A stretch of 64,000 bases of DNA, taken from the NCBI GenBank assembly GCA_001244265.2, contig CDLV01000004.1:372001-436000 (forward strand), written 5' to 3'. The notes under the pieces are model-generated. The model saw only the letters and a list, made by a program, of their open reading frames with translations. It did not search any database and was not told where the DNA came from. The position numbers were made by a program, and so were the translations under genes. The DNA comes from Microbotryum violaceum (taxonomy: Eukaryota). This document shows, piece by piece, positions 1 to 64,000 of the stretch. Position 1 is the stretch's first letter. Each line of letters starts with the position of its first letter.

Positions 1-1045
1 GAAGCGTGGGCAAGTGAAGCCGAAGCGCGTGAACATGAGCAGACCACTCGTCCCTTCAAGCGATGGCGAATCGATCCTGCTGCCATCACCAAACTGAGTC
101 ACAAGTACGAAAAGGGGGTTCACGAACTGGTCCGTGACAATTCAGCTCTTCTCGTTGGGCTCTCCTCAATTCTCATGATCCTCCCGCTGACTTAGATAGC
201 TTGGCACTGAATCAGGTTAATCAGCATGCTGACACCTACGGATTCGACGCGTTAGTCATCGTCGGCTCGAACAAGCTCGAGAATAAAAATGATCGTTTCA
301 TCGTTTCGACGCTTGGCGGCGCAGCTTTCATGCGGCGCCAAACTGGGGTTCTCAAAAGAACGATGTGCTCGTTAACTTCACGGAATGCATAAATGGCACC
401 CGGTTCAATCAGGAGCGAGACGAGCAATTCAAGATGGAAGGTCTGTCAGACAAGCTTCAGAACGGACCTTGTGCTCGGCGATAGATTGGTGCTGATTCCA
501 AGAACTGATGAGCAGCTCATCATGGTGATGTTGACAAGGCGTCTCACCGAGTGCTCTGCACATGGTATCGCATTATCATTGATGATTACTATAGCAAGCA
601 ATCATTCCACCGCTCTGCGCCCACATTTGGCAGCCCATGACTGAAGTTTTGTGGCCGTGCAGATCAAGCGCTCCGTCGTCGCCACAACAGAAACAAGTCT
701 ATTCAGCCCTACGTGCCTTCCAAGCTTACGAGCTACAACCAGGAAACTCTTGCGAAGGATCCAACCGCTCTTGTTGTCGAGCTCGAAAACGGTCTTCACG
801 AGCGTGATTTCCGCAGTCCTACCAATGGCAAGAAGCCGACCGTTGACAATTTGAGAAGAATTGTTCCATTGATGCGACAGGGTGGGCTTACGTTTTCGCT
901 CAAAGAGGATATCGGCCAGGTCTCTTTTGACCGCACTCCTGCCGAGAGTACTTTGATGAGCGAGCAGTCGGAAACGGAGCCAGAAGACCAAGACACTGGT
1001 TCTGATTCTGGTTCTGATTCTGATTTGGGAGCTGCAACATTTTGA
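1..1045 (+). CDS. 3' part of a spliced KDZ cargo gene of unknown function, homologous to the gene at ~52666-54316 (-)
   Basis: Shared motifs with the family 2 cargo gene: YGFDALVIVGSN...FIVSTLGGAAF vs YGIEMFAIASSN...FVVASVGGAAF; DFRSP...LRRIVPLMRQGGLTF vs DFRSP...LDRIIPLLRAGELSF; both end in an acidic Ser/Asp tail. Confidence 0.65.
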
Positions 1046-1072
1046 TTCCGAATCCGACTCCATTTCTATCGT

Positions 1073-1950
1073 TCAGTATATTGTTGGTGCGCCTATCGCG
1101 CGTTGAGGTAGATTGCCAAACTTTTTGTAGTCGTTGAGGTGATATCGACTTGTGTGTGGCAAGAGGTATTCAACAAGTTTCCACGCATCTTGACTAGCTT
1201 GACTGTCCGTCCGTTGATCAATTATGCGACGCATTTTTGATCGCAAAGCAAATCGCAAAGCAAATAGATTTACCCGCGCTAAACGTTTCAGATTTTACTC
1301 CATAGATTCAGGCAGATAATGGATGTTCAAATAAAGCACTCACTCATCCTACCTACTGTCAAACTGCAGTTAAGCTCGTCCCAGAGCTTGGGGGTGACCA
1401 ACAGCAAAGCACCCAGATTTCTTCCACTACCCCTTCGGACCCCCCGAGACGCCGGTGAAGTGACAGCAGAACCTTGTCGAGAATGTCCTTAATAACACGC
1501 TTCGCGTAGGGTTCTTCAAACAGCGTGCCCACGGTGAGAAGGAGAGCCGAGATTATTCGTTGGCGCTGGAACAATAGACATAAAACAGAAGCAGGGAACA
1601 AGGTAGTTCACCACTTCTGACCTGCAGACGCAAGATCGCAAGGTGTCCGAGCTTGCTAGCTGACCACGGTGTTCTAGCTGAGGGCCAGGGAAATACGACG
1701 CTGCATTACGCGTAATCAATGCCTTTTCTGCTGAATTGTCAATGGAAGGGGGCGTAAAGTCGGCATCGAGATAGTGGCAGCTTGGTGCTGAGGCGTCAAT
1801 GACTTCGTAGTAGCAATTCTCGTTGTTGGCCGAGTCGCTTGCATACAAGCTACAAGCGCTAGCGTTCATAGGTCGCGCTCGGTGCCGACTACGTATTGCT
1901 TCACGCCTGGGACAGGCAATGTGCCAGGTGGCCACTATATCTCGTCTCGT
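1073..1950 (-). CDS. possible spliced hypothetical gene inside KDZ family 1
   Basis: Protein-like ORF pieces (1073-1258, 1359-1601, 1516-1900) separated by intron-like gaps; no recognisable domain. Confidence 0.25.
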
Positions 1951-2188
1951 GCAAATACTCGATGATCTTGATCTTTGTGTCCCGCAGACAGAATCGCTGG
2001 TTGTAACTTGGTGTGAACCGAGTCGCTGAGGGCATCGGATCGGCTGTGACGCGACGGTGTCGGTGATGCTGTGAGAGGAGAGCGCGCGCGCTCGATGACG
2101 TGAGGTGACGCGAGGCGCGACGTGTACCCCGGGGGTACACAGTGGGACACTTCTCTTTCTCACCCCTAACCCCCACTCCAAGTCCAAC

Positions 2189-3636
2189 ATGGCACCACGC
2201 GCCACCGAGGGCGAGCGCGCCTGGCTCGACATCGACTCGCATCTCATCCGTGACGAGTCCGGCCAATGGCGTGTCCGTTGTGAACTTTGCAACAAACACT
2301 ACAAGCTGCTTGGAGGGTACAGGTCACTCGACGGACCAACTGTAGCACCGGAACATGCACATGAGGCCAAACGAAACCTAAAAAAAAAAATCATTCGTAT
2401 ACACAAGCGCGAGTTCAATCCGTCTACGGTCGACAGTCGGTACAGATGCAACGAGGCGGCGTTTGAGCTGATCGGTACCGACCGTGAGGTCCAAGCGGTG
2501 AGTGCTAAACAGCTTTCCCAGGAGATCAGATACAAAATATGTGGAATTCGGCTAAACCTTTGTTGATGTACCTATCTGATCTGATTAGGGTTTTGGCCAC
2601 CTGAAGAAAAGATACCGCCGGCAGTTGCAGGCCAAGCTTGACATGTTGGAGGCGCCGGGGAAAGCGGACCGTGCGAGGCACGACGAGTGGGCGGCGGAAA
2701 GGGCGCGTCGGCTGGTGATGGAACCCAAAGACATCATGACTCAAGACCCAATCCCCGAGGACGTCGAAAATTTTGACTATGAGGTCCGGGAGGAGATCTA
2801 CTACGTCATGTGGCCTGTTTGGGATGAATGGGCAGGGTACAAAGGGAATGGACGTCTGCCTCGGAGCCTGTTGACCGTGCTCATCCATTGGAGGAACGTG
2901 TTGTTCGATGCATACGATAACCAGAAGCGAAAGAGAGGTGGAGGGAGTGCGAGAGTTTTGAAGGAGTATAGGACCCGCATCCAAGACTTCGACGATATCC
3001 TCGCGCGCATCTTCACCGTCCCCGTCGACATTGCCGCCGAACATGAGGAATCGCGCCTATTCAGTGAAATCCTTTCACCCCTGTACCAAGAGTGCCAACG
3101 CCCCCTCCCTGAGGACGATGTAAGGACCGACGAGGACCAGGAGGGGGAGTGACCGCCTTTTAAGATGGATCTGAAAGGTGTACCGCCCTTTTCTCGGGAA
3201 ACGTGTCCCGGACGATTACCGGGATCAGTTAGAAAGCGAACATCGCACCTGGCAAGCAGCGCTCAGACCATTTGCAACGACGGTGCTCGTCCACGTTCCC
3301 GAACCTCCCAAGCCGCCCACCGATGCGGACCTCGAGCCCGAAAGGAAGAAGATCTGGGACTCCTGGATTGTTGAGTGTGCCCACATGTGGTTGGCGCTGT
3401 CGAGCAAACAGAGGGACGCGTATTGTTGGATGCGCAAGAAGGGGTCCGGCGGAGAGGGCGCCGCGTCGACCTCGGGGGCACGAGAGGAGGACGCGATATC
3501 GGAACAGAGTTCGGCGACCGGCCAACATTCCGACCACGGATCGGCAGCCGGTTCGGAGGCCGAAAGCAACCTCTCCACCCTCTCCGAGCTGACCAGTCTG
3601 AGCGAGCTGGAGCGCGGCCTGGATACTGGGACATGA
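2189..3636 (+). CDS. KDZ cargo protein with N-terminal CxxC...H zinc-finger-like motif and C-terminal HMG-box-like helix; exons 2189-2497, 2589-3119, 3178-3636
   Basis: Two phase-0 GT-AG introns (2498-2588, 3120-3177) join three ORFs in frame (~430 aa). Motifs VRCELCNKHY and IVECAHMWLALSSKQRDAY. Confidence 0.6.
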
Positions 3637-4033
3637 GGCACCATGAGTGTCAATTCACCGGTTAGGCGATGACCATCCCGAATTTTCCGTGAGCGTGTGT
3701 AGCTGTCTAGCTTGTATGTTGTGTTAATGGAGATCCTGCTCTGCAATCATGATTCACTCCGAGGTACAATGCACTCCGAAGGGGGAAATTCTAGTTCAAT
3801 CTTAAACCTTAGGGCAGGGCGTAGATACACTAGAACAGAGTCCTGCGCCTTCGGAAACGAGGAAGCGGTATGCGACGACATGCTTCATCAATTCTAGGAC
3901 ACTCTTAACAAGCACTGTACAACCGGCGTGGCGGTGTGTACCCCCCGGAGGTACACATGACCGGTGCCCTCTCCAGCTGTGTACTCCCGGGGTTCCACGG
4001 CTCAGGTGCGGTCCGTCGCCGACGTCCTTGCTG

Positions 4034-4359
4034 ACTGCACTACAACAAACTTCCACGCATCCGTTCAGAGTTCAGGATGTGTCTGCAGTTACTGACTGGA
4101 ACACCCGCCTGCGACGAAACCGACGAAATATTCGTTTGCTACATCCGACTTGCACTCTGAAAAGCCCGCAAGGCCAATGCACTTCTCTAGCTGAATCTCC
4201 GTTCGAACCACCAAGCAGAGCGAAACTGTACTAGAACAATCTTCCACGCACCCGTTTGAAGCTGAGGATGTGTCTGCAGTTACTGAACGGGATACCCTCC
4301 TGCGACAAGACCGACGAAAGATTTGTTTGCTACATCCGACTTGCACTCTGAAAAGCCCG
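4034..4359. repeat. ~191-bp tandem repeat, left part (continues at 9213-9330 after the copia insertion)
   Basis: Unit ACTGCACTACAACAAACTTCCACGC...TGAAAAGCCCGCAAGGCCAA...GAGCGAA; uninterrupted copy at ~57887-58325. Confidence 0.85.
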
Positions 4360-9234
<4,875 letters not shown>

Positions 9235-10030
9235 CTAACTGAATCTCCGTTCGAACTACCGAGCAGAGCGAAACTGCACTACAACAAACTTCCACGCTCC
9301 CGCTCAAAGCCCAGGAAGTGTCTGAACTTACCGAAAGGATTAACCTCCTGCCGTTGTAGAATCGGACATGTTATTATACAGTGATCTGCCACCGGTGACC
9401 GGCTTGGCACCCCCGGGAGTACACAGCTTTGTCGGCGGCACAGGCCGGGTCCCCCGGGGTTACACTCTTGTCGCGCGCCGACTCTGTGTATGTGTACCCC
9501 GGGAGTACACAGCCCCTACAATGTCCTTGGCCGATGGACCAATATCCGACTACATAAACTATCACGTCAACGGAGTAGGTATGCGGTGACGTATTTCATT
9601 GATTTTTGCTGACATATTATCGCAAGCACTGTACAACGGAGCGCCGTTGGACGCGTCTGGACCCACTTCGGGGTGCTGTTGGAACAGAACAACTACAGCA
9701 ACACCAATCCTCACCGCCCCCCGCCCCCTCTGGCAACGTTCCCAAACCTGAACCTGCAAATGTCAGCACCGATGCGCACCAATTTTTAGTTTTCAACTTA
9801 GCAGAACCTTCAAGCTTGTCACGTACTGCAGTTCGGTGAGTGTGGCCGTGGCGACCGGCTCGTGGGATCGTGGTCGTCAACGCGTCAACGCCTCATTAAG
9901 GCTGACATCCATTTTACTTTTGTGCACTGGCGTCCACATTCTACCATGTGTGATATGGGCCGCATACAAAAAGCAAAGTTCTTCAATAACAAATAATCTA
10001 CAGTCAACAAATGCGCCAAACCATCCCTAG

Positions 10031-13000
10031 CTAGCCCATAGGCTCGTCGAGAATCTCGAGGTCGTCCGAGTCTTCACCCCTTGTCGAGCCTGACTCTCCG
10101 CCGCCCTCCCCGAGCTCAGCATCATCTTCTTCCTCGACCTCCTGCTCCGATAGTGAACCCAAAAGTTCTTCCATTCGTCTTTCATACACGTCATCACGGT
10201 CTCGCTCGGCCTGCTCCGCGGCTGAATCGGGGGTCAGGCCAAGTTCCCTTCGGAATGCGTCGAGGTCGATGGGTGTGTGGCGCACGTCCACGGCAGAGGG
10301 ACCTGATAAGCTGCGGCTCGACTCAGCGATGGGGCTCTGCATTTGAGTATTATTTAGCGTCGAAAGGCGGCGACCGAAATGACGTGGACTACCGCGCGAA
10401 CGGCGCGACACCTGTTTCGCCCGTCCGGCGAAAAGTCCCCGATCAAACCAAATGCCGAGGGCCGCGATTCATGAACTGCGGGTGAACGCGTCCTAAACCA
10501 GACAACCGAGAGATCATCGCGTTCGGCGAGCCGATCCAGACGCTCTTTGAACGAAATCTGCCGGCGTTGAGCACATGCCACACCGCAGTGCCAACCTCGC
10601 CCGCGCCGTCAGTTCCGAGAAGTTTCTTAGCCGCTTCGATCGTTTCTCGGGAACTAATAGAAGGGGCGACGTAAGGTATAGCACCAACACAAAGAAAGGG
10701 TGTGTCCATCTCACCTCGGTCCCCTGCCCATGCCTGAGATACCCTAACAAAGCGAGTGTCCTCATCTTCGAGCCACGCAAGTAGTTGTCGAACCTCAGCT
10801 CCGATCCGGAGAATCTCTTCTTCCGCCCTGGCTTTGAGTAAAACCGCCTTGATCCCTTTCTGAACATCGGTATCAATGCCCAAGGCGCAGTGTCGTGTAC
10901 GAAAAAACCGTCTGGCCAGAAAGCGTCCGTTGGCGACAGAGTCACAAGCGACTTAATTGTGGTAGCGAGCGGTAAGTTGTCCAGAATCTGGGCCGATTGC
11001 TCGGTCGCAGCATTTCGGTAATCCCCGACCGCTTTATTGTACATATTGATTGCCACTTTTACTTTCTTGCTGTGCGTCTGTGAGACGCTGACAAGCTTGC
11101 TGGCTTCGACTTGACCGATTGTCGCGCCGCTTCGTCCCCGACCCATTGAGTCAATTCGTTCTTGACAGCATTGCAATTGGACCGTCGCTTTGTGTAATGC
11201 GCGAAGTTTGACTACGCAGTTGCACAAATGCTGGAAATCTAGGTATGTCATGGGACATCAAACATCAGGTGGCGATACTCATAAAGATAGGACGCGCGCC
11301 GCACCTGAAGCTGCAAGCTCCTTCGTGCGATCGTATTCTTGTTGGTAAGCTCTTAGCTGTTGCTGCAAGCGAGCTTTCGCTTCATCGGAAGCCATTGGAT
11401 CGAATCTGAACACACACTGCCAAGACTCAGTGTCAATTTTACGCCCTCGTCCTCCAATGGGGTTTGACGCGCCGAACGTACAGCCTTTCTTCCATGTGGT
11501 GTAGCCTCTGTACAATGTTAAACAGCTCTAATCGCTCCTTGTCCTCGTTCTCCCGACGTTGACCCGCCGTTGTGGCCGCTTGAGCAGCTCGTTGTAAATC
11601 CCATTGCGCGAGAAGGTCAGACTCGGACCATATTGCCGAAACGTCACTCAGATCAGTTTGTGCCCTTCCAAGCTGATCTTGAGCATTCGAAGGGACCGCA
11701 CAATTAAGTAACGAACACGGCGTGAAAGTGTGGATGGCAGAGCATACCGAGGCTGTCAACACCGTTCTTGTTCATCAGGTCGATGCGACGCGAGATGTTG
11801 ACGCGCCGGTGAGAAGCGCTCGCAGGACGATTGATCGGGATGAGCGATCGGAGCTGACTCCAAACGCGTTCGCATCCCTCCCCATCCGTCAACCCAAAGT
11901 GCTGAATCAGGCGCGGGTTGTACTCAGGCTGGCAGGGCCATTGATGAGCAAAAGCATGAAACACGCTCGTGGCAAACTTCAATCTCGGAAACAGATCGGG
12001 AAGGATACTTCTCTGCAGGCGATCGAAGTACAGTACAGGTCAGCGGCGCCCCAGGGCCAGAAATCTAAGGAACGACGGATCCGCCACTCTTGCTGACCGA
12101 TTGCATGTAGCCGTCCAAATTACACGCAACATCATACAGCACTCCGAGTGTATCGTTGGAAGGGAGTTGGTTCGAAATATGTTGCAGCAGCGATAAGCCG
12201 TAGTAGCGCCTGCCTCATCAAAAACGAGCGTCAGGCCTTGTAAGCGGTTGAAAGAGGAGCTGAGCTGACGAGCTTTTCGCCTGATTGATACAAGTTGACC
12301 ATCTTCAACGCGATATCGTGACGGCAAACACAGGCAACTAGGCCCGTATCGGACTTGCCCCGCGAGATTGTGTCGCACCGCCGTTGGCCGCTTTCCACGA
12401 ATCGGCACAGGCCTTCAAGACGCGAGAGGAAGGGCGTCAGCGCGTTGAAAGGATCGCAGGGGGCGGCTCGCATCAGCGGACCTTTTCTGACTTCTTGCTG
12501 TCGCCACCATCAGCCCTCTCCTTCATCGATTCGAGCTCGCCTTCGCCGATGAAGAGGGCTGGCGTCGACTCCTGAAAATCGTATTTGGCTGAGGTGTCGC
12601 GAGAATGTTGGAAGTTGCCATCCAGAGCGACAAGATGCTGCACTTCGACTCTATGGTGGGCTTGGTTTAGACGCGTCGATCCGTAGCATGCTGGACACTT
12701 ATCCGAGAGAGAATCCGCGACACCGAGGACGAGGTCGCCCAATTCTTGCTCGGATGTCGTGAGAGCCCGAAATTCGTCAAGGGCGCGCTGGAGTTGCGAA
12801 AGCAGCTCCATGTCCTGCGCAAACGATGATAAACATCGGATAATGCTCAATAGCAATCATGACAGGAGGTCGAACTCACGAATTTATGCTGAATCAGGCC
12901 CGGCCGACCCCATCCAGTTTGCTCATAGAAAATGTCGAGCCCGCGAGCTGCTCCATCAACAGGAAACGGCGCGGTGCTCCACCAGAAGTCGAGGAATTGG

Positions 13001-13895
13001 AGAAGTCGAAAGGTGAATGCAGAGCGAGGAGCAGCTGCGGTCGATCCGATTAATCCTATCTGAGCAAGGCGCTCGGCGTACGTAAGGCATGGGCTATCGC
13101 TGCTGGATCTCGGACAAAAAGCGATCGGCACCTCGACCACTGCATTGATTCAACCATTCGACCTCGTCAGCGCAACGTTCGACACAGCGACCCAATTCGC
13201 CTGATTCACATACAGCTTATGAGGTCGTACACGTCAAGCCGTAAAGTGAGGGGACTCTTGCATGAACAAGGCGGCGGCACTTCGCTAGCGACCGAACCCT
13301 GGCACAGCTCCTCGTCCACGTCAATCAAGGGCCGTAGATGACCTTTGACCCCAGCGCAAAACGCGATGTACTGGCGCAGAAGCGCTGGCCGTTCCAAGCG
13401 CCTAAGGCGAGCGTCGTTGAACACGAATTGCTTGTACGTTTCTTGCTTCGACTGACCACGTGTGGCTGATTCGAAACTTTCGACTTGGCGCAGATCAGCC
13501 AGTGATAATCGCTCGGCGATTGCACTATAGTCAGGCGAGGTTGGGAAATGGGATGTTCGATCCGGAGAGTATGGGGCTGGATCGAGTTCGAAGCCACCAC
13601 CGTACTCGCTGTAACGCTCATCATCCCAATCCATCCCACTCGGGTTGGCGGCTTCGTCGAAATCGGCCTGAATCGGAGGGGCCATTGGACGCTGAGGAGA
13701 CGGCGAGCTAGCTTCGCCAAAATCACCGAAGGTTCCTTGCTGGATTTGGCGGGCAGTGTAAGTAACACGGTGTCAGGTTCCGGGGATGTTGGTGCGGAGT
13801 CGGGCGTCCGATCGGAGGCCTTGAGGCCTATAGGAAGGATGCTCCTCAAAGTAGTCCAGACGGACCTTGAAAGGTCTCCATCGATGCCTGCCCAT
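10031..13895 (-). CDS. CxC1 cysteine cluster + KDZ transposase (multi-exon, apparent frameshifts)
   Basis: AERLAQIGLIGSTAAAPRSAFTFRLL (CxC1-like), VALDGNFQHSR, DTGLVACVCRHD, FATSVFHAFAHQWPCQPEYNPRLIQHFGLTDGEGCERVWSQL (KDZ hallmarks). ATG (MGRH...) at 13893-13895. Confidence 0.9.
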
Positions 13896-14617
13896 CGTCT
13901 ATGTGAATTGCGTAGCTTCGAGATTTAGGAAGGGTGTCTCGATAGTTGATGCTCTGGTTAGAACAGAGGCGGGTCTCACTTGGCGCTGAGCGGAAGCTAA
14001 AAGAGACAGGTCTGCGGGCATACTAGTCACTAAATGCTCAATCTCATTAGCAAGTTGATCTTGGCCTGGCGCCAGCGGCCAACCCGGGTTGAAGGGGGGG
14101 CAACCTGTATGGGTACGCCGCTTAAGAGTGGCGCTGGGAGGGGCGCCGCGCGCGCCACTTTTTGGTGTGCTTAAAAATATAGCCAGAGGTGCTCTTCCCG
14201 GTCAAAAAAAAAAAAGCTGCCTTATCGCGCGTGCGCGCACGAGTTCATTTGGCTGGCTTAATGGACCTGCCGATCTGTACTCCTCAAGTGTCTAACTCAA
14301 CAGGGACTCGGAGGGAATGAATCGAACGAGACGGGACCATTGAGAGGTGGGGGTGGTGGTCATGGTGCGTTTACGGAGAGCAGAAAAGGTAAACCGGAGC
14401 TGTCTTAGAGGGCTAGGGCTGAAGACCATGGAAGAGGGATTAGGGAAGAGAGAGGGATAAATCGAGGACAGAACTGGCGGCAGAGTTGGATTGCGGAGCT
14501 CCCGGGCCGGAGCACGATGGTCTCAACAGCGTGGCTCGCGAACTTTCACCTCCTTTCGCGTCTCGGAGTCCGATCCAGGCCCCTAACGGCGACTTGACTC
14601 TCTGAAACTCTCCAAAG

Positions 14618-16554
14618 ATGCGGCTTCACACTTTACCGGTCTCACTCATCGCTCTCCTGCACCTCTGCATCGGAGCTTCATGTTCGTCGTCAACTGACAC
14701 GTCGAACGCGACCCATCCACCGTTGTTCGTTGCCCCGAATCCTCGACTAAAGACATATCACACCGCCCTATCGACACTGCTTCCGATCCTCCCCATCCTC
14801 GCACCTCCACCAACACATACGCTTCTGGTGACCTTGGCGACCTCAGCTTTCAAACCCTTGCTGTACAACTACCTCTGTTTCCTCCGCTTCAGAGCCAAGT
14901 GGGGGACGACCTCGCCAACGCACGAGCAATCCAGCGGAAACGAGACCGATTCCAACGACCGATGGTCCTTCATACGACGCAAACAACTCTACGAGGATAC
15001 GCAGAAAATCCTCATCGTCACTTCGGATCAAGCGCTCGCGGAGGAATTGAGCGAATTTGGCATCGTCGTTTGGTATTTGGATGCGATTGATTGGGATTCA
15101 ACGGAGGCGCAGGAGTACATCGATGAGACGTTGGAGGATGAGAAGCTCAGGAAGGAGTTTGAAAGAATTATAAGGGATGATCCGTTCGCTACTGTGAGGA
15201 TGATGGATCTCTTGTTGCCGCCGACGAGGAGTGAGTCCAATTCACGGTCGGCGATAAGACAGATTCGACCGAGTGTGAAGGGTTTCGGCGCCAAGATGTT
15301 GGAATGGGGGTCATTGCATTACCAGTCTTTGATGCTCGAACGGACACTCGTCATGTCGACACTGGTTGGAGCATTGGTGGAGGCGCAACAAGTTGACACG
15401 AGGTGGAGGGTGCAGCAAGAGCGGGAGTGGAAGGACAAGTGGGAGTATCATGACTGGGATAACGAGCCGCCGTTGATCGAAGAGCCCTTTGTGGGTGTCA
15501 AAGGTGTTTTGCTAGCTGATAATGATGCAGTCTGGTGAGTGCATATATAAAGTCGCTCTCTCGCTTGATGATACAGCAGTGCTGACTCCCTCGATCTTCT
15601 ATTCCCAGGCTCGCCAATCCAGCCTCATTCTTCGCCCATCACTACCGACCCCAGGGCTCGCACCCCTCTTTTGTCGTCGCATCCGACACCGATCCCTACT
15701 CACCCCATCTCAGCCAATACGGTCTATCCTACACCCCTTGCGCATGTTTCATCTACTCTCGAACCAGCGATGCCGAAGCCCCTTCGGCTTCTCCGAATCC
15801 CCTCTCCGAAGCAAAGGAATATTACAGCCCTTCAACTGGAGCAGCAACAGGTTGGCGATTCACAGCGATCTGTCATATCGCGATGATTCTTCGATCTATC
15901 GAAGACGGTCTCGCACAACTTATTGGAGCGGATAATGCGGAATTGGACGTCGAAGGTAAAGCGAGGTTATCAACTCTACGTCGAGCGATCGCCCCTTCTT
16001 TTCAAGGGACCTCGTTGGGTCCGGCGATGTTCTTGGCTGAAGATGAGGATCCGGTATTACCCGTCCTTACGCATGAGGAGTGGATGGAAACCCTTGGATC
16101 GTTCGACGAGTCCAAACTTATTGGCTTACTCAAGGAAGCTGGACTGGGAGGCGCTTTGAGGGACCTCATCAATGACCCGGAAGCTTACGCCAACAACGCT
16201 CGGGATCGTCGGAAGATGTGTGAAGGTTTGGCGATCAGCAAATCCAAACGGACGACCTGTCCAAATCCCATACCAGAGATGGATAGAACCTCGTTGACGA
16301 TTCCTGCTCAGAATGGGAGGGCCTTCCATCGGGGTATCAAGACCGAGGTCTTGCCTTACGACATTTTCCCGCCAGGGATGCGATACTTTGATGGTGGTCT
16401 GGCAAGTGGGGAGAGGCCTTGCGTCGTTCATGCGAATTATGCGACGGGAAAGACGAAGACGGAGCTTCTGAAGAGGGAAAAGCTGTGGGCTTTGGTGCAG
16501 GATGAGCGGGGGCAGTATAGATGCAATGCTGAGGTTATGGATAGAGCCAAGTAG
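14618..16554 (+). CDS. putative nucleotide-diphospho-sugar transferase (GT77-like), signal peptide; exons 14618-15534 and 15609-16554
   Basis: Hydrophobic N-terminus; LLADNDAVW|LANP DxD motif across a GTGAGT...CCCAG intron; LPYDIFPPG and VVHANY motifs; the spliced frame is open to the stop. Confidence 0.75.
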
Positions 16555-16710
16555 AGCGTGGAATGTCCAGATGAGACTTAAACGAGGGAAAGGGTGCATA
16601 ATGGTTGAATCGTAACGATTGCAGGACATGAAATGATGGAGGGAGGAAATCCCCTTAAAAGGAGGCCAAGGGTATATTTTTGCATCTGTCTTGTATTCAA
16701 GAGCGGTTAC

Positions 16711-18026
16711 TCAGTTGTTGGCGACTCCGATGATGCGGAAGTCGTGCCCACCCGTTGAGGACGATGGCAGGATTTCGCACGTCAACAGATGTTCTCCAAA
16801 CTCGATCGGATCCACCACAGTAGTCCAAGAGCTTCCCGCCGCTTCCCCAGACTTGTGCGCATCGACAATCACCCCGCTCTGCACCTTATCGTCGACCCAA
16901 CACCTCGCCTGACCAGGTGTGACAGCATTTCCAGCGCTATTCGTCGCCCAGACGAAGAGGCCTACTCGAGCACCGGTGAATTTGAAGGAGAGGATGGCGC
17001 CGACTTCGGAAGAGGTCCGGGCTTGTTGTCCATTCCATTCTTCTTTGCGCCACTTCTCGAACCCGGCGTGGTCGGTGGGCACCAGAGGATCTGCTTCCGA
17101 GGCGACGAACTTGCATGTGGGTAGGATTGGATCGGCGACCTTATCAGCCGAGAACTATGAGCATGAACGAATAGCGTTAGCTACTGATATCAGTAGATGC
17201 TTTATTCCGATCGATCTTACGGGTTCCCATAGGTGCAGTCGGGGAATGTGGCCCAGGCTATCCTCTTTTGGCCAAATCGTCTCGGACAGATCAGGAGTCT
17301 CGAGATACTGTTAAAGCGACACGACGGAACGCGGATGCCGATGACGGGGACGTCGAAGAAAGCCGAGGTGCCGACATTGAGCCGAAACCGCGCAGCAATT
17401 CGTTGAACCACAGCGCAAAGACGGACACTCGGATCACCACGGGTTCTTGTGCGAGTCCAAGGAGGCCACGGTAGAGTTGATCATCGGCAATTAATCTTCC
17501 GGGCACCCGGAAGCAGTATGACGTGTATTGAGGTCAGTCTAGATGATGACGTGTCAGGTTACAGAGCAGCCATCTTACGGGTCATTGTTGATATCGAGCT
17601 CAATCATGTACAGGTCCAGGTCCCTCGGAAGGACGGAGTCGAAGCAAAATGCAAAGAATTTACCTAACGGAAGGAGATCAAACCTTCGTCAAATCAGCTG
17701 CTGCCTAGACTCCAGATGTGCGCCTAATGAAAACTTGCCACTCACTATTCATTCCCGCCTTCGCTCCGACATGCACCTCGATATTGGGAAAATCGACTTT
17801 CAACTGCTCTGTCATCCTCTCATGCCAGCTAGGTCCCTTGCTAAGACCATGTCCAGCCGTCACACTGGCACCTATGACTCCGATCGTCACATTCTCGCCC
17901 CGCAGCGCCTTCTCCATGAAGCGCCGAACGCGGTGTCCAGAGCCTGAGAAAAGCTTCGATTGCCGAATATTGTCGATACCGTACACACAGAGGGAGCTGT
18001 GCGGGTCGACGATACAGAGTTCGTAT
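16711..18026 (-). pseudogene. SGNH-hydrolase / CAP64-like capsule-associated protein, 5' end lost at the copia LTR
   Basis: GSGHRVRRFMEKALRGENVTIGVIGASVTAGHG and C-terminal GGHDFRIIGV; at least two introns; the reading frame runs directly into the LTR at 18027. Confidence 0.7.
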
Positions 18027-18292
18027 TGTTGCAACAAGGACTAAGAGGTACTCCACGACTCAGCTCCGAGATACACGAGTGAGATGATGAGAATAGCGTG
18101 GCTTTGCAGTAACTAACCTAAGAGGTACTCCACGACTCAGCTCCGAGATACACGAGTGAGATGATGAGAATAGCGTGGAGAAGGAACCCAGAAGGAAAAA
18201 AGACGCAAAGACAAAGATAGGCGCGCGCGCAGAATAAAGTATTAACCAAGACTAATAGCAATGAGTTAGGCTCTCAGACCCCACTTCTAACA
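18027..18292 (-). repeat. copia-2 3' LTR (266 bp) with one extra 77-nt GTTAGT...TAG unit
   Basis: TG...CA; unit 18041-18117 is missing from the right-hand LTR. Confidence 0.9.
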
Positions 18293-19944
18293 CTCCCACC
18301 GGTCAAAGAGACTAACGAGACCATTCCAAGTAGCGCACGAAGTTGATCAAAGCGTTGAAATCCCAAAGGCTTCGTCATAATATCCGCGGCATTGACGTGG
18401 GTAGGGCAGTATTCAAGTTCGACCTCGCCAGAAGCAACCCGTTCTCGAACGAACAAATGAGCAATGTCGAAGTGCTTGGTTCGCATGTGATCGACCGGAT
18501 CCTTGGCGATCTGGATGCATGCGGCGTTGTCCTCTTGAATGATAGTAGGCTGTGCTTGTGGAATGCCGACATCACCAGCCAAACGACGGAGCCAGATTGC
18601 TTCACGAGTGGCTGAGGATGCAGAGAGGATTTCGGCTTCGGTAGTGGATGTAGCGATCGTAGATTGTTGCTTTGACTGCCAGGAGATAACGCCGCCAGCG
18701 AGCATTGATGCATAGGCTCCCACCGATCTGTGAGATTCCGGGTCATCCGCAAACGAGGCATCGGAGTAGACCATCAATCGAGTTGTGGAACTGTTTCGAT
18801 AAAGAATTCCCAAATCGATGGTGCTGTTGAGGTAGCGAAATATACGCTTGACCGCAGCCCAATCGTCGACAGTTGGACAGGAGTTCTTTTGAGCAACGGC
18901 ACGAACAGCAATCGCGATATTGGGTCGACATCGAGTGGACGCGTGCTGCAGGGAACCCACAGCCGATTGGTACAATGACACATCGGCAAACGGAGTAGCA
19001 TCGATTCGAAGCGAGGGGCGATCGTCCATGGGCGTGACTGCACGGCGCTTGGATGGAGAAGCGAAATCGAACTTCTCGAGCATAGTGCGGACATACTTGC
19101 TTTGGTGAACGAGGATGTAATATTTGGTGCGATGAATTTCGAAGCCCAGGAAGTAGGAGACGGGTCCGAGACGCTTGAGCTGGAAGGCCTTGTGAAGCGA
19201 TCCGAGCTCGGAGTCCAAGAAGGACTGATTGTTGGACGCGATGAGACCGTCGTCAACATAGAGAGTGATGATAGCAAACGAAGTGCCCGAATGTTTGATG
19301 TAGAGGCAAGCATCGGCAGTTGCCCTCATGTAGCCTCGAGACACCATGAGATCGTTGACGGCTCGATACCATTCACGGGGCGCCTGTTTGGTGCCATACA
19401 TGGAACCCACGAGCTTGAGGCACTTGCCAGGGGATTGAGGACGATTCCATCCTTTTGGGTATTGAACATAGACATCCTCGGTCATCTTGCCGTTGAGAAA
19501 GGCGCAGTCAAAATCGAACTGTTCGAGATACAGGCCCTGAGCAGCAGCCAGAGCAATCAAGAACAAAATCGTCGAAGAACGAGCGACAGGAGCGTAGGTG
19601 TCATGGTAGTTGATGCCTGGGCGTTGAGCAAATCCTTGAGCAACGAGACGAGCTTTGAAACGAATGATTTTGCCGTTTGCATCGCGCTTGATACTGTAGA
19701 CCCAGATCGTGCCGAGTACCCGAATTCCTTCGTGCCACATGACTTCCTGAAAGACTCCATGATGATCGAATTGTAGAAGTTCTGAGACCATTGCCGCACT
19801 CCAATGATTGCGATAGGATGACTTCATGGCTTCCTCGAATGTCTTGGGTATCTCGATGTCTTCTTCGGCGAACACGGCAGCACAGTAGGCATCGTAGGAA
19901 AGCTTGTCGTGGAACATGGGTGGAGTATCCAAGACATCGACCAT
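18274..19944 (-). CDS. copia reverse transcriptase + RNase H fragment
   Basis: [35 protein letters not shown]. Confidence 0.95.
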   Translation of the reverse strand: MVDVLDTPPMFHDKLSYDAYCAAVFAEEDIEIPKTFEEAMKSSYRNHWSAAMVSELLQFDHHGVFQEVMWHEGIRVLGTIWVYSIKRDANGKIIRFKARLVAQGFAQRPGINYHDTYAPVARSSTILFLIALAAAQGLYLEQFDFDCAFLNGKMTEDVYVQYPKGWNRPQSPGKCLKLVGSMYGTKQAPREWYRAVNDLMVSRGYMRATADACLYIKHSGTSFAIITLYVDDGLIASNNQSFLDSELGSLHKAFQLKRLGPVSYFLGFEIHRTKYYILVHQSKYVRTMLEKFDFASPSKRRAVTPMDDRPSLRIDATPFADVSLYQSAVGSLQHASTRCRPNIAIAVRAVAQKNSCPTVDDWAAVKRIFRYLNSTIDLGILYRNSSTTRLMVYSDASFADDPESHRSVGAYASMLAGGVISWQSKQQSTIATSTTEAEILSASSATREAIWLRRLAGDVGIPQAQPTIIQEDNAACIQIAKDPVDHMRTKHFDIAHLFVRERVASGEVELEYCPTHVNAADIMTKPLGFQRFDQLRALLGMVSLVSLTGGSVRSGV

Positions 19945-20626
19945 GATAGCCGAAATGATGGGAAGTATATTTTCCGGAGGTTGAGGTCGACGACGAGAAC
20001 CAGCAGGAAGGATGTTGGAAGGATCAACATTCTTGAATTGGCCAGGATTTGGACCAGTGCGAACGATGGCGTAACCTTCACGAGGAGCGAGAGCGACTTC
20101 CGCCTCACCGTCGAGTGGTTCTTCTGCGTCATGATAGTTATCAGGTCCATCGTCGAGTCCATCGTTGTCGTCATTGTCGTCATCCTTACGAGGAACGACT
20201 GCAAGATACCCCCCTGTTGACCAACTCCAATTGGAACCACCGGAGGAGGCTGTGGATCCGGCAGATGTTGCCGTCTACACCAACTTCACCTGTTGTGGAT
20301 CCAACTTTGCCGAATCCACAGCCTCCTCCGGTGGTTCCAATTGGAGTTGATCAACAGGGGGGTATCTTGCAGTCGTTCCTCGTAAGGATGACGACAATGA
20401 CGACAACGATGGACTCGACGATGGACCTGATAACTATCATGACGCAGAAGAACCACTCGACGGTGAGGCGGAAGTCGCTCTCGCTCCTCGTGAAGGTTAC
20501 GCCATCGTTCGCACTGGTCCAAATCCTGGCCAATTCAAGAATGTTGATCCTTCCAACATCCTTCCTGCTGGTTCTCGTCGTCGACCTCAACCTCCGGAAA
20601 ATATACTTCCCATCATTTCGGCTATC

Positions 20627-22297
20627 ATGGTCGATGTCTTGGATACTCCACCCATGTTCCACGACAAGCTTTCCTACGATGCCTACTGTGCTGCCGTGTT
20701 CGCCGAAGAAGACATCGAGATACCCAAGACATTCGAGGAAGCCATGAAGTCATCCTATCGCAATCATTGGAGTGCGGCAATGGTCTCAGAACTTCTACAA
20801 TTCGATCATCATGGAGTCTTTCAGGAAGTCATGTGGCACGAAGGAATTCGGGTACTCGGCACGATCTGGGTCTACAGTATCAAGCGCGATGCAAACGGCA
20901 AAATCATTCGTTTCAAAGCTCGTCTCGTTGCTCAAGGATTTGCTCAACGCCCAGGCATCAACTACCATGACACCTACGCTCCTGTCGCTCGTTCTTCGAC
21001 GATTTTGTTCTTGATTGCTCTGGCTGCTGCTCAGGGCCTGTATCTCGAACAGTTCGATTTTGACTGCGCCTTTCTCAACGGCAAGATGACCGAGGATGTC
21101 TATGTTCAATACCCAAAAGGATGGAATCGTCCTCAATCCCCTGGCAAGTGCCTCAAGCTCGTGGGTTCCATGTATGGCACCAAACAGGCGCCCCGTGAAT
21201 GGTATCGAGCCGTCAACGATCTCATGGTGTCTCGAGGCTACATGAGGGCAACTGCCGATGCTTGCCTCTACATCAAACATTCGGGCACTTCGTTTGCTAT
21301 CATCACTCTCTATGTTGACGACGGTCTCATCGCGTCCAACAATCAGTCCTTCTTGGACTCCGAGCTCGGATCGCTTCACAAGGCCTTCCAGCTCAAGCGT
21401 CTCGGACCCGTCTCCTACTTCCTGGGCTTCGAAATTCATCGCACCAAATATTACATCCTCGTTCACCAAAGCAAGTATGTCCGCACTATGCTCGAGAAGT
21501 TCGATTTCGCTTCTCCATCCAAGCGCCGTGCAGTCACGCCCATGGACGATCGCCCCTCGCTTCGAATCGATGCTACTCCGTTTGCCGATGTGTCATTGTA
21601 CCAATCGGCTGTGGGTTCCCTGCAGCACGCGTCCACTCGATGTCGACCCAATATCGCGATTGCTGTTCGTGCCGTTGCTCAAAAGAACTCCTGTCCAACT
21701 GTCGACGATTGGGCTGCGGTCAAGCGTATATTTCGCTACCTCAACAGCACCATCGATTTGGGAATTCTTTATCGAAACAGTTCCACAACTCGATTGATGG
21801 TCTACTCCGATGCCTCGTTTGCGGATGACCCGGAATCTCACAGATCGGTGGGAGCCTATGCATCAATGCTCGCTGGCGGCGTTATCTCCTGGCAGTCAAA
21901 GCAACAATCTACGATCGCTACATCCACTACCGAAGCCGAAATCCTCTCTGCATCCTCAGCCACTCGTGAAGCAATCTGGCTCCGTCGTTTGGCTGGTGAT
22001 GTCGGCATTCCACAAGCACAGCCTACTATCATTCAAGAGGACAACGCCGCATGCATCCAGATCGCCAAGGATCCGGTCGATCACATGCGAACCAAGCACT
22101 TCGACATTGCTCATTTGTTCGTTCGAGAACGGGTTGCTTCTGGCGAGGTCGAACTTGAATACTGCCCTACCCACGTCAATGCCGCGGATATTATGACGAA
22201 GCCTTTGGGATTTCAACGCTTTGATCAACTTCGTGCGCTACTTGGAATGGTCTCGTTAGTCTCTTTGACCGGTGGGAGTGTTAGAAGTGGGGTCTGA
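20627..22297 (+). CDS. copia reverse transcriptase + RNase H fragment (mirror copy)
   Basis: Translation identical to 18274-19944. Confidence 0.95.
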   Translation: MVDVLDTPPMFHDKLSYDAYCAAVFAEEDIEIPKTFEEAMKSSYRNHWSAAMVSELLQFDHHGVFQEVMWHEGIRVLGTIWVYSIKRDANGKIIRFKARLVAQGFAQRPGINYHDTYAPVARSSTILFLIALAAAQGLYLEQFDFDCAFLNGKMTEDVYVQYPKGWNRPQSPGKCLKLVGSMYGTKQAPREWYRAVNDLMVSRGYMRATADACLYIKHSGTSFAIITLYVDDGLIASNNQSFLDSELGSLHKAFQLKRLGPVSYFLGFEIHRTKYYILVHQSKYVRTMLEKFDFASPSKRRAVTPMDDRPSLRIDATPFADVSLYQSAVGSLQHASTRCRPNIAIAVRAVAQKNSCPTVDDWAAVKRIFRYLNSTIDLGILYRNSSTTRLMVYSDASFADDPESHRSVGAYASMLAGGVISWQSKQQSTIATSTTEAEILSASSATREAIWLRRLAGDVGIPQAQPTIIQEDNAACIQIAKDPVDHMRTKHFDIAHLFVRERVASGEVELEYCPTHVNAADIMTKPLGFQRFDQLRALLGMVSLVSLTGGSVRSGV

Positions 22298-22467
22298 GAG
22301 CCTAACTCATTGCTATTAGTCTTGGTTAATACTTTATTCTGCGCGCGCGCCTATCTTTGTCTTTGCGTCTTTTTTCCTTCTGGGTTCCTTCTCCACGCTA
22401 TTCTCATCATCTCACTCGTGTACCTCGGAGCTGAGTCGTGGAGTACCTCTTAGTCCGTGTTGCAACA
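22279..22467 (+). repeat. copia-2 3' LTR (189 bp)
   Basis: Follows PPT-like GGTGGGAG; TGTTAG...TGCAACA. Confidence 0.9.
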
Positions 22468-23662
22468 GAGTCGGATTGGGAAGTTGGGAGGAGATGCTGG
22501 AGATTGACTCGCGGTAAAGACGCTTGATGTGCAGAGTAGGCTCAAAGGTTGTAAGCGCCGGCAATATCTCCGTTCTGAATGTGGGCGTAACCAAAGTTCC
22601 ATGAAGCAGCTCGGTTCGTCGATCTAATTACTGATCGTTGACGTGATGTGTGACGTCAATGTTGTTGACGGTCACATGGAAGTACTTGTTCGAGCCAACC
22701 TCCTTCAGTTTCGTCGAATTCGCCTTCGTCAAGCTCGCAGCTGCCTGGAGAGTCGCCCAGCGAGATGTCGTCAAGCCGCAATCGTACAGAAATGTTGTCA
22801 ATCGGTCGTTCGCTCCACATGCGAGAGTCATGAGACGGTTGCGATGCTGCATGGTGTTGTTCCCTCGGTTGCAAGCGAATTCGATCTGACCCATGATACT
22901 GCGGTAAAGCTGCGGCCAGCGTGTTGATCTTTGGTGTCAGTTCGCTGCGATACCCAGCCGAGCTAGGGTCAGAAACACTCACAAACTCGATACGCCTTTT
23001 TTCGTGACCAGGCTCTTGCTCTTGCTCTGGATCGGAACCATTCTCCGGGGTGGCTTCTTTCATCTCGACATCAGTGGAGGCTGTTGGGTCCTTGTCGCAA
23101 TTGATTGGCTCAGCCGGTGGTGGGTCTCCGCATTGTGATAGCAAGTTACGAATCCGTCCGCTGATAAAAAGGGTTGTCTTCGGCGATTGCATCGAGCCGG
23201 GCGTCGATGTAATCGGATGCGAGGACTTCGGGAGTCAAGTCATGACTAGCGACGAAGGCCGACTTGGTTCGCTTCATCTCTTTAATGATGATCGAGTCGG
23301 CCTGCACGCGGATAAGGCAAGTATTCAGTAGCTTTTTCGAATCCGGAGAATCAATCCGAGAAGTACGAAGTGCTGCCCACCTGCTCGGCGATCCAGTCAT
23401 TGATTCGGCTGCTTGACTCTGCGCCATCCTCACGTGCAAGTCGTAGAATCAGATCAAGCACACGCTTGAGGCTGGACCAGTTGCTGTTGAACAGCTTTGG
23501 TCGGTGTGTTTGAACGCCTTCAAAGCGTGTGGAAGGGCTGAAGTACGACAACAGGTATTGACACAGCGAAAGATCGCGGCTACGAAATTCAGCGAATAGA
23601 TCCGCCTCGCGGCGGGTGTTCTGGCGAGTTGACGAGGTATGGTGTCTGCTTGTTCGGGTCAT
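22468..23662 (-). pseudogene. decayed N-terminal part of a DUF6589-like (putative transposase) gene, cut by the copia LTR
   Basis: NTMQHRNRLMTLACGANDRLTTFLYDCGLTTS and HVTVNNIDVTHHVNDQ*LDRRTELLHGT resemble the region preceding fungal DUF6589 domains; stops and frameshifts. Confidence 0.45.
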
Positions 23663-24347
23663 TTTTGGGTTTAAATATTGTCGCGCTTGACGTGGACGAC
23701 GGTGATCGTGAAAAGAGGAGAACAGTGAAGCGTACGCAAGGGGATCAAGCCGAACGGAGCAGGCTCACCGATGATGAGAGCGCCAATTACACGATGCGCT
23801 CGGACCATCTGAGGCCCGATCGACCGAAAGAGCAGACTTCAGATCGCTGTAGCTCCACCCACAGCTCATGAGAGCTCCCGCCACTTGGGTTATGTCAGTT
23901 TTAGAGCATAAAGAAAAATAGTGTCCCTCACTTTTGCAGGAATGCGCCTAGTTGCCAAGATACAGAGAACCACCCCAAAATGGCCCTGAAATTTCGGAGG
24001 GCAACTGGGCCAAGCGCGCCGATAACTCGTAAGCCCCTCCCAGAGGGAGGGCTTAGTTGAGCTTACTCTCAAGCGCTCTCAAGCGCGGCGCGCGACAGCT
24101 CGCGACAGTGGTTCGACGTGAGCCCCTGCCTCAGACTCGAGAGCTCATTCTCGCTACGAGCCGGGGACGCGTGACGGTCAGCACCTCATCCTTTGGAAGC
24201 TTGAAAGTCTACGGAGCGGGTGAGTCGTTCTTTCGGCCTTTTTCGAGCCAACCAACGCACGCCCGAGGCCCCCGCTACCGCTCTCTGGGGTTTCAGTTGC
24301 CGCCAGCAGGACCCCCGAAAGCCCAGCCGGAGGCGCAATTTTTTTTT

Positions 24348-25680
24348 GAGAACAGGACGAAAATGCCCTCGCTTCTTTTCATGAGGACAGAAATGCCCTT
24401 CTCTAAAGGACCAAAATGCCCTCGGATTCTCGACTTCTGTAACACTTGATATATCAGCTCATAACCAAGAGGGTAGCTTCTTGTAGTCGTTGTGATCATC
24501 GCCGTATACTCAGAATCCCCAGAGATGCCGTGAGAATTCAGTTATCACGGTCGCAAAGTCAACGTCAGGGCCCTATCGCGACTGAAGCGAGTCCAAGTCG
24601 AAAGCGAGCGATGAGTATAGACCGAGTGGATTCCATATGAAACAGGTCAGCAGTAGTAGCATTGACAGTCTTGACACCTTATGCTCAGATTCAAATGGTT
24701 TATCTATCTATCGCATGTAACTCGGTTGTGTCCGGGGCCTTTGCAGAGACCACAGATCGTTTCGCGCTTGGACCTGTCGTCCGCACCCCGGATCCTGCGT
24801 TTGATCGGACGTCGTGTACGCTTGGAGAGATGTGACGGAATGATAATGACACCCTCTTCTTCGCCAGTTGAGTCACTATCGTCCACTTCACCATGACCTC
24901 ATGCCGCTCACGAGGAACACGATGCAGCTTCCATTCGGCCCGAGATGGAACAGGTTGGAGCGGTGTCGCGTAAGTCTGCTCTTGCTGTCGCCGGTGTGCA
25001 GCAGCGATCGGTGACTGTGGGCTTCATTGAAGAAAATGATGGTCCAAACACTGAATTCTTCTTTGGGGATAGCAGTGGCAGAGAAGGAGCACGGAGGATC
25101 TTGGACACTTGCTCACGACGCGTGTCAGACTTGCGAATGTCGAGCTGAAACTGGTGATCAAGCGCATATTGATGGCCGCATCTGTGAGCTCCTTCTTTTC
25201 GTAGAGACTTTCCCCCTCCCTGAAAAAATGTTCCATTGTCGAAAGTCGGTGGTGACTTCGATGTTGGGTCGAGAATGCGGAAGGTGGCCAACGTCGATTC
25301 GCGAACTCGCGCGCCTCGACGCGTCGAGGATCGACGAGGCCCCCTGACTTTGCGACCGTGATAACTGAATTCTCACGGCATCTCTGGGGATTCTGAGTAT
25401 ACGGCGATGATCACAACGACTACAGGAAGCTACCCTCTTGGTTATGAGCTGATATATCAAGTGTTACAGAAGTCGAGAATCCGAGGGCATTTTGGTCCTT
25501 TAGAGAAGGGCATTTCTGTCCTCATGAAAAGAAGCGAGGGCATTTTCGTCCTTTTCTCAAAAAAATTGCGCCTCCGGCTGGGCTTTCGGGGTCCTGCCGG
25601 CGGTAACTGAAACGCCAGAGAGCGGTAGCGGGGCTTTACGTCCTTTCGCTATCTTTCGAGGGCATTTTGGTCCTTTTATC
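24348..25680 (-). mobile_element. Mutator-like (MULE) non-autonomous derivative inserted in a poly-T tract
   Basis: TIRs GAGAACAGGACGAAAATGCCCTCG / CGAGGGCATTTTGGTCCTTTTATC; poly-T on both sides; C-terminal transposase-like remnant RPIKRRIR...CGLCKGPGHNRVTC (24704-24886). Confidence 0.7.
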
Positions 25681-26110
25681 TTTTTTTTTTTTTTTTTTTT
25701 TTTTTGACATTTTGAAGACCCAAAATCCTGAAAATCGTCGAGGCGCATTGCAAAAAATTGACATTTTGGGACGAAACACACGTTTCGCCCCCGAGGCGCA
25801 TGTCTACATTTTGACATTTTCCCATGAGTCGCCCAATTTTCACTGAGGGTCCAGGCGCGCGGCTGGAAATTCCAGGGGCTTGGGTAATACACTCGTGAGG
25901 TGGTAATACCCGACCCACTGGTATTTCCAGCCGCGCGGGTATTACCACTTCACGAGGGGTATTACCCAAGCCGCTGGTATTTCTGTCGGTTGGGTATTAA
26001 CCTTCTCAGCTGGTATTTCCACCCGAAAAGTCTCAGTAGGGGCTCTTGTGCGGAGCACGACCGAGCGCAATTAGCATTAGGTTTTTTGTGATGGGTGTCA
26101 CCTTCGCAGT

Positions 26111-26198
26111 ACTAATGCTCATATTCGAATTTACTAATGCTTACACTCGAATTTACTGATACTTGTATTCGAATTTACTAATGCTCATATCCGAATTG
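26111..26198. repeat. 22-bp minisatellite, 4 copies
   Basis: ACTAATGCTCATATTCGAATTT-like units. Confidence 0.85.
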
Positions 26199-26559
26199 TA
26201 GTTTTTCAATGCAGGGTTTTCTACTGTATTATGATATAGGTACACTACAAAGCAGCAAACTGAGTGTCCACGTCCGTCACAGGCTCCTCCCATTTGTCTG
26301 GATTGTCGGATTGATCAAGATCTAAACCGCCCGAAGCTCCGGCTGCCGCTCCTCTTGCCCGTTTCTTATTCCCTTTAGTCGGCTCTAATTATTCCTCTTC
26401 CTCTTCCTCTTCCTCTTCCTCTACCCGAGACTGCTCTTCCTCGCTTTCTTCTCTGCGACGGACCCGCCTAGTGATCGTCTTCTGGCTAATGCGAGAAGAT
26501 TGTTTAGCGTTCGCCTCCTTCGCCGATTTTGACTGACCCGGGCCTCTTGTTCAATCGAG

Positions 26560-27090
26560 AGTAGCGACTAACCTTCAGAGCAGATCCTGCGCCTAGCTCG
26601 TTGAGCAATCTTGTGATGCCCGCCCTGAAAAGCCGTCCATGATTCCCGCCAACCGACAGGCCTCACGGTCGTACTGCAGTCTATACGCGGCTCAGGACAT
26701 TCGCCAACGCATCAATAACAAGTTCTTCATAGAGCCAGTCGCCCGATATGACACTTAAGAAAGCCGTGCGCTCACGAATCTGAAAGAGGATGACGAGTGA
26801 GTGCCCGAGCAAGCGCACGCTCCGTACAAGACTGGCAGGTTCCACGCAACTCACATATTTGACGATATCTCGTTGTTTTGCAGGTCCAAAACGTCCCCAC
26901 ACAGTAGTGTTGCTTTGCGTTTTGGCTTGAATGAGCCTGAACGCGTCCTTGAGGTTGAACTCCTTAGGCATGTGGTAGTCTGGAGTCCACATGCCAACCA
27001 TAAAGGTTGATGGGGTCAGGTGTGGTGATTCCTGCCTTTACTAGTGCATCCCGTATAACCGACTGGTCGAAGGACATCACACAGATAGTG
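26560..27090 (-). CDS. hypothetical spliced gene carried by the CACTG element
   Basis: ORF pieces MSFDQSVIRDALVKAG... and MPKEFNLKDAF...WLYEELVIDALANV with intron-like gaps, followed by a Glu/Arg-rich tract near 26400. Confidence 0.3.
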
Positions 27091-28835
27091 AGCACTGAGG
27101 AGTCAGATCGACGAGATGGCGTCGCGCCCCGATCGTTGAGCCGCCGGTACTCACGCAAACCCAAGTATAGTATACTCGCGCAGGCTCATAGAACCCTTGT
27201 CTTTTCAACGTATTTTCTGGCTGGAAGAAACAAGAAGACAGGTAGCCGCAGTGGGCCGATGGTAAAGGACGGCGGCGGGGTTGAAAAAGAACACGTCAGC
27301 AAGTTCCCTCAACTGTGGCGGTGCAGACGCAGACCGCGAAGATTTCAGCTCTCTGTACACACGTGGGCGCCAATCATGCGGTGGTTAGTTCTCCTTGTCC
27401 ATCCTTGTTGTACGTCTTGCCGTGGTCGACGATGTTCGTGTCATGGTAGGAAGACGTAGGCGGGGACGGTTGAGCTTCGACGTGGGCACAAGTGGATCGA
27501 AGGCGAAAGAAGGAAAGAAGCGCGCGGACGCATGGCGCCATTCTTCAGCGCACATAATCAAATCTGCCTAATCGCTGCTCGTATTGCTCATTACTGTAGC
27601 CCTAATGTCCCGGATGGCCTGCCGGACTTAGCGTCGTTCGTTGCTCTTCAGTCTCACGTCTCACGGTAATTAACCAATCGATTGCGCCACCATGACACGC
27701 AACCAGTCTTCTCGCCTATGCCATTGTTCGTTGTGCAATGATGCAATGGTATCAAGAGCGACACTAGTTCTACCGCCACAAACGCCTACAACCTGTTGAC
27801 TCTGCCAGAGCCGACGCAACTGCTATCCTCGAGTTCTCGCGGTAGCCATCGGAACCTCCAACGTTGCTTGCTCCTGAGGCCCAATCGTTCCAGGCCCCTT
27901 TACCAACTCCTGGTTGGTTTGCAAGTCGCTCGCCACCACAATCAGCCACAAACGAAGCGCAATATGGAGTGCCCACCAGTCCCAAAGGTCCCTACTCTTC
28001 TCAAGGAGATTACGAGTCCGAGCGAGCTTCTTCGGTCGGGGGATCAATGGGGTCAAGTGAGGACCAAGCGCTAGGATTGGACGAAGAAGATTTTCGCGAC
28101 ACAACAGTTTGACGCGGCATTTGATTGGGGAATGGTGTCTCCTGACCTGGAATACGAGGACCGCTCCAGCTCTAGTAGCTCGCTCCCATTCGACGACGAC
28201 GACGACGGCGACGACTCACGTACAAACACTAATTTGTGCCTCTCACTCCACAAACTTTCCTGGTAGGGAAGATCAGGTCTCTTAATCTAAGTCGATTGGA
28301 AGCCGTCGACGCTATCGAGCGGACTCCGGTGGCCAAGCCAGCGCAAAGGCGGCAAAAAAGAAAGGCTGCATTTGTTGTCAGTGCGCAGAGGCACCAAAAC
28401 TTGTTTTTCACTCGAGGTCAAGGAACTCTGGGAGCGATCGAGATTATAGATCTGCGCTGCATCTTAGGCTCATCTGGTCGCATCTATCGGAGGGTGGGTC
28501 GAGACTCGAGAGGAGCCTCGCGAGTATATTTTTGACCGATTGGAGGACGAAGCTCGGCCCAATTTCTTGAACTTGTAATCCATTCCCAGCTGTTTTCCAT
28601 CTGCTAGGCTAGAAGTCATTTGGCTCATGCTGAGACAGCTGAGAGTAGCGGTATGACTAGGATCTAGATCCAATATATAAGTGGACAATACCATACCTGG
28701 CTGGGAAAACCACCGGGCGAGGGTAATAATGGTGCCGGCTGGTATTACCACGGGCAGAATCTCCTTCGGCCAGGGCGATATCACCTCGCGACCTGGAAAT
28801 ACCCAGGCGTCTGGGTAATACCCGACGGCCTGGTA

Positions 28836-30085
28836 CAGTCAAACCTGAGCAAATTTATATCGCTCAATCTTATACCTGGCAAAATTTATGGACTTTTCAA
28901 TCTCCCGACTTTTTTGGCTGACAGAACCTGTCCAATCGTATACCTTATAATTTATGGGTTTACAGGTCAAATTATAAGATAAGAGAGAGCCGGAAATGAG
29001 CGATTGATCAGGAATTGGCCTCTCCTTCGGCGTTCTTGTTGACGAGCCGCCTGCTGGAACAGTCCGAAAGCGAGCACAGTAGAGCAAAGGCGGCGGTTGA
29101 CCGTTGACAGGCTATTAGTCGCGACGTGCTTCTCTCTCCTCTTCCCCGACAACGACACCGAAATGATCATCTTCCCAATTCGAGAAGCCCTCATCAGAAA
29201 TTCCTCTTCATATCATCATGGTCTCATTCCCTTTCCGGAATTCAACTGCTGGCGCCACGCTCCATTCTTGTCTGATCGCAAGAACAAAGGATCGACCGAC
29301 CATACACCTCTTCCCAATGGTCGCGGGCCTCTCGATGGCGATCGCGGCATCATCAACGCGATGAACGCTCGATCTGAAGACGGCGAACGATGAGCTGGTC
29401 GAAAAGGGGATAGTTACGAGCAACGAGAAGATGAGTATCCACTTTCTCGTCGATGTGGAGGAGGAGAACCTTGCTGGTGGGGCTGAAATAACCGATCAGG
29501 ATATTGTGGACCTGGTCATTGCCGAAGAGTTGGAGGAGAATTGCGAGGGAGAACTTGAAGGAGGAGAGGAGGAAGCGGAGATAGAGCTCCGACCGGCGGA
29601 GCGAACGACGCTGAAGGAGGCAATCTCAGCGCTTGATGTTTTCTTTAGGTTTGCTATGAATGGGTACTCAGGTCCAACGGATTTGATTTCTCTCGAGGAC
29701 GAGGCTAGGAGGATTCGCAGGACTCTTGTTGCCGAGCAGGATGCCGCGAGGATTCAGACGACAATGACTTCGTATTTCCAGCGTTCAGTAGGTCAAGATA
29801 TTTTTGCTTGGAGCTTTCATAACTTGTTAGATGTCATCATGCCTCGGTAGAGACCGTACATTGGCTGCAAGTCAGCATTTCGGGCCCTCTGAATTTCCTC
29901 CCCCTCAAAAGTCAATGTATCGACTCAAACAATGCACGAAAATTCTTGATTTGATGTAGGAAGCTCAAAAACGGAGTTTCAGGTCATAATGTACTGATCT
30001 GAAGCCGAACTCTCCAAGCTTATACCTGTCTTAATTTATGGGAAAATCCGTCCACCGAAAATATAAATTTTCTCAGGTTTGACTG
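28836..30085 (+). mobile_element. pogo/Tigger-like Tc1-mariner deletion derivative
   Basis: TIR CAGTCAAACCTGAG(C/A)AAATTTATAT at both ends, TA on both flanks; ORF 29431-29850 has the pogo/CENP-B-like tail (ITDQDIVDLV...TLKEAISALD...QTTMTSYF). Confidence 0.9.
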
Positions 30086-32243
30086 TATTTCCAAGTGACG
30101 GCTGGAATTACCACGCGCTTGGGTAAAATCAGCGCGCGCGTGGACATAACACCCTGGAAATACCCAGGCGCGTGGTAAAACCAGGCGCCCTGGAGATACC
30201 AGGCTGTCGGGTATTACCCAAGCTCGCTTTTGTAAATACCAGACGAGACCTCGGGTATTCCTGTAAGGTATGCGCCTCTGATGTGCATAAAATACGATCT
30301 GTCATTCTTGACCACTAGACTAAAAGCAAGTCGTAACTAGAACTCGGCAGTTCTAGCTACTCAGAGGCTACTTATAGGGCTGTTCTGTAAGGCATCCCCT
30401 TACAATTCCCCTCTAAGGGTGGAATTCCCCGCTCTCTACGGCCCTCAGTGTTTGGCCTACCCTGAGCAGCCTACGGCATGACTTTGGGCCCGTTTGCCTT
30501 CGCTTCGAGACGCGATGCTCGCGCTTGAACAAGTCACTTAGTACTAGCCATCTTCGGTAATCACTTGAGTTGAGTGGCTGTGAGGGATTAGGCCGATTAG
30601 ATATTGAAAGGGCGCAAGTTCCGTTCCGCTTCACTTCGGTCCGAGATTGGAGCATAGCACGACAACATCATCCCATGTTGAACGATGCCTTCGATTGATT
30701 ATTGCCGCTCACCAACATGAACTTGACGATCGCCGAGCTCCTCGCCTTCGATGTCGCTCCCGCCGACGCGTCTCTTCACATCGAGTTGTCCAAAGACGAG
30801 CTCACCCACTACTCGACCTTATCATCTACTCGAAGCCGTTGAGAAGGCAAACAGCTTCTCACCACCAATCGTGCGTCTACCAAGCTCAACTATCGAAATT
30901 TTGGTCTAAGCTCACGCGTGTTTGGTTCTACACAGCCCACACACTTGAAACTTCCGCCTCAAGTTGTCGATGCTCGCGATACCAATTTCTCGCTGAACTG
31001 GCCAACCTGATTGCCCATCAAGCTGCTAATAAGTGTAGCCACCTCAAGCTGTTCTACTCAAGGGAGGCCGATGGAATCGAGCGACCCAACTCGCGGAGAG
31101 GCAGGCGTAGGGGTTAGCAATACAGAGGAAGGATGCAGTACAACACATTCATGCGTCTTTAAAGGGTTGGTACAGTCCATGGGACCATCTCGCTGCGAAG
31201 ACATGGCGGGCACGACGAGGAGCTTGAACGAGATTCAGAAGAACGCCTACATTGAGGACGGCCGCATTCAAGTGAGTTGTTGCTGAATTTGGGAACGAAG
31301 GCAGCTGGATCTAATGTTTTGCCGGTCCTATACTTTTAGGAAAAGCTCCCTGAGAGAGACAAGCAGTACGGAGCGCTAGCACAACGCAATCCTCATTTTG
31401 GATCGCTTGACGGAGCTGTAACCGCTGCCACACCATTGGCGATTGGATCTCTGATCTGCTTTGGCCTCAAGTGTGGCATGCATTCACTCAGCTGTGATCA
31501 AACTGTTTATGGAGAAGAAGCGCTGTCTATCGGAATTGGTACATTGTTTTGAGTGGCAGTTGAGCTGTGAAGTTCTCGTTTGGCACAAGTCTTGTGTCCT
31601 ACAGTGCGATGCATCTACAGCAAAGTGACAACAAATCACTGCAACCAAGACACGCTCGCCTCGTTGGTTCTGCTCTCAAATGTCGTCGTACAGGAGCTTC
31701 GCCTCATCAAGAAAACATGCTATTCCACACACCTCATTGATGGCCCTATGCCGTTCCGCATGATTGATGGTCGACAGGTCATTGAGTCATTAGGCCCGTC
31801 AACGACTACATATCGTTCAACCACGGACCTTACCACATGTTACCCGGACGACCGCCTAATGAGCACGAGCGCACATGCCGAGCAAAGGTTTGCCGCCCTT
31901 CGGAGCGTGCCCGGCCTGCGAGATGCCGCCGGCAGAACCTCTACAAATCGCACAAATGCCACCGCGGAAACAAGGAGCTCAACTTCAGCAAAAAGGAAGT
32001 CTGACAACGAAGCAGCGAGCCAGCCAGCAAAGCAAGGAAGGCTTATTTGAAGCCTGGAGCCACGCGCAACACCAGCCGAAGCGACGCGCGCCGCCGCGGC
32101 GCGCCCGCAAACGCTCGGCACGCGTTTTCGAGGACTTTTGAGCGATTTTTGGAGCATGTAGAACACGTTTTGATAATATTTCCGAGGCGCATGCGAAATT
32201 TTGACATTTTGGGTCCAAAATAGGCCAAAAAACTTTGACAAAA

Positions 32244-34841
32244 CCAGTGGGAACCCGTTAAATTAACGGGAGGATGAAATTCAAATAGCAGGAGAATCGA
32301 ACAGTCTACATGAATCAACAGAGGTTAAATAAACCCATTACTAAGTACAGCAAGGAAACAGTTCTTCATTCACAAACAGCCTGCCCGTTGCTTGTTGCCA
32401 AAACGGTCGTCGTCGCAGAGTCGGTTCAACTTGGCTTCAAACGCTCATGCAATGAGTTCCGGTCGGTTGCATGCTTGGTCGTTCGGTCCTAGTGCAGCCT
32501 TGATTTTAAGCCATTCGGGGTTGCACGTCACCGTGATGAACAGCGAAGGCATCCCATATTTTACGACGCACGCCATCGCATCTTGGTAACGCTGCGTGTT
32601 CTCGCGCGGTCTATTCTTGAACGTTGAGCCCAAAATTACCGAACATCCAACTTGATCCGGGGTCAAGCTGATGATGCCTTGGCCCGTGGTGAGGCGGAGG
32701 TTTTCTTGATCCAACTAGAGGTAAGTTGATTCGATCGGTCTCGACCTGGGAGTATCCGTCATTACGAGCGCCAGAAGGCACGTTGGGTACAATGCGGAAT
32801 TGAGAAGTACTCGTCGCGTTTGTGCAAGTAGTACGCAAATGATTGTGAACGCGAGACTCGCCACCTCGATCCCCTTTATTTGAGCTTCGTCCTAGATGTT
32901 CACACGTTCAATGTCAGTCTGTGCAGTCTGTGCGTGCGCCTTAACAGAATGGAACATCCGAGAAAGAACCGAAGGCGCTTCACCATCACCATTCTCTTCG
33001 TCCCCTTCCTCCTCGTCTTCATCCTCTTCGTCGGCGAAGGGTGACCCAGCTTGGTTGGAACTGCACAGAGGAATGTTGGGGAGGAAGCCATCTTCTCCTG
33101 CAGGGAAAAAGTAGTGGGTAACGGAGAGGCATCGCGGACGGATGGAGCGAGCTAACGATTTGGTACTTGAGCCGACCATCGGGACATCGATCACCGTGCA
33201 CCTGGAGAATAAGGTCTTGCGGTCCACGATCTCCCGTGTTGGTGTCGGAATCGCAGATAAGCATCGCCATTTCGGTGCTCGACGTAGGAAGGTTGTGTGT
33301 GCGTCGGTCTCCGCCAGGTGGTAGGCAGAGGCGCAGGACCCACTCTTTGGCCTAACCTGCGCGAGCTTTGGCCGTTGCAAGTTCCCTCACCAAGCGATTG
33401 CCGGTACGCAACGTAGAATTGAGCTTGGTCAAAGTAGATCTTTGTATGCGACTGCCTGCGCCGTCGGGTCCAAGTTGAGTGTCGGTGACCTCGGCTGGGC
33501 AGATGAGCCATGTTTTGGCAAAGGTTGGGCGCTGATTGACGGCAGGAATCAGGACGCCGAGAGGCGCCGAGTCGATGGTAAAGGCGTCGAAATATCCGAA
33601 ACATGCGGGGTCCTTGAGTGCCTAGTCGAGTCTGGTCAAAGTGGGCAGCGAGCGAAGTGAAGACAGCACGTTCAAGTTGTTGTACGACCGGGCATTCTCG
33701 CGGAATGCAACCGCTTCTGTGTAGGTGGGTCGAACAGTTCAGCATGTGGGCCTACTACAGACGAACGTCGTTGGACGGAGCAACTGACCGCTATCCGAGC
33801 CTTCAAGAAGCTGCCGATACTCGAGATTGGGCTGGGGAGGGGGAGGCAGCTGCACCTTGCCCTGCGAGCAGCACGTGCTGAAGTGTCCGGTCGACTTCGA
33901 CCTTTCGCACTCCCAGTGCCAAGCCTTGCAGTGGGTGCACACGGCCGTCTGCGGGCCGAGGCCATCGCGGATCGAAACGTGGGGCTTGAGGGGTTTGAGC
34001 GCGATTCGAGGCCTGCGCACTTGCCTCTGCGCAGGAAGAGGTGGTGGTGGGGCGAGCTCAGCGTCGGATCGGCCATCGGGCCCTCGCGCTGACCACGCTG
34101 TTCGTTCTACAAAGCTGTACGGCGGACGCTATACGGGTCGTAATACCAAGATTGGTCGAGTGGTTGTCATCACGCGCGGGGAGCTGATTCTGTTTATCGG
34201 AGCGGGACAAAGAGGAGAGGAGAGCAGCCGGCTCAGCGGCAGGCGCTCAAGCAAGTTCGAGCAGGCCCATGGTCTCCCATGGTACGGCGGTACGCTATCC
34301 TCGCGCCAGAGACTCGGCGCGGTTGTCACGAAAATTCGATGAGTAGGAGGGAAAGGAAAGAATTAGAGAGAGTATCGCGGGACTATTTACAACCCCTGGA
34401 AAATCATGTTGTTGTTCAGCCCCTAAAACCGGTGTCGCGTTGTAAACAGTACGTCACGTGATCGACGGCGCATCGGGCAGCGTAAGCCGCGCCCGCACAG
34501 ACAGCGGGACCACGCCCGAGCTCTGTAGAAGAAGTGTCATGCAAACCCACGCGCTTGCTATACACTAAATCCCAAACAAACTGATCAATGGTTGGGTACC
34601 CTGCCAAAAATCAACAAAATTGTCCTCGGGCTGTAGCTCGACTTTTATGGTGCAGAAAATGCGAAAAGGGTCGTACATGACTTCTGGTCGGGACGCCAAA
34701 ATCACAGGCAGGCGCGGCAGACGCAATACTGTACTGGTACATTCACTATAGGCGGCCCAGAGGTCCGCAACACAGTCAAAAACAGCGATTTTAGGTGCAT
34801 GGGTCGCGGATCGACCTTTTTTTTAATAAAGAGGTAGTAAA
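32244..34841 (-). mobile_element. Helitron, internally deleted and decayed
   Basis: 3' end CTGG preceded by the hairpin CCCGTTAAATTAACGGG (32254-32270); 5' end TTTACTACCTC; Rep remnants CTHCKAWHW...CCSQGKVQLPP, PLRYPLLFP and YQDAMACVVKYGMPSLFITVTCNPEW; host sequence resumes cleanly on both sides. Confidence 0.9.
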
Positions 34842-34976
34842 GGCCAAAAAAGGGCGTTTTTCCGCATGCGCCTCTGGCTGGGCTTTCGGGGGTCTGCGCC
34901 GTCTCAGCGCCGCCAATCAGCCGAACAGCGACCACCCGTTCCTTTTCCCTTGTCTATCGTCATAACCGAAATCAAC

Positions 34977-37653
34977 ATGACACGGATGGGCTTGCCTTTG
35001 TCGCAGCTGGTGATGACGGCGTTGGTCCTGCTCTCTGGGGCCGCACCCATCACGCCCATGGAAATGGCCGGCGAGTCTTTGACTGCCGAGACGTGGAACA
35101 CCGTCAACAACGGCACCTGGTAAGTATAGAGGCATGCGCAGGATCAAGGACATCAAAGTGCAGGTGGAACATGGGACTGACTGCCCTCTGTTCGTCCTTA
35201 TCGCACAGGCTGGTCGAGCACTATTCGTACGTCATGATCCTTTCGGGTAAGAGACGACGTGCAAGAGGGGCACTGACATTTGCTATTCGGCGTGACAGAC
35301 CATATTGCCACCACTGCCGGTCATTTGCTCCCAAGTGGAAAGAACGTAAGTCGACCTTGACGCGCCTCATCAATCAACCCCCCCACCTGAAGAAACCGGT
35401 AGCTCACCGTCCAAACCTCCTCTACCATCCCAACCGGCCCACGACGCCCCATACACAGTGTACGACCTCAAGCGTGTGCCCACGACTTCGCAAAACTTCT
35501 ACTTTGCCCAAGTCGACTGCGCCGCCAACGGCGACCTCTGCCACCTCAACAATGTCAAATACTACCCCTCCATATTCCTCTACCACCACGGCGTATTTGT
35601 CGAAGAGTATTCCGGCAAGCGTGCCGTCTTTGACCTCGATCAGTACATCGACAGGCAAATGCTTAAGAATAAGCAGGCCAAAGCAAAGATGGATCAAGCC
35701 GAGGACGAGGAAGAAGAGGACGAGGAAAATGCTGAAGAGAACGGCATGCAATCAGATGCGCTCGACAATGGGCCTCAGGGTCAGGTCAAGACAGACAGGC
35801 TGGCGGCGGCGATCAAGGGTAAGGCGGGGGAATCAGACACGAGCGCTGCGAAACACAAAGGACCGACGCGGGAGGCCAAGTTGCATCTGAATAACGAAGA
35901 TGCACAAGAGGAGAAGGCCTCTCCATCGGCGCTTGAAGTCATCCTTGAAGGGGCCAAGAAGGCTGCACCCGTCGTCGTTTCACCGCCGTTGTTGAAAGTG
36001 GACAAGATAAGCAAGGAGTTGCTGGACGCCGCCGTGGATTCTGAGTCCGACAAGACCGCCGACGGTCGAGCGCCCAAAGGCGGCATTGCTCGACTGGGCA
36101 AAGGCTCCGCCGATTCCGACTCGCCGCCCTTGTTCGTCGCCCAGCCACATCAGCAAATCGACGAGAAGCGCAACAACCAACCCTTGCCCGTTGGTCGGGT
36201 CCACATCCTCGAGCCGACGCAGATCGACGCTCTCAACGCTGACGATGCACCCCCCTCGTTTGTCAAGTTCTATGCGCCGTGGTGTGGGCATTGCAAAGCG
36301 CTTCAACCGCGCTGGGTCGACCTGGCCGCGCAACTCAAGGGCAGAGTCGATGTGTACGAGATGGACTGCGACCAGAAATCGACCAGCAAGACCTGCGCGG
36401 TGGAGAAGGTCCAATCGTACCCTACATTGATGCTCTACCATCAGGGGCAAAAGGTCGAATACAACGGGCCTCGTGATGTTGAAACAATGCGTCGCTTCGT
36501 CACTCGCGTCGTCGATTCGAGCCAGGTCAAGCCTTTGGCCAATGAGTACGAACTCAAGCGCGTCGTCGCCGCCGAACCCGTGGTCATGCTGTTCTTGTAT
36601 TCGCCTTCGCTCTCCAAGGACGATCTCAAGATCGCTAAGACCGCAGCCAGGAACCTGCAAGGCGAACCCTCATTCTACACCTCGACGTCGCCGGACCTCT
36701 TCTCCCTGTACTCGGTCCAACAGGACGCCGTCTTCCTCGTCTTGAAGGGCCTGCACCTTCAACCGAGCTCGAGACATACCTTCCCCTCTGCATCTACATC
36801 AGGGCTGGCCACCCGCGAAGCGAGGATTGAGAACATCTCGAACTGGATGCGATGGGCCAAGATGCCCGCTCTGGTCGAACTGAACTCAGCGACGATCCAC
36901 GATGTCCTGCCCGCGACGGGTGACGAGGTCCCTCTTGTTGTCTTGGGTCTGTTTTCAAAATCACAAATGGGCAAGGATTATGAGGATCAAAAGACCGCGT
37001 TCGAAGCCTTGGCCAAGGGGTGGGCAGAGCGAAGGGGTAAAGGGGACAAGTTGGCGAGGGAGGTGATCTGGGCATGGGTCGATGCGGACCGGCGGATGGG
37101 GTGGCTGAAGGGGATGTACTCGGTGAATTGGGGGAAGCGACCGGGAATCGTCGTCTCGGACCCAAAAGTAGGTTGTCCAACCTTTTTTTGGATTTTCGTG
37201 TCGAGTTATTGATGGGCATCGTGCTGCCCCTTCTCACACAGGAACTGGCCTATTGGAACCACGATCTCTCGTCCGTGCCCATCACGTCGGACACCGTGTA
37301 CGAAACGGTCGAGCAAGGGATTCTAACCAACCGGTTGAAGCCTCTGAGCTCGAGATCGTTCTTTGATCGACTAGCACATGTGAGCCTGAACTCTGTCGAG
37401 TCCAAACGTTCCCCTCCTGCCCCGGCGACTGATTCATTTCGATTAGCGCCTCGCGCTTCTTACCGACTCGTCATTCAAGTCGTACTTCTCCTCCCATCCT
37501 TTCGCCCTCGTTTTCTTCATCATCTCATCGTGGTTGGCCGGATGGTGGTTCCTGCGACAATGCCTGGGGAGGAGAGGAGGTGCCTCTCTCATGGGTGTGA
37601 GTAGCGGGCCGGCAGGTGCGAGCGATAAAGGCGGGACGGCCAAATACGAGTGA
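34977..37653 (+). CDS. PDI-family thioredoxin-domain ER membrane protein (Eps1-like), multi-exon
   Basis: Signal peptide; PYCHHC and FVKFYAPWCGHCK active sites; GT-AG introns; C-terminal TM segment and ...AKYE* tail. Confidence 0.85.
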
Positions 37654-38916
37654 AGTGACATCAAGCCCTCTTGTATATCGTAACTGTGTGTAATGATGAC
37701 GCACATCTCGCATGCGCCCGAGCGGTCAAGTTCGTGACATAAATACCAAGTTAAAAACTGTCGGGGCGAGGCAGGTCATATAGAGATGCTTCAACAATCG
37801 CAAGTTGTTCATCTCTCGAACTTGACTACACAAGGTCAGGTGGTCTACAAGTTTGATTTGACCGAACCAGCGAGGATCCGTGATCGTGCAGCACAGCAGT
37901 GGAGATCCTGGTAGAAGTCGCGGAATGAATTCGTGGGGCAAACCGAGGTTCGCACGGACTCGCCTTTACGGGGCCAGTGTCATGTCAAGGCCGCGAGCGA
38001 TTCCGCATGCGTCAGCCATGTGTAAACGATGTCTGGGCCCTATTCTTCTTCATCCCCTCTGTTTTTCTGAGGTGTCGCCAACCCGTCAGACAATGCCAAG
38101 CCATGCCGCTTTTGCCATCAACCTGTCGGCGTATTCTTAGAAGCGTTGAGAGGTTTCAACGAGCGTTGTAAATACAGAGCCGAGCTCAAGGCAACTTTGA
38201 GACGGTCTTCAAATCACACCCTTCTTCCCCCTTTTTTTATGTAGAAATTGTTCATCATATTGCGCCCGGTTCATGTTCCGCCTATTTGGCCTACGGAAAA
38301 ACTAGATGGAAGTCGACGATGATAACACAAACCGCCCGCAAGATGCAAGAAACGGGCCGGTGCCCACCAATACGATACTTGAATCCGAAGTGCCCCAGCC
38401 AAGCGGTTGCTCCCCCTCAGGAGACGAATGAGAGAGAGAAGGAGAGAGAGAGAGAGAAAAAGAAAAAGACCTGGCGTACTAACGACAAGAGGCCCACCCC
38501 GCACCCACTTCCCAACTCGGTCGAGCCAAAAACAGGAGAGCGACTGCGCAGCCACCCTAACCCGCGAAGCCCCAAGTCTATGCTCGGTCACAACAAGACG
38601 CGGTGGAGGCCCCTCAAAAGATCCACTTCAGCATTCCCTGGCCCCTCAAATCCGACTTTCTGTCTGTGTATGCTGATCCCTCCCTTGACTCAGAACCCCG
38701 AAGCCGAAGAGCGCGAGCCACCGTCGAGTCAAAGTTAAACCGCGAGCCGGTCCATGAGCTACGGAAGCAGACCTGTAATAGATTAAAGATGAAAGCAAGA
38801 GATTTAGTATACAGTTTTTTTCTCCCGCGCAAGCCGAAGAACTATGCGGATTACTAAAGCAACTCTGATGAAGGTGTTAGTAGACCCTGCACTGATATCA
38901 GGGGCCGGATAGCTTA

Positions 38917-39304
38917 CACATGCTCGCGCGAAACTCATGGAGCCCATATGGAAAAACGCCGTATGTCTGCAAAGACCAAAGTTACCTTGCACCGTGAACG
39001 GCTCCCTTCTGATTTCAATCAGCATCGATTTAAATTGTTATTTCTTTTGCCAGCCCCTTCACAACTGGACTACACAGCCAAAAAAGCCAGCAATTTCAAG
39101 CGATGCGGAATCAGAAGAGAGCCATTTAAGGCGCAAGGTAACTTTGCGTGTAGTTAGTTGTGAAGGGGCTGACAAAATAATAACACTTCCAATCGATGCT
39201 GATTGAAATCAGAAGGGAGCCATTCACGGTGCAAGGTAACTTTGGTCTTTGCAGACATACGGCGTTCTTCCATATGGGCTCCATGAGTTTCGCGCGCGCA
39301 TGTG
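38917..39304. mobile_element. fold-back MITE-like element (~160-bp TIRs)
   Basis: TA|CACATGC...GCATGTG|TA; arms ~38917-39075 and ~39147-39304 are imperfect reverse complements. Confidence 0.75.
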
Positions 39305-39514
39305 TAGTTGGTCAAAGCTTTTTCAATGAATGGAAGCGACCCAGGTGCGACTCCTGGTCCAGCCGTTCTTCTTTGTTGATCATTTTGGACTCTTTGTTGA
39401 TTCCAACAAACTCTTCTCCAGTAAGAATTTTCCGAATTAAACCGCCGAAATATTGCACTCATGGCAGTGATAAGGATAAGCTGACAAACACCGACACGTG
39501 AAAGAATAAAAGCA

Positions 39515-40452
39515 CACTGAGGGCCTTTTTGGCCTGGTAATTCCAGGGGCTTGGGTAATATAATACCCTCTGGTCTTTTCGGCTTTTGCTGCAAGGATTT
39601 GACGCGCCGATTCAGGCTCGCGCGCACGGACCCTCTCTCCCCGTGGATGCTATAGCTGTGCTTCCCACACACGCGGGCTCACGGGCGGTACTCGCAACGC
39701 ACGTTCCCTTTTGGGCCTTCACTGCGTTGTCGACGTTTCCTTATCAGCTTCTATGGCTGCGTTCACCACCTGTAGGGACAGGTGCGTTCCTCACTCCCAA
39801 GACTACATCCCAGCTGACGAGGTCGCTGATCGAGAGTTCCATCTTGCCGGACGTTCACAGCTGCTAGCAGCTCGGTATGAAACCCTCGACGTGGCTCGCT
39901 TAGAGTAGCTCGGGGTAAGTGCTTCGATACACCCAAGCTTGTTGCACGGTGTACTTTGCACTTGGATCCCTGCAAATTCTTTGGGGGCATTTTGCTCCGA
40001 GTCCTTGTTGGGCAACGAGCTAAATCGCATACCTCTCAGCAGACCCTTTGCCGTCCTTTGCACCAACCGCGCCACAACTGTCTTTATACAGTGTCTTGCC
40101 TTTGTCGCAAAGGTATGCTGAGACGATCAGTGGACTTGCTCCATCATCAGTTGCAGCCGACTGACATCCAGAAGCTTGGGTCGCAAAGCTCCCAATTGTC
40201 ATCCCGCCCACCATCCCTGTGTATCACCAAGAAGTTCGGACTCTCCTCCGTTTAGATCAATTTCTTGCGGTTTTCCCCAGAAGGCTGGGTTTTCACCGCT
40301 TGAGGTATTTGTTTAACAACTCCCACACCAATGTTGTCCTTCGTCTTGCTGCGACTCGAACCACTATTCCACTACAACTCGCGCGAGTGGTCAGGAGAGT
40401 CGAGTGAGGTGGTAATACCCGACCCACTGGTATTTCCAGCCGCGCGGGTATT
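39515..40452 (+). mobile_element. left end of a second CACTG element copy, interrupted by ~840 bp of unknown sequence and truncated by KDZ family 2
   Basis: CACTGAGGG...TTCCAGGGGCTTGGGTAATA (39515-39560) and 40403-40452 match 25841-25890 and 25895-25943. Confidence 0.7.
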
Positions 40453-40814
40453 CACCTCGGGCAGACATAAAAAATACGCCTAAACAGGCGCGCGCGCAGC
40501 GCCCCCTCGTGCCTTCCAAGTCACTGCCCCAGCGGGGTGTACCCTTGCTACACCAGGGCGCCGACTTGGCCGAGGTTACCCCAACTCTCTGCTTCGAGTC
40601 GATTCTGTGTACACACAACACTCTCACAGCTGCTAGATTGATTAGGAAAGTGGGTAGTAGATGCATTCCTTCCTTCATATTTTTCACGCATCTTTCGGAT
40701 GTTGTCAATGTCACGTGTCCGAAGCGGTCGCGCGGGATTTCGGTCCCGAGATCGAAGGGTCCGAGCACACGCGTTGGCGGCAGTCGGCAGTCGGCCACGC
40801 GCGCCGAGGCCTAG

Positions 40815-43800
40815 CAGGACCCCCGAAAGCCCAGCCAGAGGCGCATGCGGAAAAACGCCCTTTTTTGGCCTTTTTGTCAAAGTTTTTTGGCCTATTTTGG
40901 ACCCAAAATGTCAAAATTTCGCATGCGCCTCGGAAATATTATCAAAACGTGTTCTACATGCTCCAAAAATCGCTCAAAAGTCCTCGAAAACGCGTGCCGA
41001 GCGTTTGCGGGCGCGCCGCGGCGGCGCGCGTCGCTTCGGCTGGTGTTGCGCGTGGCTCCAGGCTTCAAATAAGCCTTCCTTGCTTTGCTGGCTGGCTCGC
41101 TGCTTCGTTGTCAGACTTCCTTTTTGCTGAAGTTGAGCTCCTTGTTTCCGCGGTGGCATTTGTGCGATTTGTAGAGGTTCTGCCGGCGGCATCTCGCAGG
41201 CCGGGCACGCTCCGAAGGGCGGCAAACCTTTGCTCGGCATGTGCGCTCGTGCTCATTAGGCGGTCGTCCGGGTAACATGTGGTAAGGTCCGTGGTTGAAC
41301 GATATGTAGTCGTTGACGGGCCTAATGACTCAATGACCTGTCGACCATCAATCATGCGGAACGGCATAGGGCCATCAATGAGGTGTGTGGAATAGCATGT
41401 TTTCTTGATGAGGCGAAGCTCCTGTACGACGACATTTGAGAGCAGAACCAACGAGGCGAGCGTGTCTTGGTTGCAGTGATTTGTTGTCACTTTGCTGTAG
41501 ATGCATCGCACTGTAGGACACAAGACTTGTGCCAAACGAGAACTTCACAGCTCAACTGCCACTCAAAACAATGTACCAATTCCGATAGACAGCGCTTCTT
41601 CTCCATAAACAGTTTGATCACAGCTGAGTGAATGCATGCCACACTTGAGGCCAAAGCAGATCAGAGATCCAATCGCCAATGGTGTGGCAGCGGTTACAGC
41701 TCCGTCAAGCGATCCAAAATGAGGATTGCGTTGTGCTAGCGCTCCGTACTGCTTGTCTCTCTCAGGGAGCTTTTCCTAAAAGTATAGGACCGGCAAAACA
41801 TTAGATCCAGCTGCCTTCGTTCCCAAATTCAGCAACAACTCACTTGAATGCGGCCGTCCTCAATATAGGCGTTCTTCTGAATCTCGTTTGTTGTGAGCGC
41901 TCGGGCCACCTGGCCACCTCCAGTCCAGCGAGAGCTCCTTGCGGTGCCCGCAATGTCTTCGAAGCGAGATGGTCCCATGGACTGCACCAACCCTTTCAAG
42001 ACGCGTGAATGTACTGCACTGCGTCCTTGCTCTGTATTGCTAATCTCTAAGCCTGCCTCTCCGCGACTTGTGTCGCTCAACTCCATTGGCCTCCCTTTGA
42101 GTAGAACAGCCCTGAGGTGGCTACACTCATGAGCAGCTCGATGGGCAATCAAGCTGGCCCAGTTCAGCGAGAAACTGGTATCGCGAGCATCAACAAGAGG
42201 CGGAAGTTTCAAGTGTGTAGGCTGTATAGTACCGAAGATGCATGAGTTCAGATCTAAATTACGCTAGTTAAGCTTGGTAGACGCACGATTGGACGTAATG
42301 AGCTGTTTGCCTTCTCAATGGTCTCTAGTACGTAGCGTTCCTCAGCTTGTCCGTCAGCTTCGTCGTAAGCGATTTGCACGTTGAGTCTGGCCAATGAGAA
42401 AGGAGAACATTATGAGGTCCGGATTAAAAGGTAGAAGAACGCTTCAGCGCACGTGGCACAGTGAAGTGTCCACTCACAAGGCTGCCTCAACGTCAAAGTC
42501 CAGAGATGCAAGCGATCGAATCGCACGGTCGACAGCTTCCCGCTCGTTTGGGTCCAGTTTCACAACACCTTGGCACGTGCTACGCCGCATGCCATCAAGA
42601 GCAGAATCCAGCAATTCGGTGCGGAGCAGACCTTGATCTTCCTTGGTAGGATGATGGTCTTCAAGATCTACTTCAAGTGGGCATGGTATCCCGTGTCAAA
42701 TACGCATCACTTGTAGACCAAGTCGTTCGGAACTACCTTGAACTGTTGTGCCATGGGCGAGTACGTCCTCGACGAGTATGTCAGGTTGCGGACCTTGGTT
42801 GCGTCTGTTGGACGCGATGCGTTGCACAGGCTCCCACATGTGTAAACCTGAAAGCAGTTCACGCGCAGTATTTGCCGCTGCAAAACTGGTGAGAGAGATG
42901 TCGCCATCACTGGGGTACATTCACATCGCAACAAGGTCAAGATCGTCGAGGTCGTTGTAGGTATGATGGTAGCCTTGACGTGATCCCGCCGCCTCGGTCT
43001 TAAACTTCCTCATGAGCTCCAAGAGTGCAGTGACTTTGCCAGTTGCCTGTCGGATTCTAGCCGGGTTAACTACTGTATAGATTAGATTGATTTATGAAGA
43101 ACGCACCTGCAAGAACTCTAGAGCATCGAACTCCTTTACAATCTGGCGTATACCCCGAAGAAGTGCTCCACCATTTCTGTGCCATGCCGCCAGGGAATGA
43201 ACGATTCCTTCGGCCAAAAATCTCGGTAGTTGCGGACGAGAGCAATCGTTGAGTCAACCATCTTCCTGACCCCATCAAGCGTTTCTTTGGCGAGGAACGA
43301 GTGAGAGCTAGATCCGGGGCGACTTCGGACAAAGTCATACCACGCCTCGAACGTATATCTGACAACGAGCAACATCCTGATACGTTCAAGGGGCTGAAGC
43401 GACCGGTTCTGGATGGCATCGTGTAACTCGCCACATAAGAAGAGATATACGACCGCATCGGGGTCGAGTTTTTTGTCTTCAGCGAGTTCGGTTACGAGTT
43501 CGAGCGTCGCCTTGGAGAATGCCCGATGTGTTGCATTGTCGTCTTGACGATCACGCCCGACCGCATCACGACGAGACAGAGTACGACGCGACTCCAGTCC
43601 GCCCAGGATGGTGAGCATATCCTGGTAGGCAATGCATCCGAGACCACCGAACAGCAATCTTGCTCCAGAGTCGATAGCGTTCCTCAGACATTGGGCCAGG
43701 TGTTTTTCGTCCCGACAGAAGACTATCGGCGTTCCCGCGACGTTGACGGTCGATATAGTGATCTCAGGAAACACTCCGTCCGGATCTGGGGAGGGGAGGG

Positions 43801-46800
43801 TGTATGATGACGCGTTCCTTGATCCGGTTTGAGCAACAGCGCCACCCTGATCGCGCAGAAGGACGGCAACATTACGTTGCAGCACACCCTCGCTTGCCGC
43901 ACCATCTGCGGAGATGGATACCAGAAGGTGTGCGACGCAACGTTTTATTAATTCTTGTATCACTGAATGTAACTGTTCGGTCGCGTCCTCCGCGTTCGTA
44001 GTTTCGCCGATCACAAAAGCGGCAAACACCTGTGCTGGGGAGCCAACATCGTTCGGTGCTATCATGTAAGCTCGGATCTGAATGAAGAGGCGACACAAGT
44101 TAAAGCCTCATGGAAATGAAGTACAAACTTAAAAGAATCATTGCCACTCACTTTGGTTCCAGCAACCGGGGGTCAGGTCCGCCGAACATATCAGGGAGTT
44201 CACCCGGAGTTTCGTAGATGCGTGGCGGACCAATTGATCCGATCAGCTCGTGGCGGAATATGCCCTTCGTACGTAGTTCGCGCTCTAAACTGAGGTCGTC
44301 TGAGTAGTATGGAGTGGTTCGCATCCTGGATCGACACTTCGTGTCGTCTACGTGCAAATTGAACGTTAGGCCGTCTGCTTCAAGTTTCGCGCAAACACGA
44401 TCCATGTTGGACTTGTCGAGGCCGAGGCGCATCCTGCCTGATGTCGCTCGGTCCATTCCGCAAGCACCTCGATCATTCAGTATGAGGTTGAATTGAAGGA
44501 ACGAAAGAATGACGGTACTCACTGCAGTTTTCGGCTTGTGGATGCGCCGATTGTAGCCTGCAGCACTCTCAGAGCCATCGGAGACGCCAGCGCCATGGCT
44601 TGCTCGAAGTCACGCAGCGCTTCGGACCGCACAAAGCCTCGCATTGATTTGCCCTTGACCATCCGATCGTGCTTGACCGTAGCCGCTTTCACCAATCCCT
44701 CCAAGATGTTCGCTCCGTCAAATTCTCCTGAGGCCACACCTTGCGCGAATCGTAGATACACGGTCCCTTGACCGTTGTCATCCAGGATCTCTTCTAGTCC
44801 ATGATGTCGCCGGTAGATGGCCGAGAGAAGTGTATCGCCCGCGACATATTTCTTGTTGGTGTATTTGCGAGTTGCGCCAGCAGCATATTGACGTCGAAGA
44901 GCTGCTCGACAGGATGAATCCTTAGGAAGCCTCGCGCATTCTTCACACGGTAAGCTTGGTCCGTCCTTGTTGATCGAATCTCGAGCGCTATACTTGCGAC
45001 GATTCACACTGATGATGCGCGGTGTTCGATGATCGTTGCGCCACTTCCATTCATTCGCTTCCAATTTGTCCACCTCCTTCCTCTCGAGCTCCGTCATTGG
45101 TCGTTTACCAATTTTGGGATAGAGGCGCAAACGAAGCGTCCGTCGAGGAGGGGCCCCGCCACCTTGCGCCGCAGTTGATGAAAGATATTGCATCGCCGTT
45201 TCAGACGTAAGGCCGGGGCACGGTCCTAGCGAGGGGCTGGTAGCAGTTGAGCCAGAGGCGATAGGTCTGAAGAAATTGCTGATGGGTTGGAGGTTGACAC
45301 ACTTCTTATTGCCGAGATGTAATTGAAATCGTGCCTTGCACAGCAAGGCCGCCATTGGAACCAAGACATAACAACGTCCACACCGCACGTACTTTGGATT
45401 GTTGACGTCGACATTCGATCCCGGGCAAAGATCTTTGACTTTTTCAGCAAACCTCCTGAAAAGAGGCGGATGGTCGCGAGCCCACGTCGTATGCTCCTCG
45501 GGGGTGAGCTCTCGAGCTTTCGTCGGCTTCGATACCTTGGTGAAGGTCGTTTGAAGTCGAGAAGTTGGCGGGTTTTTTGAGGATGATGCGACTCGTTGAT
45601 TTGTTGGCTTGATTGTCGCTGCCTTGCCGGACTCTGCCGACGTGCTCTTGCTGCTCAGTGTTCCGGCAGCGGATCCCCTCCCATACTTTGCCTTTGATTT
45701 TGCGCCCGTGGCAACGATGGATTCGATCTCTTTGGGATCCTCGACAGCACCAACCAGAGAGGATAAACGACAGAATTGACGGAGCCGTGACATGTGAGCG
45801 CTCGCTGCGTTGAATGACCCAATCCCGAGCACCTCCGTTCCACTGCATTGATCGTAGCCGGCCCGCACGAGTAGCTGTCTTCCTGTTGTTCCGCCTTAGG
45901 AGTATGAGGGAACTCGTTTTTGATGTCCAGCTTCAGAAATTTGAATAGCGTAAGGACGGCCGTCCGAGTAGCCGCGGTGATCGGAGTGGCGGAGAGTGAG
46001 TTGATCACAGACCATGTCCGCTTGTGCATGTTGATGCGGGCCAGGACCCAATGGCTGTCGGAGCAGAGGGGTAGAAACCAGATTGACTTTGACGTCGGCG
46101 TGTTGCGCATGCAATCGCCTAGCTCGATGAGATTCCGATACTGGTTTGGCGGGCCGAAAAAGCAGGCTTTGAAGACCGAATGAGGATCCGAGTCGGGAGG
46201 GCGAGCCATTACCAAGGAGATGACGGCGGAGGGTATAAGTCCATACGATGTTTCGAAATCGGGATTCTGCACTCGTCCAGCTCGAAGGACGCTTTCAATT
46301 GACAAGTTCACCGCGGCTTCACCGAGCCAATCATGACCTGGGTAGAGACGCGAATAAGCAAGTTGCCTCAGATACGAGATGAATACGAGTGGTCAGCTGA
46401 AGGATTGGTGTACTGACTTAAGAATCTCAGGAGATAAACCAAACTCGTTCCACTTGCAAGAAGAGGCAATGGTAGAAGCCCGTCTTGCTCTTGCCATTGC
46501 AATCCGTTCAGTATGCGACGTGCGACAGCGATACGGTTGCGGTCAATTTCGTTGATAACGATAATTTTGTCCATCCATCGTTGAGCTCGCAGCGCCCAGC
46601 TTTGAACGTCTTTTGCTCGCTCGTACTCTGACCATAGCCGATCGGCGCCGAGCGGCAAACACGTCGACCCGACGGCCAAGGATCGATATCCTTTCTTGCG
46701 TGCATTAATCAGAGCATCGGTAGCGAGAAACGCGTCTCTGGTGTGAAGAGTCGGGTAGGGTAAGTTCGAATACTGGGTGGACTCGTCTTTGGACAACTCG

Positions 46801-47359
46801 ATGTGAAGAGACGCGTCGCCGGGAGCGACATCGAAGGCGAGGAGCTCGGCAACCGTCATGTTGGTGAGCGGCGATAATCGATCAAAGTCATCGTCGTGCA
46901 AATAGTAGTCCTGATTTTCGTCAAGAAACAAGCACGGAATCATTTCGTCGTGCTATGCTCCAGTGTCAGAACGAAGTGAAGCGGAACGGAACCTCAGGGG
47001 CCCCGTCATTTTTATCTTACTCGATAGGGGTATCTAATCCCTAATATTCTCTAACAGCCACTGAACTAAAGTGATTAGCGAAAATGGCTAGTGACTTGTT
47101 CAAGCGCGAGCATCGCGAAGCGCGTTTCGAAGCGAAGGCAAACGGGCCCAAAGCGATGCCGTAGGCTGCTCAGGGTAGGCCAAAATTGGGCCGACTCACG
47201 GGAAAATGTCAAAATCTGGACATGCGCCTCGGGGGCGAAACGTGTGTTTCGTCCCAGAATGTCAATTTTTTGCAATGCGCCTCGACGATTTCCAGGATTT
47301 TGGGTCCCCAAAATGTCAAAAAAAAACATGCGCCTCCGGCTGGGCTTTCGGGGGTCCTG
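40815..47359 (-). mobile_element. 6.5-kb TIR transposon encoding a Ulp1-like protease and a P-element-like transposase
   Basis: TIR CAGGACCCCCGAAAGCCCAGCC(A/G)GAGGCGCATG; direct repeat flanks GCCTAG (6 bp) or GGCCTAGC (8 bp if the ends are AGG/CCT); subterminal GAGGCGCAT and TTTTGACATTTT repeats. Confidence 0.9.
41065..46943 (-). CDS. multi-exon gene: Ulp1/C48 peptidase-like domain followed by a P/THAP9-like DDE transposase core (some stops or frameshifts)
   Basis: FLPLCSDSHWVLARIN...INSL...QQEDSYSCG (45655-46311); VSISADGA, DEKHLAQCLRN, DRQDDNATHRAFS and TEMVEHFFG (43136-44098). Confidence 0.7.
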
Positions 47360-47507
47360 GCCTAGCGCAACACGCGAGGGACCTTCCACTTGACATGCCG
47401 CCTCACCTCGTTGCTTTCGCTACAGCTCCTTGTAGCGTCGCCATCGACTGTACAGGCCCCACGGCTCGCATTAGTCCTCTTGCTCATGCACTTGACTCGG
47501 CATCGCC

Positions 47508-50500
47508 ATGCCGCCGAAGAGAAGATACAAGTCCAAACCGTCGGTCTACAAATTGCAGGTCACCTTCTGTGCTTCCGAGTCGCGGTGTGCTACGGACGTC
47601 GAACGCTTGGCCCAACTAGGGTTCATCTCTTCGACTGCTTCAATGCCGATGACCGCCTTCTCATTTCGACTGGTCGAGCAGGCCCAAGCAAGCTGGAAGG
47701 TCAGCCCCCGCGCTATCACCGGCTATGCGGACGGCCTCAAAGAGTATTACTCCCGTTGTGGGTGGGGTCGGGGTCACTATACGGGACATCCTTGGGTGAG
47801 TTTGGACGCCGCCATCGCCTCATGGGCACTTGCTTAAAGCCTGCCTTCTGCGCATACAGGACAAAGACCTTCGGAAGCAACGCGATCGACGAGTACCGCG
47901 CTCTCGAAACATGCGAGGAGGACAGCGGGGACCTTCTCGCAGGCACCGTCGATTCGTTCCAACAAGTGTCCCGCGTGCTTCGGGCCAACGTGACTTAATC
48001 AACCTTGTCACGACGTCACATTGGATTGCGTGCTTGCATACGACGGTAACTTTCAGCAAACGCGTGAGAAAAACTCGAAGCATGACGTCCAAGGAATCGT
48101 TCCGGACATTTTCTTGGCTGAGGAAGAGGTTCAGGCGATGGAGGCCGAGGTTAAAGCTTCGGTGCGACCGACCAAAAAAGTGAGTAATGCCGCTCTTTGC
48201 ATTTGCCTTAATGGGATCGCTTGCCTCTACACCCACCCACCGTCATAGGCGTGCACAGAGTCGTGGAAGGCTGCCGACGACGGAGCTGGCTCAACCTCGT
48301 CATGAGTAGTCGACACCGGACTCGTTGCCTGCGTATGCCGTCATGACGTGAACCTGAAAATGGTCAATCTTGAGAGGTCTGGTGAAAAGTAAGCGCGGAG
48401 CTGTCTGGCGAGACTTAGTCGCTTCCGCTTTCCTCTCGAATCCCAGTACTAATGCGCAGATTCCCCTCCGACCACTCAGATTGTACTATGCGCTTGCCAT
48501 CCTCAAGCACATTTCAGAGCGCCTTCCTGAACACGCCAAGATCGGAGTCTTATACGACATTGCTTGTAACTTCAAGCACCACATTGAAAAGGTTCGCATC
48601 GATTACGACGGGTCCCTTCCTCCTCAATTTCGTTGGCACTGACCAAATGCGCCTACTTTATCATTTGTCACCAGAGGCAGCTCCTGCCAAAGCTTTTCAA
48701 GCGACTGGAGTTCGCCACGAGCGTCTTCCATGCATACGCCCATATCTGGTCCTGCCAAGTCGAGTTCAACCCGCGCCTCATTCCGAACTTCGGGCTGACT
48801 GATGGAGAGGGCTGTGAGCGATTGTGGAGCGGGCTACGGTCGCTCATTCCCATCAACCGCCCCTCGAACAAGTCCCATCGCTTCGTCAACCTGGCGGTCC
48901 GTATCCAAGCACTGAATGACGCGACCGTCAACAAGCTGGGTAAGCCGCACCTAGATCGCAATTATCTCAATCACAATGCTGACACTCGATATGTTTTATT
49001 TAGGGGCCTGGTTCTATCGTCGCTACCATGAGGCAAACGACAAGGGTGTCGCTGCTGAGGAAGAGCTTAATAGCATCATTGCCTACGATTCGAGGTTGAA
49101 CGAAGATGCGCTCCGCCGCGAGTGGGAAGAACAGCGACTGGCGCAAGTGCCAAAGACAGCTGCGCAGCAATCGGAGGCGGATCGCCTGAGGGAGAGCGAC
49201 CTCTATGGACTTATGGAGAGCCTCTACAAGATTGAGTCGCGAATATACGTAGATCATCTGGCCAGGCCGTCGCTCACTGTCTATGATTCTGACTTGCTGG
49301 GCTTTTGCAAAGGGATACCGAAGAGCCCGATTCAGACGTCTTGGAATCGCTAAGCGCCAAACGCCGCAGCCTCGGGATGGACATCGATCGAGCGGCAATG
49401 GCACAGGCTCGTTATGTCACGGGCCTCTCGTCCAGAGGTCAGTTAATGTGTGTTGCTCACATGATTGCTGTAGCTTGCACTGATAGCTTAGGTGCTGTGC
49501 AGAACTTCGACATCTGTTCCAGTGCTCTGTGGCGTTGCGCAAAATTCATCTCGAGGTGATTGCCTACAAAACCAGTCGGGAGAAGCTACTTTCGACGGGT
49601 CGTGGCAAGGGAGGTGCAAAGCTAGGTCAACGAGCGGTCAGCAAAGCTCGTGCTACAGACGGCAAGATTTATTCTGGCGCGGAAAAGGCTCGCAAGACGT
49701 ACAACAAGGCCGTTGAGGCCTTCCGTCTCGCGATGGGATCAACACCTTCGAGCCTACTCAACAATCTCCGGATTTCCGACAGCTTCTGCGATCGACCTCG
49801 ATGAGACGGACCCGTTCTGGCAGGACGGCTTTTTCACGCGTGTTGAAGCTGCTTGGGCTGTCAATCCTTGGGTCAAGCGAGGAGCAACAGCTGTGCGCGC
49901 CAAGGATCGAGTCGGTGAGGAGAAAGCGCGGATCGGCGCCGAGGTGCGGCAAGCTTTGGCTTGGCTCGAAGATGAAAAAGCTCGTCTCACTAGTTGCCAG
50001 ACACTTTGGACTAACGTGTCGGGTAAGTTTTCGACACGGCGTGCTCCATATCACCTCTTAGGTCGCCCTAACATCTTTCAAACCATCTCAACAGATACCC
50101 TTCCTGAATCCATCGACCCAGCTGATGCCAAGTCCATATTCGGCACTGAAGATGTTGAAGAGATCCGAGGCCGCGCGCTCATCATACTAGATCGCCGGAT
50201 GGAGCTTCTGCAGTTGCGCGAATGTTCTTGGTCCCAGAACAACTATTTCTTCGATGTTTGGCTCGAGACTCGCGGGCAGTCAGAGGGCCATTCCGAGCCC
50301 ATGCCTCCTGCATTGTCAGAACTTCGTGGTTTACATCAACGATTGAACGCAACGGGAAGAGCTGTCAAGAAGGCAAAACATCACGAGCGACCTGCACATA
50401 ATCGATCCGGAACACGCGGTACTATGGAGAGATCTGGCCTCGACGACTCGGCGGGGCCTCCACCGCCGGCCCGTGACGTTCAGCAAGTGCGGGCCATTGA

Positions 50501-50660
50501 GGCACAGATGGATATGAGCGACGGGGCTGAACTCGCAAAGGAGGTGGGGCCTCTCTCCGCACAACTCCTCGAGCAGGACGGTGAGATGGGCAGCTCTTCA
50601 GATGAAAGCTACGGCGATGACTTCGCTGGTCAGGAAGACGAATACTTCTCGGACGTTTAG
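47508..50660 (+). pseudogene. CxC1 + KDZ transposase, family 2 (multi-exon; apparent in-frame stop near 48303)
   Basis: VERLAQLGFISSTASMPMTAFSFRL, LAYDGNFQQTR, DTGLVACVCRHD, GVLYDIACNF, FATSVFHAYAHIWSCQVEFNPRLIPNFGLTDGEGCERLWS. Confidence 0.9.
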
Positions 50661-50834
50661 ACTAGCTTCTGATGTAAATTGAATTAGTGGAGCAACTTAA
50701 TGTTGAAACAATGGAAATGGTGTTTGCAAACTATAGTCGTCTCAATTGCGGTGGGTGAGAGTAATAACACCGTCTTCTAGAAAGAAATATTGTCAGACCT
50801 AATCTCTGGGCTGCGCCTGCCTTATTAGACTCCT

Positions 50835-51170
50835 GCCGGGTGACTTGCCGGGTGACCTGCCGGGTGACTTTTCAATCAAAGCGCATGCAATTGCTCGAGT
50901 ACCTAGAATGTCTACCACGTGAAAATGGGTGAGTGGGTTCGATCACTATAGAGAATGTATCTCTTACCCTCGGACAGGGTTGAATAGCAAAGTTGGCATG
51001 TGCGTGCAAGCCCTTCTTCCGAACAAGATGGCTCGGCGGTTTCCCTTACCAGTGCCGGGTGACTGTCCAATCAAAGCGCATGCAACTGCTCGAGTACCTA
51101 GAAGGTCTACCCCGTGAAGATGGGTGAGTGGGTTCGATCACTACAGAGAATGTATCTTCTTCCGAACAAG
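50835..51170. repeat. 12-bp TGCCGGGTGACY x3 followed by a ~195-bp-period direct repeat
   Basis: AATCAAAGCGCATGCAA...GGGTGAGTGGGTTCGATCACTA at ~50874 and ~51069. Confidence 0.8.
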
Positions 51171-52665
51171 ACGGCTGGGCGGTTCACTCTCTCTGAGAAT
51201 TCCCGCTCGAAGGACTCGACTTTCTGCCATGGCGCGGCCAAAGAACCTTTGCACTAATCCCCATCCCTGCTACCGAGACTTGCGCGTGTTTTAAGAAAAG
51301 CTTGGTGTCAACAAGTCTATGCTTGACGGGAAATCGGAGATCGTTTTTCCTCACCTCCTAGACTGCGCACACCGGTGACGAACAAGACCTTTCATGGCGT
51401 CAAATCAATTAGATCCGCGCGTACAGCAAACAGAGATGATGATGCAACTATAACCCTTAGCTAGGAGCTTCAGGAGACCCATCCGGGAAGTCAGGTCAAC
51501 CATTAGTGGACCGCTCGATGCTGCGACACTCTTCGGACGGCTCTCATGGCCGACAATACATCAGAGCCCGAGTAATATCATAGAGTCATAATCTGAGAAC
51601 ATGCCTAACTCGAAGATCGCGATGAGCGCTGAATGGCCTCATACCGCCGAGTCTTTGTACATTCGGATTCACCAGAAATGCCACTGACAATTCATCTTAG
51701 TGCGGCGAACTTAATGCAAGAATTCTCTCTGCTTTGAGCACTCACCATGTGGTCTGAGGATTGGCGGCATATCTCATTGACGAGAAGGGATGTTTCTCAA
51801 GTAAGAGGTAGGTATGAGCGGCCCATCGAGAACTTTCCAGTTTCAGACGCTTTCAAGTCAGCCGCCAGGTACGGCTGCCGATTTGCCACTGCATCGATTA
51901 CTGTGTCTCGGAGTCAATTGGGCTTTTTGGTTCAAAAGCCTGTTACAAGCTTAAGCCTGCCATGTTCTCACCGAATATATTATCGAGTACGACCCGCCTC
52001 TCATCAAGCACGTACTTCGTCGCTACTTCGCTACTTACGACTGATTTCCTACGTGTTCCGCTCCGCTTCATTTGCGCGTTCAGGCTCAGCTTCTAGGAGC
52101 GCGCGCCGCTTGAAGTCAATCGGCCGGCGTGGCCCAGCAGTTCTGATTGGCACTTTGGCGAAGACCGAGCCCGGCCAGATGCAACCCTTGCCCGTTCACT
52201 TTAGTGTTGATAGATGATAAGAAGATGCTAACATACACTGCAATTTGTGGAATCGCGTTGCGACTTCTGTTCATTCATTCTTTGCTCAAAGAATCACTTC
52301 CGGAAAGCAGACGCTCCGTCTGGACCACGGATCAGGGAGCACTCCATTCTCACAGGGCAATTCGACTCTACATAACACTTCGGAAACAAAACAGAACAAG
52401 AAGGATGATGTTTGTGAGCAGGATTACGTCACTGGCACATCCCACGTCAACAAGGAGAGGTCGGTCTCGAGCGGCCCTGGGGAAGATTAGGCACGAAGGG
52501 CCAACGAACAATAATTCTCTCCGCCTTTAGGCACCAAGAGCCGGATGCATATGAAGGAAACTATGACATAGCGACTGTGGTGGCCTGTGTTGTCCAACGA
52601 ATTCTGGCCCTTCAGCATGCGCGTCGACGAGTCCGGCTGGCCCTGAGCGCTCGGCCATCGTCACC

Positions 52666-54316
52666 TCACTCGCTGTCCTCGTCGGAGCTCGTGTTCCGAG
52701 TTCGTCGGTCAGCATCGCTGTCGCCACCTTCACCGCCGTCGGCCATTGCCTGGTCGGCACTTGACCCGATTACCTCTTCCTCCAGCACGAAGCTCAGCTC
52801 GCCTGCACGCAGCAATGGGATGATCCGATCCAGGTCGGGTCCCAACAACTTGAGCTTGCCACTCGGGCTTCGAAAATCCGCTTTGCGAAGGAGCGCGCCG
52901 CGCTGAACAATGATTCTGGCGTTGTCCCGGAGGGCCTTTACGTTATAAACGAACTTGGGCGATTGGATTTTCTCGCCGTCTAGTACGGAGCGTCGGCGCA
53001 GCGCGGACTCTGAAGACAGTGAGCCGGGTCAAGATTAGGCACCGTGTATGGAAGAGTAGGCAGGCTGCACTCATTGTACTCACGGAACAATTCCTTGAGG
53101 ATGAGGCTGTACCATTGGCGTTTGGTCTCAACGTTCTTGTCGGCCACGGGTGCGTTCCAAGCTGTGAGCAGACATTCGCTGATACATCAATTGACCTCTA
53201 CTAGCTATTGCCCTTTCCTGAGATCCGGTAAAATCTCGCCACTCACCGGCGCTGACAATGCTGGCCCGCTTGTCTGCTATAATCGCTGTGCCTGCGACGC
53301 AATGCGCAAAGTCGCGGACCAGCGGTCCCTGCCCCTTGTCGGCCCAACCCTGTCGAAGCGCAAACGCCGCCCCGCCCACGGAAGCGACCACAAAGTGCTC
53401 CTTGTTGGTCTCGGGTAAATTCGAGGAGGCGATAGCAAACATCTCGATGCCGTAGTTGTCCGAAAAGATATTGGCCTTCCGAAAAGGGAACGGTGAAGAA
53501 TCGATAAGCAAAAGGGCCTCCGATCTGAAGCTTGGACTCAGAAGGACTCTCACCAAGGATGTCAAGGATGCTTGCAGTCCCTGCCTCGCCTTTTTGATCA
53601 TGGCCAGGTTCGTTCTGCTTCGAGGCTGCGGAGCCGATGCAAGGTGGGCCGCTCGAAGCGGTGGATCCGATGAAAGGTGCGCGGCCGCATCGTCCTCGGC
53701 CTGCTCCAATGCAAGAGCCGCGAGACACTCCACCTTCTCAGCCTCACTGCTGCAGATTCTGTTCCAATACACGCGCGCTAGGTCCTTCCTTTGCATCAAT
53801 TTGGTTGGAACTGAATGTACTTATAGAATGCATTGCTCAGCGTTGAGTTGGTCAGGATAGACGAGAAGGCCGAAGTTGAAGCGCTGGCTTACCGGTATGC
53901 CCGTCGTTGATCAGAAGCGCTGCAAAGAATCGACTTTTCTGAAAGTCGTTCCATGGGTTGCTCGCCGACAGCCGGCTAACGGGCGAAGTGACCTGTCTCA
54001 AGTCGTCCGGCCGAATTTTATTCTCGATGCAGTATTCGAATTCTTCGTACAACCTCTGCACAGCTCACGCCTTATGTTGTTCTCGTTCCGTCTTGTTGGG
54101 GTTGCGCGTATCAGCGGAGTACGCCTGCTCGTATAGCTCCTCCGGCAACAGCCTCTTCGCCGGCGTCCAACTTGCTGTCCTCCGCTCGGTCGTCGAAGCC
54201 AGGAGCTTTTTCAGTGCAGCATTGGATGGTATTCCGGTCGGAGCGAACTGGTAAGGTGCTGTGGAAAGGAACGACTGATGGACCATCGAACCGCCGGCAC
54301 CGTCCTCTGCAGACAC
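52666..54316 (-). CDS. spliced KDZ cargo gene (possible HMG-like N-terminal helices), homologous to 1-1045; start uncertain
   Basis: ORF pieces 54065-54316, 53852-54061, 53128-53799 and 52666-52950; SNPWNDFQKS...DLARVYWNRI; homology blocks listed for 1-1045. Confidence 0.6.
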
Positions 54317-56044
54317 TGACTGCGGGGACGCTCGCGGGTGGTTCAGCGATGCGCGGCCTGCCTCCTCGTTTTGGGAAACTTGTGCGGCCCGCGACGTTTG
54401 GCGATCGTGAGCGGAAGGCTAAGTAGTATTTGGCAAACCTGCCGCGTCAAAGACAATACCCGTGCTGTCGGAACTGTTTCCTCCTTGTTCGACCATACTT
54501 GCGATGCTTGCGAGATTGTTGCTTGTTGGCGGAGCTAGATATGGGCCATCGATGCGTCCAGGATCGGGGAACGTGGGACGGTAAACTGGTTGATTGGACG
54601 AAGCAGATCCCGGAGACGATGGATAGTTGTACGACGCAGGGTTCGAGATGGCCGTTACGCCAGCGGAAGTGGACGCTGGATCGGGTGCACGACGGTGTAA
54701 CGTCAGACCAGACCGATGCTATACGCGATCGACGCGACGGCCACCCACGGACCCGAATAGTCGATATATGCGGACTGATAGGGAGTCCAAGGCAAGGTGC
54801 ACGACTCGTACCTAGAGGCAGCTTATGAACCTATGTGTCAGATGTGATCGTGAGCCGGTAGTCCAGGCAGAGCACCCGTGTCGATCGGCGGCAAACATAC
54901 TGCTGTTCATCGCCGGAGCGCCAAACGTTGGCTGCGATTTGGAAGGTGGTTGATGGGATTGACTCATCATGACAGGAGCAGCAAGACTATGACTGATCCG
55001 GTATTTCGAAGTGGGCGTTCGTTTCAGACTGTCGCAAAGTCACGGATGCTCGTTTCTAGTTCGTTACTTCGTATACGTAGTAGGGGGCGATTGAGCAAAG
55101 CAAAAGAATGGGCGGTATGCGCGAGCGCGACGCGTCGCGGCCCTCTCCAGCGTCTCCGGAGTCGTGACGCGTCGACGTCCCGGCCAGTCCCGGCCCCAAT
55201 TGTTCCGCGCGACCCGTGCCGAATCACGTGTTTGAGGTAGCGCTCTTGTTCAGCTTGCAGAGGACAATAGTAACTCTCAAAAAATATGCAAAAATCCGAA
55301 TGCACTATTACTCGCCGACTGTGCCTTTGTTTCCAGGTTTTCCACCGAGTTATAGTGGGAGTGAACGTCTCGGTAGCTCGACATCGAGGTGGGCATACCT
55401 CAACGGGGCCAAGTCGGCGCCCTGGGGTAGCAAGGGTACACCCGCTGGGCAGTGACTTGGAAGGCACGTGATGGGGCGCTGCGCGCGCGCCTGTTTAGGC
55501 GTATTTTTTATGTCTGCCCGAGGTGGTTCTAGCTGAGGGCCAGGGAAATACGACGCTGCATTACGCGTAATCAATGCCTTTTCTGCTGAATTGTCAATGG
55601 AAGGGGGCGTAAAGTCGGCATCGATATAGTGGCAGCTTGGTACTGAGGCGTCAATGACTTCGTAGTAGCAATTCTCGTTGTTGGCCGAGTCGCTTGCATA
55701 CAAGCTACAAGCGCTAGCGTTCATAGGTCGCGCTCGGTGCCGACTACGTATTGCTTCACGCCTGGGACAGGCAATGTGCCAGGTGGCCACTATATCTCGT
55801 CTCGTGCAAATACTCGATGATCTTGATCTTTGTGTCCCGCAGACAGAATCGCTGGTTGTAACTTGGTGTGAACCGAGTCGCTGAGGGCATCGGATCGGCT
55901 GTGACGCGACGGTGTCGGTGATGCTGTGAGAGGAGAGCGCGCGCGCTCGATGACGTGAGGTGACGCGAGGCGCGACGTGTACCCCCGGGGGTACACAGTG
56001 GGACACTTCTCTTTCTCACCCCTAACCCCCACTCCAAGTCCAAC

Positions 56045-57490
56045 ATGGCACCACGCGCCACCGAGGGCGAGCGCGCCTGGCTCGACATCGACTCGCATCT
56101 CATCCGTGACGAGTCCGGCCAATGGCGTGTCCGTTGTGAACTTTGCAACAAACACTACAAGCTGCTTGGAGGGTACAGGTCACTCGACGGACCAACTGTA
56201 GCACCGGAACATGCACATGAGGCCAAACGAAACCTAAAAAAAAAAATCATTCGTATACACAAGCGCGAGTTCAATCCGTCTACGGTCGACAGTCGGTACA
56301 GATGCAACGAGGCGGCGTTTGAGCTGATCGGTACCGACCGTGAGGTCCAAGCGGTGAGTGCTAAACAGCTTTCCCAGGAGATCAGATACAAAATATGTGG
56401 AATTCGGCTAAACCTTTGTTGATGTACCTATCTGATCTGATTAGGGTTTTGGCCACCTGAAGAAAAGATACCGCCGGCAGTTGCAGGCCAAGCTTGACAT
56501 GTTGGAGGCGCCGGGGAAAGCGGACCGTGCGAGGCACGACGAGTGGGCGGCGGAAAGGGCGCGTCGGCTGGTGATGGAACCCAAAGACATCATGACTCAA
56601 GACCCAATCCCGAGGACGTCGAAAATTTTGACTATGAGGTCCGGGAGGAGATCTACTACGTCATGTGGCCTGTTTGGGATGAATGGGCAGGGTACAAAGG
56701 GAATGGACGTCTGCCTCGGAGCCTGTTGACCGTGCTCATCCATTGGAGGAACGTGTTGTTCGATGCATACGATAACCAGAAGCGAAAGAGAGGTGGAGGG
56801 AGTGCGAGAGTTTTGAAGGAGTATAGGACCCGCATCCAAGACTTCGACGATATCCTCGCGCGCATCTTCACCGTCCCCGTCGACATTGCCGCCGAACATG
56901 AGGAATCGCGCCTATTCAGTGAAATCCTTTCACCCCTGTACCAAGAGTGCCAACGCCCCCTCCCTGAGGACGATGTAAGGACCGACGAGGACCAGGAGGG
57001 GGAGTGACCGCCTTTTAAGATGGATCTGAAAGGTGTACCGCCCTTTTCTCGGGAAACGTGTCCCGGACGATTACCGGGATCAGTTAGAAAGCGAACATCG
57101 CACCTGGCAAGCAGCGCTCAGACCATTTGCAACGACGGTGCTCGTCCACGTTCCCGAACCTCCCAAGCCGCCCACCGATGCGGACCTCGAGCCCGAAAGG
57201 AAGAAGATCTGGGACTCCTGGATTGTTGAGTGTGCCCACATGTGGTTGGCGCTGTCGAGCAAACAGAGGGACGCGTATTGTTGGATGCGCAAGAAGGGGT
57301 CCGGCGGAGAGGGCGCCGCGTCGACCTCGGGGCACGAGAGGAGGACGCGATATCGGAACAGAGTTCGGCGACCGGCCAACATTCCGACCACGGATCGGCA
57401 GCCGGTTCGGAGGCCGAAAGCAACCTCTCCACCCTCTCCGAGCTGACCAGTCTGAGCGAGCTGGAGCGCGGCCTGGATACTGGGACATGA
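56045..57490 (+). CDS. second copy of the zinc-finger/HMG-like cargo gene (homopolymer frameshifts)
   Basis: Near-identical to 2189-3636; single-base indels at ~56610 and ~57330. Confidence 0.55.
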
Positions 57491-57886
57491 GGCACCATGA
57501 GTGTCAATTCACCGGTTAGGCGATGACCATCCCGAATTTTCCGTGAGCGTGTGTAGCTGTCTAGCTTGTATGTTGTGTTAATGGAGATCCTGCTCTGCAA
57601 TCATGATTCACTCCGAGGTACAATGCACTCCGAAGGGGGAAATTCTAGTTCAATCTTAAACCTTAGGGCAGGGCGTAGATACACTAGAACAGAGTCCTGC
57701 GCCTTCGGAAACGAGGAAGCGGTATGCGACGACATGCTTCATCAATTCTAGGACACTCTTAACAAGCACTGTACAACCGGCGTGGCGGTGTGTACCCCCG
57801 GAGGTACACATGACCGGTGCCCTCTCCAGCTGTGTACTCCCGGGGTTCCACGGCTCAGGCGCGGTCCGTCGCCGACGTCCTTGCTG

Positions 57887-58325
57887 ACTGCACTACAACA
57901 AACTTCCACGCATCCGTTCAGAGTTCAGGATGTGTCTGCAGTTACTGACTGGAACACCCGCCTGCGACGAAACCGACGAAATATTCGTTTGCTACATCCG
58001 ACTTGCACTCTGAAAAGCCCGCAAGGCCAATGCACTTCTCTAGCTGAATCTCCGTTCGAACCACCGAGCAGAGCGAAACTGTACTAGAACAATCTTCCAC
58101 GCACCCGTTCGAAGCTGAGGATGTGTCTTCAGTTACTGAACGGGATACCCTCCTGCGACAAGACCGACGAAAGATTTGTTTGCTACATCCGACTTGCACT
58201 CTGAAAAGCCCGCAAGGCCAACGCACTCCCTAACTGAATCTCCGTTCGAACTACCGAGCAGAGCGAAACTGCACTACAACAAACTTCCACGCTCCCGCTA
58301 AAAGCCCAGGAAGTGTCTGAACTTA
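57887..58325. repeat. 191-bp tandem repeat, ~2.3 copies
   Basis: TGAAAAGCCCGCAAGGCCAA at 58011 and 58202. Confidence 0.85.
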
Positions 58326-59023
58326 CCGAAAGGATTAACCTCCTGCCGTTGTAGAATCGGACATGTTATTATACAGTGATCTGCCACCGGTGACCGGCTT
58401 GGCACCCCGGGAGTACACAGCTTTGTCGGCGGCACAGGCCGGGTCCCCGGGGTTACACTCTTGTCGCGCGCCGACTCTGTGTATGTGTACCCCGGGAGTA
58501 CACAGCCCCTACAATGTCCTTGGCCGATGGACCAATATCCGACTACATAAACTATCACGTCAACGGAGTAGGTATGCGGTGACGTATTTCATTGATTTTT
58601 GCTGACATATTATCGCAAGCACTGTACAACGGAGCGCCGTTGGACGCGTCTGGACCCACTTCGGGGTGCTGTTGGAACAGAACAACTACAGCAACACCAA
58701 TCCTCACCGCCCCCGCCCCCCTCTGGCAACGTTCCCAAACCTGAACCTGCAAATGTCAGCACCGATGCGCACCAATTTTTAGTTTTCAACTTAGCAGAAC
58801 CTTCAAGCTTGTCACGTACTGCAGTTCGGTGAGTGTGGCCGTGGCGACCGGCTCGTGGGATCGTGGTCGTCAACGCGTCAACGCCTCATTAAGGCTGACA
58901 TCCATTTTACTTTTGTGCACTGGCGTCCACATTCTACCATGTGTGATATGGGCCGCATACAAAAAGCAAAGTTCTTCAATAACAAATAATCTACAGTCAA
59001 CAAATGCGCCAAACCATCCCTAG

Positions 59024-62000
59024 CTAGCCCATGGGCTCGTCGAGAATCTCGAGGTCGTCCGAGTCTTCACCCCTTGTCGAGCCTGACTCTCCGCCGCCCT
59101 CCCCGAGCTCAGCATCATCTTCTTCCTCGACCTCCTGCTCCGATAGTGAACCCAAAAGTTCTTCCATTCGTCTTTCATACACGTCATCACGGTCTCGCTC
59201 GGCCTGCTCCGCGGCTGAATCGGGGGTCAGGCCAAGTTCCCTTCGGAATGCGTCGAGGTCGATGGGTGTGTGGCGCACGTCCACGGCAGAGGGACCTGAT
59301 AAGCTGCGGCTCGACTCAGCGATGGGGCTCTGCATTTGAGTATTATTTAGCGTCGAAAGGCGGCGACCGAAATGACGTGGACTACCGCGCGAACGGCGCG
59401 ACACCTGTTTCGCCCGTCCGGCGAAAAGTCCCCCGATCAAACCAAATGCCGAGGGCTGCGATTCATGAACTGCGGGTGAACGCGTCCTAAACCAGACAAC
59501 CGAGAGATCATCGCGTTCGGCGAGCCGATCCAGACGCTCTTTGAACGAAATCTGCCGGCGTTGAGCACATGCCACACCGCAGTGCCAACCTCGCCCGCGC
59601 CGTCAGTTCCGAGAAGTTTCTTAGCCGCTTCGATCGTTTCTCGGGAACTAATAGAAGGGGCGACGTAAGGTATAGCACCAACACAAAGAAAGGGTGTGTC
59701 CATCTCACCTCGGTCCCCTGCCCATGCCTGAGATACCCTAACAAAGCGAGTGTCCTCATCTTCGAGCCACGCAAGTAGTTGTCGAACCTCAGCTCCGATC
59801 CGGAGAATCTCTTCTTCCGCCCTGGCTTTGAGTAAAACCGCCTTGATCCCTTTCTGAACATCGGTATCAATGCCCAAGGCGCAGTGTCGTGTACGAAAAA
59901 ACCGTCTGGCCAGAAAGCGTCCGTTGGCGACAGAGTCACAAGCGACTTAATTGTGGTAGCGAGCGGTAAGTTGTCCAGAATCTGGGCCGATTGCTCGGTC
60001 GCAGCATTTCGGTAATCCCCGACCGCTTTATTGTACATATTGATTGCCACTTTTACTTTCTTGCTGTGCGTCTGTGAGACGCTGACAAGCTTGCTGGCTT
60101 CGACTTGACCGATTGTCGCGCCGCTTCGTCCCCGACCCATTGAGTCAATTCGTTCTTGACAGCATTGCAATTGGACCGTCGCTTTGTGTAATGCGCGAAG
60201 TTTGACTACGCAGTTGCACAAATGCTGGAAATCTAGGTATGTCATGGGACATCAAACATCAGGTGGCGATACTCATAAAGATAGGACGCGCGCCGCACCT
60301 GAAGCTGCAAGCTCCTTCGTGCGATCGTATTCTTGTTGGTAAGCTCTTAGCTGTTGCTGCAAGCGAGCTTTCGCTTCATCGGAAGCCATTGGATCGAATC
60401 TGAACACACACTGCCAAGACTCAGTGTCAATTTTACGCCCTCGTCCTCCAATGGGGTTTGACGCGCCGAACGTACAGCCTTTCTTCCATGTGGTGTAGCC
60501 TCTGTACAATGTTAAACAGCTCTAATCGCTCCTTGTCCTCGTTCTCCCGACGTTGACCCGCCGTTGTGGCCGTTTGAGCAGCTCGTTGTAAATCCCATTG
60601 CGCGAGAAGGTCAGACTCGGACCATATTGCCGAAACGTCACTCAGATCAGTTTGTGCCCTTCCAAGCTGATCTTGAGCATTCGAAGGGACCGCACAATTA
60701 AGTAACGAACACGGCGTGAAAGTGTGGATGGCAGAGCATACCGAGGCTGTCAACACCGTTCTTGTTCATCAGGTCGATGCGACGCGAGATGTTGACGCGC
60801 CGGTGAGAAGCGCTCGCAGGACGATTGATCGGGATGAGCGATCGGAGCTGACTCCAAACGCGTTCGCATCCCTCCCCATCCGTCAACCCAAAGTGCTGAA
60901 TCAGGCGCGGGTTGTACTCAGGCTGGCAGGGCCATTGATGAGCAAAAGCATGAAACACGCTCGTGGCAAACTTCAATCTCGGAAACAGATCGGGAAGGAT
61001 ACTTCTCTGCAGGCGATCGAAGTACAGTACAGGTCAGCGGCGCCCCAGGGCCAGAAATCTAAGGAACGACGGATCCGCCACTCTTGCTGACCGATTGCAT
61101 GTAGCCGTCCAAATTACACGCAACATCATACAGCACTCCGAGTGTATCGTTGGAAGGGAGTTGGTTCGAAATATGTTGCAGCAGCGATAAGCCGTAGTAG
61201 CGCCTGCCTCATCAAAAACGAGCGTCAGGCCTTGTAAGCGGTTGAAAGAGGAGCTGAGCTGACGAGCTTTTCGCCTGATTGATACAAGTTGACCATCTTC
61301 AACGCGATATCGTGACGGCAAACACAGGCAACTAGGCCCGTATCGGACTTGCCCCGCGAGATTGTGTCGCACCGCCGTTGGCCGCTTTCCACGAATCGGC
61401 ACAGGCCTTCAAGACGCGAGAGGAAGGGCGTCAGCGCGTTGAAAGGATCGCAGGGGCGGCTCGGATCAGCGGACCTTTTCTGACTTCTTGCTGTCGCCAC
61501 CATCAGCCCTCTCCTTCATCGATTCGAGCTCGCCTTCGCCGATGAAGAGGGCTGGCGTCGACTCCTGAGAATCGTATTTGGCTGAGGTGTCGCGAGAATG
61601 TTGGAAGTTGCCATCCAGAGCGACAAGATGCTGCACTTCGACTCTATGGTGGGCTTGATTTAGACGCGTCAATCCGTAGCATGCTGGACACTTATCCGAG
61701 GGAGAATCCGCGACACGAGGACGAGGTCGCCCAATTCTCGCTCGGATGTCGTGAGAGCCCGAAATTCGTCAAGGGCGCGCTGGAGTTGCTTTCGCAGCTC
61801 CTTGTCCTGCGCGAACGATGATAAATATCAGATAATGATCAATAGCAACCATGACAGGGGGTCGAGCTCACGAATTTATGCTGACTCAGGCCCGACCGAT
61901 CCCATCCAGTTTGCTCATAGAAAATGTCGAGCCCGCGAGCTGCTCCATCAACAGGAAACGGCGCGGTGCTCCACCAGAAGTCGAGGAATTGTACAAGTCG

Positions 62001-62284
62001 AAAGGGGAAGGCAGAGCGAGGAGCAGCTGCGGTCGATCCGATCAATCCGATCTGAGCAAGGCGCTCGGCGTACGTAAGGCATGGGCTATCGCTGCTGGAT
62101 CTCGGACAAAAAGCGATCGGTACCTCGACCACTGCATCGATTCGACCTTGTCAGCGCGTTATCGACACAGTGACCCAACTTGCCTTATTCACATACAGCT
62201 TATGACGTCGTACACGTCAAGCAGTAATGTGAGGGGGCTCTCGCATGAACAAGGCGGCGGCACTTCGCTAGCGACCGAACCCTG
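59024..62284 (-). pseudogene. KDZ transposase copy B, separated from its 5' exon (62862-63470, +) by an inversion
   Basis: Same motifs as 10031-13895; reads ...EELCQ|GSVASE across the inversion breakpoints. Confidence 0.85.
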
Positions 62285-63555
62285 AGGTGCGATGACGTCG
62301 CCCCCAGCCAGGCGCAGCACAGACACATGAGGGGAACGGGGGCTGCGGAACGGTGACGGTGTAGTACCAAGACGAGTCAGGGCATCCGCAGATGCAGCCA
62401 TAATGAAAGACTGACCATGTTGTGTCAAGAGTGAGATTGGATGGGTTATAGCGAGGCAGGAATGTGGCGCCAAGAGGGAGAGAAGACGCGCCCAATCGCG
62501 GGTGGGGGACGGCGTCGGCCTCTGTCGGCCTTTCAGATCGGCAGGTCCATTAAGCCAGCACCTCTGGCTACATATATAAGCACGCTAAAAAGTGGCGCGC
62601 GCCGCGCGCCTCCGACCCTCGCTTCCGCGCGACGTAGCCAAACATGTTGCCCCCCTGCAACCCGGGTTGCTGGATGGCCCGAGGACTAGGGCAACTTGCT
62701 AATGAGATTGACCTATTATTAGGGAGTACTTGTGCAGTCGCCCGCAGAGCTGTCTCTTCCAGCCTCCCCCCGCTCAGCGCCAAATCAGACCCGCCTCAGT
62801 TCTAAGACGAGCACCAACTATTGTAACACACAGTAATACATTCTCGAATTTGCATCAGACAATGGGCAGGCATAAATGGAATCGCTTCAAGTTCCGACCT
62901 GACTACTTCGAGGGACATCCTGACTATAAGCCCCGACGCCTTCGTTCGGACCCTCAACTCCGCACCAACATCCCCGGAACCCGGCACATGGTTACGTACA
63001 CTGCGCGCCAAATTCAGCAAAGAACCTTCAATGAACATGCTCGTGGCGAAGCTAGCTCGCCGTCTCCTCGGCCTCCAATGGCCCTCCGATTCAGGCCGAT
63101 TTCGACGAAGCCGCCAACCCGAGTGGGATGGATTGGGATGATGAACGCCACAGCGAGTACGGTGGTGGCTATGAACGCGACTTTAGTCCGGCCCCATACT
63201 TTCCGGATCGAACATCCCATATACCAATCGCGCCTGACTATAGTGCAAACGCCGAGCGATTATCACTGGCTGATCTGCGCCAAGTCGAAAGTTTCGAACC
63301 AGCCACACGTGGTCAGTCGAAGCAAGAAACGTACAAGCAGTTCGTGTTCAACGACTCTCGTCTTAGGCGCTTGGAACGGCCAGCGCTTCTGCGCCAGTAT
63401 ATCGCGTTTTGCGCTGGGTTCAAAGGTCATCTACGGCCCTTGATTGACGTGGACGAGGAGCTGTGCCAGGCTGGAGCTGGTCTCCTCGGGAAGACCGCCA
63501 TCCTTGACGTTTGCGCCTATGATCAGGACCGACAGGGCATCTGGCGTCTTCCAGC

Positions 63556-64000
63556 ATGGTGGACATCCACCTCTATTACACCCCAACTGACGTACACACC
63601 CACTCTCTTTCCCTGCCACGGTGATTCCTCGGCCCCACATCGCTCATTAACCACCATCAGGGACTCGCCGCCAAAGTCGCCGCCTCGGGATCAGGCACAA
63701 CCGGAGGAGCTGCCCCTCCCTTAGCCCAATATGGTGCACGCCAACAACAGTACGGTGCTCCGCCCCAACAACAACAACAATACGGTGCGCCTCAGCAACA
63801 ACAGGCTCCCGCGTATGGTGCATCTCCGGGAAGTGGAGCGCCGGCTTATGGATCACAGCAGAAGCCGGCGGGTAATACGTATGCTCCTCCTCCGGGTCCG
63901 CCACCTCCAAGTAAGAATCGACGTGAGTCGACGGGAGAAATGGATACTACGGTAGGGATCAGAAAGAGCTAATGAAGCGAGGGATTGAATACAGCTACCA
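63556..64000 (+). CDS. 5' part of a host gene with Gly/Pro/Gln/Tyr-rich N-terminus (MGLAAKVAAS..., resembling fungal vWA-domain proteins)
   Basis: ATG 63556-63558, intron 63559-63660, exon 63661-63910 (GLAAKVAASGSG...QQYGAPPQQQ...YAPPPGPPPP), GTAAG donor at 63911. Confidence 0.55.

Follow-up and report, generated by a model that had tools for sequence, protein, structure and literature searches.

A repeated intron-like unit in the LTRs of Microbotryum copia and gypsy retrotransposons: a candidate self-renewing intron

Elements that are copied through RNA are expected to lose the introns they splice. The locus analysed here raises the question of why a long terminal repeat (LTR) should carry a short unit with the signals of a spliceosomal intron, and how such a unit could be kept. 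The window, the whole stretch of 64,000 nucleotides analysed (Microbotryum violaceum, assembly GCA_001244265.2, contig CDLV01000004.1, positions 372,001 to 436,000 of the forward strand), contains two families of copia retrotransposons, copia-1 and copia-2. One host gene of the window shares 94% identity with Microbotryum proteins. A sequence-only reading had described a 77-nt unit in the left copia-2 LTR. The unit was found as described: a 61-nt repeat (R) is followed by a 16-nt spacer, GTTAGTTACTGCAAAG, and by a second R that is 100% identical to the first, after which the LTR continues with TCC (Table 1). Three further claims of that reading held as well. The right copia-2 LTR (22279-22467) is shorter by exactly these 77 nt, the junction TAG/GTTAGTT is the same in copia-1 and copia-2, and the repeat bodies of the two families largely differ, aligning no better than shuffled sequences.

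The sequence TAG/GTTAGT...TAG of the copia-2 unit provides a GT donor with a host-like consensus and a YAG acceptor. The block CTGAGTCGTGG at the candidate branch site is kept in the sister family F9, and the 22 nt preceding R1 are 86% pyrimidine. Folding of the copia-2 unit gave no stable RNA structure (z +1.2). The predicted branch A, at position 42 of R, is changed to G in three copia-2 insertions (L010, L016, L104/L180), where only the last R of the 5' LTR has the change. Four copia-2 copies, separate from these or overlapping with them, carry single changes in the donor hexamer.

Table 1. Positions of the copia-1 and copia-2 features in the window
Feature	Positions	Strand	Remarks
copia-2 3' LTR, two-R form (U3-R1-spacer-R2-U5)	18027..18292	-	starts TG after polypurine tract, ends CAACA
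copia-2 U3, 114 nt, putative promoter	18179..18292	-	GC-run and pyrimidine tract abutting R1
copia-2 R1, 61 nt, putative exon 1 (transcription start to donor)	18118..18178	-	ends CTCTTAG; start site predicted
copia-2 spacer, 16 nt, unique; 5' part of candidate intron	18102..18117	-	donor GTTAGT at 18112-18117
TGCAA, candidate poly(A) signal	18104..18108	-	TGNAA motif; resembles AUGHAH as given in the extract of PMC3990503
copia-2 R2, identical copy of R1; 3' part of candidate intron	18041..18101	-	acceptor TAG at 18041-18043
CTGAG, candidate branch site	18059..18063	-	A at -20; imperfect consensus
copia-2 U5 tail, 14 nt	18027..18040	-	
Left arm: 3' half of copia-2 pol (RVT_2)	18274..20263	-	domain match
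Fold-back junction loop, 44 nt	20264..20307	.	native copia-2 internal sequence
Right arm: inverted copy of the same pol half	20308..22278	+	2 mismatches in 1971 nt
copia-2 3' LTR, one-R form	22279..22467	+	lacks the spacer, hence the donor and TGCAA
copia-1 5' LTR, three R copies, then PBS	8751..9212	-	units 8893-8989 and 8796-8892 (97 nt each, GTTAGT...TAG)
copia-1 3' LTR, one-R form	4360..4638	-	target-site duplication of the element: CGGGC
End of first copia-1 spacer, CTCC	8973..8976	-	one case

The two copia-2 LTRs had been taken as the pair of one element, which they are not. They belong to a 2146-nt inverted repeat (18118-20263 against 20308-22453) with the RT-RNaseH half of copia-2 in each arm. 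The RVT_2 domain was found in both arms, which hold the RT half only, and both LTRs lie directly behind a polypurine tract, with flanks unlike each other. Both are 3' LTRs, one from each arm of a fold-back inverted duplication, and their difference is therefore uninformative on splicing. In addition, any deletion between two R copies also removes the spacer and one R, so that the loss of 77 nt alone is no evidence of splicing; the idea that the right LTR is a spliced and reverse-transcribed copy was rejected as undecidable. The left arm is 100% identical over 1971 nt to the copia-2 3' half at locus L161, ~55 kb away, whose 5' LTR bears the flank ATACG that also flanks the left LTR of the window. 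This match of five bases, together with the identical 3' half, suggests a local rearrangement behind the fold-back. That the palindrome is an assembly artefact is unlikely, as its arms differ by the 77-nt unit, four substitutions and their flanks. Other copia-2 copies have the direct LTRs, primer-binding site (PBS), polypurine tract and target-site duplication of a Ty1/copia element.

The copia-1 element of the window has direct LTRs, a PBS, a polypurine tract, a target-site duplication and a complete domain order, gag-rve-RVT_2 (copia-type RT, integrase before RT). It carries three R copies in its 5' LTR and one in its 3' LTR, with a unit of 97 nt. The first copia-1 spacer ends in CTCC, as does the sequence upstream of R1, where other copies have CATC or CATT; this single case may mark where an RNA with a slightly longer 5' end was copied over the spacer. 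The window also holds a ~6.8 kb repeat present twice (1671-4359 plus 9209-13301, and 55526-62284; 98-99.6% identical), one copy of which is split by copia-1 and contains 191-nt internal repeats, as well as long inverted repeats (30827-32243 and 40872-42330) flanking a thioredoxin-domain gene region and a 290-nt terminal-inverted-repeat element at 24270-24561 and 25345-25633.

We then surveyed the number of R copies in the two window families at 30 loci per family, taken from the 40 scored among 123 and 260 candidates. LTRs with one, two or three R copies occur in both families, among 5', 3' and solo LTRs. Counted by exact patterns, 101 copia-1 LTRs were one-R and 63 multi-R; the corresponding numbers for copia-2 were 67 and at least 23. 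Among copia-1 pairs, assigned by distance and with four chains of three or more LTRs set aside, the 5' and 3' states (1/1, 1/2+, 2+/1, 2+/2+) numbered 18, 7, 6 and 11 and were concordant (p 0.027), suggesting that the state of the unit is partly set at insertion. The same table for copia-2, drawn from the 31 of 40 regions with two LTRs, some of which lack matching target sites, read 16, 7, 7 and 1 (p 0.64), and this independence points to loss of the unit in DNA after insertion. The unit number ranges from one to four, and the two LTRs of an insertion can differ in it even where the target-site duplication is intact. The state of the unit is thus in part fixed at insertion and in part altered afterwards in DNA, and for this reason the absence of a unit cannot be taken as evidence of splicing. 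In the gypsy family G3, only 2 of the 23 LTRs examined are one-R. At G000:C2:3810064-3863932 one-R copia-1 LTRs follow one another in tandem ~4 kb apart (12 listed), suggesting that whole elements are arrayed there in the same way.

To the loci of the window families we added 20 copia and 20 gypsy regions, and a repeat finder blind to splice signals, run over all loci collected, returned 84 repeat groups, many of the same family. The same design was found in 18 LTR variants, of which 14 are copia-type and four belong to three Ty3/gypsy families; the LTR status of F9-F12 was assigned by context only. In order, the LTR reads U3, R1, then a unit made of a GT donor, a spacer with the motif TGNAA and an R2 ending in YAG, and finally U5, with R2 a copy of R1. 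Units are 50-97 nt long and their unique spacers 13-37 nt. RT identity between the copia families tested is 35-66%. Of the 153 pairs formed by the R bodies, only 5 align better than shuffled sequences.

When the repeat boundary was set by a blind rule, identity ended at AG/GT in 15 of the 18 variants, compared with 0 of 24 control tests made on 12 other repeats and 0 of 18 variants on the opposite strand; the last count ruled out an antisense reading, in which GTTAGT is the branch motif ACTAAC of the other strand. The three misses all fit on inspection: one copy has three units, another has a damaged donor, and in the third case the repeat had been extended too far. With the junction motif supplied all 18 variants fit, and the identity of R1 and R2 stops exactly at AG in 12 of them. 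The sequence-only reading had asked for donor and acceptor signals at the repeat boundary in most families with LTR repeats, which is what these counts give, blind or by inspection. Its argument that conserved signals on unrelated bodies speak for function rather than slippage is supported, the more so as the set includes Ty3/gypsy families. Two self-priming gypsy families and several of the copia regions sampled showed no R-spacer-R repeat. A metagenome scan for the elements in other organisms returned 29 loci, most of them AT-rich and 27-46% identical (two 62%), and none of the 24 examined shows the design, most being short or lacking a whole LTR. In family F6 (L108:1159-1228, L062) a second, diverged 70-nt segment, GTGAGC...GAGCAG, lies between R copies, and LTRs mix both segments in arrays; this diverged segment may be an earlier unit that has ceased to be overwritten.

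The signals themselves resemble those of host introns. Donors include GTTAGT, GTGAGT, GTATGT, GTCAGT and similar hexamers, the acceptor is YAG in all variants save one with AAG, and it is followed by GT in only 5 of 18. Branch-like motifs have the form CT[AG]A[CT]; 10-40 nt before the acceptor the match to CTRAY is perfect in F3, F5, F7, F8 and G1-G3, and by the rule used none was found in F10 and F12. Five introns of one gene in the window, compared by eye, have the same kinds of donors, branch motifs and lengths, as does one GT-AG intron found joined in an RNA-like sequencing run. Furthermore, R1 and R2 change together between subfamilies with CTRAY kept: G3 has CTGAT in one subfamily and CTAAC in another, and one G1 LTR has CTAAC in both R copies in place of CTGAC. 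The LTRs of F7 and F8 end in ATA, and the first G of the PBS serves as the last G of the acceptor, so that the acceptor is complete only at the 5' LTR; splicing there would restore the PBS exactly.

In 14 of the 18 variants the first base of R1 is a purine and a pyrimidine tract stands directly before it. Two gypsy families of the self-priming type (L141, L144, L145, L148), whose PBS is complementary to a stretch of their own LTR and which lack R-spacer-R, have this stretch (13 and 11 nt) 0-2 nt after such a tract. In Tf1, which primes itself in this way, the PBS-complementary stretch marks the start of the RNA. The position of the tract in these two families, read by the Tf1 rule, indicates that R1 probably begins at the transcription start site. 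In G1-G3 (L142, L146, L147, L149, L150, L153, L154, L159) a run of 8-10 T stands at the expected PBS, just after the 5' LTR; we guess that a poly(A) tail primes these elements, an idea for which a literature search returned nothing.

The motif TGNAA, chosen after inspecting the spacers, is present in 13 of the 14 copia spacers, the exception by inspection being F4. With F4 left out it occurs in 13 of 13, against a mean of 1.2 and a maximum of 6 in 5000 shuffles. Its position is held relative to R2 (7-14 nt before it) but varies relative to the donor (4-24 nt after it), and it is absent from all four gypsy spacers. In the basidiomycete Cryptococcus, an extract of the published work gives the poly(A) motif as AUGHAH, ~20 nt upstream of the cut (PMC3990503). 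TGNAA resembles this motif, which may not be that of Microbotryum, and is a candidate poly(A) signal; if the Cryptococcus spacing applied, the RNA would end a few bases into R2, before the acceptor.

To learn about inheritance of the repeats we examined 43 multi-R copia-1 insertions, obtained from 52 rows after three one-R rows were dropped and six identical pairs merged. The U3 haplotype is associated with position 67 of R1 (r2 0.65) and U5 with the same position of the last R (r2 0.45). R1 and the last R are hardly associated with each other (r2 0.11, p 0.067), and U3 and U5 still are (r2 0.38). These values depend on six insertions with the minor U3 haplotype, and related copies are not independent. 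With R1 tied to U3 and the last R to U5, the break left by strand transfer would lie between R1 and R2, as rebuilding of the unit needs, and not at the start of R1. This is weak evidence for rebuilding, as a transcription start at R2 would yield the same pattern.

Sequencing contigs were available from four runs, of which X5 is RNA-like and X1, X6 and X11 DNA-like. On L179:1-7250 the contigs of these runs show no joint at the copia-2 or G3 LTR unit, where a spliced 5' end has the same sequence as an unspliced tail and cannot appear as a joint. The copia-2 R is longer than the word length, and rare forms are dropped from contigs. No poly(A) was seen among the 21 loose ends listed, with 73 more outside the list. 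Depth in X5 is 63 over the copia-2 U3 and 880 from place 291 on, a measure that cannot rank parts of a gene and that was not used as evidence. In X5 only, a contig skips a 110-nt segment, GTACGC...GCTGAC...CAG, inside G3 (L179:6087-6196, minus strand), over the protease motif. This joint indicates that the host spliceosome probably acts on G3 transcripts, and the skip may correspond to a Gag-only spliced RNA.

We consider it probable, with real room for doubt, that the unit is a short spliceosomal intron built to survive reverse transcription. Transcription would start at the first base of R1, making R1 exon 1. Splicing would remove the unit from the 5' end of the RNA, so that the transcript gains an intron and loses a premature poly(A) signal. 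At the 3' end, the RNA would be cut ~20 nt beyond TGNAA, at a point just inside R2 and ahead of the acceptor, so that it keeps the donor and spacer. Minus-strand strong-stop DNA, a copy of R1-U5, would then land on the stub of R2 and rebuild U3-R1-spacer-R2-U5, a step with which the copia-1 linkage partly agrees. In each cycle R1 would overwrite R2, which would keep the two copies identical from the start site to the splice site. Landing on R1, or a later deletion between the repeats, would give a one-R LTR free of intron and poly(A) signal, and misregister or slippage would give three or four units. One-R LTRs are the majority in the window families and occur also as concordant pairs; hence rebuilding would be leaky or the unit dispensable.

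Retroviruses package a genomic RNA that keeps the intron and translate a spliced mRNA. The Microbotryum unit could likewise be a real intron that is spliced only in the translated mRNA, or its donor could bind U1 and silence the 5' poly(A) site, and neither would involve any rebuilding. Either possibility would account for the presence of a donor and a poly(A)-like motif and for the unit being retained, as seen in G3, and G3 appears to make internally spliced RNA. In the copia spacers the donor precedes TGNAA, the order that U1 control of the foamy virus type would have; such suppression of a 5' LTR poly(A) site is described for foamy virus in an extract of PMC3694450. Under this explanation there is no reason why, in every family, the 3' part of the intron should match exon 1 exactly and co-evolve with it. 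A further prediction is that R1, spacer and R2 go together with U5, whereas in copia-1 R1 goes with U3. We regard it as unlikely.

In avian and mouse mammary tumour retroviruses the poly(A) signal lies upstream of the start site. If transcription of the Microbotryum elements likewise began at R2, then R1 and the spacer would belong to U3 and the splice-like signals would be relics. The linkage of U3 with R1 and of the last R with U5 fits this equally well, as does the location of TGNAA just before R2. The pyrimidine tract, however, precedes R1 and not R2, and the identity of R1 and R2 together with AG/GT and branch motifs in 18 variants would have no explanation, which makes a start at R2 highly improbable in our judgement. 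The least probable of the alternatives is neutral slippage of reverse transcriptase, or tandem duplication across a chance AGGT as in the model of Rogers, followed by gain and loss through recombination. It accounts for unit numbers that vary within one insertion and for one-R copies, including the right LTR of the window, and an extract on that model reports that duplication across AGGT can yield a working intron (PMC3265369). The unique spacer, however, does not come from simple duplication and could not be regained once lost, the acceptor lacks a following GT in 13 of 18 variants, and none of the control repeats ends at AG/GT. As the origin of the design, slippage or duplication is strongly disfavoured.

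The reading as a rebuilt intron has partial counterparts in known systems, as far as the extracts of the sources cited here go. Penelope-like elements carry a 5'-UTR intron in a pseudo-LTR, whose retention is left unexplained in the extract (PMC8557442). Such elements keep a short spliceosomal intron near the start site, in a terminal repeat, through retrotransposition, as the Microbotryum elements would, but they are not LTR retrotransposons, no exon-copy tail is described for them in that extract, and they do not use strong-stop transfer. Identity with this group (PLE-type RT, GIY-YIG endonuclease, pseudo-LTR) was rejected, as the Microbotryum copia elements have RVT_2 with rve and true LTRs. 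Foamy virus has its major splice donor in the LTR, where binding of U1 suppresses the poly(A) site and RNA structure switches this suppression off at the 3' LTR (PMC3694450, in extract). The donor upstream of an LTR poly(A) signal and the ending of RNA from identical LTRs only at the 3' end are alike; the Microbotryum LTR differs in holding a whole candidate intron, with branch site and acceptor, whose tail repeats exon 1. In retroviral vectors engineered to carry a split intron (Ismail et al. 2000, as summarised in the review PMC3182074) a donor is copied from the 3' LTR to the 5' LTR, where it assembles an intron. Those vectors are artificial, work for one round and are built to stop further copying, whereas the Microbotryum layout would renew itself in each cycle.

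In the Rogers model an intron is born by tandem duplication across AGGT, and such introns likewise repeat the neighbouring exon and sit at AG/GT (PMC3265369, in extract). They have no unique spacer, need AGGT at both ends and are one-off events whose copies diverge, whereas the Microbotryum copies stay identical; pure duplication of this kind was rejected on the spacers and on the bases after the acceptor. With Ty1/copia elements (Pseudoviridae) the window families share gag, a protease-region barrel, integrase, RVT_2, TG...CA LTRs, a polypurine tract, the PBS GGTTATGAG and 5-bp target-site duplications; they differ in the LTR module, for which the extracts of an LTR survey (PMC3601003) and of two papers on Microbotryum transposable elements (PMC10502011, PMC4469406) contain no description. 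The main text of the 2023 paper among these (PMC10502011), as available, contains neither 'intron' nor 'splic'. No paper describing the design was found in the open literature, a scope that excludes supplements, Repbase entries and subscription papers. Among the closest known cases considered here (Penelope-like elements, foamy virus, split-intron vectors and duplication-born introns), none has a natural, renewable intron made from a copy of its exon.

We incline, if only slightly, to the wider view that copia and gypsy elements of Microbotryum share, by convergence or by exchange of LTRs, a natural self-renewing intron. In it, exon 1 would be duplicated as the 3' end of the intron with a poly(A) signal hidden inside, and one LTR sequence would undergo splicing at the 5' end of the RNA, bring about termination at its 3' end and be put together again during first-strand transfer. 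As LTR pairs in fungi of the Microbotryum type differ by whole units, the finding matters for LTR-based dating, and the design could inform expression vectors for basidiomycetes. In Cryptococcus, according to the extract of PMC3744415, removal of introns strongly lowers mRNA for most genes tested, which may not hold for Microbotryum. If the reading is true, an element copied through RNA could meet an intron requirement of its host and solve the poly(A) problem of two identical LTRs together. Both the conflict over intron loss and premature polyadenylation in the 5' LTR would find a new answer in a layout by which every round of reverse transcription restores the spliced intron.
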